A stretch of DNA of 64,000 bases from Candidatus Polarisedimenticolia bacterium (GCA_036505635.1 DASXTC010000038.1:5109-69108); one strand, 5' to 3'; counted from the stretch's first letter, positions 1 through 64,000 are shown. The notes: generated by a model not told the origin, from the sequence alone. Program-made: numbers and translations.

Positions 1-410
1 CGCGCAAGACAGACCCGATCCTGGCGTTTCACTTCAGAGGCAAGGACGACTACATCCTGATGCGCTGCAACAAGGATCCCGAGATCACCATCAAGGGGAA
101 GGACCAGCCCGCGGGCGAGGTGAAGTTTTTTGCGTACAGCGACTTCTCCGACTATGATGAGAAGGATGTCCTCTTGAAGCTCAAGGATCAGATCGATCTC
201 ATCGAACTCTACCGCAAGGGCGCCATCGAGGCTCTCTCTTTTCATTCCTGGGGCGAGTTCACCAAGTGGCTGGATACTCTCGACGAGAACGGCGTGCAGA
301 TCTCTCTGAAGCTTCCCTGCCTCGTCTATCGCGCGGTGAAGAACCAGACGCCTTCGATGCAGAACTTCATCGTCGAGGCGATCAAGAAAAGCCTCAAGAC
401 CGAAGGTTGA
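1..410 (+). CDS. hypothetical protein, 5'-truncated at window edge
   Basis: Frame of ORF 60..410 is open back to base 3 (no stop), so the gene starts upstream of the window. Globular-looking sequence. Noticeably lower GC than neighbours. No recognisable motif. Confidence 0.45.
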   Translation, partial: RKTDPILAFHFRGKDDYILMRCNKDPEITIKGKDQPAGEVKFFAYSDFSDYDEKDVLLKLKDQIDLIELYRKGAIEALSFHSWGEFTKWLDTLDENGVQISLKLPCLVYRAVKNQTPSMQNFIVEAIKKSLKTEG

Positions 411-418
411 TTCGCGGC

Positions 419-2242
419 GTGTCGCACCTCCGGCTCGCGCTCCCCGCGCTCCTGACCCTCGCCCTCTCCGTCGCGCCGGCCGCCGAGCCGCCGGCTCCCG
501 CCCCGGAGCGCGTCGAGATCATGCCGCTGTCCGAGGTCCGCCCCGGGATGCGGGCGACCGCGCGCACCGTCTTCGAAGGGGACCGCAGCGAGGAGTTCCA
601 GGCCGAGATCCTCGGCGTGATGGACAACTCCCTCGGCCCGGGACAGAGCCTGATCCTCGCGCGCCTCACGGGCCCGCGCGTGGAGTTCACGGGGGTGGCG
701 GCGGGGATGAGCGGCAGCCCGGTCTACGTCGAAGGGCGCCTCGTCGGGGCCATCTCATATCGGCTGGGCACGTTCCTCAAGGAGGCGATCGCCGGCGTGA
801 CGCCGATCGAGTACATGCTGGAGCTCGGCTCGGATGAAGGAGCCGGAGCAGCCGTCGCCTCGCTTCCCTCGCCCGAATCGTTCCTGCGCGATCCGGGCGC
901 GTTCGCCGGGAGGCTGGAGCCGATCGAGGCTCCGGTGGTCGCCGTCGGGGCGCCGGCCCGCGCCCTGCAGCTTTTCGCGGAGGATCTGGCCCGGCTGGGG
1001 CTCGGCACGGTCGTCCCGGGGGGTGCGGCCGGCCCGACCACGGGGGGTGGACCGGCGCCGGGCTCGAACCCCGTGCGCCCCGGGGATCCGATCGCGATGC
1101 AGCTCGCCACCGGGGACATCTCCATGGGCGCCACGGGCACCGTCACGCACGTGGACGGAAACAGGCTCTACGCCTTCGGGCACCCGGGGTTCCTTTACGG
1201 CGCGGCCGATGTGCCGATGGCGCGCGCGGAGATCTACCTCACGCTCGCCTCGGTGCAGGCTTCCACCAAGATGGGCCGCACTCTCGACACGATCGGGACC
1301 TTCACCCAGAGTCGCCTGCCCGGCATCGCCGGCGTCATGGGCCCCGTTCCCAGAATGCTCCCGCTCACCGTGCGAATGGGGGGCCTCGACATGGCCGGCG
1401 CGGCAAGCCCGGGCGCCGCGGCGGCTCCCGAGAGGGTGTTCCATTACGAGGTGCTCGACCATCGCGACTTCACGCCGCTGCTGGTGGCGTTCCTGACGGC
1501 CTCGAGCCTCTTCAACACGCCCTGGTACGCCGATGAGATGACCCTCTCGCTGTCGGGGCGGATCGGCCTCGAGGGACACCCCGACCTGATCCTCAACGAC
1601 CTCTATACGGGCATCGCGGCGAGCCAGCCCGCGCTGGTGGACCTGACGCGGGACGTCCAGTCGCTCTTCGGCGCCGTCTTCCAGAACCGCTTCGAGCGTG
1701 CGAAGGTCCGGTCGATCGATCTGAAGATCGATACCGTGGAGCGGGCCAGGCTGAGCTTCGTGGAAGGGGTCTATCCGACGCGCACGGAGGTCGACCCGGG
1801 CGAGGAGGTCGAGTTCCGGGTGCTGATCCGCCCCTTCCGCGGCGACGCCTACACGCGCAAGTTCGTCTACCGGGTCCCGGAGGGGTGTCCCGAGGGAACG
1901 CTCAACGTCTTTGTCGGTGGAGCCAACCTGATGGGTGCGAGCGAACGCAATCTGCTCGGGCGCCAGGTGAGCCAGGCCGACAACCTGGATCAGCTCATCA
2001 CGCTCATCAACCGCCTGCGCACCAGCGACAAGCTCTACATGAAGCTCACGCGCCGGATCGGCGGCGCGGTGGTGCTGAGCGAGGTGATGCCGGCGCTCCC
2101 CCCCTCGGTGCTGGCGACGCTCGTGGGAAACCGCGGCTCGGGCGAGGTGACTCCGCTGGCCGAGACGACCCTGCATGAAGAGGAAATCCCCCTTGGCCAG
2201 ATCATCGTCGGTGGGACGATGATTCCGCTCAACGTCAGATGA
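419..2242 (+). CDS. secreted serine peptidase, S55 (SpoIVB-like) family
   Basis: ORF 266..2242. Probable start at GTG 419 or TTG 407, immediately after the stop of the upstream ORF. N-terminal signal-peptide-like LRLALPALLTLALSVAPAAEP. GMSGSPVYVEGRLVGAIS matches the S55 catalytic Ser motif as I recall it (GMSGSP), and the His-containing THVDGNRLYAFGHPGF segment fits. Start codon uncertain (ATG 521 would give no signal peptide). Confidence 0.55.
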   Translation: MSHLRLALPALLTLALSVAPAAEPPAPAPERVEIMPLSEVRPGMRATARTVFEGDRSEEFQAEILGVMDNSLGPGQSLILARLTGPRVEFTGVAAGMSGSPVYVEGRLVGAISYRLGTFLKEAIAGVTPIEYMLELGSDEGAGAAVASLPSPESFLRDPGAFAGRLEPIEAPVVAVGAPARALQLFAEDLARLGLGTVVPGGAAGPTTGGGPAPGSNPVRPGDPIAMQLATGDISMGATGTVTHVDGNRLYAFGHPGFLYGAADVPMARAEIYLTLASVQASTKMGRTLDTIGTFTQSRLPGIAGVMGPVPRMLPLTVRMGGLDMAGAASPGAAAAPERVFHYEVLDHRDFTPLLVAFLTASSLFNTPWYADEMTLSLSGRIGLEGHPDLILNDLYTGIAASQPALVDLTRDVQSLFGAVFQNRFERAKVRSIDLKIDTVERARLSFVEGVYPTRTEVDPGEEVEFRVLIRPFRGDAYTRKFVYRVPEGCPEGTLNVFVGGANLMGASERNLLGRQVSQADNLDQLITLINRLRTSDKLYMKLTRRIGGAVVLSEVMPALPPSVLATLVGNRGSGEVTPLAETTLHEEEIPLGQIIVGGTMIPLNVR

Positions 2243-2260
2243 CTTCCAGGTGAATCCAAG

Positions 2261-4492
2261 ATGAGATCGCATGTCCCGCTCTCTTCAACCTCCACGCTCG
2301 TTGTGTCGGTGGCGCTTGCCGTGGCGTCCGCCTGGCCCCGGCCGGCCCTCGCCTCCACCTCCCAGGCCTGGGTGCTGAGAAACCGAGGCGACTTTCAGGA
2401 CGTGAACCTGACCGGCGTGGCGTTGTCGGGCGACGGGAGCCTGCGCCTCTCCGCCAAGGTGACCTCCCTTCTCGACGCGGCGCAGCCAAACCTCTGGTGC
2501 CTCGCGCGGGACGGCAAAGGCCGGGTCTATGTGGGTGGCGGCAACGAGGGGAAGGTCTTCAGGGTCGACGCGGCCGGGGGCAAGGCGGAGATGATCTTCG
2601 ACGCCGACGAGCTGGAAGTGCACGCGCTGGCCCTGGACGCGGGGGGCGTGCTCTACGCCGGGACCTCGCCGTATGGCGCCGTCTACCGGATCGACGAATC
2701 GGGCGCCCGCACAATGGTCTTCAACCCGGAGGAGACATACATCTGGGCGCTGGTCTTCGACGACCGCGGCCGTCTGCTGGTGGCCACCGGCCAGAGAGGC
2801 AAGGTCTACCGTATCGATTCGGTGGGGCCCAACGCATCGGGCAAGGTGGTGCTGGACGGCCGCGAGGATCACATCAGATCCATGGCGCGCGGCCCCGGCG
2901 GCTCGATCTACGCGGGCTCCGATCAGAGCGGCATCCTCTACAGGATCCCGCTCGAGGGGAGCTCCTCGGTGGTGTATGACTCTCCGATGCGGGAGATCGC
3001 CGCGCTGGCGGTCCTGGGCGATTCGATCTACATGGCCGCCCTGGCCCCGATGCCACGGCAGCGCGGGGGAGGGGGGAGCGCGCCTCCAGGCGGAGTCACC
3101 CGGGTCCGCGTGACGGCCGACGAGGGAGGCGGCGGCGATCAGGAGCAGCCACCAGCGGGTGAAGAGGGCCAGGAGCAACCGCAACGCCAGCAGCAGGCCA
3201 GGCCGCCCGTCACGCCCGAGTCCTACTTCGGCGCCGTCTACAAGGTGAGCCCCGAGGGGTACGCGAGGAAGCTCTGGGAATCACGCGAGTCGCTGCCGCT
3301 GGCGCTGGCCCCCTTCGGCGACGGCAGGGTCCTGGTGGGAACGGGGGGCGAGGGCCGCGTCATGCTCCTGGACGACACCGGCAGCGTCACCGATTTCGTG
3401 GCGGTGCAGGCGCAGCAAGTCAACGCGTTGATCCCCGCGGACGGGGACGGCTTCATCGCCGCGGCCAGCAACCTCGGGCAGGTCTTCCGGGTCGACCCTG
3501 CCGCGGCTCGCGACGGGTCGGTTGTCTCCAAGTCGTACGACGCGGGTTTCACCTCTTCGTGGGGGGCAATCTCGTGGATCGCCGAGGCGTCCGCCGGATC
3601 CTCGGTGGTGTTCAGCGTCCGCACCGGCAACACCGAGGAGCCGGACGATTCATGGTCTCAATGGTCCCCCGATTACACCGAGTCCGGCGGCACCGTGATC
3701 GAGCGGCCGCGCGCGCGCTATCTCCAGTGGAAGGCGATGCTGAAGGCCGGGCGGGGAGGGGAGAGCCTCGTCCTGCGCAACATCCAGATCAACTACCTGC
3801 AGGACAACCTTCCCCCCGAGATCTCCGCCGTCGAGGTTCTTCCGGCGGGGGTCGTGCTGAACTCGACGGGTGCCGGTGGCGAAGGGGCGGAGGGAGGCCC
3901 ACCGGGGCGTCGCCCGCAGAGCCAGGCCCGCCGGTCCTTCGAGAAGGGGAAGCGCTCGGTCCAGTGGAAGTCGGAGGACGGGAACAACGATGCCCTCCGC
4001 TACGAAGTCTTTTTCAAGGCCCAGGACGAGACCCTCTGGAAATCCCTGGGACACGATCTCGAAGACGAGTTTTTCTCCTGGGACGCCACCGCGATGCCCG
4101 ACGGCGTCTATCGCATCCAGATCGTCGCCTCCGACGCGCCGTCCAACCCTCCCGGCACCGCCCTGACCGGCACGCACGTGTCGGCCGCCTTCGACGTGGA
4201 CAACACGCCGCCGGTGGTGGGCGCCATCGAGGCGCGCCTGCGGTCTCGATCTGCGGAGGTGAAGGTGACGGTGAGCGACTCGTTCTCCGTGGTGGGCGAC
4301 GTCGCCTACTCGCTCGACGCGGACGACTGGATCACCGTGCTGCCCGACGACCGGATCGCCGACTCGATGAAGGAGTCGTACAGCTTCCGGACGCCAGAGC
4401 TGGCCCCGGGCGAGCACACCATCACCGTGCGGGCACGGGACCGGGCCGGCAACACGGCGGCCAACAAGGTCGTACTGAGGGTGGAGAAGTAG
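2261..4492 (+). CDS. secreted beta-propeller repeat protein (two-component-regulator-propeller/Y_Y_Y-like) with C-terminal Ig/FN3-like domains
   Basis: 743-aa ORF with a signal peptide (LVVSVALAVASAWPRPALAS). Repeated G-x-V[YF]R[IV]D blade motifs (GKVFRVD, GAVYRID, GKVYRID, GILYRIP, GQVFRVD). A Gly/Gln/Glu-rich low-complexity insert at about 3060-3210. C-terminal beta-sandwich-like repeats. Sits 19 nt after the peptidase gene on the same strand. Confidence 0.7.
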   Translation: MRSHVPLSSTSTLVVSVALAVASAWPRPALASTSQAWVLRNRGDFQDVNLTGVALSGDGSLRLSAKVTSLLDAAQPNLWCLARDGKGRVYVGGGNEGKVFRVDAAGGKAEMIFDADELEVHALALDAGGVLYAGTSPYGAVYRIDESGARTMVFNPEETYIWALVFDDRGRLLVATGQRGKVYRIDSVGPNASGKVVLDGREDHIRSMARGPGGSIYAGSDQSGILYRIPLEGSSSVVYDSPMREIAALAVLGDSIYMAALAPMPRQRGGGGSAPPGGVTRVRVTADEGGGGDQEQPPAGEEGQEQPQRQQQARPPVTPESYFGAVYKVSPEGYARKLWESRESLPLALAPFGDGRVLVGTGGEGRVMLLDDTGSVTDFVAVQAQQVNALIPADGDGFIAAASNLGQVFRVDPAAARDGSVVSKSYDAGFTSSWGAISWIAEASAGSSVVFSVRTGNTEEPDDSWSQWSPDYTESGGTVIERPRARYLQWKAMLKAGRGGESLVLRNIQINYLQDNLPPEISAVEVLPAGVVLNSTGAGGEGAEGGPPGRRPQSQARRSFEKGKRSVQWKSEDGNNDALRYEVFFKAQDETLWKSLGHDLEDEFFSWDATAMPDGVYRIQIVASDAPSNPPGTALTGTHVSAAFDVDNTPPVVGAIEARLRSRSAEVKVTVSDSFSVVGDVAYSLDADDWITVLPDDRIADSMKESYSFRTPELAPGEHTITVRARDRAGNTAANKVVLRVEK

Positions 4493-5170
4493 TCAGAGCG
4501 ACGCTTCCAGGAACCGGATGAGGCCCTCGCGGGATCGCGGGTCGGTCTCGAGGAACTGGATACCGCACCCCGGGCCCGATTCGGCCGACTCTTCGACCCT
4601 CGCCACCTCGCCCAGCACCTGGATCTCGTGCTGAATGCCGGGGAGCCTGAACCTCAGATAGAGCGGGGTGCCGGGCGAGAAATGCCTCGTGGCGGTGAGG
4701 AAGACGCCGCTCACGCTGATGTCCCTCAGCTCGCCCGCGAGGACATCGGAGCCCTCCGTGATCCCCACGGTCAGCTTGCAGGGCACGCGGATGCCGCGGC
4801 GCCGGGGCACCCCCAGGGCCTTCGCGACCTCTTCGAGAAGAGCCTCGCCACCGGCGGCCTTGTTGACGAACCCGACCGCGCCGGCCTGCCTGCACGCGCG
4901 AATAGTCTCCTCATCCTCGTGGGTGCTGAAGATGAGGACCGGGATGTCGGTTGTCAGAGGGTCCGCCTTCAGCCACTGGCAGAGCTCCGCCCCGGTCATC
5001 TCGGGCATCTCGAAGTCCAGAACGATCAGGTCGGGCCGGGCGACCATCGCCAGCTCACGCGCCTCGATGGCCGACGAGGCCACGAAGACCTTGAGGTTCC
5101 GGCCTTCCAGGAAGTCCTTCTCATGCGCGAGCGCCAGCCTCGTGTCATCGGCCAGGAGGACTTTGTACAT
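4493..5170 (-). CDS. response regulator, receiver domain fused to PilZ (c-di-GMP binding) domain
   Basis: 225 aa. N-terminal REC with LLADD and LIVLDFEMPEMTG (phospho-acceptor Asp). C-terminal PilZ with RxxxR (PRRRGIR) and DISVSGVFL (D/NxSxxG) motifs. Confidence 0.85.
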   Translation of the reverse strand: MYKVLLADDTRLALAHEKDFLEGRNLKVFVASSAIEARELAMVARPDLIVLDFEMPEMTGAELCQWLKADPLTTDIPVLIFSTHEDEETIRACRQAGAVGFVNKAAGGEALLEEVAKALGVPRRRGIRVPCKLTVGITEGSDVLAGELRDISVSGVFLTATRHFSPGTPLYLRFRLPGIQHEIQVLGEVARVEESAESGPGCGIQFLETDPRSREGLIRFLEASL

Positions 5171-5591
5171 GGCGTGTCAGCAGCCTCGTGGTGTGTGGGG
5201 TCTGAATGTCTCGATGCGGCGGCGCCTCTGGAGACGTCGCCCGTGTAATGTTGTGTGCCGGGAGGGGACAGGCAAGTCACGGGAGTGTCGGCTCTGGAGG
5301 CCGAGTCCGGGCTCTGAGTGGGAGAATCACCGATTCCGGGCCGCGGGGGAACCGGGCGCTGAACTTGGAGGAAGAGAGGGCCGGGCGCGGCGACCCTTTG
5401 GATCGCGTCGCCGCAACCCTCTGGGCGCACGGGGGTCGCGGCCTCATCCGTCGTCGCTCGTCGTCGACGACCACTCGGGTCGACTTCCTCCTCGCTCCTT
5501 GGCTGCGGCTCGCAAGCCCCGTGCGCGCGGCCCAAGCCATTACTCGGACACACTCCTAGCGGTGCCCCTGACTGAAAGGCTTCGTGCCTCT

Positions 5592-6527
5592 CTAGAATCT
5601 CCGGCCGAGCGAGATGTAGGGCTCCTCGTATTTTCGCGTCGAACGGCCCCAGAGCCAGTGGTTGTAGCCGAGCTCCACCCACCACAACCGCTGCGAACCG
5701 ACGCTGAGCAGGAAGCCGGCTCCGAGCACCTGTCGACTGGCGTCCGGGAAGCAGTTGGTCGCCGAGCAGCCGAAGCGGTCGTCCTCCTGCCGCTTCAGTG
5801 AGTTGTTGCCCACGCTGTCGACCCAGTTGAAGGTCCCCTTGAGGACCAGCCTGTCCCACGGCAGGGGATAGCCGAGCTCGAGGTACAAGGGCATCTCGTC
5901 GGCGAGGTTTCCCGTGCGGTAGGTGTAACCGACCTCCATGTTGAACCAGCCGCTCCCGAACATCGAGCGGCTCGCAATGAAGCTGAGGCCGTAGTCCTCA
6001 CCGAGGAGACCGCGCCACTCCGAGTCGTTGGCCTGAAGGACCGCCTCGGTCGTGTCGCCGTCGCCGTCGAGATCGTCCTCATCGGGCAGGTACGTGTGCC
6101 GGTCGTAGGTGCCGGCCTGGTCGTAGAGGATCGAGGTCCGGACGTTCAAAGCGACGGCCATCGGCCAGGTCCCCTCGTGCACCCGGTATTTGAATCCGAG
6201 GAATGCCTCGGACATGCCGCGGTTGACCTCGTAGTTCCCCGGCGGGCCCTCGGCCCCGTCGAGGTAGAGCACGGCGTAGCGCAGCGAGACCCGGTGCCCG
6301 AGCCCCATCTCGCCCCCCAGGTACCCGTAGCGGAACAGGTGCCAGCTCCCGTTCTCCACCGTCTTGCCCTCGGCGGTCCAGGAGTGATCCGCGAACTTCC
6401 TGCTGTAGCCGAACTGAAAGTCACCGTCGCCCTCCTCGGGCACCCAGCCGCCGCCGGCGAACGCTGCCGAAACGGCAAAGCTGAAGACCCCGACGACGCA
6501 TGCCAGACTTCCCCTGCTCATCAACAT
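5592..6527 (-). CDS. outer-membrane beta-barrel protein
   Basis: ORF 5592..6665. Preferred start is ATG 6527 (MLMSRGSLACVVGVFSFAVSAAFA signal peptide; GGAG 8 nt upstream). Alternating amphipathic beta-strand pattern, Gly/Tyr/Trp-rich, C-terminal ...ISLGRRF with terminal Phe typical of OMPs. Confidence 0.6.
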   Translation of the reverse strand: MLMSRGSLACVVGVFSFAVSAAFAGGGWVPEEGDGDFQFGYSRKFADHSWTAEGKTVENGSWHLFRYGYLGGEMGLGHRVSLRYAVLYLDGAEGPPGNYEVNRGMSEAFLGFKYRVHEGTWPMAVALNVRTSILYDQAGTYDRHTYLPDEDDLDGDGDTTEAVLQANDSEWRGLLGEDYGLSFIASRSMFGSGWFNMEVGYTYRTGNLADEMPLYLELGYPLPWDRLVLKGTFNWVDSVGNNSLKRQEDDRFGCSATNCFPDASRQVLGAGFLLSVGSQRLWWVELGYNHWLWGRSTRKYEEPYISLGRRF

Positions 6528-6746
6528 GGATTGCTCCCCCCCTGACGGCCCGTCGAACAAAGCCGGTCTCTTTGCAATGTCGGAGCCAGCCGGATCTGCA
6601 TCTCGTTCGAGGGAAACGGGCGCTCCTCGGGGGTCCGGGTCATAATAGTTCTCCGGAAGGAGCATAGAGATTATGAGGCGCGGCCACGGCGAGGACCCGC
6701 TGACACGCCGATCTCCGATGCTCGAAGGTTCGGGCCGGGAGGGGAA

Positions 6747-7055
6747 TCAGGGGGGCGATTGCTGGGGCGAGGAATCGGAAGAGCCGCCGATCAGTCCGAG
6801 CTTCCCCCGGCGCGTCAGCGCCTTGATGAGGGCCTCACGCCGCAAGGCGCTCGAACGTGACCGATGAGCTTCCTGGTAGATCACCCGGACCGGAAGCCGC
6901 GCCCGGGTGTACTTCGAGGCGGCTCCGCGCAGGTGCGCGGCGAGACGCCGCCTCAGGTCGATGGTGATCCCCGTGTAGAGGGTCCCGTCGCCGCACTCCA
7001 GGATGTAGACCACCCATCCATGCACCCTCACATTATCCACTTCACGTGGTCGCAC
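6747..7055 (-). CDS. GIY-YIG nuclease family protein
   Basis: 102 aa. WVVYILECGDGTLYTGIT...RRRLAAH matches GIY-YIG (GIY...YVG...R...E) core. Compares to small YhbQ-like proteins. Confidence 0.7.
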   Translation of the reverse strand: MRPREVDNVRVHGWVVYILECGDGTLYTGITIDLRRRLAAHLRGAASKYTRARLPVRVIYQEAHRSRSSALRREALIKALTRRGKLGLIGGSSDSSPQQSPP

Positions 7056-7591
7056 GCCACCAGGCTGGAGACCACTGGCATCAGCGTGACCTGCGTCCCC
7101 CCCGGATGGGTCGACGGCGGGATGTGCACGGCGACGTGCGCCGGTGAAGTGATGGCGTGAGCCTCGAGCAGGTCAATCACTCAATGACAGGTGAATTGTG
7201 AGTGCGGGTTGTCCCGCATCTCGCCGATTCCTATATTCGCGACACAGGATCGGTGGCACTGTTTCAGGACGCGGGCAGGCACCCGGCTTGTTCCCAGGAC
7301 TCGTCCATGATGCCAGGAATCGAACCCATTGGAGATATCTTCCCGGAAGCCGGCCTTGCGGACGAGATGGCGTGTCCCGTCAGGTCTCGATCTCGACGAC
7401 GCGACGCTCCAGGATGTCGAGATCCGCACCAGCATGAGGGGGGCCGGAGAGGTCGAGATTGCCCAGACCGAGACGCGCGGTCCGGAGGGTGGCACCATTG
7501 AACATATTCTCAAACCGATCGAGCCCCGACGGCCGGCGGCGTGGTTGAAGGCGCTCGTGGCGCGAGCCCAATCCCGGGCGCCGGCCGCGTC

Positions 7592-8194
7592 ATGAACGGG
7601 CGGCGTCTGCTCGCCGGCGTCTTCACCGCGCTGTGGGCCGCGGCCCTCGCCACAGGGTTCGGTCTGATGATCGAATTCGACCTGACACCCGGCGACGCGG
7701 GCAATCCCGCGGAGGTCTGGCCGGCTGACAGCGGGATCGAGCGCGTGGCGGGCCGGCCCGATCTCCTGATGATCCTCCATCCCCACTGCCCCTGCTCCCG
7801 CAGCAGCCTGGCGGAGCTGGAGAAGATCGCCGCTCGCACTCGCGGGCGTCTGGGCCTGCTCGTCCTTCTCGTCTCCCCCCCCGGCGCGGCCACCGGGTGG
7901 GCGGGGGACGAAGCGAGGCTGCGCTCGAAGAGCATCCCCGGTGTCACCGTGGTTGACGACGTCGATGGTGTCGAGGCGCGCCGATTCAACATCGCCACCT
8001 CGGGCCACACACTGCTCTACGACGCCGCGGGATCGCTTCGATTCAGCGGCGGGATCACCCCGTCGCGGGGCCACCAGGGAGACAACGCGGGCAGCCTCTC
8101 GATCGTGTCGTTCGTCAACGACGCGACGCCGGCTCGTCTGACGACACCGGTGTTCGGCTGTCCTGTCGAGGCACGACCCGCATGCCGCCGGTAG
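7592..8194 (+). CDS. membrane-anchored thioredoxin-like / thiol-redox protein (hypothetical)
   Basis: ORF 7541..8194, preferred start ATG 7592 (MNGRRLLAGVFTALWAAALATGFGL single TM). HPHCPCS cysteine pair inside a thioredoxin-like beta-alpha-beta context (LLMILHPHCPCSRSSLAELEK). Its 3' end overlaps the start of the downstream kinase by 13 nt. Confidence 0.4.
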   Translation: MNGRRLLAGVFTALWAAALATGFGLMIEFDLTPGDAGNPAEVWPADSGIERVAGRPDLLMILHPHCPCSRSSLAELEKIAARTRGRLGLLVLLVSPPGAATGWAGDEARLRSKSIPGVTVVDDVDGVEARRFNIATSGHTLLYDAAGSLRFSGGITPSRGHQGDNAGSLSIVSFVNDATPARLTTPVFGCPVEARPACRR

Positions 8195-11100
8195 ACTTCG
8201 ACAAGCGCGCTGCCGTCCTGTACGAGCAGGACCGCCAGGCGATCCTCCGTCGAACCGACCGGCTGTTCGCCGGTCTAATGCTGGTCGAGATGCTGGCGGG
8301 GATGGCCGCGGCCCTCTGGCTCACGCCGCTGAGCTGGAGAGGGCTCTCGAGCACGACCCATCCGCACGTCTGGGCCGCGCTGTTGCTCGGCCCGGTCATC
8401 GTAGGCTTTCCGATCGCGCTCATAGGGCTGCGACCCGGCGCTGTGCTCACACGACATGCCGTGGCCGTCGGCCAGATGCTCATGGGCGGGATGCTCATCC
8501 AGTTCACGGGCGGGCGTATCGAAACACATTTCATCGTTTTCGGAGCTCTGGCTTTTCTCGCATTTTATCGCGACTGGCCGGTTCTAATCACCGCCTCGCT
8601 CGTGGTGGCCGCGGACCATCTGGTGCGCGGCTTTGTCTGGCCCGAGTCGGTCTTCGGCGTCCTGACGGCGCCGATCTGGCGTTCGTTCGAGCACGCGGGC
8701 TGGGTCGTGTTCATCGACATCTTCCTGATAACGGCCTGCCTGCAGGGTGTGCGCGAGATGATGGCCACCGCCGGCCGTCAGGCGCGGCTCGAGACCGTCA
8801 ACGAGAGCATCGAGCAGGAGGTCCAGGCGAGGACCGCGGAGCTCAAGGCGAGCGAGGCGAGGGCGCGCAGCATCCTGGACACGGCGGTGGACGGCATCAT
8901 CATGATCGACACCGCGGGAAGCGTCGAGTGGTTCAATCCGGCCGCCGAGCGGATGTTCGGATACGCGGCTGAGGAGGTGATCGGCCGGAGCGTCAACATG
9001 CTGATGCCGACACCCTACCGCGAGGAGCACGACGGCTACCTCCACCGATACCTCGAGAGCGGCGCGAGGAGGCTCGTGGGCATCCGCCGCGAGTTCCTCG
9101 GCCGGCGCAAGGACGGCTCGACATTGCCTGTCGACATCGGTATCGGCGAGGTGCGGGAGGGGAGCCGGACCTCCTTCACCGCCGTCGTGCGCGACATCAC
9201 GCTGCGCAAGCAGGCGGAGGAGGACCTTCGCGCGGCCAAGGAGGCGGCCGAGGAGGCCACGAAGATCAAATCGAACTTCCTGGCGACCATGAGCCACGAG
9301 ATCCGGACACCGATGAACGGCGTGATCGGCATGACGGGTTTGCTGCTCGACACGAAGCTCGATGAGGAGCAGCGGAAATACGCCGAGACGGTCCGCAGTT
9401 CAGGGCAGGCGCTCCTGACCCTCATCAACGACATCCTCGATTTCTCCAAGATCGAAGCGGGAAAGCTGCAGCTCGAGGTCATCAACTTCGATCTCCGCAC
9501 GGCGGTCGAAGAGGCCGTCGAGCTGCTGGCCGAGCGGGCGTTCACCAAGAAGCTGGAGATCGCCTCGCTCGTGCATCACGACGTTCCCCTCGCGGTTCGC
9601 GGCGACCCCGGGCGCCTGCGGCAGATCCTGATCAACCTGATTGGCAACGCGATCAAGTTCACGTCCAGCGGCGAGGTCATCGTGCGGGCGAGGCAGGAGA
9701 CTCGGACCGCGAACGACGTCGTCGTGCGGTTCGAGGTGACCGACACCGGTTTAGGCATTTCCGGGGACTCGCAGGCAAAGCTCTTCCAGCCCTTCTCGCA
9801 GGCCGACAGCTCCACCACTCGCAAGTTCGGTGGCACCGGGCTGGGTCTCGCCATCTCGCGGCAGCTGGTCGAGCTGATGGGTGGCCAAATCGGCGTGACG
9901 AGCGAGCCGGCTCGTGGAAGCACCTTCTGGTTCACGGTGCGTCTGGAGAAGGTCTCGGAAGAGGCGCTCGAGGCGTGCGGCCGGCGCGACGACCTGCGAG
10001 GTCTTCGAATCCTGGTGGTGGATGACAACGAGACCAACCGCCAGATCGTTCACGCGCAGATCGCCGCTTGGGGGATGTCGTGTGATGCCGCCGACTCGGG
10101 AGTCAGCGCGCTCGCCGTGCTGCGCGCCGCCTCGGGGGGCAGACCGTTCGACCTCGCCGTCCTCGATATGCAGATGCCCGGCATGGATGGCATGGAGCTG
10201 GCCCGGACGATCCGTGCCGACGCCCGTTTCGCCTCCCTGCGTCTCGTGATGATGACGTCGGTGGGGATCCGGGGTCACGCGGAAGTGGCGCGCATCGTCG
10301 GCATCGACGCCTATCTCACCAAACCGGTGCGTCAGTCGCAGCTCTACGATTGCCTGAGGACCGTCATGGGCTCACCGCGTCACGTGGAGCCAGCCGCGAA
10401 GCCTGAGCCGTCGCGTCTGGTCACCGCGCACGTGCTGAAGGAGGCTGAGGCGCGCTCGCGCACCCGTATCCTCGTCGTGGAGGACAACGAGGTGAACCAG
10501 ATGGTCACCGTGCGCATGCTTGAGAAGCTCGGCTACCGTTGCGACGTGGCCGCCAACGGGTTGGAGGCCGTCGAGGCACAGACACGCGTCCCCTATGACG
10601 CGCTCCTCATGGACTGCCAGATGCCGGAGATGGACGGCTACGAGGCCTCCCGAGCGATTCGGGAGAAGGAGGCCCTCTTCGGCGTTCACACACCGATCAT
10701 CGCCATGACCGCCAACGCGATGCAGGGGGATCGCGCGAAATGTCTCGCTGCCGGCATGGACGATTACATCAGCAAACCCGTGCGTCATCCCGATCTGGAA
10801 GCGATTTTGGTCCGGTGGCTGCCTCAATCGCCGCGCACCCCGACTGCCGGCGAGGCGGCCGCCACCCTCGCCGGTACCTTCAGTCCGATCGACACCAGCG
10901 TTCTCGACAACCTTCGCGAAGAAGGCGCGAAGGGAGCCACCGGGTTTCTCGCCGATCTGATCGGCCAGTTTCTACGCAGGGCGCCCGACTGGATCGACAA
11001 GCTTCGCGTGGCCGTCACCCAGGTGGACGCCGACGCGCTCAGGATGGCGGCGCACAACCTCAAGGGGAGCTCCGGCACGATCGGCGCGAACAACCTGGCG

Positions 11101-11232
11101 TCGATTTGCGCCTCGCTCGAGACTCAGGCGAGGGCCGGCTCCATCGGTCAGGTCGCGGGCGAGATGCTCTCGCGTCTTGACGACGAGTTCGCACGGGTGC
11201 GTGAAGCCCTCGAGTCCGAGCTGGATTCCTGA
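8182..11232 (+). CDS. hybrid sensor histidine kinase/response regulator (membrane sensor domain, PAS, HisKA, HATPase_c, two REC domains, Hpt)
   Basis: 1016 aa. N-terminal polytopic membrane region. PAS ([31 protein letters not shown]). H-box [16 protein letters not shown] boxes ([23 protein letters not shown]). REC1 [12 protein letters not shown]...[17 protein letters not shown]2 [12 protein letters not shown]...[13 protein letters not shown]-terminal Hpt ([17 protein letters not shown]). Confidence 0.9.
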
Positions 11233-11263
11233 AGGGGACTCCACCGGGCCTCGGGCCGCCTTC

Positions 11264-11548
11264 TCAGCGTTCGACCTTGACGTCCTTCCAGAATGCGATA
11301 CGGTCCAGGATCTGCCTGGCCGCGTCCTTGGGGGAGGGGTAGTACCAGGCGCCATCCTTGGCCACGCGGCCGTCGACCACGATGTCGTAATAGCTCGCTT
11401 CGCCTTTCCAGGGGCAGATCGTGCGCGTCGCGCTGTCCTTCAGATACTCCCGCTTGACGGCCGCCCGGGGGAAGTAGTAGTTCCCCTCCACAACGACCCC
11501 CTCGTCGCTCTCGGCGACGACGGTACCGTTGAAGATCGCCCGCGCCAT
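11264..11548 (-). CDS. DUF427 domain protein
   Basis: ORF 11264..11695, preferred start ATG 11548 (MARAIFNG...) with AGGGAG RBS 5 nt upstream. 94 aa with the conserved NYYFPR and ICPWKGEASYY signature of DUF427. Confidence 0.7.
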   Translation of the reverse strand: MARAIFNGTVVAESDEGVVVEGNYYFPRAAVKREYLKDSATRTICPWKGEASYYDIVVDGRVAKDGAWYYPSPKDAARQILDRIAFWKDVKVER

Positions 11549-11906
11549 CAGATCTCTCCCTTCCCGGCGCCCCGCGGCCGTTGGCTCCCTCGACAATCCT
11601 CGAGGGAGCCCTTCGATCGTACTATCATGAGTCGCTCCCGCCGTCTCTCTCGCCGGGACGGATCCCATCATACGCCGGAAGGGGCGGGGGGCCAAGAGAC
11701 GGGCGCACGTGGTGAATCGGAGGCTCGAGCAGCGAGAGCGCGCCGTGACACCTTGCCAGTCGAAGCGCAGAGATGGGATGCAGTATGCAGGACGGGTGAA
11801 AGCTGTTCCAGATCGGAGCGCTCATGAAGATGTGGAGCTCGGGACAGGCCTCACGCGCGGGCTCCGCCGCGACGTCATGGGACGGCGCAGGCGCCACTTC
11901 CCGTCA

Positions 11907-12161
11907 GAACATCGTGTTGTCGTTGGCCGATCTCTCCGGCACGCGCTGGAGCATATCCCGGTGTTCCACTATCCGGCCCTGGTCGTCGAAGCGAAAGATG
12001 TCCATCGCCGGCCAGGGGGCGTCGCCAGGCCATTCCTGAAAGCAATGAAGGATGACGTAGTTGGCCTCGGCGAAGACGCGTTTGAAGTATTCGATGAACG
12101 CCTGTTTGCCGGAGATAATAGAAGGCCTGCGCCGTTCTCTTGTTTCGTTCCAGACTATCGC
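11907..12161 (-). pseudogene. NTF2-like (SnoaL/ester-cyclase-like) gene remnant, no start codon, N-terminus truncated by in-frame stop
   Basis: My own translation of the minus strand gives ...GKQAFIEYFKRVFAEANYVILHCFQEWPGDAPWPAMDIFRFDDQGRIVEHRDMLQRVPERSANDNTMF*, bounded upstream by TGA at 12164-12162. There is no ATG/GTG start ahead of the conserved part. DIFRFDDQGRIVEH is the characteristic C-terminal strand of NTF2-fold proteins. GC is well below the window average. Confidence 0.35.
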
Positions 12162-12259
12162 TCAGGCCATGCCCTCAGCAGGGATCAGGCCAGACTTGCG
12201 GGGGTCGCGAAGTCGGATGCGGTGAGCAGTATATCTTGCTACCACGGGGTGGAGACGTC

Positions 12260-13444
12260 ATGGTCCATCGCACATGCATGCTCGTACTGTTGCTCTCGTT
12301 CTGCGCCAGTGCCGGCGCCGGCGCCGGCGCGGGCGACCCAGTAAGTATCGGTGAATCACGGCGTATCCATTCAACCCTGCTCAACGAGGACCGGGAGTAC
12401 CAGCTCTATCTGCCTGACAGCTATAAATGGGCGAAGGATCGGCGTTACCCGGTCCTCTACGTCCTCGATGGCAAGACTCATTTCGTCCACACCGTTGGTT
12501 CAGTGGGTTTCCTCGCCTCGAAGGGAGAGATCCCTGAAATGATCGTGGTAGCGGTCGCCAGCACAGTGCGGGTGAGGGATTTCACTCAGACGGACTGGCC
12601 CAGTGCCTGGATCGGCGGCGGCGGCGCGGACAATTTCAGGCGCTTCCTGTCGAACGAGCTCATACCGGAGATCGACATGACCTGGCGCACGGATGGGTTC
12701 CGGATGCTCTCCGGTCATTCCGCGGGCGGGCAGTTCGTCCTGTATTGCCTGACATCAGCGCCGGCGCTGTTTCAGGCTTATTTCGCGCTGAGCCCAAGTC
12801 TCGATTGGGACGACAACCTGCCGCAACGGTCACTGGGGAAGTCCTTCGAATCGACCCGCAGCTTGCCGGCGTTCCTGTACGTTGCCCGCTCGGATGATTC
12901 CGGGCGCGCCCTCGCCGACTACGAGCGGCTCGTCGAGACGCTCAGGACGAAATCCCCGCAGGGATTCCGCTGGCACAGCCAGGCATTCCCGGAAGAAACG
13001 CACGTCAGCGTTCCCTTGCTCGCGCAGATCGATGCCCTGCGCCACCTCTACACGGGATACCGGTTTCACAACGACCTGCTGGAGAAAGGGTTCCAGTTCG
13101 CGCAAGCGCATTTTCAGGACGTGTCGAAGACGGTGGGATGGCCGATCGCCATTCCGGAGGGCGTGATAAACAGCCTGGGCTATGCCGCGCTATCCGCGGG
13201 GAAGACCGAGGATGCTATTGCATTGTTCAAGCGTAATGTCGAGGCCAACCCGAACTCCGCCAATGCCTATGACAGTCTGGCGGAGGGGTATGCGAAAGCC
13301 GGAATGTGGAAGGATGCCGCACGTGCATCGGATAGGGCGGTCGCCCTGGCCATCGAGTACGACCATCCCAGCCGAGCCTACTTCATCGAGCAAGCCAGGA
13401 AGTTGAATGAGCGACTCAAACAGGAGTCCGGGAATCCAAAGTGA
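12260..13444 (+). CDS. secreted alpha/beta-hydrolase esterase (putative esterase/enterochelin-esterase-like fold) with C-terminal TPR-like repeats
   Basis: ORF 12140..13444, preferred start ATG 12260 (GGAG 5 nt upstream; MVHRTCMLVLLLSFCASAGAGAGA signal peptide). GHSAGG nucleophile elbow (GxSxG). YVLDG...FV motif of the PF00756-type esterases. C-terminal TPR-like helices. GC is clearly lower than flanks. Confidence 0.7.
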   Translation: MVHRTCMLVLLLSFCASAGAGAGAGDPVSIGESRRIHSTLLNEDREYQLYLPDSYKWAKDRRYPVLYVLDGKTHFVHTVGSVGFLASKGEIPEMIVVAVASTVRVRDFTQTDWPSAWIGGGGADNFRRFLSNELIPEIDMTWRTDGFRMLSGHSAGGQFVLYCLTSAPALFQAYFALSPSLDWDDNLPQRSLGKSFESTRSLPAFLYVARSDDSGRALADYERLVETLRTKSPQGFRWHSQAFPEETHVSVPLLAQIDALRHLYTGYRFHNDLLEKGFQFAQAHFQDVSKTVGWPIAIPEGVINSLGYAALSAGKTEDAIALFKRNVEANPNSANAYDSLAEGYAKAGMWKDAARASDRAVALAIEYDHPSRAYFIEQARKLNERLKQESGNPK

Positions 13445-13471
13445 TCCCTGATTGTTCGTTCAAGCGGACGT

Positions 13472-15214
<1,743 letters not shown>

Positions 15215-15263
15215 GTGGCCGCCATCATAGGCGAGGGAGGACCGCACCTCAAGAAAAATCCGG

Positions 15264-15767
15264 TCAAGGTCCGGCGAGGTGCCGCAGCCTCTCCGCGAGG
15301 TCCAGCCGGTTCAGGTCCCCCATCAGGATCCGATCCGCCACGCGCCCATCCCGCCCCACGATGAGCGTCACGGGAAGCGAGAGGACGCCGTACTCCTCCG
15401 CGACCTTCCCGCGCGAGTCCATGAGCACGGGAAAGGTCAGCCCGGATCCTTCAACGTAGGCGCGCACCTTCCTGGGCCTCTCGCCAAGGTTGACCGCGAG
15501 CACCGCTACGTCGTCCGCGTGGGCGCGCGACACCTCCTCCAGGATCGGCATCTCCTGCCGGCAGACGGCGCACCAGGTGGCCCAGAAGTGCAGGAGCACC
15601 ACGCGACCCTTGTAGTCCGAAAGCAGGACCTGCTTTCCCGCGAGATCGCTCAGGGCGAAGAGGGGCGCCCGGCTGCCGGCGGCCAACTCGCCCGAGGAGG
15701 CGGGGGCGGCACAGAGGGCCAATCCAGACAGCAACGTCACGACGGCAGCAAGGCGCCTCACGAGCAT
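15264..15767 (-). CDS. TlpA/ResA-like periplasmic thiol:disulfide oxidoreductase (thioredoxin fold)
   Basis: 167 aa. Signal peptide. [17 protein letters not shown] is the WCxxC motif of TlpA-family thioredoxins. Start within first 3 codons (ATG 15767 or GTG 15761; GGAGG abuts the ATG). Lies 4 nt downstream of the OMP gene on the same strand. Confidence 0.8.
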
Positions 15768-15771
15768 CCTC

Positions 15772-16785
15772 CTAGAAAGTCTTCGAGAGCCCGGTCAGCA
15801 GGCCCGTCCGCGGCGCGAGCTGGGCGTCCCTGACGTCCTGGTATACCGGAGCCTGCAGGAAAAAATAGAACGAGCTCGAGGTGGACATGTAACAACGCAC
15901 CCCTGGTGTGAGGTTCACGAAGGTCGCCCCGGTCGAGGGAACCTTGTCGCCAAGGTACCGGTCGGCCGCCGTCCTTCGTCCGTTGAGCTGCACCGACCAG
16001 CTCCACCTGTCCCTCACACGATAGCTGATCCCCGCGTTGGCGAGGCTCTCGGCCCCGAACCGGTAGTCGAGGTCGTTCTCCGAGTTCCACTTGTGTGACC
16101 CGGAGACGAAGTACTCGAATCGAACCGGGATCCACTGGTGCGCGTAGTAGGCGCTCGCGATGAGGTCGGTGGAGCCGGAGCCGGGCTGGATGGTCGGCTC
16201 GTTGATCTCCCCCTCGCTGTCTCGCAGCCTGTACTGGCCCGTGGGCAGCTTGAGGGTCAGCCCGCCCACCAGGAGGTCCTTTGTCCTGACGAGAAACGCG
16301 TAGCGCCCCCCCAGCCGCGCGTCGCCGAACCCCGAGGAGCCGTCCTGTCGCGTGAAGGACTCGTTGGGAGTGCCGACGTCGTCGTAGTGCTCATGGTCAC
16401 GCTCGTTCAGCAGCGGGAGCGACGCCGCGAGGCTCAGGCGGCCGGTGACCCCCCAGGCCAGGTCGAGCTGGACAAGGCTGTTCTGGGTCCTGATCTCCCG
16501 GTGATGATCGGGCTCCAGCTCTCCGTTCTCGAAGTCGACCTTGGGAGTCAGGACCTCCCTCACGCCGTGTGTGCCCTCGAGCTTTCTGTCCTGGACGACG
16601 TAGCGGAACGACAGATTCAGGGTGATCTCACCCTTCGAGCCCACGCCCTCCTGCGTCCCGGTCACAAGGAAACAGTTGGCCGATCCACAGGTGGCGCCGG
16701 CCGGCGAGACGGCGAGAACGCCGCAGGAGATCACGAGGGCAGCCCCTCCGAGGATTCCCCGGAAACGAGATTGATGATGGTGCAT
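15772..16785 (-). CDS. outer-membrane beta-barrel protein
   Basis: ORF 15772..16824, start at ATG 16785 (GAAGGAGA RBS 8 nt upstream; MHHHQSRF...). Signal peptide. Strand-like alternating pattern. C-terminal ...LSKTF with terminal Phe. Confidence 0.6.
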   Translation of the reverse strand: MHHHQSRFRGILGGAALVISCGVLAVSPAGATCGSANCFLVTGTQEGVGSKGEITLNLSFRYVVQDRKLEGTHGVREVLTPKVDFENGELEPDHHREIRTQNSLVQLDLAWGVTGRLSLAASLPLLNERDHEHYDDVGTPNESFTRQDGSSGFGDARLGGRYAFLVRTKDLLVGGLTLKLPTGQYRLRDSEGEINEPTIQPGSGSTDLIASAYYAHQWIPVRFEYFVSGSHKWNSENDLDYRFGAESLANAGISYRVRDRWSWSVQLNGRRTAADRYLGDKVPSTGATFVNLTPGVRCYMSTSSSFYFFLQAPVYQDVRDAQLAPRTGLLTGLSKTF

Positions 16786-16879
16786 GAAAGGATCTCCTTC
16801 CAGAAGCGGACCGGATGGACGCATCCCCGGCCGCGGGAAAGACGAGCTTCATGGTGGTCTGATCGACGGAGGCGTCGGA

Positions 16880-17221
16880 TCAGCAGGATGCGCGCGGGGG
16901 AGGATCTGGCGGGGCGGTGGGAAGGTCCAGGGGGGTTTGCGCGCCCTCCATCGCGAGACGCAGGCGCCGGGGATGCGGCGAGGGTCCGACCGGCGCCGGA
17001 AGCAATGCGGCCTTTCCGACCGCCGGGGAGGTCGATGACTCCGCCGGAGCCTCGCTGTGGCAGGGTCGTTTCAGGAAGCAGTGGTCCTTCGCCGGTCCCG
17101 AGCCGCAGCGGCATTCCTTGCTGCACATGGCGCAGGCGACCTCCGGCCCGCCGGCGAGCCGGCCGGCGAGGAGCGCGGCCAAGGCGATCAGGAGAAGGGC
17201 TGCCGGGGTCTGACGGGACAT
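16880..17221 (-). CDS. small secreted cysteine-rich protein (hypothetical)
   Basis: ORF 16880..17236, start at M6 (ATG 17221; GAGGAG RBS 7 nt upstream). Signal peptide LLLIALAALLAG. Cluster CAMCSKECRCGSGPAKDHCFLKRPCH (7 Cys, 2 His in 27 aa). First gene of the minus-strand operon with the OMP and TlpA genes. Confidence 0.4.
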   Translation of the reverse strand: MSRQTPAALLLIALAALLAGRLAGGPEVACAMCSKECRCGSGPAKDHCFLKRPCHSEAPAESSTSPAVGKAALLPAPVGPSPHPRRLRLAMEGAQTPLDLPTAPPDPPPRASC

Positions 17222-17282
17222 CTGCGCTCTCCTCACGGGACCGACTCACTCTATCACGTCACGCCGAGCGCACGCCGGAACA

Positions 17283-17334
17283 AAAAAACGGGGCCCGGCC
17301 ATGTCACGCAACCGAGCCCCGTTTAATAAGCGCT
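17283..17334 (-). terminator. rho-independent terminator (hairpin + T-tract on minus strand)
   Basis: Plus strand AAAAAAACGGGGC(17283-17295)...GCCCCGTTT(17326-17334): 9-bp GC-rich stem. Read on the minus strand it is followed by TTTTTTT. Lies 140 nt downstream of the 17476..17892 gene. Confidence 0.5.
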
Positions 17335-17475
17335 GCTGAGAGGTGTCCAGGCTCTCGCGCGCTTGGGGGGGGAGATTCACTGGGAGGCGCCGCGGGTTGG
17401 GGGTTCCCTTCCGATCGTTGGGGGGGACCTTCAGGGAGGAGAGATGCGGCGCCTCCCAATCTTGTCGATCTCTAG

Positions 17476-17892
17476 TCAGTCATCATGGCCCCAGTGACCT
17501 CTCAGGTGTTGAGCGTGAGTCCGCAGACGATTCCGCAGGAACTGCACGTGGGGCGGCAGCGGAATGCGAGGGCGAGCCACGCGGTGGATGACCGGTCTTG
17601 CGTACGGGTAGTACTGATATCTCGGATAGTAGTGGGCGTAGACCCCCTGGCGAGGGTAGTAGTAGATCGGCCCGCGGGAGCAGTATGCGGGCGAGTAGTG
17701 CACGTGCCCGTACAGGTAGGGGTTGCCGTAGGAGTATCCGACCACCGCCGCGGGTCCTCCGCCGATGACGATCTCGCCGCTGACGTAGGTGTGGGCCTGT
17801 GCGTCCGAAGCGCCTCCCGACAGGAGCAGGGCCAAGGGCGACAGTGTGAAGATCGCCGCCGCGACCGCCGGTCTCTTCAGCATGCTCAGCAT
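17476..17892 (-). CDS. secreted Tyr/Pro-rich hypothetical protein
   Basis: ORF 17476..17958, start at M23 (ATG 17892; AGGAAGGAGG RBS 8 nt upstream). Signal peptide (AIFTLSPLALLLSGGASDAQA). Mature part dominated by Y/P/R/H (YYYPRQGVYAHYYPRYQYYPYARP). Confidence 0.45.
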   Translation of the reverse strand: MLSMLKRPAVAAAIFTLSPLALLLSGGASDAQAHTYVSGEIVIGGGPAAVVGYSYGNPYLYGHVHYSPAYCSRGPIYYYPRQGVYAHYYPRYQYYPYARPVIHRVARPRIPLPPHVQFLRNRLRTHAQHLRGHWGHDD

Positions 17893-18447
17893 CGTTCTGC
17901 CCTCCTTCCTTCGTCGTGAATCAGTTTCCGATCTCCCATTTAGCACGGCCCGTGCCACGTGGACCGGCCCGCGTGGTGTGAGCTTAAGTATCTGTAATAC
18001 ATAGGGTTGTTGGATAACGAGGCGAGCGCGAGGATCCTGAGTTCGTGTCCCCGCAGGGCGTCAGATCGTCCGGTCCCGTCCAACAGAGTGGTCACATTCG
18101 GCGCGCTCCGGATCCACGCGCCTCGCCCTCCACGCGGCCGCGCGAGACGCGGCGCGTTTCGCCGCTCTGCAGGCAGACGGTCTCCTACAACATTTACCGG
18201 GGCGAGTATTCCTCGGGATGGCCGGGGGCCCACTCCTATGCCTGCCTGCTGGCTGCGCTCCTGGACCCGGGCTGTTACGATTCCGACCTGCCCCCAGCGG
18301 GCGCCTCCTATTACTACCTCGCCACCGGGCGGAATTGCTTCGGTGAGGGAACGAACGGCGCCCACAGCGCGGGCGCTCCCCGGCCGATGCCGGCGGCATG
18401 CCCGTAGGGCAGGTGAAAACGAACCCGCGGGCGTGTTATAAGGACTC

Positions 18448-19704
18448 ATGTCTTCCGCACCCTGCCTGCGCCTCTACCGGGACGATTCGTACCTGAGAGA
18501 GTTCACGGCGCGCGTAACGGCCTGCGAGCCCGCGGGGGCGGATTTCGTCGCGATCGAGCTGGATCGGACCGCCTTCTATCCCACGGGCGGGGGGCAGCCT
18601 CACGACACGGGGACGCTGGCGGGAGTTCCCGTCGTGGAGGTGCGCGAAGGGGGAGACGGGCGGATCCTGCATATGACCCGCGGCTCCGAACCTCTCTCGG
18701 GGGAGATCGCCGGCGAGATCGACTGGCGGCGGCGATTCGATCACATGCAGCAGCACACGGGGCAGCACATCCTCTCTCGCGCCTTCGTGCGGATCGCCGG
18801 GGCGGCCACCAGGTCGTTTCATCTCGGCGAGCAGTCGTGCACGATCGATCTCGATCTCGCAGATCCGGATGAGGGGTTGATCCGGCGGGCCGAGGCGCTG
18901 GCCAACGAGAACATCTTTGCCGATCACGCCGTGGCGGTCGATCAGGTTCTCGCGGATCGCGCGCCGGGCATTGCCGCCAACATGAACCTGGCGCGGGAGC
19001 TGGCGCTCAAGCCGGGGGACGCCATCCGGATCGTGAAGGTCGGTCCCTTCGACGAGACGCCGTGCGGCGGGACGCACGTGGCGCGAAGCGGCGAGGTCGG
19101 CGCGGTCGCCATCCGCTCCTGGGAACGCTTCAAAGGGGGCACGCGCGTGAGCTTCCTGTGCGGCGCGCGGGTCGTTTCGGCCCTGGCCGGGATGGGCGCG
19201 GTGGTGGATGCCTGCGTGGGCCGGCTGTCGGCTCAGCCCGAAGAGCTGCCCGGCGCGATTGGCCGACTCCAGGATCAGCTTGCGGAGGCCCGCCGCGCCA
19301 CAAAGCTCCTCAACGAGGCGCTGGTGGGGGCCGAGGCGGTGGCGCGTGACGCGTCGGCGCGGCTGGCCGGCACCTGCCGGGTGATCGTCGAGGTCTTTCC
19401 CGAGCGACCCATCGATGACGTGCTGCTGCTGGCGCAGAAATACACCCTGACCGCCGGCCGGGTCGCGCTTCTGGCCGCGGTGGAGATGGCCACGGGCCGG
19501 GCGAGCCTCGTCTTCGCGCGCTCCGACAAGGGGACCCCCGCCGATCTGAAGATGGGCGACATCCTCGCGCATGTCTGCAGGTCCCGGGGCGGCAAGGGGG
19601 GCGGCGGGCCGGCGTTGGCGCAGGGCGGCGGGCTCGTGGCCGAGACGGCGCTGTCCGCCCTCGAGGAGGCCTTCGGGATCGTCTCGGCGCGCCTGGCATC
19701 ATGA
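18448..19704 (+). CDS. alaX: alanyl-tRNA editing protein AlaX (AlaRS editing-domain homolog, AlaX-M/L type)
   Basis: 418 aa. Zinc-binding HxxxH (HTGQHIL) and CxxxH (CGGTHV) motifs of the AlaRS second-additional/editing domain. Gly-rich C-terminus. Confidence 0.8.
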   Translation: MSSAPCLRLYRDDSYLREFTARVTACEPAGADFVAIELDRTAFYPTGGGQPHDTGTLAGVPVVEVREGGDGRILHMTRGSEPLSGEIAGEIDWRRRFDHMQQHTGQHILSRAFVRIAGAATRSFHLGEQSCTIDLDLADPDEGLIRRAEALANENIFADHAVAVDQVLADRAPGIAANMNLARELALKPGDAIRIVKVGPFDETPCGGTHVARSGEVGAVAIRSWERFKGGTRVSFLCGARVVSALAGMGAVVDACVGRLSAQPEELPGAIGRLQDQLAEARRATKLLNEALVGAEAVARDASARLAGTCRVIVEVFPERPIDDVLLLAQKYTLTAGRVALLAAVEMATGRASLVFARSDKGTPADLKMGDILAHVCRSRGGKGGGGPALAQGGGLVAETALSALEEAFGIVSARLAS

Positions 19705-21380
19705 GCAAAGAAGGTCCGGCGAGCCGGATCGCGGCCGGCGCCCTGCTGGTCCTCTTCTTTCTGACGGTCACGATCGCCGTCTCCACCAAATCGGCCACCT
19801 ACGACGAGTCGGTGCACATCTTCTCCGGCTGGCGGATCCTCACGGCCGGAGACTTCGCGACCAACCACGAGCATCCTCCCCTGATGAAGGCGCTGGCCGC
19901 CATCCCCGTGGCGCTCTCGGGTGCGGCCCCGCCGAAGGCCGCGATGAGGCGCGAGGTCGACGAGTGGAACGTCTCCCACGATTTCGTTTATCACGCCAAC
20001 GACGGCGACAGGATGCTGGCAAGGACGCGCCTGCCGGTGGCTCTGCTGGCGACCCTCCTTGCCTGGGCCCTGTACCGCTACGCGGCCGCCGCGTTCGGGC
20101 CGGCAGCGGCGCTCGTGGCTCTGGCCCTGCTGGTGTCGGAGCCGAACATCCTGGCCCACTCCGGGCTCGTGACGACCGATCTGGGGATCACGGCGCTCAC
20201 GTTCTTCACCTTCGCGGCCTTCGTCACGTGGCTGCGCACGCGTGCGAGTGCCTGGCTCTATGGGACGGGCCTGCTCTTCGGGCTGGCGCTCCTGACCAAG
20301 TTCACGGCGATCCTGCTGGCGCCCATCCTGATCCTGACCGGAGCGATTCACGCATGGATGGAAGGGACGAAACGCCGGGGCGATCTGGCCCGCGCGCCCG
20401 CCGTCATCGGGCTGGTGGGGCTCTTCGTGCTGAACCTCGGGTATGGGTTCTCGGGGAGCTTCTCCTCGCTGCGCTCCTTCCCGCCGGAGAGCGAGACGTT
20501 TCGCGCGAGGGCAGCAGGGCCATTCGGAGGCCTCCCCCTACCGCTGCCGGTGGAGTACGTGCGCGGCTACGACCACGCGGAGGCGGGCGGGCAACTCTGG
20601 TGGGCCTATCTCTTCGGAGAGCACTCGCGCACCGGGTGGCGTCACTACTATCTGGCCGCGCTGGCCGTCAAGACCCCGCTGCCGCTCCTGGCGATGGCAC
20701 TGGCCGGGCTCCTTCTCTGTCCCCGGGCCGCCGGCTCACCGCGCCAGGGCGCGGCCGGGGCCGCGGCCATCCGGCCGGCCGACGCCCTGCTTCCCGTGGC
20801 GCCGATCCTCGTCTACCTGGCGGCGTTCACGTTGTCGGGCAACCTCAAGAACATCGGGTTGCGCTACATCCTGCCCCTTTATCCCTTCCTCTGTCTGATG
20901 GCCGCGCTCGCCGCGCGCGCCCTCTGGAGCCGGATCCGGGCGAGACGCGCGATCATCGCCCTCACGGCCTGGCAGCTCCTCGTCGCGGCATGGATGTATC
21001 CCGACTACCTGACCTTTTTCAACCTGACGGTGGGAGGACCCTCGCACGGCGCCGAGGTCCTGCTCGACTCGAACCTCGACTGGGGTCAGGATCTCAAGGG
21101 GCTGGGCCGCTACATCAAGGACCACCGGATCGAAAGGATCTACGTGGACTACTTCGGGCGCGCGTGCAAGAGATACTACGGCGTCACGAGCACGCCCGAC
21201 TTCACGGGGGGCTGGATCGCGGTGTCGGCAACGAACCTCAGGGGGGTCTACGCCGACGACAAGGAGCGTTACCGCTTCCTCTGGGACCTCACGCCCGCGG
21301 CGCGGATCGGCGGATCGATCTTCGTGTACGACGTGCCGAGGCCGGAGGGCTGGACGCCCAAATCCGTGGCGGGGGACTGA
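19701..21380 (+). CDS. GT-C fold membrane glycosyltransferase (family 39/PMT- or ArnT-like)
   Basis: 559 aa, polytopic. Conserved DE-containing first periplasmic loop (ATYDESVHIFSGWRIL). ATGA overlap with alaX stop. Confidence 0.7.
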   Translation: MSKEGPASRIAAGALLVLFFLTVTIAVSTKSATYDESVHIFSGWRILTAGDFATNHEHPPLMKALAAIPVALSGAAPPKAAMRREVDEWNVSHDFVYHANDGDRMLARTRLPVALLATLLAWALYRYAAAAFGPAAALVALALLVSEPNILAHSGLVTTDLGITALTFFTFAAFVTWLRTRASAWLYGTGLLFGLALLTKFTAILLAPILILTGAIHAWMEGTKRRGDLARAPAVIGLVGLFVLNLGYGFSGSFSSLRSFPPESETFRARAAGPFGGLPLPLPVEYVRGYDHAEAGGQLWWAYLFGEHSRTGWRHYYLAALAVKTPLPLLAMALAGLLLCPRAAGSPRQGAAGAAAIRPADALLPVAPILVYLAAFTLSGNLKNIGLRYILPLYPFLCLMAALAARALWSRIRARRAIIALTAWQLLVAAWMYPDYLTFFNLTVGGPSHGAEVLLDSNLDWGQDLKGLGRYIKDHRIERIYVDYFGRACKRYYGVTSTPDFTGGWIAVSATNLRGVYADDKERYRFLWDLTPAARIGGSIFVYDVPRPEGWTPKSVAGD

Positions 21381-23063
21381 ATGGAGCAGAAGGGGCGGGT
21401 CGGCCGGAGCCGGGCCATCTGGATCGTGCTGGCCGCGGCGGCGGCGCTGCGCGTCATCTACCTCTTCGACTATCGCGCCCACTCCGTCTTCTGGGACAAG
21501 ATGCTCCTGGACGCGGAGCTCTACGACAACTGGGCCGTCCGGATCGCCGCCGGCGATTGGCTTTCGGGCACCGAGGTCTTCACGCTGCCGCCCCTCTACC
21601 CTTACTTCCTCGCGGTCCTCTACAGGATGTTCGGCCACGGCTATTCCGTCGTCTACGTCATCCAGTCCTGCCTGGGTCTGGCCAACATCTATCTCATCTA
21701 CGCCATCGGCCGGAAGGTGTTCGCCGGCAGGGCCCCTCTGATCGCCGCCGCCATGGCGACTCTGTACGGCTCGTTCATGTTCATGGAATCCAAGCTCATG
21801 AGCACGACACTCGCCCTGACGCTGGGGCTCTGTCTGATGCGGATGCTCTTGTGGGCGGGCGAGGCCCAGACGTTGACGCTGTGGGGGGCCTGTGGCGCGA
21901 TGCTGGGGCTGACGGCCCTGGCGAGGCCCGAGACGCTGGTCTTCGTGCCGTTCGCCGCGTGGTGGATCCATCGGGTGACGCGCAGGGGCGCCGCGCGCAA
22001 GCCGGCCGCGGCCATCGATCAGTATTTGCTGGCCGGCCGGCAACCCTGGTTCGCGATCTGCGCCTTCGCCTGCTTCGTGGTCATCGCGGTGTCCCCCGTG
22101 ACGATGCGCAACTGGGTGGTGTCCGATGACTGGAGCCTCTCGAACCTCATCTCGTCACAGGCGGGCATCACCTTCCATCAGTCCAACAACGAAAAGGCGG
22201 TCGGCCTCTACGTCTTCCTCCAGCACGAGGGATTCTCCGGGAGTCCGGCCTCGCAGGCCGAGGAAGAGAAGGCGCTCGCCGAGAAGGCGACCGGGCTTCC
22301 GATGAAGCGCTCGGAGGTGACGCGATACTGGATGGGAAGGGGACTCTCGTGGATCGTGGCCAACCCGACCAGGTTCGTGGCGCTGGAGTTCTGGAAGCTG
22401 GTGCGGTTCCTGGGATCGTACGAGTACAGCACCGAGTACATCATCTACGTGGAGCGCGAGTCGGTGAAGAGCCTGTGGCTGACCTGTCTGCCGTTCGCCG
22501 CCTTCACGGCGCTGGGACTGGCCGGCATCGCGATGCAGCGCAGGGAAGGTTTCCGCGCCCCGTCGCTGCTGCTCCTCCTGTTCGTGGTCTCGAACCTCCT
22601 CGTCGTGATGATGTTCTACGTCTCCTCGCGCTACCGGATGCCCTCGGCCCCCTACTTGATCCTGTTCGCGGCCTCCGCGGTCGAGAGGATGTGGAACGGA
22701 TACAGGTCCAGGATCGGCGCGGCCAGGACCGAGGCCTGGATCTACGCGGGCATCGCCGCCACGATCTTCGCCGTCTTTCATCCCCAGGTCGACGCGAGCA
22801 GTCGGATCCAGGAAGCCAACACCCATTACAACTCGGGCAACCAGTACTTCGAGAAGAAGCGGTACGAGGATGCGATCAAGGAGTACGACCGATCGCTCGT
22901 GGACTACCGCACCAACTGGCGCGCCTGGTACAACCGGGGCAACGCGCTCCTGGCGGTGGGGCGCAAGCCCGAGGCGATCGAGTCGTTCCGCCAGGCCCTC
23001 AAGCACAACAAGAACATGGCGGCGGCGCGGCGGCAGATCGAATCGCTGGGCGGGACTCCCTGA
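21381..23063 (+). CDS. GT-C fold membrane glycosyltransferase with C-terminal TPR repeats (TMTC-like architecture)
   Basis: 560 aa. About 10 TM helices, then TPRs (NSGNQYFEKKRYEDAIKEYDRSL...[29 protein letters not shown]). Starts 1 nt after the previous stop. Confidence 0.7.
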   Translation: MEQKGRVGRSRAIWIVLAAAAALRVIYLFDYRAHSVFWDKMLLDAELYDNWAVRIAAGDWLSGTEVFTLPPLYPYFLAVLYRMFGHGYSVVYVIQSCLGLANIYLIYAIGRKVFAGRAPLIAAAMATLYGSFMFMESKLMSTTLALTLGLCLMRMLLWAGEAQTLTLWGACGAMLGLTALARPETLVFVPFAAWWIHRVTRRGAARKPAAAIDQYLLAGRQPWFAICAFACFVVIAVSPVTMRNWVVSDDWSLSNLISSQAGITFHQSNNEKAVGLYVFLQHEGFSGSPASQAEEEKALAEKATGLPMKRSEVTRYWMGRGLSWIVANPTRFVALEFWKLVRFLGSYEYSTEYIIYVERESVKSLWLTCLPFAAFTALGLAGIAMQRREGFRAPSLLLLLFVVSNLLVVMMFYVSSRYRMPSAPYLILFAASAVERMWNGYRSRIGAARTEAWIYAGIAATIFAVFHPQVDASSRIQEANTHYNSGNQYFEKKRYEDAIKEYDRSLVDYRTNWRAWYNRGNALLAVGRKPEAIESFRQALKHNKNMAAARRQIESLGGTP

Positions 23064-24435
23064 AGAGGACCACGCAGCCGCCCCGTTCGGCGACCACCAC
23101 GAACCCATCGAGACGGCCGGGCCTCATCCGATCGAGGCGAGGCCGCGTCATCACGATCGCGACGGCCTCCCCCTCCGGCGTGCCGGCCAGCAGGCCGCGC
23201 AGCTCCTCGCCGCTCGTCACCCACACGGCACGGCGTCCCGCGTAGTAGACCAGGCTCGGCTTGTAGAGCCGGTACGACAGGAGCGTGAAGTCGCCGCGCC
23301 CCCCCGCCGGATCGAGACGGCCCGCGAGAACGAGGTCCTTCGTGCTGCGGGCGCGCGAGAGAGGGCCGGTGGCCGACAGCAGGGCCGCCACCAGCAGGAT
23401 CGCCATCGCGCCGGCCGTCCAGAGAACGATGCGGCGCGGCACGTGGCGCGCCACCATGAGCGCGAGAGCGGGGGCGGCGGGGAGCAGGTAGGCGTCGTTC
23501 TTGTCCGCCATCATGGTGAAGAACAGGATCACGCAGGCGAGCCAGCAGGCCAGGAAGAGGCCCACGAGGTCCGCCTCGCGCCGGGAGCGCCAGGCGGCGA
23601 CGAAGGCGAGGGGCGCGGCGAGCGACCACGGAAAAAAGGTCGGCCAGAACGAAACCAGAAAGTAATGAAACGGTCTGGGGTGATCGAGCCCCCGGACGGC
23701 CCGCTCGATCCCCTCGCGACCGATGAGATCGAGGGTCCCCTCCCATCCGATCCGACCCGAGAGCCCCGCGAGCCATGGGCCGGCGACGAGGAGGCTCCCC
23801 GCAAGGGCCATGGCGGCGCCCCGTGCGGTCACGAGGCGGGAGCGGCGCGCCACCGTGGCCGTGGCGATGATGACGGCCGCCGGCAGGAGCGCGCCGACGG
23901 GCCCCTTCGTGAGGGCGGCCAGCCCGCACGCCAGCGACGCGGCCATCGAGAGACGGCGTCGGGCCCCCGGCTCCTTCGCGGTCACCGCCTCGTGCCAGAT
24001 CAGGAGCGTCGCCCCGATCCAGAGCGCCAGCATCATGTCGGTGATGGCCAGCCGCGCGCAGGCGAAGAACAGAGGGATCGTGGCGAGTGAAGCGACCGCC
24101 AGGACCGAGGCCTGCGCGCCGATCCGGCGGCTCGCCCACCAGGCGATGAGCCCGGCGAGCGCCACCGCTGAGAGAAGGGAGGGCAGACGCGCGGCCCACT
24201 CGCTTTCGCCGAGCACGAGGTAGGACGCCGCCTGGGCCCAGTAGATGAGCGGCGGCTTGTTGAGGCGGGGCTCCCCGTTGAAGCGCGGCACGATCGGGTC
24301 GCCCGATGAGACCATCTCGGGGGCCGCCGCCGCGTAGCGCCCCTCGTCCGGATCCAGAAGCGCGACGCCCCCCAGGCGGAACGACAGGAGCGCGACGGCG
24401 AGGGCGAGGATCGCCCAGAGCGAGCGGGACGACAT
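22999..24435 (-). CDS. ArnT-like glycosyltransferase family 39 protein (undecaprenyl-phosphate sugar transferase-like)
   Basis: ORF 22999..24750. Preferred start ATG 24435 ([19 protein letters not shown]). [34 protein letters not shown] is the ArnT/PMT signature loop. Its 3' end overlaps the convergent upstream gene by 65 bp. Confidence 0.8.
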
Positions 24436-24474
24436 GGCGCGCAGGATACTCCGCCGCGCTATCCTGTGTGCGCC

Positions 24475-25494
24475 ATGAGAGCCTGCGTCGTCGCACGCAT
24501 CGGCCCGATCGCGAGCCACCCGCTCGAGCTGAAGGAGGTGCCGGCACCGGCCCCGGGGCCCGGCGAGGTCCTCGTCATGGTCAAGGCGTGCGGCATCTGC
24601 CGGACCGACCTTCACGTCGTGGAAGGGGATCTGCCGGTGCGCCGCCCCGGCGTCATCCCGGGCCATCAGGCGGTCGGCGAGGTGGAGGCCCTCGGCGAGG
24701 GGGTGAGCGAGCTCGCCCCGGGCGACCGCGTGGGGATCGCGTGGCTCCACGGCACGTGCGGCGCCTGCCGTTTCTGCCTCTCACGGCGCGAGAACCTGTG
24801 CGAGCGCTCCGAGTTCACCGGATGGACGGTGGATGGCGGCTTCGCACGGTACGCCGTGGCCTCCGCCTCCTTCGTGTACAGGATCCCGGTGGGATTCGAC
24901 GACCTGCAGGCCGCGCCGCTCCTCTGCGCCGGGATCATCGGGTACCGCGCGTTGCGCCTGACGGGCCTCGAGGAGCGGGACGCCTGGCCGGGCGCGCGTC
25001 TCGGCATCTACGGCTTCGGCGCGGCGGGGCACGTCGCGATCCAGGTGGCCCGCGCGCGCGGCGCGGAGGTCTACGTCTGCACGCGCGACCGCGAGAGGCA
25101 CCAGAAGCTTGCCGCCGAGCTGGGGGCCGTCTGGGTCGGTGGCGCCGCCGACCCACCTCCCGTCCCTCTCGACGCGGCCGTCATCTTCGCTCCGGCCGGC
25201 GAGCTGGTCCCCCTGGCCCTCCGAGCGCTCGACCGCGGAGGCGCTCTCGTGCTGGGGGGAATTCACATGAGCTCGATCCCCTCCTTCGACTACTCGCTCA
25301 TGTACGGGGAGCGGCACATCCGAAGCGTCGCCAACAACACGCGCGAGGACGGCCGCCGATTTCTCGAGGAGGCGGCCCGCATCCCGGTGCGCACGCACGT
25401 GCAGAGCTTCCCCATCGAGGAGGCCAACGAGGCCCTTATCGCGCTCAAGCAGGACGCGATCCGCGGGGCGGGGGTCCTCACCATCGGACCCTGA
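24475..25494 (+). CDS. zinc-dependent alcohol dehydrogenase (MDR superfamily)
   Basis: ORF from 24466 (GTG) or 24475 (ATG, MRACVV...). GHQAVGEV, catalytic Zn Cys (CGICRTDLH), structural Zn CxxCxxC...C ([17 protein letters not shown]), Rossmann IYGFGAAGH. Confidence 0.85.
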
Positions 25495-25538
25495 AAAGGG
25501 CGGTCCCGCGAGCCCCTGTTCGTGTAGGATCGGTGGTC

Positions 25539-27998
25539 ATGAAGCGAATCCCCCATCTGGCCACGGGGGCCCTGCTCCGCCGGGCAACCCTTGCCGCCGC
25601 TCTGCATTCGGCCGCGCTCCTTTCCGCGCCGGCCGCCGCGCCCGCCGACCAGTGGTACGCGCACTACCAGAAGGGAGAGTCGGCCCTCAACGATCAGTAC
25701 TGGGCGCAGGCGATCGAGGAGCTGACCCAGGCGATCGAGCTGCGAGGCGATCCGGGCGTCGGTCTGAGGGCCAATGGGATCGATTCCATCAACTACCTGC
25801 CTTACCTGAAGCTTGGGATCGCTTACTTCAACGTGGGCCAGTACGACGCCGCCCTGAGGGCCTTCGAATCGGAGGAAAGGGCCGCGGCGATCCAGAAGTC
25901 CCCCACAGACCATCAGAACCTCCAGACCTTCCGGGGCCTCGCGCAGGACGCGCTGGCCGCAATCGTGACCGACAGCCTGCAGCAGGCGCAGGAGCTGGAG
26001 CGCAAAGGGCAGATTGACAAGGCGCTCGAGGCCCTCGAACGCGGCCTCGCCGTCGCCCGCCAGGACAGCGAGGTGCTTTCCAGGATGCGCCGGCTCAGAC
26101 AGCTTCTCGAGGCGCAGAAGAAGGAGTGGATCCTCGAGAACAGCATCCGCAGGATGATGGGCGAGGGGCGCAGACTGATCGGCGAGCGTGAGTACGCCAG
26201 GGCTTCTGCGCTGCTCAGGCAGGCGCTCATGCTGAAGCCGAGCATGCAGGCGAGAGATCTGCTGGAGCACTCCCAGCAGGCGCTGCAGGAGGAGCTCACC
26301 GGGAAACTCGACGAGGATGGGCGTCGCGCCCTCATCAAGGACTCCCTGGCCGAGGCGGCCAGGCTGGATTCGAGCGGCCGCCTGGCCGAGGCGATCGAGA
26401 AGCTCCAGTCGGTCCTGGCTCTCGACGCGAGAAACTCGCAGGCGATGCAGATGCAATTCAGGATCGTCCAGGCGCAGGTCCAGGACCAGAACACCAAGGC
26501 TCTGGCGCAGGAGGCGTCGCGGCTGGTGAACGAGGGGGTGGACCATCTCAACAACGGGATGTACCAGGAGGCGATCGCCGCCATCAGCAGGGCGCTGACG
26601 CTGGATCCCGGCAACGCGACGGCCCGGAACCTGTTGTGGCGGGCCTTCTCGGCGCGCAATCTGGCCGTCGGGGTGCAGACGAGGCCCCCGGCGGCGCCGA
26701 AGCTCCCCCCCACAATCATTTTCCTGGGCACGGCCGGCGGCACCGGCGATCCGGGGTCGGGAGTCGAGCAGGAGATCTCCTCGCCCGATTTCTCCCTGAA
26801 GGGGATCGTGGTTTCGGATCAACCGCGGATCGACCTCTCCTTCACGCGGACCCGCGATGAACCCGAGGGGGGCGCCGTCCCCGTAGAGGTGGTCGTGGCC
26901 TCGAAGGCCGGGCTGGCTGGCGAGCAGGCAGGGAACCTCTATCGGTTTCGATTTGATCAGCCCTCCACGGTTCCGGAAGGAGTGACGCGCTTCAAGGTGA
27001 CGGCGGTCGATCCGCGGGGGCTCGCCTCCGAGGCGTCGTTCCACGTGAGATACGTGCGCCCGCTGAGCCGCTCCCCCTGGTTCTATCCGGCGCTCGGGCT
27101 GCTCGCGGCCGCCGCGCTCGGGGGCGTGCAGATGTACCGAACCCGGCGCAGGAACCTTCTGAGGAGACGCCGATTCAATCCGTACGTCGCCGGCGCGCCG
27201 GTGCTCGACAACGACCTGTTTCTGGGCCGCGACGCGCTGCTGTCGAGGATCCTCGAAAGCGTCCACAACAACAGCATCCTCCTGTTCGGGGAGCGCCGGA
27301 TCGGCAAGACAAGCCTCCAGCATCACCTCAGGAAGCGCCTCCAGAACATTCAGGACCCGGTCTACGAATTCCACCCCGTCTACATCGACCTGGAGGGGAC
27401 TCCCGAGGACCGCTTCTTCGCCCGGCTGGCTCAGGACATCTTCGACGAGCTGTCGCCGATGCTGGACGGCGCGCGTCCCGGGCAGGGGATGCCGGAAGGG
27501 GCCGAGTACACCTACCAGACGTTCGTGCGCGACGTGCACCTCGTGCTCAAGATCCTCAAGAAGCGCAGCGCGAAGAGGGTGAAGCTGATCCTGCTCATCG
27601 ACGAGGTGGACGAGCTGAACAACTATGACCCGCGCATCAACCAGCGGCTGCGCAGCCTCTTCATGAAGAGCTTCGCCGAGGATCTGGTCGCGGTGGTGTC
27701 GGGCGTGGGGATCAGCAAGCACTGGGCCAGCGAGGGGAGTCCCTGGTACAACTTCTTCGAGGAGATCGAGGTCAAGGCGTTCACCCGCGAGGACGCGGCC
27801 GATCTGATCCAGCGTCCCATACGCGGGGTCTTCAAGCTGAACGAGGGGGTCGTGGACCGGATCATCGAGCACACGGACTGCAAGCCGTACCTGATTCAGA
27901 AGCTGTGCGTGTCCCTTGTGAACCGGATGTACGTCGAGGGTCGCCGCAGGATCACCGTGGCGGACGTCGACGCCATCGGTCGTCCGGCGGAAGGGTAG
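25539..27998 (+). CDS. membrane receptor-like protein: periplasmic TPR/coiled-coil + Ig-like domain, single TM helix, cytoplasmic archaeal-type (PF01637-like) P-loop ATPase
   Basis: In-frame part of ORF 24306..27998 from ATG 25539 (MKRIPHLATGALLRRATLAAALHSAALLSAPAAAP signal peptide). TPR and long coiled coils to about 26650, then a beta-rich segment and TM helix WFYPALGLLAAAALGGVQMY followed by RRRR. Cytoplasmic NPYVAGAPVLDNDLFLGRDALL...LLFGERRIGKTSL (Walker A) and KLILLIDEVDEL (Walker B). Confidence 0.7.
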   Translation: MKRIPHLATGALLRRATLAAALHSAALLSAPAAAPADQWYAHYQKGESALNDQYWAQAIEELTQAIELRGDPGVGLRANGIDSINYLPYLKLGIAYFNVGQYDAALRAFESEERAAAIQKSPTDHQNLQTFRGLAQDALAAIVTDSLQQAQELERKGQIDKALEALERGLAVARQDSEVLSRMRRLRQLLEAQKKEWILENSIRRMMGEGRRLIGEREYARASALLRQALMLKPSMQARDLLEHSQQALQEELTGKLDEDGRRALIKDSLAEAARLDSSGRLAEAIEKLQSVLALDARNSQAMQMQFRIVQAQVQDQNTKALAQEASRLVNEGVDHLNNGMYQEAIAAISRALTLDPGNATARNLLWRAFSARNLAVGVQTRPPAAPKLPPTIIFLGTAGGTGDPGSGVEQEISSPDFSLKGIVVSDQPRIDLSFTRTRDEPEGGAVPVEVVVASKAGLAGEQAGNLYRFRFDQPSTVPEGVTRFKVTAVDPRGLASEASFHVRYVRPLSRSPWFYPALGLLAAAALGGVQMYRTRRRNLLRRRRFNPYVAGAPVLDNDLFLGRDALLSRILESVHNNSILLFGERRIGKTSLQHHLRKRLQNIQDPVYEFHPVYIDLEGTPEDRFFARLAQDIFDELSPMLDGARPGQGMPEGAEYTYQTFVRDVHLVLKILKKRSAKRVKLILLIDEVDELNNYDPRINQRLRSLFMKSFAEDLVAVVSGVGISKHWASEGSPWYNFFEEIEVKAFTREDAADLIQRPIRGVFKLNEGVVDRIIEHTDCKPYLIQKLCVSLVNRMYVEGRRRITVADVDAIGRPAEG

Positions 27999-28003
27999 AG
28001 CCG

Positions 28004-29920
28004 GTGACGACGAGCCCCTACGTCATCGGGCAGTGGGTCCGGCGCGAGAAGTTCTACGGCCGCGCCGCGCTCATCGAGGAGATCCTCGATGGGCACCGCA
28101 ACAGCATGTGGGTGCTCGGCACGCGCCGGATCGGCAAGACCTCGCTGCTCAAGCAGATCGAGCACCTGGCCTCGGCGGCCCCCGAACGGGGCTGGTTCCC
28201 CCTCTTCTGGGACTTCCAGGGGGCGGAGGATCTCGGCGAGCTGCACCGCGGGTTCGGCGATGCACTGCTCGATGCGGAGGAGGGGCTCGAACGGATCGGG
28301 ATCGGCACGGCCGAGTTGGAGGGTGGCGATCTGTTCGAATCGCTCGGACGGCTGCGCCGCAAGCTGCGCGGCAGCCGCCTGAGGCTCCTGCTGCTGTGCG
28401 ACGAGGTGGAGGAGCTGATCAAGCTGCACCAGAAAGACCCCGCTCTGCTGCGCAAGCTCCGGCGCGAGATGCAGTCGCGAGAGGACATCCGCACGGTCCT
28501 GACCTCCACGATCCGCCTCTGGGCGCTCTCGGGGCAGCGCGGAGACACCTCTCCCTTCCTTCACGGCTTCACCCCCCCGCTTCACATTCATGGGCTCGCC
28601 GACGGGGAGGCCCGGGCGCTGATCCGCCAGGAGCATCTGCCCGAGGACCTCAGACCCGCGATCGACGAAACGTCGGTCGAGGAGATCCGCGCCCGGTGCG
28701 ACAACCACCCTTACCTGATGCAGCTCGTGGGCAAGAAGTACCAGGAGCTGAAGGACCTCAAGGAGGCCATCGAGCAGGTGGCCTCCGACCAGATGGTGAG
28801 GTACTTCTTCGCGGTGGACTACGAGATGCTCTCGCAGGTGGAGCGCGACGTCCTGAGGATCATCTCGGAGGGCTCCGCGGCCAGCAGCGACTCGATCCTG
28901 CACGGGCTGGCCGTCGACCCGGGCGAGCTGGGAAGCACGTTGAACCACCTCGAGCGCCTCGGATACATCCGGCGCGACAAGGAGATGCGGTTCCACCTGG
29001 TGAACGACTTCTTCCGCCGGTGGTTTCGCGAGCAGCCGCGCCCGGACCCTCCAAGGCCGCCCGTCCCGCGGGCCGGTCTGCGTATCGAGGAGATGGCGAC
29101 GCAGCAGCCTGTGACCTTCGACGGACGCTACAGCCTGCTGGAGGAGATCGGGGCGGGCGCCACGGGAGTGGTCTACAAGGCCCTCGACGGCGAGGTGGGG
29201 GAGATGCTGGCGATCAAGATCCTCAAGCCCGAGTACTGCGCGCATGCCGACGGGCTCGAGCGGTTCCGCCGTGAGATCCTCCTGTCGCGCGACATCGGGC
29301 ATCCCAACGTGGCTCGGATCTACCATCTGGGCGATTGCGAAGGGCGCAAGTACCTCGCGATGAAGCTCATCGAGGGGATGACGCTGGCTCGGCTGATGCA
29401 GCAGGGAGGGCCTCTTCCGCTCAGCCGGGCGATCGCGATCGCGCGCAAGCTGGCCGGCGCGCTGGAGGCCGCCCATACGCAGCACGTGATCCACCGCGAC
29501 GTCAAGCCGCAGAACGTCCTGATCGATCGGCAGGGAGAGCCCTACCTCACCGATTTCGGGCTGGCCCGGCTCATGAGCGCCCCGGGCATGACGCACGCGG
29601 GGGTCTTCCTCGGCACCCCCGACTACGCCTCGCCCGAGCAGGCCGACCTGAGACCCGTGGACGAGCGTTCAGACATTTACGCGCTCGGCGTGGTCCTTTA
29701 CGAGATGGTGGCGGGCCGGCGCCCCTTCGTCTCGGCCACGATACCCGAGGTGCTTCAGATGCACCGCAGCTCTCCTCCGCCCGACCCGAGGGGCTTGCGG
29801 CCCGAGGTGCCGGCCCTCCTCGCCGGCCTGATCCTCCGGTGCCTCGAGAAGGATCCCGCCCGCCGCTTCGCCAGCGCCCGCGCGCTGCGCCTCGCCCTGG
29901 AGGAGATCACGCCTCCCTGA
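28004..29920 (+). CDS. fusion of archaeal-type P-loop ATPase (paralog of upstream gene) and Hanks-type Ser/Thr protein kinase
   Basis: ORF 27905..29920, preferred start GTG 28004 (6 nt after upstream stop; GGAAGGG upstream). N-terminal SPYVIGQWVRREKFYGRAALI...VLGTRRIGKTSLL and LLLLCDEVEEL are paralogous to the upstream ATPase. C-terminal kinase with GAGATGVVY, AIKILK, HRDVKPQNVLI, DFGLAR, SPEQ. Confidence 0.8.
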   Translation: MTTSPYVIGQWVRREKFYGRAALIEEILDGHRNSMWVLGTRRIGKTSLLKQIEHLASAAPERGWFPLFWDFQGAEDLGELHRGFGDALLDAEEGLERIGIGTAELEGGDLFESLGRLRRKLRGSRLRLLLLCDEVEELIKLHQKDPALLRKLRREMQSREDIRTVLTSTIRLWALSGQRGDTSPFLHGFTPPLHIHGLADGEARALIRQEHLPEDLRPAIDETSVEEIRARCDNHPYLMQLVGKKYQELKDLKEAIEQVASDQMVRYFFAVDYEMLSQVERDVLRIISEGSAASSDSILHGLAVDPGELGSTLNHLERLGYIRRDKEMRFHLVNDFFRRWFREQPRPDPPRPPVPRAGLRIEEMATQQPVTFDGRYSLLEEIGAGATGVVYKALDGEVGEMLAIKILKPEYCAHADGLERFRREILLSRDIGHPNVARIYHLGDCEGRKYLAMKLIEGMTLARLMQQGGPLPLSRAIAIARKLAGALEAAHTQHVIHRDVKPQNVLIDRQGEPYLTDFGLARLMSAPGMTHAGVFLGTPDYASPEQADLRPVDERSDIYALGVVLYEMVAGRRPFVSATIPEVLQMHRSSPPPDPRGLRPEVPALLAGLILRCLEKDPARRFASARALRLALEEITPP

Positions 29921-30431
29921 GCGCCTTCACGATCTCCCGGCAGAACGCGGGCAGGTCGTCCGGCGTGCGGGAGGTGATGAGGTTGCCGTCGCGCACGACC
30001 TCCTGATCCACGAACTCCGCCCCCGCATGCACCATGTCGTCGCGGATCGCCTTGTAGGAGGTCAGACGTCTCCCGCGCGCCACGCCCGCCGAGGCGAGCA
30101 CCCACCCGCCGTGGCAGATCGAGGCGACCACGCGGCGCTTGTCGCACAGCTCCTTCACGAGCCTCAGCACCCCGGCGTCCTGACGCAGACGGTCCGGGGC
30201 CCATCCGCCCGGGATCACAACCCCGAGCAGGTCGTCGGCCCGGACCTCGGACGCCGCCGCCTCGGCCTCGATCGGGTAGCCGTGCTTGGACGCGTACCTG
30301 GTCGCGCGTGGACCGATGACCACGGTCGCGTATCCTTCCTCCCTGAGCCGGTAGAACGGGACCCAGACCTCCATGTCCTGGTAGTCGTTCTCCACCAGGA
30401 CCGCCACTTTCCCTTTGACCATGCCGCTCAT
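29907..30431 (-). CDS. DJ-1/PfpI family protein
   Basis: ORF 29907..30500, preferred start M24 (ATG 30431, GGAGG 4 nt upstream). VAVLVENDYQDMEV...ASICHGGWVLASAG shows the nucleophile-elbow Cys (ICHG) of PfpI/DJ-1. Confidence 0.85.
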   Translation of the reverse strand: MSGMVKGKVAVLVENDYQDMEVWVPFYRLREEGYATVVIGPRATRYASKHGYPIEAEAAASEVRADDLLGVVIPGGWAPDRLRQDAGVLRLVKELCDKRRVVASICHGGWVLASAGVARGRRLTSYKAIRDDMVHAGAEFVDQEVVRDGNLITSRTPDDLPAFCREIVKALREA

Positions 30432-30475
30432 GACGCCTCCGTCGGGATGCTCCCGCGAAAATCTCATGCTAGAGT

Positions 30476-33400
30476 ATGCTCGCAATGCGCCTCCTGTCAC
30501 GCCCCCGCAACATCATCCTGACGCTGGCCGCGCTCCTCCTCGCGGCGTGGACGGTCGCCTCCGTGCGACGCGTGCAGGGGGCCGGCGGCTTCCTCGTCGT
30601 CGACGCGCCATTGATTGGCTCCGCGCCCCATCTCGTCGATCCCGGCTGGCGCTTCGTCCCGCGTCTCTTCGGCCGAATCTCGGAGTATCCGGCCGCCTCC
30701 AGAAAGCTCAAGACGGAGCTGGCCGGCGAGCGGGCGGCCAGCAGCCGCGAGGGGGCCAAGGTCGAGGTGGAGGCGGAGCTGACCTACGTGATCCAGCCCG
30801 AGGGGGTCCTCGACCTTCATCGCGCGCAGGGGCCATCCTACGAGACCGGGTGGCTCGCCGGCGTGGTGCGCGAGCAGACGGCAGCGCGGCTGGCCAGCGT
30901 CTCCTACGACGTCGTGCGCAACCGCGACCCCGAGCTGACCAAGGGCCTGCGGGCGGCCATCGACCGGAAGATCTCCGGTTCGGGCATCCGGATCGAGGGC
31001 CTGAGGCTCGTCCAGGTCGCCGGGCTGGGGGAGGCATCCGGTGACATCGCGAGACCGGCGGGCGGGCCGATCGAGCGTGAGGTCGTCGTCATAGGAGTCG
31101 ATTCCTTCAATTGGCGCGTCATCGAGCCGCTCATGCGGAAGGGCAGGATGCCAAACCTCGCGCGCCTGGTCGCGCGCGGGGCTCGGGCCAATCTCAGGAC
31201 GATCCGGCCGATACTCTCTCCGGTCATCTGGACCAGCATCGCCACGGGGGTCAAGCCGTCGCGCCACGGCATCGTGGATTTCGTCATCACGGCGCGCGAC
31301 ACGGGGGCGCTGGTGCCGGTCACGAGCGTCATGAGACAGGTCCCGGCAGTGTGGAGCCTCATGAGCCGTCAGGGGGTCGACGTCGACGTCGTGGCGTGGT
31401 GGGCCACCTGGCCGGCGGAAACCGTGCGCGGCAGCATCGTCACCGACCGCGTCGCGTACCAGCTCTTCGAGGACAGGATCAAGGAGGACTGGAAGAGCGC
31501 CGATCCCGCCCGCAACAAGGGCAAGACGTGGCCGGCGAACCTGATCGACGACGTCCGTCCCCTCATCCGGGTCCCCGGAGACGTGAGCGACGAGGAGGTC
31601 GGATGGTTCCTGCCCGGCGGGAAGGTGCCGCCATCCTTGACGGCAGAGCAGCGCGAGTTGATCAACGGATTCAGGACCATCATCGCCGCCGGCCAGACCT
31701 ATCACGCGATCGCACTGCGTCAGTTTCGCGAGCCGGGGCCGCGGCTGAAAATGGTCTATTACGAGGGGCCAGACGAGGTCTCCCATCTCTTCATGAAGTA
31801 CCGGCCGCCGCTGCTGGCCGGAACCAGCCCGACCGACATGGAACTGTTCGGTACGATCGTGGATCGCTACTACGAGCGTCAGGACCGCTACATCGGCGAG
31901 ATCCTCGATGCGGCGGGCAAGGACGCCGCCATCGTCCTGTGCTCCGACCATGGCTTCAAGTCGGACACCGACCGGCCGCCCAACAGCGACGCGCGGATCG
32001 GCAAGGGTGACGCCGCGGGCTGGCACACGCCTCTGGGGATCCTCGTCATGGCCGGGCCCGAGGTCAACCCGGGGATCGAGCTGAGCGCCGCCTCCGTGCT
32101 CGATATCACGCCCACCGTCCTGGCGCTCTACGGCCTGCCGGTGGCGCGCGACATGGACGGCCAGCCTCTGGCGGAGGCCCTGACTCCCGCGTTCCTGAAG
32201 GATCACCCGATCGCCTGGATCGATTCCTACGGAGGTTTCCGGAGCGCGACCGAGCAGGTCGCGGGGACCCAGAATCCCTCCTCGGATGACGCCGAGATGA
32301 TCGAGAAGCTGCGCTCGCTGGGCTACATCGGCGACGATCGCCTCACGGCGCGCAACAACCGCGCGACGATGGCCCTCGACGATGGGGACGTCGACGGGGC
32401 GATCCAGGAGTTCGAGACGGCGCTGGCCAAGGAAGGAGACGTCGGCACGCTGATGCGCACCAACCTCGCCCGCGCCTGGCTCGCCAAGGGGGAGATGGCC
32501 AAGGCGCAATCGCTGGCGGAGCAGGCCGTGGCCGAGGAGCCCGGCAACAAGTACGCCCTCCTCATCCTCGCCGGAGTGCGTGCCCATGGAAAGGACTACG
32601 ACGGCGCCGTTTCGTTCCTGAAGAGAGCCATCGAGATCGACCCGACCTACACGCAGGCCCGCTCGAGGCTCGGCGAGGTCTACGAGGAGATGGGACGTGA
32701 TGACGACGCCCTCGCCGAGTACCGGAGGGTGCTCGAGATCGCTCCGCTGAGCCCCGTCGAGCTCAACAACATCGGCAACATCCACCGCAAGCGGCGCCAG
32801 CTCGACCTCGCTATGGATGCCTATCGCGATGCCTTGCGCTGCGACGCGCGTTTCATCGGCGCCTACAACAACCTCGGCCTTTGCCTTCAGGAGAAGGGGG
32901 AGCTCGACGAGGCGCGCCGGCTTTACGACAAGGCGCTGGCCATCCGACCGGAGAACCCCATCCTGCGCAACAGCATGGGCACCTTGCTGGCGCTGCAGGG
33001 CGACAAGCAGGGCGCCCTCGCCCAGTTCGAGCGCGCCGTCAGCTCGGATCCCAACTGGGCGATCGGGCAGGGGAATCTCGCGAGGACGCTGATGGAGGTG
33101 GAGCGGTACGACGAGGGCAGGGCCGCCTTCGAGAAGCTGGTCGAGCTCGAGCCCGACTCGATCGAGTCGCGCCTGGGTCTGGGTCTGGCCTCCCTGATCA
33201 CGCAACGGCGGCCCGAGGCGGTCGCGCAGTTTGACGAGGTGCTCAAGCGCGACCCCGAGAACCTGCGGGCGCGCATCGCACTGGGGGAGACATACCTGCG
33301 CGGCGGCGATCTGGACAAGGCCCAGAGTCATCTCGAGAGAGCCGTCCAGATCAACGGAGGCATCGCGCGGATCTACAACAGCCTCGGGGAGATCTACCTC

Positions 33401-33517
33401 AAGCGTGGGCGCCGGCAGGACGCGGCGCGTGCCTTCCAGAAGTCGCTCGCGCTGGAGCCCGGCCAGAAGGCGGTACGCCAGAGGCTGGCGACCTTGGGAG
33501 GAGCGTCCCCCGGCTGA
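30476..33517 (+). CDS. membrane-anchored multidomain protein: SPFH/band-7-like segment + alkaline-phosphatase-superfamily (type I phosphodiesterase/nucleotide pyrophosphatase-like) domain + C-terminal TPR array
   Basis: 1013 aa. N-terminal TM anchor (IILTLAALLLAAWTV). GVDSFNWRVIEPLMRKGRMPNLARL...LSPVIWTSIATGVKPSRHGIVDF resembles the NPP/PhoD-type AlkP core. LCSDHGF metal-ligand motif. About 12 TPRs from about 32330. Confidence 0.7.
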   Translation: MLAMRLLSRPRNIILTLAALLLAAWTVASVRRVQGAGGFLVVDAPLIGSAPHLVDPGWRFVPRLFGRISEYPAASRKLKTELAGERAASSREGAKVEVEAELTYVIQPEGVLDLHRAQGPSYETGWLAGVVREQTAARLASVSYDVVRNRDPELTKGLRAAIDRKISGSGIRIEGLRLVQVAGLGEASGDIARPAGGPIEREVVVIGVDSFNWRVIEPLMRKGRMPNLARLVARGARANLRTIRPILSPVIWTSIATGVKPSRHGIVDFVITARDTGALVPVTSVMRQVPAVWSLMSRQGVDVDVVAWWATWPAETVRGSIVTDRVAYQLFEDRIKEDWKSADPARNKGKTWPANLIDDVRPLIRVPGDVSDEEVGWFLPGGKVPPSLTAEQRELINGFRTIIAAGQTYHAIALRQFREPGPRLKMVYYEGPDEVSHLFMKYRPPLLAGTSPTDMELFGTIVDRYYERQDRYIGEILDAAGKDAAIVLCSDHGFKSDTDRPPNSDARIGKGDAAGWHTPLGILVMAGPEVNPGIELSAASVLDITPTVLALYGLPVARDMDGQPLAEALTPAFLKDHPIAWIDSYGGFRSATEQVAGTQNPSSDDAEMIEKLRSLGYIGDDRLTARNNRATMALDDGDVDGAIQEFETALAKEGDVGTLMRTNLARAWLAKGEMAKAQSLAEQAVAEEPGNKYALLILAGVRAHGKDYDGAVSFLKRAIEIDPTYTQARSRLGEVYEEMGRDDDALAEYRRVLEIAPLSPVELNNIGNIHRKRRQLDLAMDAYRDALRCDARFIGAYNNLGLCLQEKGELDEARRLYDKALAIRPENPILRNSMGTLLALQGDKQGALAQFERAVSSDPNWAIGQGNLARTLMEVERYDEGRAAFEKLVELEPDSIESRLGLGLASLITQRRPEAVAQFDEVLKRDPENLRARIALGETYLRGGDLDKAQSHLERAVQINGGIARIYNSLGEIYLKRGRRQDAARAFQKSLALEPGQKAVRQRLATLGGASPG

Positions 33518-33925
33518 TCCTCGGTCGTGGGGCGCGAGGGAACCCCACCATCGGGCACGGCTGCGCGCGGCCCCGGGCCGTGCTCGCCTCGACGTTCGCT
33601 CGCCGGCGTCGCCCGGCTCCGCCAATCAGGCTCGCTCTCGACGGCCCTCGGGTGGGGTTCCCTCGCTCCCCGGCTACCGATCAGGGATGGCCCAGGGCTC
33701 CCTTTGGAGGCCTCGTGGCGGCGAGAGACCTGTCAGCGCGCCAGCTCGAAGGGGGGAGCCGCCTCCGAGCCGCGCTTCGACCGCAGGGTCTGGGCGGTGG
33801 GCGCGGGAAGCTGTGCCAGGAATCGAAGGTATCCGTCGAGATCGAGGGGCGCAAGCTCCTTCACGCGGCGCAGCGCCAGGACGTCTTGCGTCGTTGTCGG
33901 CAGGTCCCGCTCGAAGTCGAGAGCG

Positions 33926-34591
33926 CTAGAGCGTTCGCCTGATCTCATCGTATTTCTCACCCAAGCCCGCCTTCTCGAAATACCCCCGGATTTCCTCCCC
34001 GTCGACACCGGGAAGCTGGAGGAGGAAGCGGATGTCGGCCATCTCCTGAAGGGTGCGCCCCGGATCGTTTTTCATCGCGTGGATCTTCATCGCGGCGAGG
34101 TGTTCGGCGCGTGGCACCGGCAGCTCGAGACTCCCGAAACGGAGGGTCGCACCTCTCGCCGAAAACAAGCGCCGCGACGTATCTCCGTTGACATAGATGA
34201 AATCGAGGCGCCCCATGGCGGGCTCCGGGTGCATGTGGTTCGAGTATCCCGGACTTGCGTAGAGGGTCTCGTAGCCGAGCGACTCGAGGAAGGCAATGAG
34301 GCCGTCGCGCGCTCCGGAATCGGTCACGAAGTCCAAATCTGTGGTGGCGCGTGACAGGCCGTATGCGTGAAGGGCGAAGGCTCCCGCCAGCGCGAAGGGC
34401 GCGCCTTCGCGCTCCAGAAAACCCGCGACTGCCTCGACCACCCGCGCGAAGTCCAGGGAAGCTCCTCCTGAGCAAAAAGGATAGCCCTTACTCGCCGCGG
34501 GCGGCAATACGGGGTCGGCTGGAAGTCGGTGGGGAACTCCGAGGAGGGCAAAAAAAGAGGCGGCCGATGTGGGCCGCCTCTCGTCATTCAA
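33926..34591 (-). CDS. nucleotidyltransferase, AbiEii/AbiGii-toxin-like family (orphan)
   Basis: 221-aa ORF (first codon TTG; true start uncertain). FALAGAFALHAYGLSRATTDLDFVTD fits the GG..L....G..R.S.DLDF core of the AbiEii nucleotidyltransferase family. No AbiEi-like partner ORF adjacent. Confidence 0.45.
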   Translation of the reverse strand: MNDERRPTSAASFFALLGVPHRLPADPVLPPAASKGYPFCSGGASLDFARVVEAVAGFLEREGAPFALAGAFALHAYGLSRATTDLDFVTDSGARDGLIAFLESLGYETLYASPGYSNHMHPEPAMGRLDFIYVNGDTSRRLFSARGATLRFGSLELPVPRAEHLAAMKIHAMKNDPGRTLQEMADIRFLLQLPGVDGEEIRGYFEKAGLGEKYDEIRRTL

Positions 34592-34623
34592 ACTTCCCGG
34601 CTATGCCCGCGGGCGCGCCGGTA

Positions 34624-35625
34624 TCAGCCGCCCAGCTTCCACTTCACTCCGGCGTGCCAGCTGTTGAAGGTCACGTCGGTCCTGTCCTGCCCCCCCACGC
34701 TCCCGATGGCGAAGTGGCCTCCTTCGGGCATCGGGTTCGGGTTGGCGACCAGGCCGTCCCAGTTCGAGGCCCTGAAGCCCGCGACGATGTCGATCGGGCC
34801 CTGGTGCCAGACAGCCTGCACGCCGTAGTCACGGATCTCGCCGCGCTGGCTGTCGTCGGTTCCCTCGAAGTTGTCCTGCTGGTTGCCTGAGCCGCAACTG
34901 CCGTCGCAGAAGGAGGCGTTGCCCCTGCTCTCCGCCTGCAGGAACGACACCCCAAGATTGGCGGCCATGCCGAAATGGTCGGTGAAGTCCATGTTGGCCT
35001 GCGCGCCCACCTTGAAGCCCCAGCCGCCTGACTTGATGTGCCTGTCCTGGACGTAGCGGTCGTAGGTGTCCGAGCCGTCGAAGAAGAGGTTCTCGCGGAA
35101 CTCGGCCACCCGAAGGCCCGCCATCCAGTTCACGCTGAACTTTTCCCCGACCGACATCGGACGGACGTAGTCGATGTCCCATATGGTGGCCCGCTCGTCC
35201 GACTCCGCCTCGAATTCGACGCCGCCGGCGTAGGCGCCGTTGTACAGGTAGCCGCCACCGATGTTCGGGCTGTAGCCGGCCACCACAGGATAGACGCCCC
35301 CCGCGACGTTGCCATCGAAGCTGTCGTTGCTGCCGAGGCCCCAGTAGGAGATCTGGAGCGCGCCCATCTTGCCGAAGCTGTAACCGAACGCGGCGCCCCA
35401 TGTGAAGCCGGCGTCATTGTCGAGCACCATGCGCTCGACCTCGCCGAAGTTGCCGTCGCCGTAATCGACGTTGTTCGCGTACTGCTGGTCCAGCCCGGTG
35501 GGCTGTGTCAGCGCTAGGTCAAGCGCGCCGTACCACCCCTTGAAAGGGTCGGCTGCCATGGCCGGCGTGGCCACCGCCAGGATCACTAGAGCGGCGAGGC
35601 CAGGAAGTATCTTTCGAGCTAGCAT
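34624..35625 (-). CDS. outer-membrane beta-barrel/porin-like protein
   Basis: ORF 34624..35727, start at M35 (ATG 35625; MLARKILPGLAALVILAVATPAMA signal peptide). Gly/aromatic-rich alternating strands. Confidence 0.55.
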   Translation of the reverse strand: MLARKILPGLAALVILAVATPAMAADPFKGWYGALDLALTQPTGLDQQYANNVDYGDGNFGEVERMVLDNDAGFTWGAAFGYSFGKMGALQISYWGLGSNDSFDGNVAGGVYPVVAGYSPNIGGGYLYNGAYAGGVEFEAESDERATIWDIDYVRPMSVGEKFSVNWMAGLRVAEFRENLFFDGSDTYDRYVQDRHIKSGGWGFKVGAQANMDFTDHFGMAANLGVSFLQAESRGNASFCDGSCGSGNQQDNFEGTDDSQRGEIRDYGVQAVWHQGPIDIVAGFRASNWDGLVANPNPMPEGGHFAIGSVGGQDRTDVTFNSWHAGVKWKLGG

Positions 35626-35854
35626 CAATCGTCCCCCATCAGTATTGTGGTTTCTCGTGAAGTGGAACTGCTCAATGCCTGCTTGAGAAGTTCGAGCCTG
35701 ACTTCCTGCAATCTCTAGGGCTTCCACCTCCTTCCCTCGGATGGCGTTCCAACGGGCGCCATTTCAGTAGATCGATCAGGAGTTGTCAAGTTCTGCCCTT
35801 CTCCAGGTCGCCGCGTTTGACACCCCCGGAGGGGTTCACCTACCATCCCTCTCG

Positions 35855-36832
35855 ATGAAGCCTCGTCTATTTCCGCTCTGGGCCTTGGTTCTCATCGGGT
35901 TGGCCGCGTGCGAAGGCCGCGCCGGCCGCGACCCCGTCTATTCAGGCACCGTGGAGGCGGTCGAGGTCAACGTCGCGCCCGAAGTCTCCGGCAAGCTCCT
36001 CTCCCGCCCCGTCGATCAGGGGGATACCGTCGAGCCGGGCACGCCGGTCGCGACGATCGATCCGGAGCCGTACCGCCTGGCCCTCGCGGAGACGGAGGCG
36101 GCCCGCGACGAGGCCAGCGCCAGGCTCGCCCTCCTGACCGCGGGGTACCGGAGCGAGGAGGTGGAGGCCGCCGCGCGCGAGATGGACGAAGCCGGCGCCC
36201 AGCTCACGCAGGCGGAGGCCCGCATCGGCCGGATCGAGGACCTCGTGGCCAAACAGATCGCCACGCCCGACGATCTGGACCTGGCGCGGCGCGATCGGGA
36301 CGCCGCCAGGGCGCGCCTGGCCGGGGCGAAGCAGCGCCACGCGCTTCTGGCCCGCGGATATCGTCGCGAGGAGATCGCTGCGGCGCGGGCCGAGGTCGCG
36401 CGTCTGGAGGCGTTGCGCGATCAGCGCGCGCTCGATCTGACGCGCACCACGGTGAGATCTCCCCTCGCGGGGACAGTGACCGAGAAGCTGATGGAGGTCG
36501 GCGAGTACGCCAGGCCGGGCTCTCCGATCGTGGCGGTGGCCGACCTGACCAACCTCTACACGTGGGTCTACCTCAGCGAGGTCGAGCTGGGCGGTGTGCG
36601 TCTCGGCGAGGAGGTCGCGGTCAGGATCGACTCGTACCCCGGCCGCGATTTTCGCGGCGTGGTGGTCTACATCTCCACGCAGGCCCAGTTCACTCCCAAG
36701 AACGTCCAGACCGTCGAGGATCGCGTGCAGCTCGTCTTCGGGGTCAAGGTGGCGGTGAAGAGCCCGGCCGGCGAGCTGAAGGTCGGCATCCCCGCCGACG
36801 TGGTGCTGGCCCGCCGCCCCTCCTCCCCATGA
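35855..36832 (+). CDS. HlyD-family membrane fusion (periplasmic adaptor) protein
   Basis: ORF 35783..36832, start at M25 (MKPRLFPLWALVLIGLAAC, lipoprotein-like). Coiled-coil hairpin (Ala/Arg/Glu-rich) flanked by beta-barrel segments typical of HlyD/EmrA adaptors. Confidence 0.75.
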   Translation: MKPRLFPLWALVLIGLAACEGRAGRDPVYSGTVEAVEVNVAPEVSGKLLSRPVDQGDTVEPGTPVATIDPEPYRLALAETEAARDEASARLALLTAGYRSEEVEAAAREMDEAGAQLTQAEARIGRIEDLVAKQIATPDDLDLARRDRDAARARLAGAKQRHALLARGYRREEIAAARAEVARLEALRDQRALDLTRTTVRSPLAGTVTEKLMEVGEYARPGSPIVAVADLTNLYTWVYLSEVELGGVRLGEEVAVRIDSYPGRDFRGVVVYISTQAQFTPKNVQTVEDRVQLVFGVKVAVKSPAGELKVGIPADVVLARRPSSP

Positions 36833-37761
36833 CCTCCGCCGCTCCGGGGATTGTCGCGGAGAAGCTCTCGAAGCGCTTCGGAACTCTCCTTGCCGTCGCG
36901 GACCTTGACCTGACCGTCGCCAGCGGGGAGATCTTCGGTTTCCTGGGCCCCAACGGCGCCGGCAAGACCACGGTGGTCCGCATGCTGTGCGGGCTCCTGG
37001 CCCCCACCGCCGGGCGCGCCACAGTGGCCGGCTTCGACGTGGTGCGCGAGGTCCGGCGTCTCAAGGAATCGATCGGCTACATGTCCCAGAAGTTCGGCCT
37101 CTACGCCGACCTGACGGTGAGGGAGAACATCGAATTCTTCGGTGGAGTCTATCTCGAGGACAGGCGCCAGGCGCGGGAGCGAACCGAGGAGGTCCTTTCG
37201 GAGATGGGGCTCGAGTCCCGAGCGTCCCAGCTCGCCGGCCAGCTCAGCGGGGGGTGGAAGCAGCGCCTCGCGATGGCCACCGCCATCGTCCACCGCCCCG
37301 CGATGCTCTTTCTCGACGAGCCCACCGCCGGAGTGGACCCGGTCTCGCGCCGCGAGATCTGGGACTTCGTCTACGGGATGCAGGGCCGCGGGATCACCCT
37401 CTTCGTGACGACCCACTACATGGAGGAGGCGGAGCGGTGCAACCGGATAGGCTTCATCCATTCGGGAAGGCTGGTGGCCCTCGGCACGCCGGCCGAGCTC
37501 AAGGCAAGCCGGATGGAGGCGCAGGTCCTGAGCCTGTCGGGCCCCGATCTCTACGGGATCTACCGGGCGCTGAAGGGGACCGATCTGGTGCTCGACGTGA
37601 ATCTGTACGGCAACGACCTGCACGCGGTGGTGGCTGACGCGGATGAAGCCCTGCCTCGGATCGAGGCCAGGGTGAAGGAATCCGGCCTGCTGCTGAGCGG
37701 CGCGCGGACCATTCCACCCTCCATCGAGGATGTCTTCGTGAGGCTGACGCGGAGAAGCTGA
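36829..37761 (+). CDS. ABC transporter ATP-binding protein
   Basis: Second half of ORF 35908..37761. Starts at ATG 36829 (ATGA overlap with HlyD stop). Walker A GPNGAGKTT, signature LSGGWKQRL, Walker B LLFLDEPTAGVD. Confidence 0.9.
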   Translation: MTSAAPGIVAEKLSKRFGTLLAVADLDLTVASGEIFGFLGPNGAGKTTVVRMLCGLLAPTAGRATVAGFDVVREVRRLKESIGYMSQKFGLYADLTVRENIEFFGGVYLEDRRQARERTEEVLSEMGLESRASQLAGQLSGGWKQRLAMATAIVHRPAMLFLDEPTAGVDPVSRREIWDFVYGMQGRGITLFVTTHYMEEAERCNRIGFIHSGRLVALGTPAELKASRMEAQVLSLSGPDLYGIYRALKGTDLVLDVNLYGNDLHAVVADADEALPRIEARVKESGLLLSGARTIPPSIEDVFVRLTRRS

Positions 37762-38894
37762 TGCACCGGCTGCGCGCCCTGCTCCTCAAGGAGTTGCGCC
37801 AGATGCGACGCGAGCCCCGGACGGTCGTCCTGAGCTTTGTCGTCCCGGTCGTCCTGCTCCTCCTGTTCGGCTACGCGGTCTCCTTCGATATCCGCGAGAT
37901 CCGCGTCGCCGTCTGGGACCGGGACGGCTCGGCGACGAGTCGCGAGCTGCTGCGGGCCTTCTTCTCCTCGGGTTATTTCCGGGAGGTGGAGAGGGTCTCG
38001 AGCGCGGGTGACGCGGAGCGGGCGCTCGACTCCGGACGCGCCGTGGCGGTCGTCGTGATTCCGAGAGGGTTCCATCGCGACGTGGAGCGGGCGGTCCCGG
38101 CGGAGATCCAGATCCTGCTCGACGGAAGCGATTCGGCCACCACGAGCGTGATCCAGGGACACGCGCGCAGGATCGTGCAGACCTTCACGGCGGAGATCCT
38201 GACGGTGCGTCTGCGCGAGACCGGCGTGGAGGGCGCCGGAGATCTGCTGCCGATCGATTTCGAGCCCCGGGTCCTCTACAACCCGGAGCTCAAGAGCCGC
38301 AACTTCATGGTGCCGGGGCTGATCGGCGTCCTGCTCACGATGCTCGGGGTCATCCAGACGTCGCTGGCGATCGCCAAGGAGAAGGAACGCGGCACGCTCG
38401 AGCAGCTTCGCATGACGCCGCTGCGCGCGCCGGAGATCCTGGTCGGCAAGCTGGCGCCCTACGCCCTGGTGGCCTTCGCCAACGCGTGGATCGCGCTGGG
38501 GCTCGGGCGGTTCCTGCTTCACGTGCCCGTCCGGGGATCGCTGCTCCTCTTCACCGCGGGCACCGTCCTGTTCCTGGTCTCGGCGCTGGGGATCGGCCTG
38601 GTGATCTCCGCCGCCACCGCGACGCAGATGGGGGCCCAATCGGCGGCCTTCCTGGCCGCGATGCTGCCGGTCTTCTACCTGTCCGACTACATGTTTCCGA
38701 TCCGCAACATGCCGGGCTGGCTGCAGGCGGTCACCTATCTGCTGCCGGCGCGCTTCTACATCGCCGTGCTGCGGGGCACGCTGCAGAAGGGAGTGGGATT
38801 CGCCGACCTGTCGGGCCCGCTCGCTGCGCTGGCGATCTACGCCGGCGCGATCGGTCTGATAGGGATCCTCGCGATCCGAAGGGCCTTCCGGTGA
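37761..38894 (+). CDS. ABC-2 type transporter permease
   Basis: 377 aa. N-terminal TM, large periplasmic loop, then 5 TM helices. TGATG overlap with ATPase stop. Confidence 0.85.
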   Translation: MHRLRALLLKELRQMRREPRTVVLSFVVPVVLLLLFGYAVSFDIREIRVAVWDRDGSATSRELLRAFFSSGYFREVERVSSAGDAERALDSGRAVAVVVIPRGFHRDVERAVPAEIQILLDGSDSATTSVIQGHARRIVQTFTAEILTVRLRETGVEGAGDLLPIDFEPRVLYNPELKSRNFMVPGLIGVLLTMLGVIQTSLAIAKEKERGTLEQLRMTPLRAPEILVGKLAPYALVAFANAWIALGLGRFLLHVPVRGSLLLFTAGTVLFLVSALGIGLVISAATATQMGAQSAAFLAAMLPVFYLSDYMFPIRNMPGWLQAVTYLLPARFYIAVLRGTLQKGVGFADLSGPLAALAIYAGAIGLIGILAIRRAFR

Positions 38895-40024
38895 GCGGGC
38901 ACCGCGTCGCGCGCCTCATGGTGAAGGAGGTCCTTCAGCTCCGGCGAGACCCGCTCGCCCTGCGTCTCACGTTCGTGGCGCCGATCCTGCAACTCGTGTT
39001 GCTGGGGTACGCGGCCACGCTCGATGTCCGGCACATCCCGACGGTGATCTGCGACCTGGACCGGTCGACGGCGAGCCGTGAGATGATCCGCGCGGTGCTG
39101 GAGTCGGGGTACTTCCAGGACGTGGGGCGCACCGACCGGATGGCGGAGGTGACCCGGCACCTCGACTCGGGACGGGCGGTGGTGGGGCTGGTCTTCCCGC
39201 CCGATTACGCGGAGCTGCTCGACTCGGCGGGGCGGGCGCCGCTCCAGGCGCTCGTGGATGGGGCCAACAGCTCGGAGGCGACCACGGCTCTTGGCCACCT
39301 GTCCGGGATCGTGATGGACCAGTCGATCCGGCTCGCCGTCCGGCGTCTGCCGCCTCAGGCCTTCTCCGGACGAATCGGCCCTCCCGTGGAAGCCCAGATG
39401 CGGATCCGGTACAACGAGTCGCTCGAGAGCAGCCACTTCATGATCCCGGGAGTGGCGGGTCTCATCATGCTCGTCAGCACGTTGCTGCTCATGGCGGTGG
39501 CCGTCACGCGCGAAAAGGAGATCGGCACGATCGAGCAGATCCTCGTGACGCCCATCCGCCCGGCGGAGTTCCTCCTCGGGAAGATGATCCCCTACTCGAT
39601 CCTGGGGATGATCAATGTCGGAGTCGTGCTGGCGGCCGCGCGTCTATGGTTCGGCGTGCCGGTACGCGGGAGCGTGATCCTGTTGTTCTCGCTGGCGGCC
39701 GTATTCCTTCTCACCACGCTGGGGACGGGGCTCTTCGTGGCGACCACCGCCCAGACCCAGCAGCAGGCGATGCTGCTCGCCATGGCCTTCGTCACGCCCA
39801 ACATGCTGCTGTCCGGGTTTCTCTTCCCCATCGAGAACATGCCGGAGGCCATCCAGTGGCTGACGTGGCTCATGCCGATGCGCTACTTCCTCACGATCAT
39901 CCGGGGCATCATGCTCAAGGGGGTCGGGCTCGAGACGCTGTGGCCACAGGTCCTGGCGCTGGCCGGGTTCGGTCTGGCCATTTTTCTGGCGAGCCTGGCG
40001 CGCTTCAAGACGCGGCTGGCGTGA
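38891..40024 (+). CDS. ABC-2 type transporter permease (second subunit)
   Basis: Second half of ORF 38486..40024. Starts at GTG 38891 (GTGA overlap). Paralogous to the preceding permease. Confidence 0.8.
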   Translation: MSGHRVARLMVKEVLQLRRDPLALRLTFVAPILQLVLLGYAATLDVRHIPTVICDLDRSTASREMIRAVLESGYFQDVGRTDRMAEVTRHLDSGRAVVGLVFPPDYAELLDSAGRAPLQALVDGANSSEATTALGHLSGIVMDQSIRLAVRRLPPQAFSGRIGPPVEAQMRIRYNESLESSHFMIPGVAGLIMLVSTLLLMAVAVTREKEIGTIEQILVTPIRPAEFLLGKMIPYSILGMINVGVVLAAARLWFGVPVRGSVILLFSLAAVFLLTTLGTGLFVATTAQTQQQAMLLAMAFVTPNMLLSGFLFPIENMPEAIQWLTWLMPMRYFLTIIRGIMLKGVGLETLWPQVLALAGFGLAIFLASLARFKTRLA

Positions 40025-40041
40025 CGCGGTGCGCCGACAGC

Positions 40042-40069
40042 TTGACCTTTCGAGTCCGGCAGGTAGAAT
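40042..40069 (+). promoter_or_regulatory. sigma70-like promoter candidate (TTGACC-16 nt-TAGAAT)
   Basis: TTGACC at 40042-40047 and TAGAAT at 40064-40069, 16-nt spacer, about 130 nt upstream of the GTG at 40199. A perfect inverted repeat TTCAAAgtgTTTGAA at 40106-40120 lies between promoter and start. Confidence 0.4.
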
Positions 40070-40198
40070 TGACCGGCGTTCTGAACAATTCGTTAACCCC
40101 TTGGGTTCAAAGTGTTTGAATGGGGCGCCTCCGCTCCACGCCGGCCCTGGCGAGCTCCCCCTGGAGGAATTCATCGTGATCGCGCAGGAGAGCCTGAC

Positions 40199-42436
40199 GT
40201 GAAGATCTCCGTCATCGGCGGCGGGCCGGCGGGCCTCTACTTCGGCATTCTCATGAAAAGGGCCGACCCGTCGTGCGACCTCACCATCCTCGAGAGGAAT
40301 CCCGAGGGAGTCACGTGGGGATGGGGCGTGGTCTTCTCCGACGAGACGCTGGAGAACTTCCAGGAGGCGGACGAGCCGACCTACCGGCGTATCGCCGAGA
40401 CCTTCGCGAGGTGGGAATCGATCGAGATCCTGCACCGCGACCGGGTCATCCGGTGCGGCGGGCACGTCTTCTACGGGATCCGCCGCATGCGTCTGCTGGA
40501 GATCCTCCAGACAAGGTGCCGCGAGCTCGGCGTGACGCTGCGGTTCAGCACGGAGGGGGCCGATCCATCGGACTTCGCCGGAGCCGACCTCGTCGTGGCC
40601 GCCGACGGGGTCAACTCGAGGATCCGGTCCGATCGGGCCGACGTGTTCAAGCCGGACATAGAGGTGGGACGCTCCCCCTACATCTGGCTCGCCACGTCGC
40701 GCGTGTTTCCTGCTTTCACCTTCATCATCCGGGAGAACGAGCACGGTCTGTTCCAGGTCCACGCGTACCCGTTCGACGAGGCGGCCAGCACCTTCATCGT
40801 GGAGACCGACGAGGCGACGTGGCGCCGCGCGGGGCTCGATCGCGCCACGGAGGCCGAGAGCGTCGCCTACTGCCAGAGTCTCTTCGCCCCGGAGCTGGCG
40901 GGGCATTCCCTGATGAGCAACAAGTCGACCTGGGGCAGGTTCCGCCGTGTCCGGTGCGGGACGTGGCGGCATGGCAACATCGTCCTGATCGGCGACGCCG
41001 CGCACACCGCGCATTTTTCGATCGGTTCGGGGACCAAGATGGCCATGGAGGACTCGATCGCGCTGGTCGGGGCGCTGAGGGAGGGGACTGGGATCCCGAG
41101 CGCGCTGGAGGCGTTCGAGGAGGCGCGCCGGATCGACATCCTGAAGCGACAGCGCGCCGCGGAGGTGAGCCAGCGCTGGTTCGAGGGGATCGCGCGGTAC
41201 CGGCGCTTCGAGCCGGAGCAGTTCGCGGCCAGCCTGATGACGCGCAGCAAGCGGGTCACTCACGGGAATCTCAGGAAGAGGGATCCGGGATACATCGCTG
41301 AGCTGGACCGCTGGTTCGCCGACCGCAACGGCTGCGCCGGGGTGGAGCCGCCGCCCCCTCCCATGTTCACGCCGTACCGGCTGCGGCGGATGGAGCTGGT
41401 GAACCGTGTGGTCGTGTCGCCCATGTGCCAGTACTCCGCGTCGGACGGCACGCCCGGCGACTGGCACCTCGTGCACCTGGGAAGCCGCGCCATCGGGGGA
41501 GCGGGTCTGGTGATCGCGGAGATGACCGACGTCTCCCGTGACGGGAGGATCACCCCGGGCTGCTCCGGCATGTACAAGGACGAGCACGTGGCTGCCTGGA
41601 GGCGGATCGTGGATTTCGTCCACGCGCACTCGAAGGCGAGGATCGCCCTTCAGCTCGCCCACGCCGGCCGGAAGGGTTCCACCAAGCTGATGTGGGAGGG
41701 GATCGACGACCCGCTGCCCGAGGGGAATTGGCCGCTGATCTCGGCCTCGGCGATCCCGTGGTCGCCCGCCAACCAGGTGCCCAGGGCGATGGAACGCGCC
41801 GACATGGACCAGGTGCGCGACGACTTCGCGCGGGCGGCGGAGATGGCGCGGGAGGCCGGCTTCGACATGCTGGAGATCCACTTCGCGCACGGGTATCTGC
41901 TGTCGAGCTTCATCTCCCCGCTGACAAACACCCGCGCCGACGAGTACGGCGGGCCGCTGGAGAACCGGATGCGTTACCCGTTGGAGGTCTTCGACGCGGT
42001 GCGGCGCGTGTGGCCGGTGGATCGCCCGATCTCGGTGAGGATCTCGGCCACCGACTGGGTCGAAGGCGGGTTCGAGCCGGACCACGCGGTCGAGGCGTCG
42101 ATCATGCTCAAGGCTCACGGGTGCGACATCATCGACGTGTCATCCGGTATGACGACGCCGCGGGCAGCCCCGGTCTACGGCGCGATGTACCAGACGCCGT
42201 TCGCCGACCGGATTCGCAACGAGGCGGGCATCCCGACGATGGCGCTGGGCAACATCCAGAGCTGGGACCAGGTCAACACCATCATCGTGGCGGGGCACGC
42301 CGACCTGTGCGTCCTGGCGCGGCCCCACCTTTTCGACCCCTACTTCACGCTGCACGCGGCCGCCGATCAGAAGCACGACGACGCGCACTGGCCCAACCAG
42401 TACCTGGCGGCCCGGCCAAGGCGGGGGCGCGCGTGA
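40199..42436 (+). CDS. bifunctional FAD-dependent aromatic hydroxylase / Old-Yellow-Enzyme-type NADH:flavin oxidoreductase (salicylyl-CoA 5-hydroxylase-like fusion)
   Basis: ORF 40112..42436, preferred start GTG 40199 (AGGAG 8 nt upstream; [16 protein letters not shown] = FAD GxGxxG). [25 protein letters not shown] flavin-monooxygenase motif. C-terminal OYE domain with PMCQY and [14 protein letters not shown] motifs. Confidence 0.8.
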
Positions 42437-45138
42437 CCACCTGCGCCTCGTGCAGCAACGAGGTGCCGGAAGCGAGCCGCTTCTGTCTGTCGTGCGGCGC
42501 CTCGCTCGACTCCTCGGCCATCCCGACGCTCCTGGATTATTCGCGCCCGCCACCGTCCGGTTCGCATTCCACCGGTGACGATCCCGAGCGCGTCCGCCTC
42601 GAGCCGGGTGTCGTGCTGGGGGGGCGCTACCGCATCCTCGGACCGCTCGGACGGGGAGGGATGGGCGAAGTCTTCCACGCGGACGACCTGAAGCTTGGCC
42701 AGCAGGTCGCGCTCAAGTTCCTGCCGGCCCTCTTCGCCACCGACCCGGGCCGCGTCGCCCGGTTCCACGGCGAGGTGCGACTGGCCCGGCAGGTCTCCCA
42801 TCCGAACGTCTGCCGCGTCTACGACATCGGGGAGGCCGACGGGCACCACTACATCTCGATGGAGTACGTCGACGGAGAGGACCTCTCCTCACTGCTCAGG
42901 AGGATCGGACGGCTCCCCGGCGACAAGGCGGTCGAGCTCGCGCGACAGTTGTGCGCCGGGCTGGCCGCCGCCCACGAGAGGGGAGTGCTCCACCGGGACC
43001 TGAAACCGGCCAACGTCATGATCGACGGGCGGGGGAGGGTGCGGATCACCGACTTCGGGCTGGCGGCGCTCGCGGTCGACCTGAAGGGCGCTGGCGCGCG
43101 GGAGGGGACCCCCTACTACATGGCCCCCGAGCAGCTCGCGGGCAAGACGATCTCGATCCGCAGCGACCTCTACTCGCTGGGGCTGGTGCTGTACGAGATG
43201 CTGACGGGGCGTCCTCCCTTCAAGGCCGACACGATGGCCGAGATGTCGAGGATACGCGAGAAGTCGACCCCCGCCACGCCCAGCAGCATCGTTTTCGACC
43301 TCGACCCGGCCCTGGAGCGCGTGATCCTGCGGTGTCTCGAGCACGACCCCGCCGCCCGGCCCGCCTCGGCGCTCGCGGTGGCCGCGGCCCTGCCCGGGGC
43401 CGACCCGCTGGCGGCGGCTCTGGCCGCGGGCGAGACCCCCTCCCCTGAGATGGTGGCGGCGGCCGGCGACGTGGGGGGGATCCAGCCCGCCATGGGGCTG
43501 GCGTGCCTGGCCGTCCTGTCGGCGGGATGCTTCGCTCTGGCGGCGCTCGGGCCCGCCATGCTTCTGCCCGGGCGGGTGCCCCTCGTCTCTCCGCCCCAGG
43601 TGCTCGAGGCCAGGGCGCGGGAGGTGATCGGCCGGCTCGGCTACACCGAGCAGCCGGCCGACGCCGCCGGTTCGTTCTCCGTCGACGACGAGGCGCTCCT
43701 CTTCATCGAACGAAACGACGCGTCCTTCGATCGATGGGAGAGGATCCGCGGCGGTCGTCCGGCGGTCATGCAGTACTGGTACCGGCAGAGCCCTCGCTCC
43801 CTGGAGCCGACCGACTTCTTCGGGCATCTCATCGGCAGCATCATCGTGGACCCGACCGACCCGCCCCCGGTGATCTCCGGGATGGTGGGAGTCCGGCTCG
43901 ACTCGCAGGGACGTCTCATCGAGCTGAGCGCGGTGCCGCCGCAGGTGGACAAGGTTCAGGGAGCCTCACCGGAGCCCGACTGGCAGAAGCTGTTAGCCGA
44001 GTCCGGCCTCGATCTCTCCATGTACAGGCCGGCGGAGTCCGAGTGGCTGCCTCCCGTCTATTCCGATGCGCGGAGCGGATGGGTGAGGAGGGACGCGGAC
44101 CGGAGGGACCTCCCGGATCGCGTGGAGGCCGCGGCCTACCGCGGCCGGCCCGTCTACTTCCAGATGATCTGGCCGTGGACCCGGCCGGCCCGGATGCTCC
44201 CTTACCACCAGACGCGGGGCGAGGTCGCGAGCCGGACCGTTCTCGTCATCATCTTCCTGGCGGTCCTCGTGGGGGGAGTGCTGGTGGCGCGGCACAACCT
44301 TCGCCTCGGACGGGGGGACAGGCGCGGCGCCGTCAGGCTGGCGCTCTTCGTGATGGCCGTGCTGATGGCCATCTGGCTCCTGAGGACGAGCCACGTGGCG
44401 ACTTTCTACGAGCTGGGCCTCTTCATCATGGGGATCAGCGGCGCCCTGTTCGGTGGGGGGCTCGTCTGGCTCCTCTACATCGCGCTGGAGCCATACGTGA
44501 GAAGACGCTGGCCCCTCATCCTCATCTCGTGGAGCCGGCTCCTGGCCGGGCGCCTGCGGGATCCCCTGGTCGGCCGCGACCTCCTGCTCGGCTCGTTGTT
44601 CGGGGTGGGCGTGCAGGTCTTCGTCATCCTCGTCCGATTCTCGACCTGGGCCATGGGCTTGGCCCCCATCGGGCCGATACCGACGCCGGTGAGCGCGCTG
44701 ATGGGTGTGCAGTTCGCGGCGGCGGACTTCCTGCTGCGGCTGACGCTCTTCCTGTTCGCGTCGATGGCGCTCCTGTTTCTCTTCTTCCTGCTGCGGCTCG
44801 CCGTGAGGAAGGAATGGCTCGTGGGGCTGATCATCGTCCTCATCTTCGGCGTCAATTCGGCGGCGGTCAGCAACCTTCCGGCGGTCGGGTTCGTCCTTTC
44901 AGCGGGCGTCTGGACCTCGCTCCTGCTGATTCTGACGCGGCGGGGGCTGCTGGCGCTGGTGGTTGCGTTCTTCGTGTGTTCCCTGGCGCAGGCGTTCCTG
45001 CTGACCCTCGACCCGACGGCCTGGTACGCCGGGACCACCTGGCTGGCGATCGCGGTGATCGTGGCGCTTTCAGGGTACGGCTTGAAGGTGGCGCTGGCGG
45101 GCCGGCCGGTCTTCGGGGCGATAGGTCTGGACGAGTAG
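42433..45138 (+). CDS. polytopic membrane Ser/Thr protein kinase with N-terminal zinc-ribbon
   Basis: In-frame part of ORF 41692..45138 from GTG 42433 (GTGA overlap with upstream stop). [20 protein letters not shown] zinc ribbon. Kinase [36 protein letters not shown] at about 43490, then a roughly 280-aa extracytoplasmic region, then about 7 C-terminal TM helices. Confidence 0.8.
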
Positions 45139-45160
45139 GGACCTGCGAGGAGGCAGAGCT

Positions 45161-45943
45161 TCACTGCTCCAGAACGTACTCCTTCTCCGTGAAGGTCCAC
45201 GCGCCCAGGGCAAGCAGCCCGGCCGCGGTCGCCAGGAGGACGATGACGGCCGTGGCTGGCGCGGTGGGCGATTCGAAGAAGCCGAGCACACCGCGCTCCC
45301 CCGCGGGGTGGGGCAGGAGCGCCAGAATGTAGTGCTTGATGGTGAGCTTGCTGAGGTAGCCCGGGATGAAGGTGACGAGTGTCTCCCACACGATCGAGAA
45401 GCCGAGCCCCACCAGCACCGGACGCTTGAAAACCGCGCCGAGCAGCGCATAGAGCGACCCGTACGTGAGGATCTCCAGCTCGAGTACGGCGAGGTCCTTG
45501 GCGAGGATGACCAGGTGCCCGGCGGCCTCTCCCGGGGGGTCGCTCGTCATCGCGATGAGGAAGCAGAGCGCGGCCGAGGGGATGAGGAGCAGAGAGGCGA
45601 CCACGAGGTAGGCGAGGTACTTGCCCACGTAGATCGTCGCCTTGGGCACCGGCCGCATGAAGAGATAGGTGATCGTCTTCTCGTCGATCTCTTCGGACAC
45701 CAGCGAGGTCGCGTAGAAAAGCGTCACGACCACCGCCAGCACGTAGACGTAGAAGTTCACCATGATGAAGGAGATCAGGCTGAAGCCGGTCAGCCCCGAT
45801 GGCCCCTGCCGGCTCATGATCAACAGGGCGCCGGCCGCCGCCAGCAACAGCGGCAGGAAGCAGATCACGGCGAATACCATCGTGCGCCGGCTCCTGAGAA
45901 GCACGGTCAGCGAGAGCCGGAAGATTGCATTGAGTGGACTCAT
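45161..45943 (-). CDS. ABC-2 family transporter permease
   Basis: ORF 45161..46696, start at ATG 45943 (MSPLNAIFRLSLTVLL...). 6 TM helices, 260 aa. Confidence 0.75.
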   Translation of the reverse strand: MSPLNAIFRLSLTVLLRSRRTMVFAVICFLPLLLAAAGALLIMSRQGPSGLTGFSLISFIMVNFYVYVLAVVVTLFYATSLVSEEIDEKTITYLFMRPVPKATIYVGKYLAYLVVASLLLIPSAALCFLIAMTSDPPGEAAGHLVILAKDLAVLELEILTYGSLYALLGAVFKRPVLVGLGFSIVWETLVTFIPGYLSKLTIKHYILALLPHPAGERGVLGFFESPTAPATAVIVLLATAAGLLALGAWTFTEKEYVLEQ

Positions 45944-45966
45944 GCGCGAGCGCCCATCATCATCGG

Positions 45967-46898
<932 letters not shown>

Positions 46899-46902
<4 letters not shown>

Positions 46903-47738
46903 GTGACGATCTCCACGGCCTTGACGCGGCGTCTGAGCACCAGCACCGAGAGCCCCATGAGCAGCGAGTACATCAGCAGCGTTGGCACCAGGTGGACCCC
47001 CTCCTCCGTGGGCCCGCCGAAGCAGATGGCACCGATCTGGTCGGCCAGCGAGACGAGGGACAGCACGGCGAACGCTCTCAGCCCCGTGATGAGCTGCAGA
47101 AGCCCCGCTCCGGCCTGCGAGAAGAAGACCAACGCGAAGAAGAGCAGGCCCGCGTACCGCCCGCTGCGCGTCATCGACGAGATGGCTAGGATGATCAGAC
47201 CGGCGCCGCCGACCACCAGGATCGAGTAGGCGAGGATCGCCAGGGGGACCCAGAAGTTGGCCGTCAGGAACTTCGTGTCGGTGGAGAGTCCCAGCTCCAT
47301 CAGGTAAAGGAGCAGCGCCGGCACCGGCAGCAGGATCGAACCGACCCCCGCGATGATGGCGAACTTGCCCACGACGTAGTCGATTCGCGTCAGGGGGCGC
47401 GCGAGATAGAGCTGGATGGCGTTGGTCTTCAGATCGTGGGCGATGAGCGGCGCTCCGATCCAGATCGAGACCAGCAGGAGGAAGAGACCCTGTCCGAGCA
47501 GCGTGTTGCGGAAGAACTGCGCGTCGATCATCTCGAACGGATTCGCGTTGAGCTGATGTGTGCCCCAGATGAGAACGCCGCGCACGATCGGATGGATGTA
47601 GGCGATGAACAGAAAGATGAGAAAGACCCGCCGCGACAGGTGCTGCGTCAGCCCCGCTTTCGCGATGGTGCGCCACCGCCACGTGTGGGTGGAGAGAGTC
47701 CCGCGATAAGGCCGGTACGACATGTCATAAATAGGCAT
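46899..47738 (-). CDS. ABC transporter permease (polytopic membrane protein)
   Basis: 279 aa, 6-7 TM helices, directly upstream of and overlapping the ATPase gene. Confidence 0.7.
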
Positions 47739-47872
47739 GTGCTATCTCAATCCCCGAAGAGCCGGGTGGTGGCGGACCAAATGGGCGCGGACGGCGAGCG
47801 AGCGCGGAGCCGAGCACGCGCCGGGCGCGAGCGCAGGCGTGCCCGAGGGAGGGTTCTCCCGCCGTCCCGTTG

Positions 47873-48805
47873 TCATCTTTCACCAACAGCCCGTGCGAAC
47901 ACATCCTCCAGAGTCGGCTGCTTCCTCACCAGGTGCCTCACCTGCGCACGTGCCGCGTTGGCGGCCCCGAAGATCGCCTCGGAGCCCATCCCGTCGCGCA
48001 TCGAAACGTCGAGCATCCCGTCCTGCCCCGGCGTCGCGGCGCACCCGTGCTGCGCCAGCATCCTCGTGAACTCGCCCTGCTGCTCGGGGCTTCCCTTCAG
48101 CCTCACCTCGAACAGCTCGCCGGAGGCTCCCTTGAGCGCCTCGATGCTTCCCTGGCCCACGACCTTGCCGTGCGACAGCATCACGACCGAGCGACAGGTC
48201 TCCTCGACGTCCCGCAGCAGGTGGCTCGACAGCACCACGTTGACGTTCTTGCGCTGAGCGAGGTCCCGGATCAGGGCGAGCATCTCCATCCGCCCCTTCG
48301 GGTCGAGCCCGTTGGTCGGCTCGTCCAGAAAGAGGATGTGCGGCCCGTGCACCAGCGCCTGCGCCAGCTTCACTCGCTGCCTCATCCCGGTGGAATAGGT
48401 CTCGACGTTGCGGTACCGCTCGTCGCCCAGCCCCACGTAGTAGAGCGCCTCGTGGGCGCGCTGCAGCGCCTCGACCCCCGGCATGCCGCACAGCTCGCCC
48501 ATGTAGGCGGTCAGCGACACGGCGTTCATCCCCGGGATGTGACAGTCGATCTCGGGCATGTAGCCGACCTTCTGCCTCACGTCGAGGGGGTGGGTCGCGA
48601 CGTCCATTCCGAGGACCCGGGCGCTTCCCGCGCCCGGCGTCAGGAACCCGAGCAGCGTCTTGAGCAGGCTGGACTTACCCGCCCCGTTGGGGCCCAGCAA
48701 CCCCACCGCCCCGGCCGGGAAGATGGCGCTCACGGAGTCCAGCGCGCGGCTCCTGCCGTAGAGGATCGTCAGCCCTTCGACCTGGATGACGCCGTCGCCG
48801 CCCAT
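47873..48805 (-). CDS. ABC transporter ATP-binding protein
   Basis: ORF 47873..48856, preferred start M18 (ATG 48805; GGGGGA 6 nt upstream). GPNGAGKSS, YSTGMRQRV, ILFLDEPTNGLD. About 90-aa C-terminal extension. Confidence 0.85.
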   Translation of the reverse strand: MGGDGVIQVEGLTILYGRSRALDSVSAIFPAGAVGLLGPNGAGKSSLLKTLLGFLTPGAGSARVLGMDVATHPLDVRQKVGYMPEIDCHIPGMNAVSLTAYMGELCGMPGVEALQRAHEALYYVGLGDERYRNVETYSTGMRQRVKLAQALVHGPHILFLDEPTNGLDPKGRMEMLALIRDLAQRKNVNVVLSSHLLRDVEETCRSVVMLSHGKVVGQGSIEALKGASGELFEVRLKGSPEQQGEFTRMLAQHGCAATPGQDGMLDVSMRDGMGSEAIFGAANAARAQVRHLVRKQPTLEDVFARAVGER

Positions 48806-48865
48806 GGAGGTCCCCCGCATGCCGCTATCTACGGATGGAGGCGCAGGTTGGTTCATCGGAAGGTC

Positions 48866-49294
48866 TCAGGATTCAATCCGGAACTTGAAGATGTACCGGG
48901 AGAACGACGTCCCCGCGATGATGACGTCGTGGTCCTTGAGAAGGACCTCGTCGGGCCGGGCGCCGCCGCCGAGAACCTCCCCCTCCACGATGGTCCCGCA
49001 GGTGGAGCCGCGGTCGAGCAGGAAGAAGCCGCCGGCTCTCCGGTCGATGAGGAAATGCTCGCGCGACACGTTCATCGGTTCGCTCTCCTCCACGAGGTAG
49101 AGGTCGTTGTTGGGTGGGGCCTCCGTGCGCCGCTCGCCCACCAGGCCCAGCTCGGTCCACTTGAACCGGCGCGACTCCCGGCCGACCCGGAAGGGCAGGT
49201 GCGGGATGTTGATCTCGTGGGCCTGGAACGCGGCGGCGCTCTCGGGAGTGAGAGCCACGAGGTAGGCGCCCGTGGGGCCGGGTGCGTCAGGCAT
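48866..49294 (-). CDS. FHA (forkhead-associated) domain protein
   Basis: 142 aa. FRVGRES...YLVE..SREHFLIDRRAGGFFLLDRGSTCGTIVEG matches the FHA fold core (GR, SxxH, N/D-G). First gene of the minus-strand ABC cluster. Confidence 0.8.
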   Translation of the reverse strand: MPDAPGPTGAYLVALTPESAAAFQAHEINIPHLPFRVGRESRRFKWTELGLVGERRTEAPPNNDLYLVEESEPMNVSREHFLIDRRAGGFFLLDRGSTCGTIVEGEVLGGGARPDEVLLKDHDVIIAGTSFSRYIFKFRIES

Positions 49295-49536
49295 CCTTCA
49301 TCTCCCGATGGTTTCGTGAGCGGTCCCAGGCGCGATGTTAACCCATCGGAGGCGGCGGTGTCATGGCCGGCGGGCGGCGGAGCGGACCCACCGGCTCGGA
49401 GCGGAACGCTCACCGGTTCGGGCGGCACGGGGAGGCCCGCGAGCGGGCTTTTTTACGTTCCGGGGTCTCCTCTGTCTGTCGGTTGTAGGGAACCATCCGA
49501 AACGGCAGCAACTCTTCCCGTGAGGAGGAATCGAAG

Positions 49537-49974
49537 ATGAAGAAGATGCTCGGCACCGGAATCCTGATGTCGGCCCTGGCTCTGGTGGCGCTGAAGCCCG
49601 CCCTCGCGCAGAGCACGCCGCCCGCGCCGCAGCCCGTCGTGGTCGTGAACCAGACCCGCTTCCAGAGCGTGGCCCAGGACGTCGTCCTCGCCGCCGGGGC
49701 GTCGCAGAGGTTCGAGGTGAGATCCGACGGGTTCTCGCGCGTCAGCCTGCTTCTCGGAGGAACGACCACCCCCGGCACGGGCGGGCTGCGGATCGGCACG
49801 CTCTACGGGCCCCCGCTGGTGCCGGCCGGCACCGTCCGCGCACTGACCGATCGCGCCGGCGCCATCCGCGGCAAGCTCGTGGAACCCGTGCTCGGACCGG
49901 CGATGGTGGTCGTTCTCAGCAACGAAGGCACAGCCGACGCGACCATTACGATGAGCGCCTACTTCGCGAACTGA
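49537..49974 (+). CDS. small secreted hypothetical protein
   Basis: 145 aa. Perfect RBS GAGGAGG 8 nt upstream. Signal peptide MKKMLGTGILMSALALVALKPALAQ. Confidence 0.6.
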   Translation: MKKMLGTGILMSALALVALKPALAQSTPPAPQPVVVVNQTRFQSVAQDVVLAAGASQRFEVRSDGFSRVSLLLGGTTTPGTGGLRIGTLYGPPLVPAGTVRALTDRAGAIRGKLVEPVLGPAMVVVLSNEGTADATITMSAYFAN

Positions 49975-49977
49975 AGC

Positions 49978-50763
49978 TCAGGGGCGCCGCGCCGTCGCGA
50001 AGATGATTTGTCCATCGTCGGTGAAGTCCGCCGGGGGCATCGTCGCGAGCCTGCGGCGGGCGCCGGCCATGAAGGAAGCCTTGGCGGCGGGCGTCAGGGA
50101 CTCCACACGCCGCCTGCTCCCGCCGAGCTCCGTCCCTTTGGCGATGAACCCCTCCAGCGTGAACCGATGCTCGAACGGAGAGGACCACGCGCTGACGGAG
50201 GCGAATCCGGCGCGACGCAGGAGCGAGCCCACCTTGGCCGGCGTGCTCACCGGCTCGTGGTCCGCGATCGCCGGTTCGGCGGGCGCCGCGCCGTGCGCGT
50301 CCAGCTCCTCGTTCCAGGCCTGGAGCGCGGGGAAGCTCGGCTCGCCATCCCAGGTCGTGGCGCCGATCGCGCCGCCGGGGCGCAGGACTCGGGCGGCCTC
50401 TACGAGGGCGTCGAGCGGCGAGGGCACGTGGAACAGCATGAAGGCCATCACCGCCGCGTCGAAGACGCCCGTGCCCAGGGCCAGATGCCGCGCGTCGCAG
50501 ACGGCGAGCCCGTGTCCGGCCGGCGCGAGGCGCAGCATCCCGTGAGAGCCATCCACCGCCACGACGAAGGCGCGAGGGGCCGCGCCGGAGATGTCGGCCA
50601 GGAGCGCGCCCACTCCCGAGCCGATGTCGATCACGCGCGAGGCCTCGGAAAGCGGGAGAGCCGCAAGCAGCCGCCGCGCGTGGGGATTCAGGACCGGCGC
50701 CCAGAGCTTGAGATAGGCGAGGGCGTCCGACGAGTAACGGGACGCGACCTCGGCGCTCTTCAA
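49978..50763 (-). CDS. class I SAM-dependent methyltransferase
   Basis: 261 aa (first codon TTG, overlapping the stop of the upstream giant gene). VIDIGSGVGAL motif I, VLRPGG post-motif II. Confidence 0.8.
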   Translation of the reverse strand: MKSAEVASRYSSDALAYLKLWAPVLNPHARRLLAALPLSEASRVIDIGSGVGALLADISGAAPRAFVVAVDGSHGMLRLAPAGHGLAVCDARHLALGTGVFDAAVMAFMLFHVPSPLDALVEAARVLRPGGAIGATTWDGEPSFPALQAWNEELDAHGAAPAEPAIADHEPVSTPAKVGSLLRRAGFASVSAWSSPFEHRFTLEGFIAKGTELGGSRRRVESLTPAAKASFMAGARRRLATMPPADFTDDGQIIFATARRP

Positions 50764-53700
50764 AACGCCTGCCCGATCGAGAAGAAGAACTCGCCACGGC
50801 TCTCGGGCCGGCGTCCCACGGCGCGGCCGAGCTCATCGTAGACGAGATCGTGGTCGAGCTTGCGCCCGTACTCGACCCTGAACGGGCCCAGCGGCGTGTC
50901 GAACCTCAGCCCGGTGCCCAGCACGTGCCGCAGGTCGGTCACGTCGAAATCCCTCAGGCGGGCGTAGACATTGCCCGCGTCGTAGAAGACGACCCCCTTG
51001 AGCGCTTTGAAGATGGGGAAGCGCAGCTCCTGGTTGATCAAGAACAGCGCATTGCCGCCGACCGGCTTCAGGTTGTCGATCGCGAAGCCGACAATAGGGT
51101 TGGCGGGGAGGTTCGGGTCGCACGGGTTGCGTGGGCAGACATTGTAAGGGGAGTTCGGGTCCTCCAGAATCCGCTTGGCTGGCTCCAGAGGGCCGACCGT
51201 GTTGAACCGGAATCCGCGCAGCGTTGTGTCTCCGCCGGCGAAGAACCGCTCGCTGATCGGGATGTTGTGCGAAGTCACCAGGCCGATCCTCGCCGAGGAG
51301 GCCCAGACGACGCCGCGGCCGATCTCCTTGAAGGCGTTGGCCGAGGCGAACGTCCTCACGAACGCCTCTTCGGAGCCAAGCGCCCGGTGATAGAGCCTCA
51401 CGTCGAACGTCGAGAAGCCTCCCCGCGACGGGTTTATGATGTCGTCGCGCGTGTCGTGGGCCATGGAAGTGGCCACGCTGGCGAGCCTCACCGTCTGCTG
51501 TCCGGTCTCCTCAACGGGAACCCGGAGGTCGAACAGGTTGATGTCCTCGAGGCGATACCGCCCGAACAGCGTCGTGTTCTCGCCCAGCTTGCGCGACAGC
51601 TGCACGGAGCTGCCGACGCGCCGCAGGTCGAACGACTCCAGCTCCTGGCGCTCCACGAACCCGGTCATCAGGGTCTCGATCTTCTCGCCGAAGAGGTTTG
51701 GATCACGCAGCGTGACCTGCACGCGCCGGTCCACCGCGGAGCCGCGCACGAAGAGGGCCGCCGAGCGCCGTGTCCCGAACAGGTTGTTGTTGGCGATCTC
51801 GAACGAAGCCCGGGCGCGGTCCTTCGAGTCGTATCCGACTCCCCAGGCCGTCAGCAGGGGAGATCCCTCCTGGACCCTGACCCTGACATCCACGAATCCG
51901 GGCTTGCCTTCCACCGGCAGGGTGTCTATCTCGACTGAACGGAAGACGCCGAGCCGGTACAGGTTGCGCTGCGTGGTGAGGACCGCTGACCGGGTGAGGT
52001 AATCGCCCCGGTTCAGCGGGATCTCGCGGTCCACGATCCGGTCCAAGGTTCGCGTGTTGCCCTCCACCAGCACCTCGTGGACTCGGACCCGGCCGAGGGG
52101 GATGATCGAGAAGACCACGCGGGTGCGCTGCGGCTCACCTTCGAGCCGCGTGCTCACGCGCGCGCGCGAGTATCCCTCATGGTCGAGCGCTTCGCGCACT
52201 CTGTCCGCAGCCAGGCTCACGATCTCGGCGTTGACGACCTGGGTCTGCGAGAGACCAGCCGCGCGCAGGAGATCCTCTCCCGGCACTCCCTCGGCCTCAC
52301 CCTCGATAACGACGGCGCCGATCCGAGCCTGCGGCCCCTCGTCCTCGATCGCGATCGCGACGTCGGCCTCCTTGCCGTCGGCCGACAACGTGACGACGGG
52401 CGTGGCGATCCTGACGGCCAGGTATCCGTTGGCCAGGTAGAGCCCGCGGATCGCCGCCACGTCGTCCTTGAGGACCGGCTCCTTGAGCAGGCCGCGTCCG
52501 AACAACCGCGTGAATCCTCCCACGCGCGTCAGCATCTGCCTGCGGATCCTCTCCTCAGGTATTCCCCGGTTGCCGGTGACGCTCACCGAATGGACGTGCA
52601 CCTTCGGGCCGGGCTCCACGCTCAGACTCACGGTCCGAACCGGCTCACCCCGTGGTGCGACCTCGGCCGGCGCTTCCATCCTGGCCTCCACTCGCGCAGA
52701 ATAGTACCCGTCCCTCCTGAGCAGGCCCAGCGCCGCCTTACGCGCCTCCTCCACAAGGTCATCCAGCAGGATCGGCTCCCTCCAGGCTCGCAGGACGGCC
52801 TTCCGGATCGGCCGCTCGCCCACGTCACCCTGGATCGCCAGCTCGTGCCGCGGACCGGACCGGATCGCGTACTGAACGTCGACGGTCGTTCGCCCCACCA
52901 GGGACGCGGCGTCGCCCTCGATGAGGTCCACCTCGGCGGCCGGAAATCCACGCCTGACGTATTGCTCCCTCAGGATCTCCCGGCCTTCCAGCAGGTCCCC
53001 GCGGCGAAACAGGTCCCCCTCGTCGAACGGGAGCCTGCGGACCAGGGCGCTCTGGCTGTCTATGAGATGGTCCGCCGCGAGCGAGACGGAGCCGATGCGC
53101 AGGAGCCGCGGCCCCACCGTGCTCTGCCCATCTCCTTGAGGGAGCGCAACGGGGTCGGGTCCGGGCGGCGTCCAGCCCCATCCCCGCCACCGTCTGCGAA
53201 TCCTCACGTCGGCCCCCACCGAGCCGTCCAGGTCGCGGGTCGCCAGGAGGTCCCAGAGCCGGCCCGGGTTGTACTCGATCTGGTAGATCTCCTGGCCGTT
53301 CTGGCCGAGGCTCGCCGAGTATGTGAAAAGGAGGTTCGAGGCCATCCGCTTCGTCACGGTGAGCCGCGCGGACGGATCGGCGGTGCCGTTGAGGAAGAAC
53401 GGATCGAGCTGAACGCTCGAGACACCGAGGATCTTCTCCAGCGGCGCGGAGACGGCGCCGGTGACCGGGGTCGCCAGGTATGCGGCGACCTGCCCCTCGG
53501 CCATCGTGCGGGCCCCTTCGCTCTCGGAACCCGACAGGGTGTTGCCGGTCATCAGCAGCCACACCACGTCGCGCTGGGGGAGGGCGGGATCGGAGGCCAG
53601 GTCGTAGATCGGTCTGGAGAAACGCCCCGAGATCCTCAGCGTGATCTCGTACTGCTGCACGCGCGTGACCGCCTCGATGTCGATGAGCGGATCGATGCGC

Positions 53701-56700
53701 GCCACGTCGGCGAAGTCGAGCGCGCCGCCCACGATGCGGTAGGTGACGTCACGGAACCGGTAGGTGCCCCCTTCCAACGCGGAGATCCTCCCGGAAAGCT
53801 CCGGCTCGTCGAGGGTCCCTTGGAGCGAGAGGTGCGCGGAAGCCTCGATCAGCGCCTCCTCGTTGCGGATCCAGACATCACGGTCGGCCGCGATGGCGAT
53901 GTCGAGGAAGACCACCGGGGCGCCGGCGCCGCGCTCCCTGGCCGGCGCGAACTCCCGGCCGCGCAGAAGCAGCTCGGTGGGCTCCACCCCGAAGGCGCGC
54001 GTGTAGACGGCGCGCTGGATCGACACGCGTCCACCGAACCGGTAGGCGCCCGAGTCCTTGTCGAGCGCCATCTCGGCGTCGAAGAAGGCATGCAGGTCGG
54101 GAAGGATCTCGGCGCGGATCCCCTGGCCGGTCAGCGCCAGGTGGAGCTGCGGCACGCCGGCCCCCTCGAAGCGCACCCACCCCGCCCCCGTGGCGTGGCC
54201 GCCGCCGGTGTCGAACCGGAGCTCCTCGATGTTGAGGAGACCCTGCTCGGTGAAGGACCCGCGCCCGCGAAGGTTCTCCAGAGGCAGGGGCAGCGCGGGA
54301 TGCCGCACCGTGCCCCCCTGAAGCGTCAGGCCGCCCGCGTAGGTCAGCACGTCGCCGCGCTCGATGACGTGCAGGTCGGCCGTGCCGAGTCCGGTGGCCC
54401 GCATCTCGGGTGCGATCAGCTCCGCCAGCGACAGGTCGAAGGTGCCTGCGACGCGGGCGGTGACGTCGTAGTGGCCCGACAGGGCCATCGAGCCGCCCAG
54501 CGTCAGGTCGGTCCTCTCCCCGATGAGCCTCATCGGGGCCACCGTGAGGAACCCGTCCTGTACCGTGACGCGCACCGGCTCGTCGTTGCGAAGCGGGTCG
54601 TCGCCCGCGGTGAGGGCCAGGCGATCGAGGGTCGCGCGCACCAGAAGGGCCGAGGGTTCCCGCAAGGGGCCCGTGACGGTGACGGTGCCATCGGCCTCTC
54701 CTTTCAACCCCGCCAGCGCGCCGCGGGGAAGAAGCGGCCTGACCTCCTCGAGGCTGAAGCCGCGCACGGCGACGGTTCCCTCCACCGAGCCGCCGGCCCC
54801 GAAGTCCGCCGCCACCTTCAGGCTGCCGAGCTCGTCCTTCAGCTCGAGGCGCAGCCTCGCGTCGGGGCCCGTGACCGGCCCGGCGAGCGTGCCCTCGAGG
54901 CCGCCGAGATCGATCCCGGCGATGTGGACGTCACGCCCCGCCAGGGTCGCGTTCACCGCGACGTCGCCGTCGATCGTGAGACGACCGCCGGCGTCCAGGG
55001 AGCCGGACATCGAGGGGCCCGCGTAGGCGGCATCCACAGCGCCCAGATCGATCCCCGAAACGGAGACCTCCAATGAGCCGGCCGCGCGCGGCGGCGCCAG
55101 GTCCACCGCGCCATGGCCCCGCGCCAGCCCGCCGCACCAGATGAGCGAGATCTCGTCGAAGTGTACCTTCTTTTCCTCGATCCGCGCGAGAGCCTTCAGG
55201 TTCGTGAAGGCGAGCGGGCCGAGGGAGATCGCCTCGCTCTCGAGCCGGAGGGTCCCGTCTGGGCCGGCGAGGTGAACCCCGCCGCGCAGTATCCCGCCGG
55301 CGGCCATCCTGTCCTGATCGATCCCGGCGAGCCGCGCGGCCAATGCGGCCGGCAACGCCGTGGCGTCCAGGTCGAGGTCGAGGACTTCCCAGCGCCCGGG
55401 CCGGATGCGCAGCGCCCCCTGCGCGCTGAGGTCGGCCCCCTCGGCGCGGCGCAGGTCGAGCCTCATCAGATCCGTGCGGTAGACCACGTCGCCGGCGGCC
55501 GCCGTCAGCGGGATCGGGACGCGGGCCGCGGCTGCCCCCCCACCGCCGGACAGCGCGGGGACCTGGACGGTCAGCCCGTCCGACTCGAACGAGGCGCGCA
55601 CCTCGGGGCGCGCCGAGGTCCCCTCCACCTCGATGTGGGCGGTTGCCCGGCCGATCAGATCGGTGGGGCGCGTCACGCCGCGTCCAAGGGCCGGAAAGCG
55701 TCGCTCCAGGAAGGAGGCGAGCGGTCGCGTGTCGCCGGCTGACAGCTCCGCCGTCACCTCCATGCCAAGGACCGCGGCCGTTGCGTCGAAAATGCCGGCG
55801 AGCTCGATGGCGGCGCCGGGCGCCTGGAGGAAGGACGACTCCACCGTCACGCGCGATCCCCTCCAGTCGACCATCGCCGTCCCCGAGAGGGGCAGCTCCC
55901 CGTCGAGCCGATCGAAGGCGAGGTCGGCGGTGCCGGCCATCCCATCGGTCCGGCTCCCGGTCCATCGGACGGTGGCGTCGCCTGACAGGAGCGCCGATGG
56001 CGTGACTCCGTCCTCGCCGGGCAGATCGAAATGCCCCAGCACCTCATCGAGGTGCAGCGCCTTCGCCGTGATCGACGCCTCGTGCTCGCGCGGCGTCTCG
56101 TCCGCGGAGCCGTACTTCACTCCGACGTATCGCCCCTCGACGGTGCCCCCCGAGAACGACTCGAGCGTGCCGCCGATCTCGATCCGCCCCGGCTCGACCG
56201 AGAAAGTCCCCGCGCCGCGCGCCGCGGTCCAGGGCGCGGCCGGTCCGTCACTGAGGGAGCCGTCGTCGGCTTGCCTTCGGTCCGCGTCGATCACGGGGCC
56301 GGTGGCGACGAAGGTGCCGTTCACCTTGACGCCTTCGGCGGAGAGGGTGACGCGCAGGTCGCACGTCAGCTCCTTGGCGCCGAACTGCGGGAGGGGCCTT
56401 CTCAGCGAGGGCCCCGCGGGATCGAGGCGGGCCTCCCCCTCGAACCGGCCCCGCACCGGCGTCCCGGGCTGGACCTGGCCCGAGGCGCGGATGTCGACCC
56501 CCTCGGCCTTCAGGCGAAGGCGCTTCGTCCTGATCGATTCGCGGTCCGCCTCGAACGAGAGGGAGCCGTCCAGCCCGCTCAGCTGAAGGTCGCCGAGGGC
56601 GAACCTCCCCCGGTGAAAGAGGGCCGTGCCCTCGTAGGGGCCCCAGTAGCCGAACATCGTGTTGTCGGCATGGAGCTGGAGCCCCTCGATCTCGGCGCTC

Positions 56701-57203
56701 AGGGCACGGCGCTCGGAGCCGATGACGACCGTGCCGCCGTGGATTCTCAGACGCCTCAGGTCGAGCCGTGCGGCCAATGGCCCGGGCCCGGCCGCGGCGG
56801 GCTGGCCGGGGGCCCTCGCGGGCAGGAAGCGCTCGGTGTCGGTCCGCCACTCGAGCACCGGTTCCCAGACATCGACGTCCTTGAGTACGATCAGCCCGCG
56901 CAGGAGAGCGCGCAGCGACAGGGAGGCCTCCGCGCGGGGCGCCTCGATGCGGGGCCCCTCCGTTCTCAGACCGCGGAGCACGACGCCCGGCGGCAGGTAC
57001 TGGAGGCTCACGCTCTCGATGACGACGGGCCTGCCCAGAGCCCGTGAGAGCGCCTGCGTCAGCTTCTCCCTCGAGAGCGACTCGGGATGGCCGGTCCACA
57101 CATAGATGAACAGCGCGAGGGCCGCGGCGGCCGGCACCCCCAGCAGGGTGTACAGGACCCGGCGAGTCCAACGCTTCAACCGCGCGCGGTCAGCCATGTT
57201 CAC
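50760..57203 (-). CDS. giant fusion protein: TamB-like (AsmA/DUF490 translocation-and-assembly-module) N-terminal part fused to Omp85/TamA-BamA-like POTRA + 16-strand barrel C-terminal part
   Basis: Uninterrupted 2147-aa ORF. N-terminal signal-anchor (VLYTLLGVPAAAALALFIYVW). Long beta-rich repeat region. DUF490-like signature (DVVWLLMTGNTL...RLTVTKRMASNLLFTYSASL...YQIEYNPGRLWDLL) at about residue 1200-1300. Short W/G/P linker. POTRA repeats. Omp85 barrel ending ...FFFSIGQAF (terminal Phe). Confidence 0.8.
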   Translation of the reverse strand: MNMADRARLKRWTRRVLYTLLGVPAAAALALFIYVWTGHPESLSREKLTQALSRALGRPVVIESVSLQYLPPGVVLRGLRTEGPRIEAPRAEASLSLRALLRGLIVLKDVDVWEPVLEWRTDTERFLPARAPGQPAAAGPGPLAARLDLRRLRIHGGTVVIGSERRALSAEIEGLQLHADNTMFGYWGPYEGTALFHRGRFALGDLQLSGLDGSLSFEADRESIRTKRLRLKAEGVDIRASGQVQPGTPVRGRFEGEARLDPAGPSLRRPLPQFGAKELTCDLRVTLSAEGVKVNGTFVATGPVIDADRRQADDGSLSDGPAAPWTAARGAGTFSVEPGRIEIGGTLESFSGGTVEGRYVGVKYGSADETPREHEASITAKALHLDEVLGHFDLPGEDGVTPSALLSGDATVRWTGSRTDGMAGTADLAFDRLDGELPLSGTAMVDWRGSRVTVESSFLQAPGAAIELAGIFDATAAVLGMEVTAELSAGDTRPLASFLERRFPALGRGVTRPTDLIGRATAHIEVEGTSARPEVRASFESDGLTVQVPALSGGGGAAAARVPIPLTAAAGDVVYRTDLMRLDLRRAEGADLSAQGALRIRPGRWEVLDLDLDATALPAALAARLAGIDQDRMAAGGILRGGVHLAGPDGTLRLESEAISLGPLAFTNLKALARIEEKKVHFDEISLIWCGGLARGHGAVDLAPPRAAGSLEVSVSGIDLGAVDAAYAGPSMSGSLDAGGRLTIDGDVAVNATLAGRDVHIAGIDLGGLEGTLAGPVTGPDARLRLELKDELGSLKVAADFGAGGSVEGTVAVRGFSLEEVRPLLPRGALAGLKGEADGTVTVTGPLREPSALLVRATLDRLALTAGDDPLRNDEPVRVTVQDGFLTVAPMRLIGERTDLTLGGSMALSGHYDVTARVAGTFDLSLAELIAPEMRATGLGTADLHVIERGDVLTYAGGLTLQGGTVRHPALPLPLENLRGRGSFTEQGLLNIEELRFDTGGGHATGAGWVRFEGAGVPQLHLALTGQGIRAEILPDLHAFFDAEMALDKDSGAYRFGGRVSIQRAVYTRAFGVEPTELLLRGREFAPARERGAGAPVVFLDIAIAADRDVWIRNEEALIEASAHLSLQGTLDEPELSGRISALEGGTYRFRDVTYRIVGGALDFADVARIDPLIDIEAVTRVQQYEITLRISGRFSRPIYDLASDPALPQRDVVWLLMTGNTLSGSESEGARTMAEGQVAAYLATPVTGAVSAPLEKILGVSSVQLDPFFLNGTADPSARLTVTKRMASNLLFTYSASLGQNGQEIYQIEYNPGRLWDLLATRDLDGSVGADVRIRRRWRGWGWTPPGPDPVALPQGDGQSTVGPRLLRIGSVSLAADHLIDSQSALVRRLPFDEGDLFRRGDLLEGREILREQYVRRGFPAAEVDLIEGDAASLVGRTTVDVQYAIRSGPRHELAIQGDVGERPIRKAVLRAWREPILLDDLVEEARKAALGLLRRDGYYSARVEARMEAPAEVAPRGEPVRTVSLSVEPGPKVHVHSVSVTGNRGIPEERIRRQMLTRVGGFTRLFGRGLLKEPVLKDDVAAIRGLYLANGYLAVRIATPVVTLSADGKEADVAIAIEDEGPQARIGAVVIEGEAEGVPGEDLLRAAGLSQTQVVNAEIVSLAADRVREALDHEGYSRARVSTRLEGEPQRTRVVFSIIPLGRVRVHEVLVEGNTRTLDRIVDREIPLNRGDYLTRSAVLTTQRNLYRLGVFRSVEIDTLPVEGKPGFVDVRVRVQEGSPLLTAWGVGYDSKDRARASFEIANNNLFGTRRSAALFVRGSAVDRRVQVTLRDPNLFGEKIETLMTGFVERQELESFDLRRVGSSVQLSRKLGENTTLFGRYRLEDINLFDLRVPVEETGQQTVRLASVATSMAHDTRDDIINPSRGGFSTFDVRLYHRALGSEEAFVRTFASANAFKEIGRGVVWASSARIGLVTSHNIPISERFFAGGDTTLRGFRFNTVGPLEPAKRILEDPNSPYNVCPRNPCDPNLPANPIVGFAIDNLKPVGGNALFLINQELRFPIFKALKGVVFYDAGNVYARLRDFDVTDLRHVLGTGLRFDTPLGPFRVEYGRKLDHDLVYDELGRAVGRRPESRGEFFFSIGQAF

Positions 57204-57274
57204 AGTCTAATCGCTCCAAACGAGGCGTGGTATCATCCCCACCCTTTGAAACACGAACGCAGGGAGAGTCCTCC

Positions 57275-58549
57275 ATGCCGTCCGCCGCCGCCGGTCTGAG
57301 CCTCGATGTCGAACGTCGCGTCCTGGCAAATGGATTGACGGTCCTCGTCATGGAGAACCACGCCGCGCCGACCTTCTGCTACATGACCTGCTTCAGGGTC
57401 GGCTCGCGCAACGAGAGACCCGGGATCACGGGGATCTCACATCTCTTCGAGCACATGATGTTCAACGGGTCGAGCCGGTACGCTCCGAAGGTCTTCGACC
57501 GCCTGATCGAGTCGAGCGGCGGCTACAGCAACGGCAGCACCTGGTACGACACCACCAATTACTACGAGGAGGTCTCCAGCGACAGCCTCGAGAAGATCCT
57601 CGACCTGGAGTCGGACCGCATGCGGTCGCTCCTGCTCACCCCGGAGAACCTGGAGCAGGAGCGCAGCATCGTCAAGGAGGAGCGGCGACTGAGGACCGAC
57701 AACTCAACCGAAGGGACGATGTTCGAGCTGCTGATGGCCAACGCTTTCATCGCCTCGCCCTACCGGTGGCCGGTGGTTGGATGGGAGCCCGACCTCAACA
57801 ACATCTCGCTGGAGGATTGCCGCGACTACTTCCGTACTTACTACGCGCCCAACAACGCCATCGTCGCCATCGTCGGCGACGTCGAAACCGACGCGACCTT
57901 CGCGCTCATGGAGAAGCACTTCGGCGACATTCCGGCCCAGCCGCCGCCGCGCGCCGTCATCGACGCGGAGCCGCCCCAGAGAGGGGAGAAGCGGGTGGTT
58001 CACCGCATGGCGGCGGAGCTGCCGGCCGTCATGTTCGGGTTCAAGGCGGCCTCCTTCAGCCACGAGGACTTCCCCGCGCTCGACGTCGTGCGGTGCATCC
58101 TGACCGAGGGGGACTCCTCGCGCCTGTATCGCACCCTCATCTACGGCAGCCGGATCGCCGCGGAGGCGAACGCCTTCTTCCGGCCGGCCCTCGATCCGAC
58201 GCTCTTCATCGTCTACGCGCAGGCGAAGGAAGGGGTGGAGGTGGGAGCCGTGGAACGGTCCGCCCACGAGGTGCTCGAGAGGATGGCCGCAGGTCAGCTG
58301 ACCGACATCGACGTGGCGAAGGCCAGGAACCAGATCCGGGCCGAGACGATCCGGGACCTGAAGGACAACTCGGGCCGGGCCGAGCTGATCGCCTCCTACG
58401 AGCGGATGACCGGAGACTGGCGGTCCTTTTTCTCGATGATGGAGAAGATCGACGCCGTCACTCCCCCCGACGCCGTGCGCGCCTGCGCCCGCTGCTTCGA
58501 ACCCGACCGGCGCACGGTAGTGACGTTGATCCCGGAGCCGACCCCGTGA
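57275..58549 (+). CDS. M16 family zinc peptidase (pitrilysin/insulinase-like, catalytic subunit)
   Basis: ORF 57227..58549, start at M17 (ATG 57275, GGAGAG upstream). Inverted zinc motif HxxEH in GISHLFEHMMFNGS plus downstream Glu. Confidence 0.85.
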   Translation: MPSAAAGLSLDVERRVLANGLTVLVMENHAAPTFCYMTCFRVGSRNERPGITGISHLFEHMMFNGSSRYAPKVFDRLIESSGGYSNGSTWYDTTNYYEEVSSDSLEKILDLESDRMRSLLLTPENLEQERSIVKEERRLRTDNSTEGTMFELLMANAFIASPYRWPVVGWEPDLNNISLEDCRDYFRTYYAPNNAIVAIVGDVETDATFALMEKHFGDIPAQPPPRAVIDAEPPQRGEKRVVHRMAAELPAVMFGFKAASFSHEDFPALDVVRCILTEGDSSRLYRTLIYGSRIAAEANAFFRPALDPTLFIVYAQAKEGVEVGAVERSAHEVLERMAAGQLTDIDVAKARNQIRAETIRDLKDNSGRAELIASYERMTGDWRSFFSMMEKIDAVTPPDAVRACARCFEPDRRTVVTLIPEPTP

Positions 58550-59883
58550 AGGACGCCTCGGGCGGCTTCCGGCTTCCGCCAACCGCCAGCACGACGCTCA
58601 CAAACGGCCTTCGCGTCCACGCGATGGAGCACCGTGCGCTGCCCATGGTCGCCTTCGACCTGATCGTCTGCGCCGGCGCGGCTCATGATCCGCCGGGGCG
58701 CGAGGGGCTCGCCGACCTGACCGCCGATCTGCTGCGCAAGGGGACGGCCGCGCGCTCGGCGCACCAGATCGCGGACGCGGTGGATTTCGTGGGAGGGGCG
58801 CTGGAGGGCTCGTCCGATCAGGACGGCACGAGGCTCACGGGTGAATTCCTCTCGAAGGACCTCGACATGGCGCTCGACCTCCTTGCCGAGGTGGTGATGG
58901 CGCCGGCCTTCGCCGAGGAGGAGGTCGAGCGGCTCAAGGGGGAGACGATCGCCGAGCTTCAGGGGATGAGGGAGAACCCCGGGCTGCTTGCGAGCCGCCG
59001 GTTCGCCGACGTGCTGTTCGCCGGCCATCCGTACGGGCACCCGAACCCGGGATGGGAGAGCACGGTGGCGGCCATCACGCGCGACGACGTGAAGCGCTTC
59101 TACGAGGCGCGCTACAGGCCGGAGGACATCATCCTCGTGGCCGCCGGTGACCTGGATTCCGCGGAGTTCCTGGCCGGAGCCGAGGCGAGGTTCGGCGGGT
59201 GGGCTCCGGCCGGGTCCGGGGGCGCCGTCGCGTCGCGGGAGCTTCCGGAGCCCCGGCGGTCCGCGGGACGGTCCATCTACCTCATCGACAAGCCTGACTC
59301 AACGCAGAGCCAGATTCGGATGGGGGGGCTGGGGCCGCAGCGCACCGATCCGGACTACACGAGGATCAGCGTCGCCAACACGATCATGGGGGGCGGGTTC
59401 ACATCGAGGCTGGTGGAGGAGATACGCGTCAACAGGGGCCTGTCGTACGGGGTCAGCAGCCGGTTCTACCCGCTGGTGCACAGCGGCGCATTCCTTATCA
59501 GCACCTTCACGAAGAACGCCACGACCCGCGAAACGATCGAGGTGGCGCTGGGCGTGATGGCCCGGTTCCGCGACGAGGGTCCCACACCCGAGGAGCTGGA
59601 CAAGGCGCGCCGATACCTCAAGGGGACCTTCGCCATCGGACACCAGTCACCCGGCTCGATGGCCGATGCGATGGCCGACATCGCGTTCTACGGTCTGCCC
59701 CGAGACTACTACGACACCTATCTCGAGAGGCTCGAGGACGTCACCCAGGCGGACGTCCGGCGTGTCTCGGCGCGGTTTCCCCACGATGACATGGTGATCC
59801 TCGTGCTCGGCCAGGCCACCGAGGTCGGAAACGAGCTGGAGACGCTTGGACCGGTGACGGCGCTGCCGCTGGTCGAGCGCTGA
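58546..59883 (+). CDS. M16 family peptidase, non-catalytic (HxxEH-less) subunit-like
   Basis: Second half of ORF 57766..59883 from GTG 58546 (GTGA overlap with previous stop). M16 fold (two-domain, RGLSYGV..F pattern) but no HxxEH. Confidence 0.8.
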   Translation: MKDASGGFRLPPTASTTLTNGLRVHAMEHRALPMVAFDLIVCAGAAHDPPGREGLADLTADLLRKGTAARSAHQIADAVDFVGGALEGSSDQDGTRLTGEFLSKDLDMALDLLAEVVMAPAFAEEEVERLKGETIAELQGMRENPGLLASRRFADVLFAGHPYGHPNPGWESTVAAITRDDVKRFYEARYRPEDIILVAAGDLDSAEFLAGAEARFGGWAPAGSGGAVASRELPEPRRSAGRSIYLIDKPDSTQSQIRMGGLGPQRTDPDYTRISVANTIMGGGFTSRLVEEIRVNRGLSYGVSSRFYPLVHSGAFLISTFTKNATTRETIEVALGVMARFRDEGPTPEELDKARRYLKGTFAIGHQSPGSMADAMADIAFYGLPRDYYDTYLERLEDVTQADVRRVSARFPHDDMVILVLGQATEVGNELETLGPVTALPLVER

Positions 59884-59905
59884 GGCGGCCCCGCGTTTTC
59901 AGCCC

Positions 59906-61557
59906 TCAGTTCATCCGGAAATCTACCTTCACGGTCAGGAAGACGGGGACGGGGGCCTCGTTGCGCAGGGCGGGTCTGTACCGCCACTGCGAGACCGCAT
60001 GGATCGCCGCGGTGCTGAACGCCTCCTGGTTGCTCTCGATGATGCGCAATTGACGCGGAGCCCCCTTCCGATCCACAACCAGCGCGATCGTGACGGTGCC
60101 GCTCCTCCTGATCAGGCGCAGCCTCTCAGGGTAGACCGGCGCGACGAAGCGGATGCGCACCGGGGGCGTGATCGTGCCGCCGTCGTCGTCCAGGTGCGCC
60201 GGGGAATCAGCGATTTCAGGTTCATCCATCAGCGAGACAAGGTCGCTGTCCAGTATCAGCAGGAACGTCGCCTCTCTGGCCTGATCCGAGAAGTCGCCTT
60301 CCGTGTCGATGGATGCCTTGAAGATGAGGCTCGCCGCCAGCTTGCAGGCCAGCGCAACGGTGGAATCCTCCAGGGTCACCTCCACCGGCCGGCCCGGGTC
60401 GTCGAAGCGCACCCTGGCCCGCACGACGCCGGGGATATCCTCGGGAACGCAGCCGGCGGCCTCCAGGACATCGGATGCGAATCCCTTGGGGAGCCCGGAG
60501 GGGTAGCGGGCGCTCCCTGCGGCTGACCTCGGCTGTGCGAACGACTCCGTGGGCTTTGCCGCCGGGAAGAGTCTCAGACGCCGGCCCAGGGCCTCGCGTT
60601 CAGAGGGCGTCAGGTTGGCATTGAGCCATCGGGCGCCGGCGATCCTGTCGATGCGTCCGGGGCGGGACCATCCCAGCGCCGCCAGCAGGGACGGGCTCTC
60701 CACGGGGGGCCGGCCCAGCAGGCGCGTGAGGAGCACCGGACCGATCGATTCGTAGAGGTCGGAACCCGCATCGACGGTCCCATCCATCGAGGCTGTCTCC
60801 ACCGCGGCCAGGAGATCTCCGCGCATCGACGGCACCCGGGCCGCGAACGACTCCAGCAGGAGCCAGGCGGTGCCGCTCCTGAATCTCGACGAGGGATGGC
60901 CGATCGCCAGGACGAGCGCGCTCACGGGAGGCAGGTGATCGACCTCGGCCCCCACCCGCAGGATCGCCACCCAGTCGTCGGGCTCGCCGGCCGCGAGGGC
61001 CGCGGCGGCGGCCGCGTCGATGGCCTCCGGGCGGGATCTGCAGGCAAGGCGGAAGATCGAGACACGTTCCTCGCCGGTGAAGCCCGCATGGTCAAGACCG
61101 GAGAAGTAGAGCGGGATCGCCGCGGTGCCGCGCGACCTTGCGAGAATCTCGCCGGCGATCGGGCCCATCTTCCCACCGAGCCGATTCGCTGCTTCGATGA
61201 GGAGGAGGTCCTCCTCCGGGGCGCCGAGACTCACGAGCGCCCGCATCTGCTCCCGGGCCGCGTTCGGGTTCGTTTCGGTCTGAAGCGTTTTCCTGAGGTC
61301 GGGCAGGAGCCCAGAGGCGCCGATCACGTTGGCCACTCGCGCAGCCGCGCCGCGGATCTCGGGCGAGGAGTGCTGCAGGGCTCCGGCAAGCGCCACCGCC
61401 GTGGTTCGTTCGTCCGGTTGCTGAATCAGCAGGCCGAGCGATCCGGGCGTGACCTCGCCGCCCGCGAGGAGCGCGATGAGGGCCAGCAACAACAGGACGG
61501 CAGGGGATGGCGACACCGGACGCTCTCCATGAAGCCGATCGGTGATTCTCAATATCA
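59906..61557 (-). CDS. TonB C-terminal domain-containing protein with N-terminal TM anchor and helical-repeat (HEAT-like) region
   Basis: In-frame part of ORF 59906..63448 from ATG 61557 (MILRITDRLH...PAVLLLLALIALLAGG). C-terminal PVYPERLRLIRRSGTVTIALVVDRKGAPRQLRII...FLTVKVDF resembles the TonB_C/TolA beta-alpha-beta-beta domain. RBS weak, start approximate. Confidence 0.6.
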
Positions 61558-61593
61558 TCGGCCCCGGAGGGGCGGTTCTTGAGTGCCGGTACC

Positions 61594-64000
61594 TCAGGGG
61601 CTGGATGGGGAGGGGGAGTTCCGGTGTCGATCGTGGGGGACGGTGACGAGCGCCGAGGTCGCCGCCTGGTTTCCGGATCGGTCCGCCGCGGTGTAGGTAA
61701 TCGTGTAGACGCGGCTGGTCTCGGGGCCGGCGCGTTCGGCTCGCAGCTCGAAGTCCAGGTCGAACGAGCCGATACCCGCGCCGCGGATGTCGGGGCCGCC
61801 GCGCCGCCCCTGCGGGACCGGCGACTCGGACGCGTCGCTGCTGGCGATCGACTCGAGCACCACCTCGACGTCGCCGCACAGGTCCTGAGCGGCCACACTC
61901 GCCGAGACGCGCACCATCCGGCCGTTGGGTGGCCAGAGGGTCTCCGGTCTCACGGTCAGGGCCATTTCCGGCGGAGTGGTGTCCACGACCGAGGTGTCGA
62001 CCTGATCCGTGTCGGCATCCCCACCGCTGTCGATCACCTCCAGCGTGATCGCGTGCGAGCCCAGCGGCAGCGTCACGTCGAGGCGCTCGCCGGTCCCGAG
62101 CAGCCGCTCCGCCGGCTGCCCGAAGTCCTCCATCCAGCGGTATTCCACGATGTCGGTGGCGGCGCCCGGAGCCGAGTCCTCGTCGGTGGAGGCCGAGCCG
62201 TCCAGAGTCACCATCGCGCCCGATGGGGAGACGCACTCCACGCGCGGCGCCACGGCCGCCACCGCGCGCGGCGGATGTGCGGTCTTCTTCAGTATCGTGA
62301 AGTGGTCGAGGACCCGGGAGCGTCCATCGAGAAACAGGGCGTCGAGGCGCCGGCCGTCGATGTCGAGCACCAGCGAGCCGAGCGAGTTGAGCGAGAGGTA
62401 CATGGCCGGATGGTTGAGTCGGCCCCCCCCGATCGACCCCGACGAGCCCGCCACGACGTAGACCGCCCCCTCGTGCGGCGAGGCGGCCGCCGGCGGCTTG
62501 CGGTAGGCGCCCGTCCCCTCGTCCCGTCCGTCGCCCGAATCCTTCACCATGCCGCTCGTCAGGGTGTTCGAATACCCATAGTGGCGGTCCAGCAGGAAAG
62601 ACCTTTCGTACGAATGGCTGTGGCCGGCCAGCACGAGATCCACGCCCCCCTGCTCGAGGATCGGCAGCGCGTTCTCCCTCATCTGGATCAGCTCGATGTC
62701 GAAGTCCGAGTCGTGCGAGCCGCGGCTGTAGGGAGGATGGTGCCAGAAGGCGATGATCCACTTCCGGTTCGTCGAGACGAGGTCCTCGCGAAGCCAGGTC
62801 AGCATTGCGCCGCCGGACGAACGATCGGTCTCGTACGACTCGAGGCAGATGAAGTGGATGTCTCCATAGTCGAAGGAGTAGTAGGCCTCGGTGCCGGAGG
62901 CCAGCCCGCCCGCCTCTCCCGCGGTCGGCAGCGTGAAGATGTCGTAGTACGGGCCCGACTGGGTGGAGGAGTCCGCGGTGTGGCCGTCGTGGTTGCCCAA
63001 CGTCGGCCACAGGACGGTGTTTTGGAGCAGACCGGGATACATGTCGAAGACAGCCGCCTGGAACTCCGCGTCGGTCCCGTCCTGGTAGGCGTTGTCCCCG
63101 AGCATCAGCCACAGGTTGGCCCGTGGGCCTCCGGCCGCGAAGGCCTCGTACGCATCGCGGACCGACCGCGCACCGGCGTCGGCGGTGCCCGAGTCGCCGA
63201 TCACCCAGACGCGCGTGGGTCTGGACGCGCCCGGCGCGGGCGAGGTCGCAAAGTAGTGATCGGCGTCCGCGCCGGCGAGCAGGTCCGACGTCGTTCCGAC
63301 AGCGTAATAGTAGCGGGTGTCGGGAGAGAGCCCTGCCAGCTTCACCACGTGATCGGTGGTGAGCGATGCATCCTCGACGACCGAGGTCAGGAGCCCCGGC
63401 TCGGGACCGAACATCACGCGGCTGTCGGCCGGCCGATCCGTCCTCCACCGGATCACGACGCTGTCGGGAGCGCCGCTCTGCAGATAGGGCCCTCGTTTGA
63501 TCGCCACGGGCCGGTTGATCGAGAGGCGGGGCACGAGGACCAGGTCGCTCGAGGTGGCGGTCTGGTTCCAGACGCCGATCGCCAGGACGTTCTCGCCGGC
63601 TCTCAGCGCCGGGATGCCGGCGCTCGAGATGTCCACCAGCGGCTCGTAGCCGGGAACCTGCCCATTGGTCGACTCGTGCGACGCGGGGCGCGAGTTCCAG
63701 GCCGGGTTGCCGGAGGGCATCTGGGGGGAGAGGTGGACCGGCACGCCGTTGATCCAGGCCGCGTAACCGTCGTCGTAGTCGGCGCCCAGGTACAGGTTGG
63801 TGACCGCGGCGGGGTTGGCTATCGTGAAGGTGGCGCGCGTGTACACGGAGGACGAGCCGCCCGGCACCGTCGTGCGGATCAGGTTCTGCGCGCCGGTGGC
63901 CAGCTCATACCCGACTCCGTAGACGCCCGACGGCCACGCCGAGGCGTTGAAGCCCTGGGCCGTCCACGACAGCCCGATCCCCGGGTCCGACAGGTTCGAC
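61594..64000 (-). CDS. purple-acid-phosphatase-like metallophosphoesterase with PKD/Ig-like C-terminal domains, 5'-partial (N-terminus beyond window)
   Basis: ORF 61594..63867, and the frame appears to stay open to the window edge. Metallophosphatase motifs GDSG, GDNAY, GNHD, FWHHPPY, GHSHSYER in order. N-terminal beta-sandwich (PA14/FN3-like). PKD-like LDGSASTDED. Confidence 0.8.
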   Translation of the reverse strand, partial: SNLSDPGIGLSWTAQGFNASAWPSGVYGVGYELATGAQNLIRTTVPGGSSSVYTRATFTIANPAAVTNLYLGADYDDGYAAWINGVPVHLSPQMPSGNPAWNSRPASHESTNGQVPGYEPLVDISSAGIPALRAGENVLAIGVWNQTATSSDLVLVPRLSINRPVAIKRGPYLQSGAPDSVVIRWRTDRPADSRVMFGPEPGLLTSVVEDASLTTDHVVKLAGLSPDTRYYYAVGTTSDLLAGADADHYFATSPAPGASRPTRVWVIGDSGTADAGARSVRDAYEAFAAGGPRANLWLMLGDNAYQDGTDAEFQAAVFDMYPGLLQNTVLWPTLGNHDGHTADSSTQSGPYYDIFTLPTAGEAGGLASGTEAYYSFDYGDIHFICLESYETDRSSGGAMLTWLREDLVSTNRKWIIAFWHHPPYSRGSHDSDFDIELIQMRENALPILEQGGVDLVLAGHSHSYERSFLLDRHYGYSNTLTSGMVKDSGDGRDEGTGAYRKPPAAASPHEGAVYVVAGSSGSIGGGRLNHPAMYLSLNSLGSLVLDIDGRRLDALFLDGRSRVLDHFTILKKTAHPPRAVAAVAPRVECVSPSGAMVTLDGSASTDEDSAPGAATDIVEYRWMEDFGQPAERLLGTGERLDVTLPLGSHAITLEVIDSGGDADTDQVDTSVVDTTPPEMALTVRPETLWPPNGRMVRVSASVAAQDLCGDVEVVLESIASSDASESPVPQGRRGGPDIRGAGIGSFDLDFELRAERAGPETSRVYTITYTAADRSGNQAATSALVTVPHDRHRNSPSPSSP

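Follow-up and report, generated by a model that had tools for sequence, protein, structure and literature searches.

The adjacent genes at 25539-27998 and 28004-29920, both on the plus strand, probably form a two-protein transmembrane signaling module with two paralogous AAA+/STAND-like NTPases at its core. The first gene (gene 1, A1) encodes a receptor-ATPase and the second (gene 2, A2-kinase) an ATPase fused to a Ser/Thr kinase. The anatomy of both proteins, the logic of their topology, the paralogy of their ATPases, the intactness of the catalytic motifs, the conserved synteny, and the swapping of input and output domains among relatives were established in the analysis. The initial annotation knew of no described module of this composition, and our literature search likewise found no published description of such a system, but only partial analogues. 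STAND regulators and the paired-nSTAND2 conflict operon come closest as precedents.

Anatomy and topology of the two proteins

Gene 1 starts with an ATG, preceded by AGGA 12 nt upstream (ORF analysis), and encodes a protein of 819 aa, delineated by the ORF, Pfam matches to TPR and ATPase_2, an AF2 model, and homologues. In the model (pLDDT 73.5), a helix at residues 9-29 is followed by helical repeats (37-377), a beta-sandwich (392-505), a transmembrane (TM) helix (515-543), and an alpha/beta ATPase (564-813). The first helix is hydrophobic and belongs to a signal peptide (about residues 1-36; 25539-25646), which ends with A-x-A in the homologues, directly before an invariant D-x-W-Y-x-H-Y. 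The periplasmic TPR/helical-repeat sensor region of ~340 aa (residues 37-377; 25647-26669) consists of all-alpha repeats in the model and was matched by several TPR families of Pfam (TPR_2, TPR_1, and TPR_14) at about residues 90-370. Between these repeats and the membrane lies a periplasmic beta-sandwich of eight to nine strands (residues 392-505; 26712-27053), for which no Pfam match was obtained. Of the TPR, coiled-coil, and Ig-like elements described initially, the TPR repeats were recovered, the supposed coiled-coil was predicted to be long helices inside the helical-repeat array, and the label 'Ig-like' holds for the beta-sandwich in a structural sense only.

The single TM helix (about residues 514-533; 27078-27137) is formed by WFYPALGLLAAAALGGVQMY, followed by the Arg-rich stop-transfer sequence RTRRRNLLRRRR. 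Since RTRRRNLLRRRR comes after the TM segment, the ATPase of gene 1 is placed in the cytoplasm according to the positive-inside rule. Since this Ala/Gly-rich segment went unflagged in a simple Kyte-Doolittle scan (window 19, threshold 1.5), the assignment of the TM helix relies on the model together with charge pattern and conservation. The ATPase begins 10-20 residues past the TM helix. As part of the probable module, gene 1 would thus be a type-I membrane receptor with a TPR/helical-repeat and beta-sandwich ectodomain in the periplasm and a Walker ATPase as its sole cytoplasmic part.

The cytoplasmic ATPase domain (residues 545-819; 27171-27995) carries the Walker A motif GERRIGKTS (residues 584-592; 27288-27314) and the Walker B motif LILLIDEVDE (residues 683-692; 27585-27614), and its motifs are invariant in the family. 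Residues 568-789 covered the full ATPase_2 model (PF01637), scoring 35.1 bits against a gathering score of 33.2; a match to AAA_22 was obtained as well. A1 ends with the lid and lacks a winged helix, as judged from the homologue alignment and the AF2 model. Overall, Pfam and the model agree with the initial reading of gene 1 as signal peptide, periplasmic TPR region, one TM helix, and cytoplasmic ATPase. The TPR and ATPase parts constitute one gene in all homologues, with no frameshift split, and because this one-ORF architecture recurs in 13 independent proteins and dozens of loci, gene 1 is not an assembly artefact. Mean identity amounts to 44 % for the periplasmic TPR region, the least conserved part, versus 65 % for the ATPase. 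The ectodomain is the fastest-evolving part of A1, as is usual for sensors.

The stop codon of gene 1 (27996-27998) is separated by a gap of 5 nt from the GTG start codon of gene 2 at 28004. Gene 2 (28004-29920) encodes 638 aa and, based on this start, Pfam, and homologues, comprises a cytoplasmic ATPase, a winged helix, and a Hanks-type Ser/Thr kinase. The ATPase core with its helical lid (residues 1-260; 28004-28783) was delimited by hhalign against the A1 family, Foldseek, and conserved motifs. It contains the Walker A motif GTRRIGKTS (residues 39-47; 28118-28144) and the Walker B motif LLLLCDEVEE (residues 128-137; 28385-28414), and the ATPase motifs are kept in 120 of 120 homologues. A strictly conserved arginine finger was not found in A2; position 171 is R, K, or N among the N-terminal sequences compared. 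Each ATPase does have an invariant arginine, R705 in A1 and R153 in A2. A MarR-like winged-helix domain (about residues 263-345; 28790-29038), supported by weak MarR matches and by helices and a beta-hairpin in the model, takes up the position that the wHTH has in 2fna, an archaeal PF01637 protein. The kinase domain (residues 376-628; 29129-29887; Pkinase E = 6 × 10−48) displays the Gly-rich loop, VAIK Lys, alpha-C Glu, HRD, catalytic Asn, DFG, and APE motifs of Hanks kinases. K405, E424, HRD497-499, N504, DFG517-519, and SPE are invariant in 120 of 120 gene 2 homologues, and more than 120 full-length homologues with 55-66 % identity were detected. The N-terminal ATPase and the intact Hanks kinase had been recognized from the start, whereas the winged helix between them had been missed. 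Among the Pfam families anticipated initially, TPR families and ATPase_2 were recovered in gene 1 and Pkinase in gene 2; a HisKA/HATPase_c transmitter or a receiver domain was absent from both genes in Pfam searches.

Paralogy, fold, and co-occurrence of the ATPases

The ATPases of the two genes aligned significantly, as expected for the paralogues that they had been proposed to be (BLASTP: 27 % identity over 271 aa, E = 2 × 10−10), and comparison of the A1 and A2 family profiles gave an hhalign probability of 99.8 % (E = 1.5 × 10−28, 247 columns). A1 and A2 are each other's closest paralogues. The motifs NPY/SPYV..G..V....F.GR, G.RRIGKTS, hhhhDEV[DE]EL, and [KH]PYL.Q show no or next to no variation within the A1 and A2 families, which bears out the motif-by-motif correspondence noted between the two sequences.

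The ATPase class is that of the PF01637/Orc-Cdc6/STAND-like AAA+ fold, as the earlier reader had guessed: ATPase_2 scored above its gathering score for gene 1, 2qen was the best fold match, and 2fna the best PDB sequence match. For gene 2, weak matches to nSTAND1, AAA_22, and ATPase_2 were found at residues 14-172, with 20.8 bits for ATPase_2 (under the gathering score). The nSTAND1 score in Pfam (25.9) lay just below the threshold of 27.1; nSTAND2 (PF20702) matched gene 1 far under threshold (E = 0.051, 13.3 bits) and gave no match to gene 2. As PDB sequence searches returned marginal matches only (for A2, 2fna with E = 0.018), a fold search was used. Foldseek on the A2 model listed 2qen first, then Orc1/Cdc6 and NLRs, with MalT (8bob) also among the fold matches. 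The model comprises an NBD, a lid, and a wHTH, and its matches to structures of NLR, Apaf, and MalT ranked behind Orc1/Cdc6.

These matches relate the pair to several known systems. The order NBD-lid-wHTH of A2 is shared with its best matches, the archaeal PF01637 ATPases with C-terminal wHTH (2fna, 2qen) and Orc1/Cdc6, whose paralogues form heteromers; however, these proteins are soluble and DNA-associated and have neither receptor partners nor kinase outputs, and their sequence similarity is marginal. STAND regulators (MalT, AfsR/SARP-type, GutR, and the LAL family) would resemble the proposed module in combining NTPase, lid, and winged helix, as in the A2 model, in a ligand-controlled oligomerization switch coupled to DNA-binding or other output, and in the use of TPR repeats as sensor. 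AfsR also resembles some A2 relatives in its architecture of OmpR-type domain and NTPase. STAND regulators are, however, single cytoplasmic polypeptides sensing intracellular ligands, whereas here sensor (TPR) and effector (kinase) lie on two separate proteins, and the sensor is periplasmic and attached to a membrane-spanning paralogous NTPase. Moreover, the NTPases studied here are PF01637/Orc-Cdc6-like rather than of NB-ARC or MalT type, and A1 has no winged helix.

A search with full-length gene 1 retrieved 13 homologues, a number that understates the family since the word index was saturated by TPR proteins. With the A1 domain alone, phmmer detected 362 cluster representatives at E < 1 × 10−30, with the domain nearly always C-terminal, and a domain-only search yielded 509 proteins at E ≤ 1 × 10−20. 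One ORF cluster ('c5') consisted of antisense ORFs of the TPR region and was dropped. Known A1 and A2 members are all from uncultured organisms.

The two genes are found together in most of the related genomes and metagenome contigs, as the initial annotation requires. In 3 of 3 long contigs with a gene 1 homologue, the ATPase-kinase gene lay directly downstream, and the other neighbors differed. Among 71 species-representative loci, 39 A2-kinase genes had sufficient sequence on their upstream side, and A1 ends 9-36 nt upstream of 34 of them. In an independent set of metagenome loci, for which A1 served as the seed, an A2 homologue began no more than 260 nt downstream in 44 loci, and A2 was divergently transcribed in 8-9 loci. 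More than 100 loci keep tight A1-A2 coupling (a gap of 9-36 nt or overlapping stop and start codons) at 37-66 % identity. The identities of the A1 and A2 ATPases also co-vary (r = 0.69, Mantel p = 0.001, 54 pairs), a co-variation that simple co-inheritance would give as well. A few exceptions were found: A2 without a nearby A1 (L016 and L055) and A1 without A2 within 7 kb (L123-L125). Furthermore, three loci (L023, L053, and L057) each contain one A1 and two A2 paralogues, one with a kinase and one with a sigma factor, and in L118 two A2 genes flank one A1. Loci with one A1 and two A2 fit a role of A1 as a hub for A2 modules.

Domain exchange and genomic surroundings

Both partners vary in the domains attached to the ATPase. 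The A2 outputs among relatives comprise (i) a kinase; (ii) a kinase together with an ECF sigma factor (L003/L040 and six others), where the sigma domain (PF07638) is fused to the C-terminus of the kinase in gene 2 relatives, and where ACKRCGG-N15-RKCGCGTTAC is a candidate promoter for a sigma-fused relative such as L040; (iii) an ECF sigma factor alone (L023, L041, and L057; Sigma70_ECF E about 1 × 10−55); (iv) an N-terminal OmpR-type Trans_reg_C domain (L018, L020, L026, L043, L067, and L118); (v) a bare ATPase-wHTH (L075 and L134); and (vi) SIR2 in distant A1/A2 pairs (L078 and L079). The inputs of A1 are periplasmic TPR, Reg_prop/Y_Y_Y propellers, a receiver domain (in some distant relatives), or none, the last represented by short soluble forms without sensor. 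In receptor forms of A1, including distant receptor types, the TM helix always lies just ahead of the FNPY motif. ECF sigma, OmpR wHTH, and bare wHTH are attached to A2, never to A1. Such swapping of domains on both partners strengthens the reading that a receptor ATPase controls a paralogue bearing the output.

A FadL/TodX-type outer-membrane gene was located nearby in 52 of 74 loci; the neighbors otherwise differ between loci, with envelope genes of FadL/TodX-, OmpW-, and DUF2807-type being frequent. The window, i.e. the whole analyzed stretch of 64 kb, contains no FadL/TodX-type, OmpW-type, or PF07638 sigma gene, so that target and cue of the module are extrapolated from relatives. An FHA gene at 48866-49294 on the minus strand, whose FHA domain was confirmed, had been put forward as encoding a candidate substrate of the kinase. 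It was rejected as a specific partner, as it lies 19 kb away in an ABC-transporter operon and is linked in no other locus.

An outer-membrane channel gene beside a single-pass inner-membrane sensor, together with an ECF sigma or DNA-binding output, recalls the trans-envelope logic of FecA-FecR-FecI, and the Reg_prop/Y_Y_Y ectodomain of some A1 relatives is also known from hybrid two-component systems. The relatives' outer-membrane genes are, however, FadL/TodX-type and not TonB-dependent, and neither a TonB-dependent transducer nor a FecR-type anti-sigma or FecI-type sigma factor was found in the two genes or their neighbors. Instead of a histidine kinase or phosphorelay, a pair of Walker NTPases would transmit the signal. 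Kinase-regulated ECF sigma systems (ECF43 and related; PknT/EcfP and PknS/EcfK) are similar in the genetic linkage between a Hanks kinase and an ECF sigma factor that has no anti-sigma. The known kinases of these systems bear their own TM or sensor region, whereas the gene 2 kinase is soluble, is placed behind an NTPase, and would depend on a separate receptor-NTPase; a further difference is the absence of a PF07638 sigma gene from the window.

Proposed mechanism and alternative readings

In the proposed module, a periplasmic cue would alter the conformation or oligomeric state of A1 and thereby shift the nucleotide state of its ATPase, which may then engage or release the A2 ATPase via a nucleotide-dependent hetero-oligomer, as in Orc1/Cdc6 and STAND assemblies. 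We infer such physical contact of A1 and A2, including hetero-oligomerization. Clustering of A2 would activate its kinase through trans-autophosphorylation, and the kinase would in turn phosphorylate a transcription factor. For several ECF groups, it is established that Ser/Thr kinases phosphorylate the sigma factor directly (PMC7826278), and the likeliest target is a PF07638-type ECF sigma factor encoded elsewhere in the genome. Judged from relatives, the cue would most likely be a protein or hydrophobic-cargo signal tied to FadL/TodX-type channels. Both the ligand and the kinase substrate are thus putative, as are the direction and sign of the control that A1 would exert over A2, be it activation or membrane sequestration.

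Sequestration appears rather unlikely to us. In that case, resting A1 would hold A2 at the membrane through an ATPase-ATPase contact until a periplasmic cue frees it for action in the cytoplasm by kinase, sigma, or wHTH/OmpR DNA binding, comparable to an anti-sigma holding a sigma factor or to MalK/MalY holding MalT. Release from the membrane would suit the finding that outputs needing DNA or RNA polymerase sit on A2 and never on A1, and the sensor-less soluble short forms of A1 could serve as plain inhibitors. Negative control by partner proteins is also established for the STAND regulator MalT (PMC10427625), which is found among the fold matches of A2. Yet both proteins have intact Walker motifs, which are needless for a passive tether, and clustering, not release, is the usual way in which kinase outputs are switched on.

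It is very improbable that the two genes function independently, A1 as an ATPase anchored in the membrane that serves the biogenesis of the envelope or of outer-membrane proteins via its periplasmic TPR region and A2 as a separate cytoplasmic regulator that shares the operon. Periplasmic TPR proteins do often work in outer-membrane assembly, envelope genes are frequent neighbors, and a few A1 or A2 genes stand alone, but the tight coupling across more than 100 loci, the co-divergence of closest mutual paralogues, and the fusion of A1-type ATPases to classical signaling inputs (Reg_prop/Y_Y_Y, receiver domains) argue against independence.

Very improbable, finally, is an anti-phage or conflict system in which the STAND-like NTPase pair senses an invader and unleashes a kinase effector, in the manner of the paired nSTAND2 operon or of defence proteins that bear a kinase: weak similarities to nSTAND1, nSTAND2, nSTAND6, and Avs1b, high kinase-domain scores against PADLOC kinase models, and SIR2, a kind of domain that serves as NADase effector in defence, on distant pairs are set against an extracytoplasmic sensor in gene 1, transcription factors as outputs of close relatives, and neighbors that are housekeeping or outer-membrane genes rather than defence islands. 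The matches in PADLOC v2 (PD-T4-6, mad6, and similar) cover the generic kinase domain only, and the ATPase modules had no match or P-loop-only matches at E > 1 × 10−5. No relatives of the module were found in 2.9 million viral contigs, and the defence reading was dropped, as similarity in both scans did not go beyond that of generic kinase, SIR2, and P-loop domains. A two-STAND-NTPase operon predicted to counter invaders has been described (Kaur, Iyer, Burroughs, Aravind 2021, eLife; PMC8195603), in which assembly into a hetero-multimer is predicted for two paralogous NTPases, both of the nSTAND2 family, one of which bears a variable effector. That operon is mobile, one of its NTPases has eroded motifs, and its effectors are GT4 or HEPN, whereas here both NTPases are intact and lie outside the nSTAND2 family, one of them is a transmembrane receptor, and the outputs are kinase, sigma, or OmpR domains.

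Returning to the transmembrane signaling module, we tentatively suggest, at somewhat lower confidence than for the locus itself, that the A1/A2 pair may be the core of an unrecognized general class of bacterial signal transduction. Its logic would be like that of two-component systems, with an NTPase transmitter of swappable input and an NTPase-wHTH receiver of swappable output. A1 would be the receptor whose Walker NTPase acts as transmitter, with TPR, Reg_prop/Y_Y_Y, receiver, or no input domain, and A2 would receive the signal and pass it to a Ser/Thr kinase, ECF sigma, OmpR-type, or SIR2 output, or to the wHTH alone. Nucleotide-dependent hetero-oligomerization instead of phosphotransfer would carry the information. 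Such a class would be spread across Acidobacteriota, Gammaproteobacteria (Woeseiaceae), Calditrichota, Chloroflexota, and soil lineages.

If true, membrane signaling could pass from a receptor NTPase to its sister NTPase, without histidine kinases, anti-sigma proteolysis, or a kinase-borne sensor. ECF sigma factors linked to kinases, for which few inputs are known so far, would gain an identified upstream regulator, and envelope sensing in bacteria would be linked mechanistically to the STAND/NLR-type oligomerization switches of immunity. The modular inputs and outputs would also be attractive for synthetic signaling circuits. Finally, a function would be provided for hundreds of uncharacterized 'TPR repeat protein / ATP-binding protein / protein kinase' pairs of abundant sediment and soil bacteria.

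Architecture and paralogy of the two genes

Gene 1 (25539-27998, + strand, 819 aa), which together with its relatives is here called A1, and gene 2 (28004-29920, + strand, 638 aa), termed A2-kinase, have the same direction and are separated by five bases. Gene 2 starts with GTG, with GAAGGG just 5′ of the start codon.

Pfam matches to A1 included several TPR families (residues about 90-370), ATPase_2 (PF01637; residues 568-789, 35.1 bits, above the gathering score), and AAA_22. An AF2 model derived from 13 family members (pLDDT 73.5) showed, starting at the N-terminus, a hydrophobic helix, an array of all-alpha repeats (aa 37-377), a beta-sandwich (aa 392-505), a single long helix (aa 515-543), and an alpha/beta ATPase (aa 564-813). 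Across the aligned family, A-x-A closes the signal sequence right before an invariant D-x-W-Y-x-H-Y. Based on this signal sequence and on the hydrophobic segment WFYPALGLLAAAALGGVQMY followed by RTRRRNLLRRRR, the N-terminal 480 aa are predicted to be periplasmic and the ATPase cytoplasmic. Neither Walker A (GERRIGKTS) nor Walker B (LLIDEVDE) varies across the A1 family, and the ATPase module ends after the helical lid, without a winged helix.

For gene 2, residues 1-350 (the A2 part) gave weak matches to nSTAND1, AAA_22, and ATPase_2, with a MarR-like match at residues 276-326, followed by a Hanks kinase (residues 376-628, E = 6e-48). A profile of 15 A2 N-terminal regions matched the archaeal PF01637 ATPase-wHTH protein 2fna over its full length, at only E = 0.018. 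The closest structure to the A2 AF2 model (pLDDT 76) was the Pyrococcus PF01637 ATPase 2qen (E = 1e-10), followed by Orc1/Cdc6, plant NLRs, Apaf-type proteins, and MalT. These profile and fold matches assign A2 to a predicted AAA+/STAND-like module composed of NBD, lid, and winged helix. Walker motifs and all catalytic kinase residues (K405, E424, HRD, N504, DFG, and SPE) were kept in each of 120 full-length A2-kinase homologs.

The initial annotation had described the two ATPases as paralogs sharing motifs, which was fully confirmed by pairwise alignment (27 % identity over 271 aa, E = 2e-10) and by alignment of the two family profiles (probability 99.8 %, E = 1.5e-28, 247 columns). Common motifs are [FS]NPY/SPYV-x-G-x-[PW]V, F-x-GR, G-x-RR-[IV]-GKTS, hhhhDEV[DE]EL, and [KH]PY-x-x-Q.

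Conservation and genomic context

An ATPase-kinase gene lay directly downstream of the gene 1 homolog in three of three long contigs, with differing flanks. When 185,579 species, each represented by a single genome, were searched with the profile of A2 N-terminal regions, 71 loci were recovered, all in metagenome-assembled genomes; every organism carrying the module is uncultured. Most loci belong to Acidobacteriota (Thermoanaerobaculia, Polarisedimenticolia, Vicinamibacteria, Sulfomarinibacteraceae, and Holophagae) and the rest mainly to Gammaproteobacteria (Woeseiaceae). By source-given names, members were also present in Calditrichota and Chloroflexota.

The proposed coupling held in these neighborhoods, with A1 ending 9-36 nt upstream on the same strand for 34 of the 39 A2-kinase genes whose upstream DNA was long enough. 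In a second, independent set of 80 metagenome loci, for which the A1 ATPase domain served as seed (gene calls in fetched loci are heuristic), an A2 homolog began at most 260 nt downstream of A1 in 44 loci and was divergently transcribed in 8-9; most others were contigs too short to judge. Exceptions were two loci with A2 alone (L016 and L055) and L123-L125, in which a FadL-type gene and A1 occurred without A2 within 7 kb. In L123 (2617-6189; also L122 and L125), the FadL/TodX-type gene comes immediately before the gene for a 701-aa TPR-A1 receptor. Pairwise identities of the A1 and A2 ATPases co-varied (54 pairs, r = 0.69, Mantel p = 0.001). The fastest-evolving part was the A1 ectodomain, with a mean identity of 44 %; the A1 ATPase had 65 % and the N-terminal region of A2 had 58 %.

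Of 74 loci, 52 had a FadL/TodX-type outer-membrane protein gene (Pfam Toluene_X) no more than 10 kb away. Because such barrels are few per genome, we infer from their general abundance, rather than from a computed statistic, that this association lies far above chance. Sub-groups of loci shared an OmpW-like barrel, a beta-lactamase-fold protein of ~860 aa, or a DUF5666/DUF2807 protein. Kinase-sigma loci also contained a conserved 227-255 aa protein with no Pfam match (cluster c8), encoded between FadL/TodX-type genes and directly upstream of A1 (L040 4982-5719; L056 4107-4790; L063 3549-4235; L017 3996-4763; L008 63-746).

In sigma-fused loci, a bipartite motif, ACKRCGG-N15-RKCGCGTTAC, was conserved in otherwise unalignable spacers upstream of the cluster's first gene (c8, FadL-type gene, or A1). 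It was found at L040 4966-4992, L056 about 4035-4061, L063 about 3477-3503, L017 about 4008-4034, L041 about 14995-15021, L057 about 3870-3896, and on the minus strand of L045 near 4684. It is a candidate ECF-type, autoregulated promoter. Since the loose form of the motif was not rarer than chance across all loci, only position and extended match count as evidence. The window contained neither the recurrent neighbor genes (FadL/TodX-type and others) nor this motif.

In the window, a zinc alcohol dehydrogenase gene ends 44 nt before gene 1, and gene 2 overlaps at its 3′ end with that of a convergent DJ-1/PfpI gene. None of the flanking genes was conserved beside homologs of the pair, and the two genes were therefore taken as the functional unit. 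Further upstream lies a paralog cluster of three adjacent PMT_2-type (dolichyl-phosphate-mannose/ArnT-like) membrane glycosyltransferases (19701-24435; two on the plus and one on the minus strand), one of the two plus-strand members having C-terminal TPRs. The gene after DJ-1/PfpI (30476-33517, +) encodes a 1013-aa protein with an unusual combination of N-terminal Band_7/SPFH, type I phosphodiesterase/nucleotide pyrophosphatase, and a long C-terminal TPR array. An FHA-domain protein (48866-49294, −; Pfam FHA, E = 6e-8), directly upstream of an ABC-transporter ATPase (47873-48856), was linked to the ATPase pair in no other locus.

Exchangeable inputs and outputs

When 1.84 billion cluster representatives were searched by phmmer for the A1 ATPase domain, 362 proteins scored E < 1e-30 and 1408 scored E < 1e-10. 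With few exceptions, the domain forms the C-terminal part of these proteins, which measure ~700, ~800, or 1050-1465 aa. Representatives had N-terminal parts made up of either TPR arrays or Reg_prop beta-propellers with Y_Y_Y; this propeller-Y_Y_Y combination is what hybrid two-component systems typically use for periplasmic sensing. All receptor types have a TM helix that precedes a conserved [RK]-x-F-N-P-Y by 10-20 residues. Some other relatives begin with a receiver domain, and others consist of a short, soluble A1 core.

Outputs on A2 were assigned by Pfam for representatives of each class and by length class and tblastn for the other loci. They comprise, with example loci, (i) the Hanks kinase, in the window and most Acidobacteriota; (ii) a kinase with C-terminal ECF sigma factor (PF07638; L003/L040, L008, L017, L030, L045, L056, and L063, as well as P0114 and P0121); (iii) ECF sigma directly on A2, without kinase (L023, L041, and L057; E about 1e-55); (iv) an N-terminal OmpR-type Trans_reg_C (L018, L026, and L067 of Woeseiaceae; L020, L043, and L118); (v) a bare ATPase-wHTH (330-374 aa; in L075, in L134, and in a large group from soil); and (vi) a C-terminal SIR2 (L078 and L079), the A2 part being 32-35 % identical to that of the window (E = 3e-37 to 5e-51). 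One A1 was accompanied by both A2-sigma and A2-kinase in L023, L053, and L057. In L118 (3282-9445), a TPR-A1 lies between an upstream OmpR-A2 (500 aa) and a downstream bare A2 (332 aa), with a FadL/TodX-type gene on the opposite strand. In L075, a bare A2 lies between two Reg_prop/Y_Y_Y-A1 receptors, adjoining a Kelch propeller and a GH5/CBM32 glycosidase.

Several loci showed additional features. The Woeseiaceae OmpR-A2 proteins (L018 9710-11467, L067 9599-11452, and others) extend at the C-terminus by an additional ~105-153 aa that Pfam does not match; A1 is divergently transcribed, with a DUF5666/DUF2807 (sometimes Calx-beta) protein between. In three soil-group loci, L134 (2901-8904), L136, and L153, the TPR-A1 and bare A2 are preceded by two genes whose sizes agree between the loci (about 450-464 aa and 312-354 aa); Pfam, applied to L134, identified the products as Amidase_2 and Volactin-family (actin-like) proteins. 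Distant pairs with a C-terminal SIR2 on A2 (L078 1360-4583, L079 6001-8843, L080 737-3579), whose A1 either is short or has a receiver domain fused to it, sit in sugar-modification and glycosyltransferase clusters, including a 'GT4-conflict' match, and are not represented in PADLOC. Finally, the predicted proteins P0151 (478 aa) and P0206 (603 aa) join an A1-type ATPase in frame to the start of an A2-type ATPase, as either natural fusions or gene-call/assembly artifacts.

A putative two-protein signaling system

The simplest account of anatomy, synteny, domain swapping, and neighbors, and one we consider fairly probable, is that A1 and A2 form a two-protein signaling system. A1 would act as receptor with its Walker NTPase as transmitter, and A2 as cognate transducer whose NTPase may dock on A1; the domain appended to A2 would be the output, in the window a kinase with all catalytic residues. 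It is well established that paralogous AAA+/STAND NTPases such as Orc1/Cdc6, clamp loaders, and NLRs hetero-oligomerize around bound nucleotide. For a two-gene nSTAND2 operon, hetero-oligomerization is likewise a published prediction (PMC8195603). By analogy, the substrate of the window's kinase would most likely be an unlinked ECF sigma factor, given that PF07638 is fused behind the kinase or to A2 in sister lineages and that phosphorylation by Ser/Thr kinases can activate ECF sigma factors (PMC7826278).

A variant in which the cue makes A1 release a sequestered A2, rather than recruit and activate it, was estimated separately and appears doubtful. A role in defense or conflict is suggested by the weak nSTAND similarities and the SIR2-bearing distant pairs, against which stand the extracytoplasmic sensor, transcription factors as outputs, non-defense neighborhoods, NTPases without PADLOC matches, and the absence of the module from viral contigs. 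Independent functions of the two genes are unlikely in view of their mutual paralogy and their tight coupling, which extends over more than 100 loci.

A literature text search across 8 million papers for the domain combination returned no description of the module, nor is it described in the ECF classification paper, two Aravind-lab conflict-system papers, or the 2026 STAND survey. Its ingredients are each known, i.e. STAND-like switches, Hanks kinases, kinase-controlled ECF sigma factors, and paired STAND operons. What appears to be new is that the system is split, with one NTPase on a transmembrane receptor, and that its inputs and outputs are modular. The evidence for the signaling system is computational throughout; its ligand, the binding of A1 to A2, and the target of the kinase are inferred. 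Tentatively, the A1/A2 pair may represent a general, hitherto unrecognized class of signal-transduction system.

Follow-up and report, generated by a model that had tools for sequence, protein, structure and literature searches.

Does a flavoenzyme whose gene overlaps that of a receptor Ser/Thr kinase work together with the kinase, or are the two merely neighbours? The locus that raises this question lies in a 64,000-nucleotide stretch of DNA (the window) from a Candidatus (Ca.) Polarisedimenticolia bacterium. A sequence-only reading had suggested that the flavoenzyme may not be catabolic but may instead sense redox state or aromatic ligands as a partner of the kinase. The pair comprises the following features, in window coordinates:

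40199-42436, + strand: two-flavin flavoenzyme, 745 aa (Pfam, NCBIfam and structure matches of both halves)
40199-41257, + strand: FAD monooxygenase half of the flavoenzyme, about residues 1-353
41363-42409, + strand: Old Yellow Enzyme (OYE)/FMN half, residues 389-737
42433-42436, + strand: GTGA stop/start overlap (flavoenzyme TGA 42434-42436, kinase GTG 42433-42435)
42433-45138, + strand: receptor Ser/Thr kinase, 901 aa (Pfam, motifs, hydropathy, AF2 model)
42442-42507, + strand: kinase zinc ribbon, residues 4-25 (C4/C7/C18/C21; weak match to Zn_Ribbon_1)
42628-43368, + strand: kinase Hanks domain, residues 66-312 (Pkinase, 1.5e-54)
Kinase residues about 352-376, + strand: first transmembrane (TM) helix, TM1
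Kinase residues about 380-594, + strand: ectodomain of ~215 aa
44215-45096, + strand: kinase 9-TM bundle, about residues 595-888

The two gene products and their families

Domain searches recognized both halves of the flavoenzyme (FAD_binding_3 at residues 127-311, 4e-17; Oxidored_FMN at residues 389-721, 1e-64), bearing out the fusion that had been read from the sequence. The proposed salicylyl-CoA 5-hydroxylase-like architecture holds as well: the NCBIfam model NF006101 ('bifunctional salicylyl-CoA 5-hydroxylase/oxidoreductase', equal to PRK08255) aligned profile positions 1-751 of 768 with residues 1-741 at 1173.4 bits, above its curated equivalog cut-off of 1078 bits, and an identical protein in an NCBI Ca. 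Polarisedimenticolia MAG carries this name. The motifs GGGPAG, GDAAH..GSG and SPMCQY were found as described, while the second OYE motif is HFAHGYLL and not HGAHGYLL. By PDB sequence search the FAD half resembles VioD and the FMN half YqjM-class OYE structures; the search returned only such separate relatives and no full-length fusion enzyme. The assigned start is supported by homologue N-termini of the form M/V-K-I-x-V-I-G-G-G-P-A-G. Judged by its sequence, the flavoenzyme is a member of the SdgC/2-aminobenzoyl-CoA monooxygenase-reductase family, in which the FAD half uses NAD(P)H and O2 to hydroxylate an activated aromatic acid, whose product the FMN (OYE) half can reduce.

Across this family, 89 of 143 full-length homologues scored have an aryl-CoA ligase or enoyl-CoA hydratase (ECH) gene within 7 kb, usually together with RidA, SDR or PaaX and without kinase linkage, one of the two findings that the sequence-only reading had named as refuting its proposal. 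Within 7 kb of 81 flavoenzyme-bearing loci (the window, L001, L002 and 80 genome loci, minus two that did not cluster), AMP-binding ligase was found 52 times, ECH 35, RidA 32, SDR 31 and PaaX 21 times. About a quarter of the sampled enzymes (33 of 143) are 'orphan' PRK08255 members, which have no CoA-ligase pathway nearby, so that their automatic name 'salicylyl-CoA 5-hydroxylase' is provisional. They fall into two clades, one from Polarisedimenticolia and one mostly from Myxococcota MAGs, with metagenome members that bear no taxon label. Literature searches for orphan members or kinase links returned only catabolic-pathway mentions, and GapMind leaves out the anthraniloyl-CoA monooxygenase route because too little is known about it.

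The flavoenzyme belongs to the first of these clades, whose members from Ca. Polarisedimenticolia (Acidobacteriota) are 71-77% identical to it. As had been noted, tblastn of the window detected no CoA ligase or thioesterase; this search, and a Pfam scan of 40 predicted ORFs that included most of the longer ones, likewise found no homologues of CoA ligase, ECH, RidA, SDR or PaaX in the 64 kb. CoA-pathway genes were also absent within 7 kb in all clade loci analysed (10 members, with 7-kb flanks complete for part of them). The clade retains 169 of 175 family-conserved positions (columns at least 95% conserved among the 89 CoA-pathway-linked members), including all flavin and OYE motifs; the six altered positions are D38V, F40W, G90A/V, T348S, R662S/A and R700H/Y. 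Because the usual CoA-pathway neighbours are lost and two conserved arginines (R662 and R700) are changed, the clade flavoenzyme may have a non-canonical role.

Such a role could be that of an enzyme acting not on aryl-CoA but on a free aromatic, quinone or electrophile in a stress-detoxification neighbourhood (DJ-1/PfpI, Zn-dependent alcohol/quinone dehydrogenase, PspC), to which the kinase is irrelevant. Of 10 clade loci, 7 carry a DJ-1/PfpI gene upstream of the flavoenzyme gene, frequently accompanied by PspC and Zn-ADH, and in L002, L085, L086 and L095 this gene directly adjoins that of the flavoenzyme; the absence of CoA-pathway genes and the replaced arginines point the same way, and activated alkenes and quinones are common substrates for reduction by OYE domains. 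We nevertheless consider this role unlikely, if conceivable, given an HMM score above the equivalog cut-off and the 169 conserved positions kept. Moreover, a ligase gene could lie in another part of the genome, DJ-1 and ADH may, like the kinase, simply be members of the same conserved block, and one of the two arginines aligns with the non-catalytic 'GRADL' motif of YqjM, in a mapping that is not decisive.

Kinase genes are denser near orphan flavoenzymes (1 per 21 kb) than near linked ones (1 per 425 kb). We rejected this excess as a functional signal and attribute it to kinase-rich host phyla, the sole background estimate being the window's own two kinases in 64 kb. Separately, and as a point against functional independence, an unrelated kinase directly adjoins the flavoenzyme gene at two other orphan loci, divergently in L084 and downstream in L107.

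The kinase contains all Hanks catalytic motifs (GRGGMG73, VALK95, HRDLKPAN187-194, DFG207 and APE231), and from its sequence it is a polytopic, apparently active Hanks-type (eukaryote-like) Ser/Thr kinase. Its layout had been read correctly as to the Cys4 zinc ribbon, the intact kinase domain and the large ectodomain; hydropathy and the AF2 model, however, give ten TM helices, nine of them in the C-terminal bundle, where about seven had been counted. A JGI gene call for an identical 901-aa product (P0001) uses the same GTG start. The best NCBIfam match, PknB_PASTA_kin (NF033483), covers the kinase domain only and scores 292 bits against a cut-off of 450; Pfam detected no PASTA repeats and has no model matching the 567-aa sensor/membrane half, and a Foldseek search of the sensor model against the PDB gave nothing significant. 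The ectodomain is putatively PepSY-like. We rejected the idea that the bundle is a CPBP/Abi (PF02517) intramembrane protease, as it lacks Pfam and Foldseek matches to that family and its motif order differs.

The sensor half recurs in 6657 clusters at 50% identity. In full-length representatives (about 900 aa) it occupies residues about 330-900 behind a kinase-sized N-terminal part; among the 150 cluster representatives listed about half are shorter proteins, and the position was read from the full-length ones. The kinase would belong to an acidobacterial group of receptor Ser/Thr kinases, numbering thousands, that combine a cytoplasmic zinc ribbon and kinase with a putatively PepSY-like ectodomain and a membrane bundle of nine helices; its own sensor half presumably responds to a signal of extracytoplasmic or membrane origin. 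For the sensor/membrane half of this very large family no characterised member was found. H654, E660 and E686-x3-R690 are invariant in the family. The closest kinase homologues (52-54% identity) occur in four unrelated contexts, each without the flavoenzyme.

Junction, upstream elements and flanking operons

Around the pair lie further elements and two transport operons:

35855-40024, + strand: upstream operon of HlyD-like adaptor, ABC ATPase and two ABC-2 permeases (context)
40042-40069, + strand: putative sigma-70-like promoter, TTGACC-16 nt-TAGAAT (10/12 matches)
40106-40120, no strand: perfect palindrome, TTCAAAgtgTTTGAA, which falls within the presumed 5' UTR and is unique within the window
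40186-40190, + strand: Shine-Dalgarno-like AGGAG, 8 nt 5' of the flavoenzyme GTG start (read from sequence)
45161-49294, - strand: convergent operon of FHA protein (48866-49294), ABC ATPase, ABC-2 permease, ABC ATPase and ABC-2 permease (context, outside the pair)

The GTGA overlap of the flavoenzyme stop and the kinase start is present as reported, and the kinase frame offers no alternative start codon nearer to the flavoenzyme stop. Since the junction leaves no space for either a terminator or a promoter, the two should be co-expressed in this genome. A 4-base overlap is not unusual here, because two further junctions in the window overlap in the same way (HlyD/ABC-ATPase, 36829-36832; ABC-ATPase2/ABC2d, 46899-46902). 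Among the clade relatives compared, only this genome has overlapping stop and start codons of the pair.

Both upstream elements named earlier, the promoter and the palindrome, exist. The promoter-like site is the sole such site in 39500-45600 (6.1 kb; 0.2 expected from shuffles), and it is not conserved, in that the upstream regions of relatives do not align. The palindrome TTCAAAgtgTTTGAA was absent from all 167 related loci searched, and a conserved operator was rejected on these grounds. A riboswitch was likewise rejected: an Rfam scan of 39800-45400 gave no match, and the predicted folding of the 5' UTR does not exceed that of shuffled sequences (z = 0.17). The HlyD-ABC operon directly precedes the flavoenzyme gene in the window, in L003 and in L083, where the flavoenzyme starts about 55 bp (L003) or 38 bp (L083) after the ABC-2 permease gene.

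The convergent operon suggests a different partner for the kinase, namely an FHA-ABC exporter whose FHA protein would read kinase-made phosphothreonine, the flavoenzyme being a bystander. FHA domains bind phosphothreonine, and mycobacterial PknF/Rv1747 is the paradigm for pairing a kinase with an FHA-ABC exporter. Consistent with this, the FHA protein heads an ABC operon whose end lies 22 bp away from the stop of the kinase, and the arrangement is the same in L001 and nearly so in L002. The operon, however, is kept not only in L001 but also in L003, which lacks the kinase; in L004 the kinase is retained, yet the 3.3 kb covered downstream contain no ABC2c match, and the four nearest members of the kinase family have no FHA or ABC neighbours. 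We regard this partnership as quite improbable.

The pair in related genomes

The relatives show that the two genes can be separated, the second finding that the sequence-only reading had named as refuting its proposal. In L001 (flavoenzyme 77% identical) the kinase follows after a 55-bp gap. In L002 and L004 (72% and 71%) three genes stand between, coding for DUF1015, a 2-hydroxyacid dehydrogenase and a class-V aminotransferase; in L002 the successive gaps from flavoenzyme to kinase are 75, 16, 10 and 40 bp, short and operon-like. L003 (74%) has an identical HlyD-ABC-ABC2-ABC2-flavoenzyme-(-)ABC2-ABC-ABC2-ABC-FHA-TamB block from which the kinase is missing: the flavoenzyme ends at 12232 and the next gene starts at 12242. 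No orthologous kinase was found in L084, L085, L086 and L095 (all 71%), with about 10 kb downstream covered in L085 and L095 and 1.5-1.7 kb in L084 and L086. Overall, among nine clade loci with at least 1.5 kb downstream, the pair is adjacent in two, interrupted in two and without an orthologous kinase in five, about 10 kb being covered in L003, L085 and L095 only of these five. The pair was absent in the other 150 homologue loci and in the four kinase-family contexts.

The kinase follows the flavoenzyme on the same strand in four loci (the window, L001, L002 and L004), even with three genes inserted, an order that together with the operon-like gaps counts against pure chance pairing. Since the flavoenzyme tree groups all kinase-bearing loci within one clade, the pairing amounts to one evolutionary event, and its adjacency is not kept across independent lineages more than that of surrounding genes. 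Pairwise identity among the kinases at this position is only 45-48%, versus 70-78% for flanking genes, and their sensor halves rank last among 122 family members, so that they are not each other's closest relatives.

Together, these observations bear on the proposal that the flavoenzyme was recruited to the kinase, either as a cytoplasmic partner that senses redox state or an aromatic ligand or as a substrate, with the overlap serving stoichiometric co-production. In its favour are the GTGA overlap, the lack of a nearby CoA ligase, the same-strand order in four related loci and the clade-specific changes at 6 of 175 conserved positions. Against it stand the precise absence of the kinase from the otherwise identical L003 block and of an orthologous kinase from four more 71%-identical loci (about 10 kb downstream covered in two only), the three biosynthetic-type genes between the partners in two loci, and the distant relationship of the positional kinases. 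Elsewhere the kinase family shows no linkage to such flavoenzymes, the pairing rests on a single event, the kinase has its own large sensor module, and the flavoenzyme retains in full the catalytic signature that marks a metabolic enzyme. We therefore judge the proposal very unlikely. Slightly less likely still would be a version confined to the window/L001/L002/L004 sub-lineage, in which an orphan ACMR/SdgC-like flavoenzyme that no longer acts on CoA thioesters was captured into the kinase operon as a cytoplasmic redox/small-molecule input or phosphorylation target. If true, it would constitute a flavoenzyme-coupled Hanks kinase signalling unit; to our knowledge, none has been described.

With the genes set apart, or the kinase missing, in close relatives, the pairing seems to have arisen recently by local juxtaposition rather than to represent a sensing module that is conserved. 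We favour, with a probability of roughly 70%, two functionally independent genes: an ordinary 2-aminobenzoyl-CoA monooxygenase/reductase / salicylyl-CoA 5-hydroxylase family member, its activity suggested by family and conserved motifs, and an independent receptor kinase. They would have come to lie side by side a single time, within one sub-lineage of Ca. Polarisedimenticolia; in this genome alone the pair would then have been packed into the 4-base overlap, and is hence predicted to be co-transcribed and probably translationally coupled. The comparative evidence suggests that this coupling is incidental and that the pair probably does not matter as a signalling module. A modest interest attaches to the orphan flavoenzyme clade without CoA-pathway neighbours and to the large acidobacterial receptor-kinase family.

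Comparison with known systems

The reaction of the 2-aminobenzoyl-CoA monooxygenase/reductase family and the adjacency of ligase genes have been described (PMC3534580). The flavoenzyme shares its length and its FAD monooxygenase + OYE architecture with Azoarcus evansii's 2-aminobenzoyl-CoA monooxygenase/reductase and the salicylyl-CoA 5-hydroxylase SdgC of Streptomyces sp. WA46, and is 52-63% identical to homologues that adjoin aryl-CoA ligase genes. Unlike those systems, it has no aryl-CoA ligase, ECH, RidA, SDR or PaaX gene nearby, and six conserved positions are changed.

Like the PASTA kinases PknB/Stk1, the kinase has a cytoplasmic N-terminal Hanks domain, after which come a TM helix and then an extracytoplasmic sensor. 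It differs from them in scoring below the model cut-off (292 versus 450), in lacking PASTA repeats, and in adding an N-terminal Cys4 zinc ribbon, an ectodomain that is putatively PepSY-like and, at the C terminus, a membrane bundle of nine helices without a Pfam model. The invariant residues of this bundle also set it apart from CPBP/Abi type II CAAX proteases (S. aureus SpdC, Rce1), as they do not fit the EExxxR / FxxxH / HxxxN order of those proteins.

Gene pair and surroundings

The sequence-only reading had described a FAD-monooxygenase/Old Yellow Enzyme (OYE) fusion, here the flavoenzyme, whose gene overlaps that of a membrane Ser/Thr kinase, and had proposed that the enzyme serves the kinase as a redox or aromatic-ligand sensing partner. 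Its account of the ORFs, domains and overlap was accurate. The main features of the window (G+C 66-73%) are as follows.

End at 40024, forward: HlyD-like adaptor, ABC ATPase and two ABC-2 permeases, upstream of the flavoenzyme
40199-42436, forward: flavoenzyme ORF, 745 aa
42433-45138, forward: kinase ORF, 901 aa
42433-42436, forward: flavoenzyme stop (TGA 42434-42436) over kinase start (GTG 42433)
43435-45138, forward: kinase sensor half (residues 335-901), possibly PepSY-like ectodomain and nine-helix bundle in a confident AF2 model
49294 to 45161, reverse: convergent operon downstream of the kinase (FHA protein, ABC ATPase, ABC-2, ABC ATPase, ABC-2)
48866-49294, reverse: FHA-domain protein, first gene of that operon
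50760-57206, reverse: 2148-aa ORF with YhdP/DUF748-like N-terminus, TamB, three POTRA repeats and Omp85 barrel

The flavoenzyme starts with GTG at 40199, 8 nt after AGGAG and in agreement with homologue N-termini, and comprises FAD_binding_3 and Oxidored_FMN domains (Pfam). It scored 1173 bits against NCBIfam NF006101 (cut-off 1078). The family had been assigned correctly from sequence, and the NCBI pipeline had already made the same assignment: "bifunctional salicylyl-CoA 5-hydroxylase/oxidoreductase" is the name given to an identical product (P0121) from a Candidatus Polarisedimenticolia (Acidobacteriota) MAG at NCBI. The OYE motif is present but reads HFAHGYLL, not as first spelt. Among solved structures, the two halves taken singly match VioD and YqjM-class OYEs, and none covers the full-length enzyme.

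The same four-base overlap occurs at two further gene junctions within the window. Both the promoter-like TTGACC-16-TAGAAT and the palindrome were found where they had been placed upstream of the pair; neither was conserved in related loci, and no RNA family or unusual fold was detected in the flavoenzyme 5' UTR.

A methyltransferase gene and the 2148-aa ORF, which looks like a TamB-TamA fusion within one polypeptide, lie past the FHA-ABC operon. The fusion ORF is kept in two related flavoenzyme loci (L001, 17111-end; L003, 16890-22070). Signalling genes are plentiful here, among them those for a hybrid histidine kinase (PAS-HisKA-HATPase-2xREC-Hpt; 7957-11232, forward) and a REC-PilZ response regulator (4493-5176, reverse). 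In a second kinase gene (27629-29920, forward), a STAND-type NTPase (nSTAND1/AAA_22) is fused to a C-terminal Pkinase. It falls between Zn-ADH (24475-25482) and DJ-1 (29892-30422, reverse) genes, which adjoin one another in relatives.

Neighbours of the flavoenzyme family

A one-genome-per-species scan yielded 80 flavoenzyme loci from many phyla, whose adjacent ORFs were clustered and representatives annotated with Pfam. Within 7 kb of the 81 loci counted (the 80 plus L001, L002 and the window, minus two unclustered), we found an AMP-binding CoA ligase in 52, an enoyl-CoA hydratase (ECH) in 35, RidA in 32, a short-chain dehydrogenase (SDR) in 31 and a PaaX-type regulator in 21. Such neighbours make up the classical anthranilate/salicylate-CoA catabolic cluster; the pair of ligase and monooxygenase/reductase and its reaction have been described (PMC3534580). 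No homologue of any of the five was found in the whole 64 kb. Pfam annotation of 40 translated stretches, which cover the majority of the longer ORF predictions, revealed no aromatic-catabolic genes.

A neighbour-joining tree of 143 full-length enzymes, built after 80 metagenome loci had been added, contained two coherent clades without any of these CoA-pathway neighbours: one of ten Polarisedimenticolia loci plus the window, and one of ~23 loci, mostly Myxococcota MAGs. The latter includes L008, L014-L016, L018, L019, L022-L024, L031, L035, L037, L063 and others, and next to its sub-groups lie genes for an outer-membrane protein of FadL/TodX type or for proteins lacking annotation.

Of 175 positions conserved to at least 95% among members linked to a ligase or ECH, Polarisedimenticolia flavoenzymes keep 169; R662 to S/A and R700 to H/Y are two of the six changes. 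A DJ-1 gene lies upstream of the flavoenzyme in 7/10 loci of this clade, circumstantial evidence that the orphan enzyme may act in a DJ-1/ADH detoxification context.

Linkage of flavoenzyme and kinase in relatives

By tblastn, the kinase sensor half had a counterpart in only 3 of 162 flavoenzyme loci, namely L001, L002 and L004. Gene arrangements are listed with flavoenzyme identity to that of the window.

Window: kinase 42433-45138
L001 (77%): kinase 10291-12999, from an ATG 55 bp past the flavoenzyme TAG
L002 (72%) and L004 (71%): kinase 9898-12573 and ~16258-18942, respectively, with DUF1015, 2-hydroxyacid dehydrogenase and class-V aminotransferase genes between flavoenzyme and kinase
L003 (74%): window gene order kept, kinase absent
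L084, L085, L086, L095 (71%): orthologous kinase not found in the downstream sequence searched (~10 kb for L085/L095, ~1.5-1.7 kb for L084/L086)

The inserted trio (L002 6310-9857; L004 12728-16249) does not occur in the window; its dehydrogenase is SerA-like and its aminotransferase SerC-like. L003 runs OMP, HlyD, ABC, ABC2, ABC2, flavoenzyme, convergent ABC2-ABC-ABC2-ABC-FHA operon and TamB, with the flavoenzyme ending at 12232 and the following gene starting at 12242. In the window, 22 bp separate the end of the kinase gene from that of the FHA-ABC operon, possibly a phosphothreonine-regulated exporter; that the kinase targets this operon is a circumstantial reading.

The kinase-bearing loci form one group on the flavoenzyme tree (bootstrap 64), which makes the juxtaposition a single event; most likely, the two genes became neighbours once, and their co-transcription in the window reflects ordinary gene packing. 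The four positional kinases share only 45-48% identity, while the flanking genes share 70-78%. Their kinase domains are 71-74% identical, not above the identity to any other family member, and their sensor halves, at 35-39%, rank at the bottom among 122 family members compared, pointing to either very fast sensor change or paralogue replacement. Four full-length proteins come closest to the window kinase (52-54% identity), and their genes lie in unrelated neighbourhoods with no flavoenzyme.

Kinase genes are common around orphan flavoenzymes (1 per 21 kb, the background being the window only, with two kinases in 64 kb), which we attribute to kinase-rich host phyla. The case for cooperation in sensing is circumstantial, and the partnership fails on points that the sequence-only reading had itself named against it: a real gap between the two genes, and homologues in catabolic clusters unlinked to a kinase. 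Most likely, the pair combines a metabolic flavoenzyme of uncertain substrate with an unrelated receptor kinase.

Structure and family of the kinase

The kinase product is also encoded identically (P0001) on a 175-kb JGI contig. Its Cys4 motif (C4, C7, C18, C21), conserved family-wide, precedes a Hanks domain with a complete set of catalytic motifs. Hydropathy and the AF2 model (residues 335-901, mean pLDDT 87.7) place TM1 at ~352-376, followed by a ~215-aa ectodomain and nine helices, where the sequence-only reading had put about seven C-terminal ones.

No Pfam family matched the C-terminal 567 aa, even at E = 10. The sensor half nonetheless recurs in 6657 clusters at 50% identity (1.8 billion representatives searched). 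About half of the 150 representatives listed are shorter than ~900 aa; in the full-length ones it sits behind a kinase-sized N-terminal part. An alignment of 45 sequences contains strongly conserved motifs, for example stretches of 15 and 20 residues (not shown). Named matches are to Acidobacteriota, except one 'Patescibacteria group' MAG. The kinase belongs to a large uncharacterised receptor-kinase family. As modelled, its nine-helix bundle appears to resemble SpdC/Rce1 weakly.
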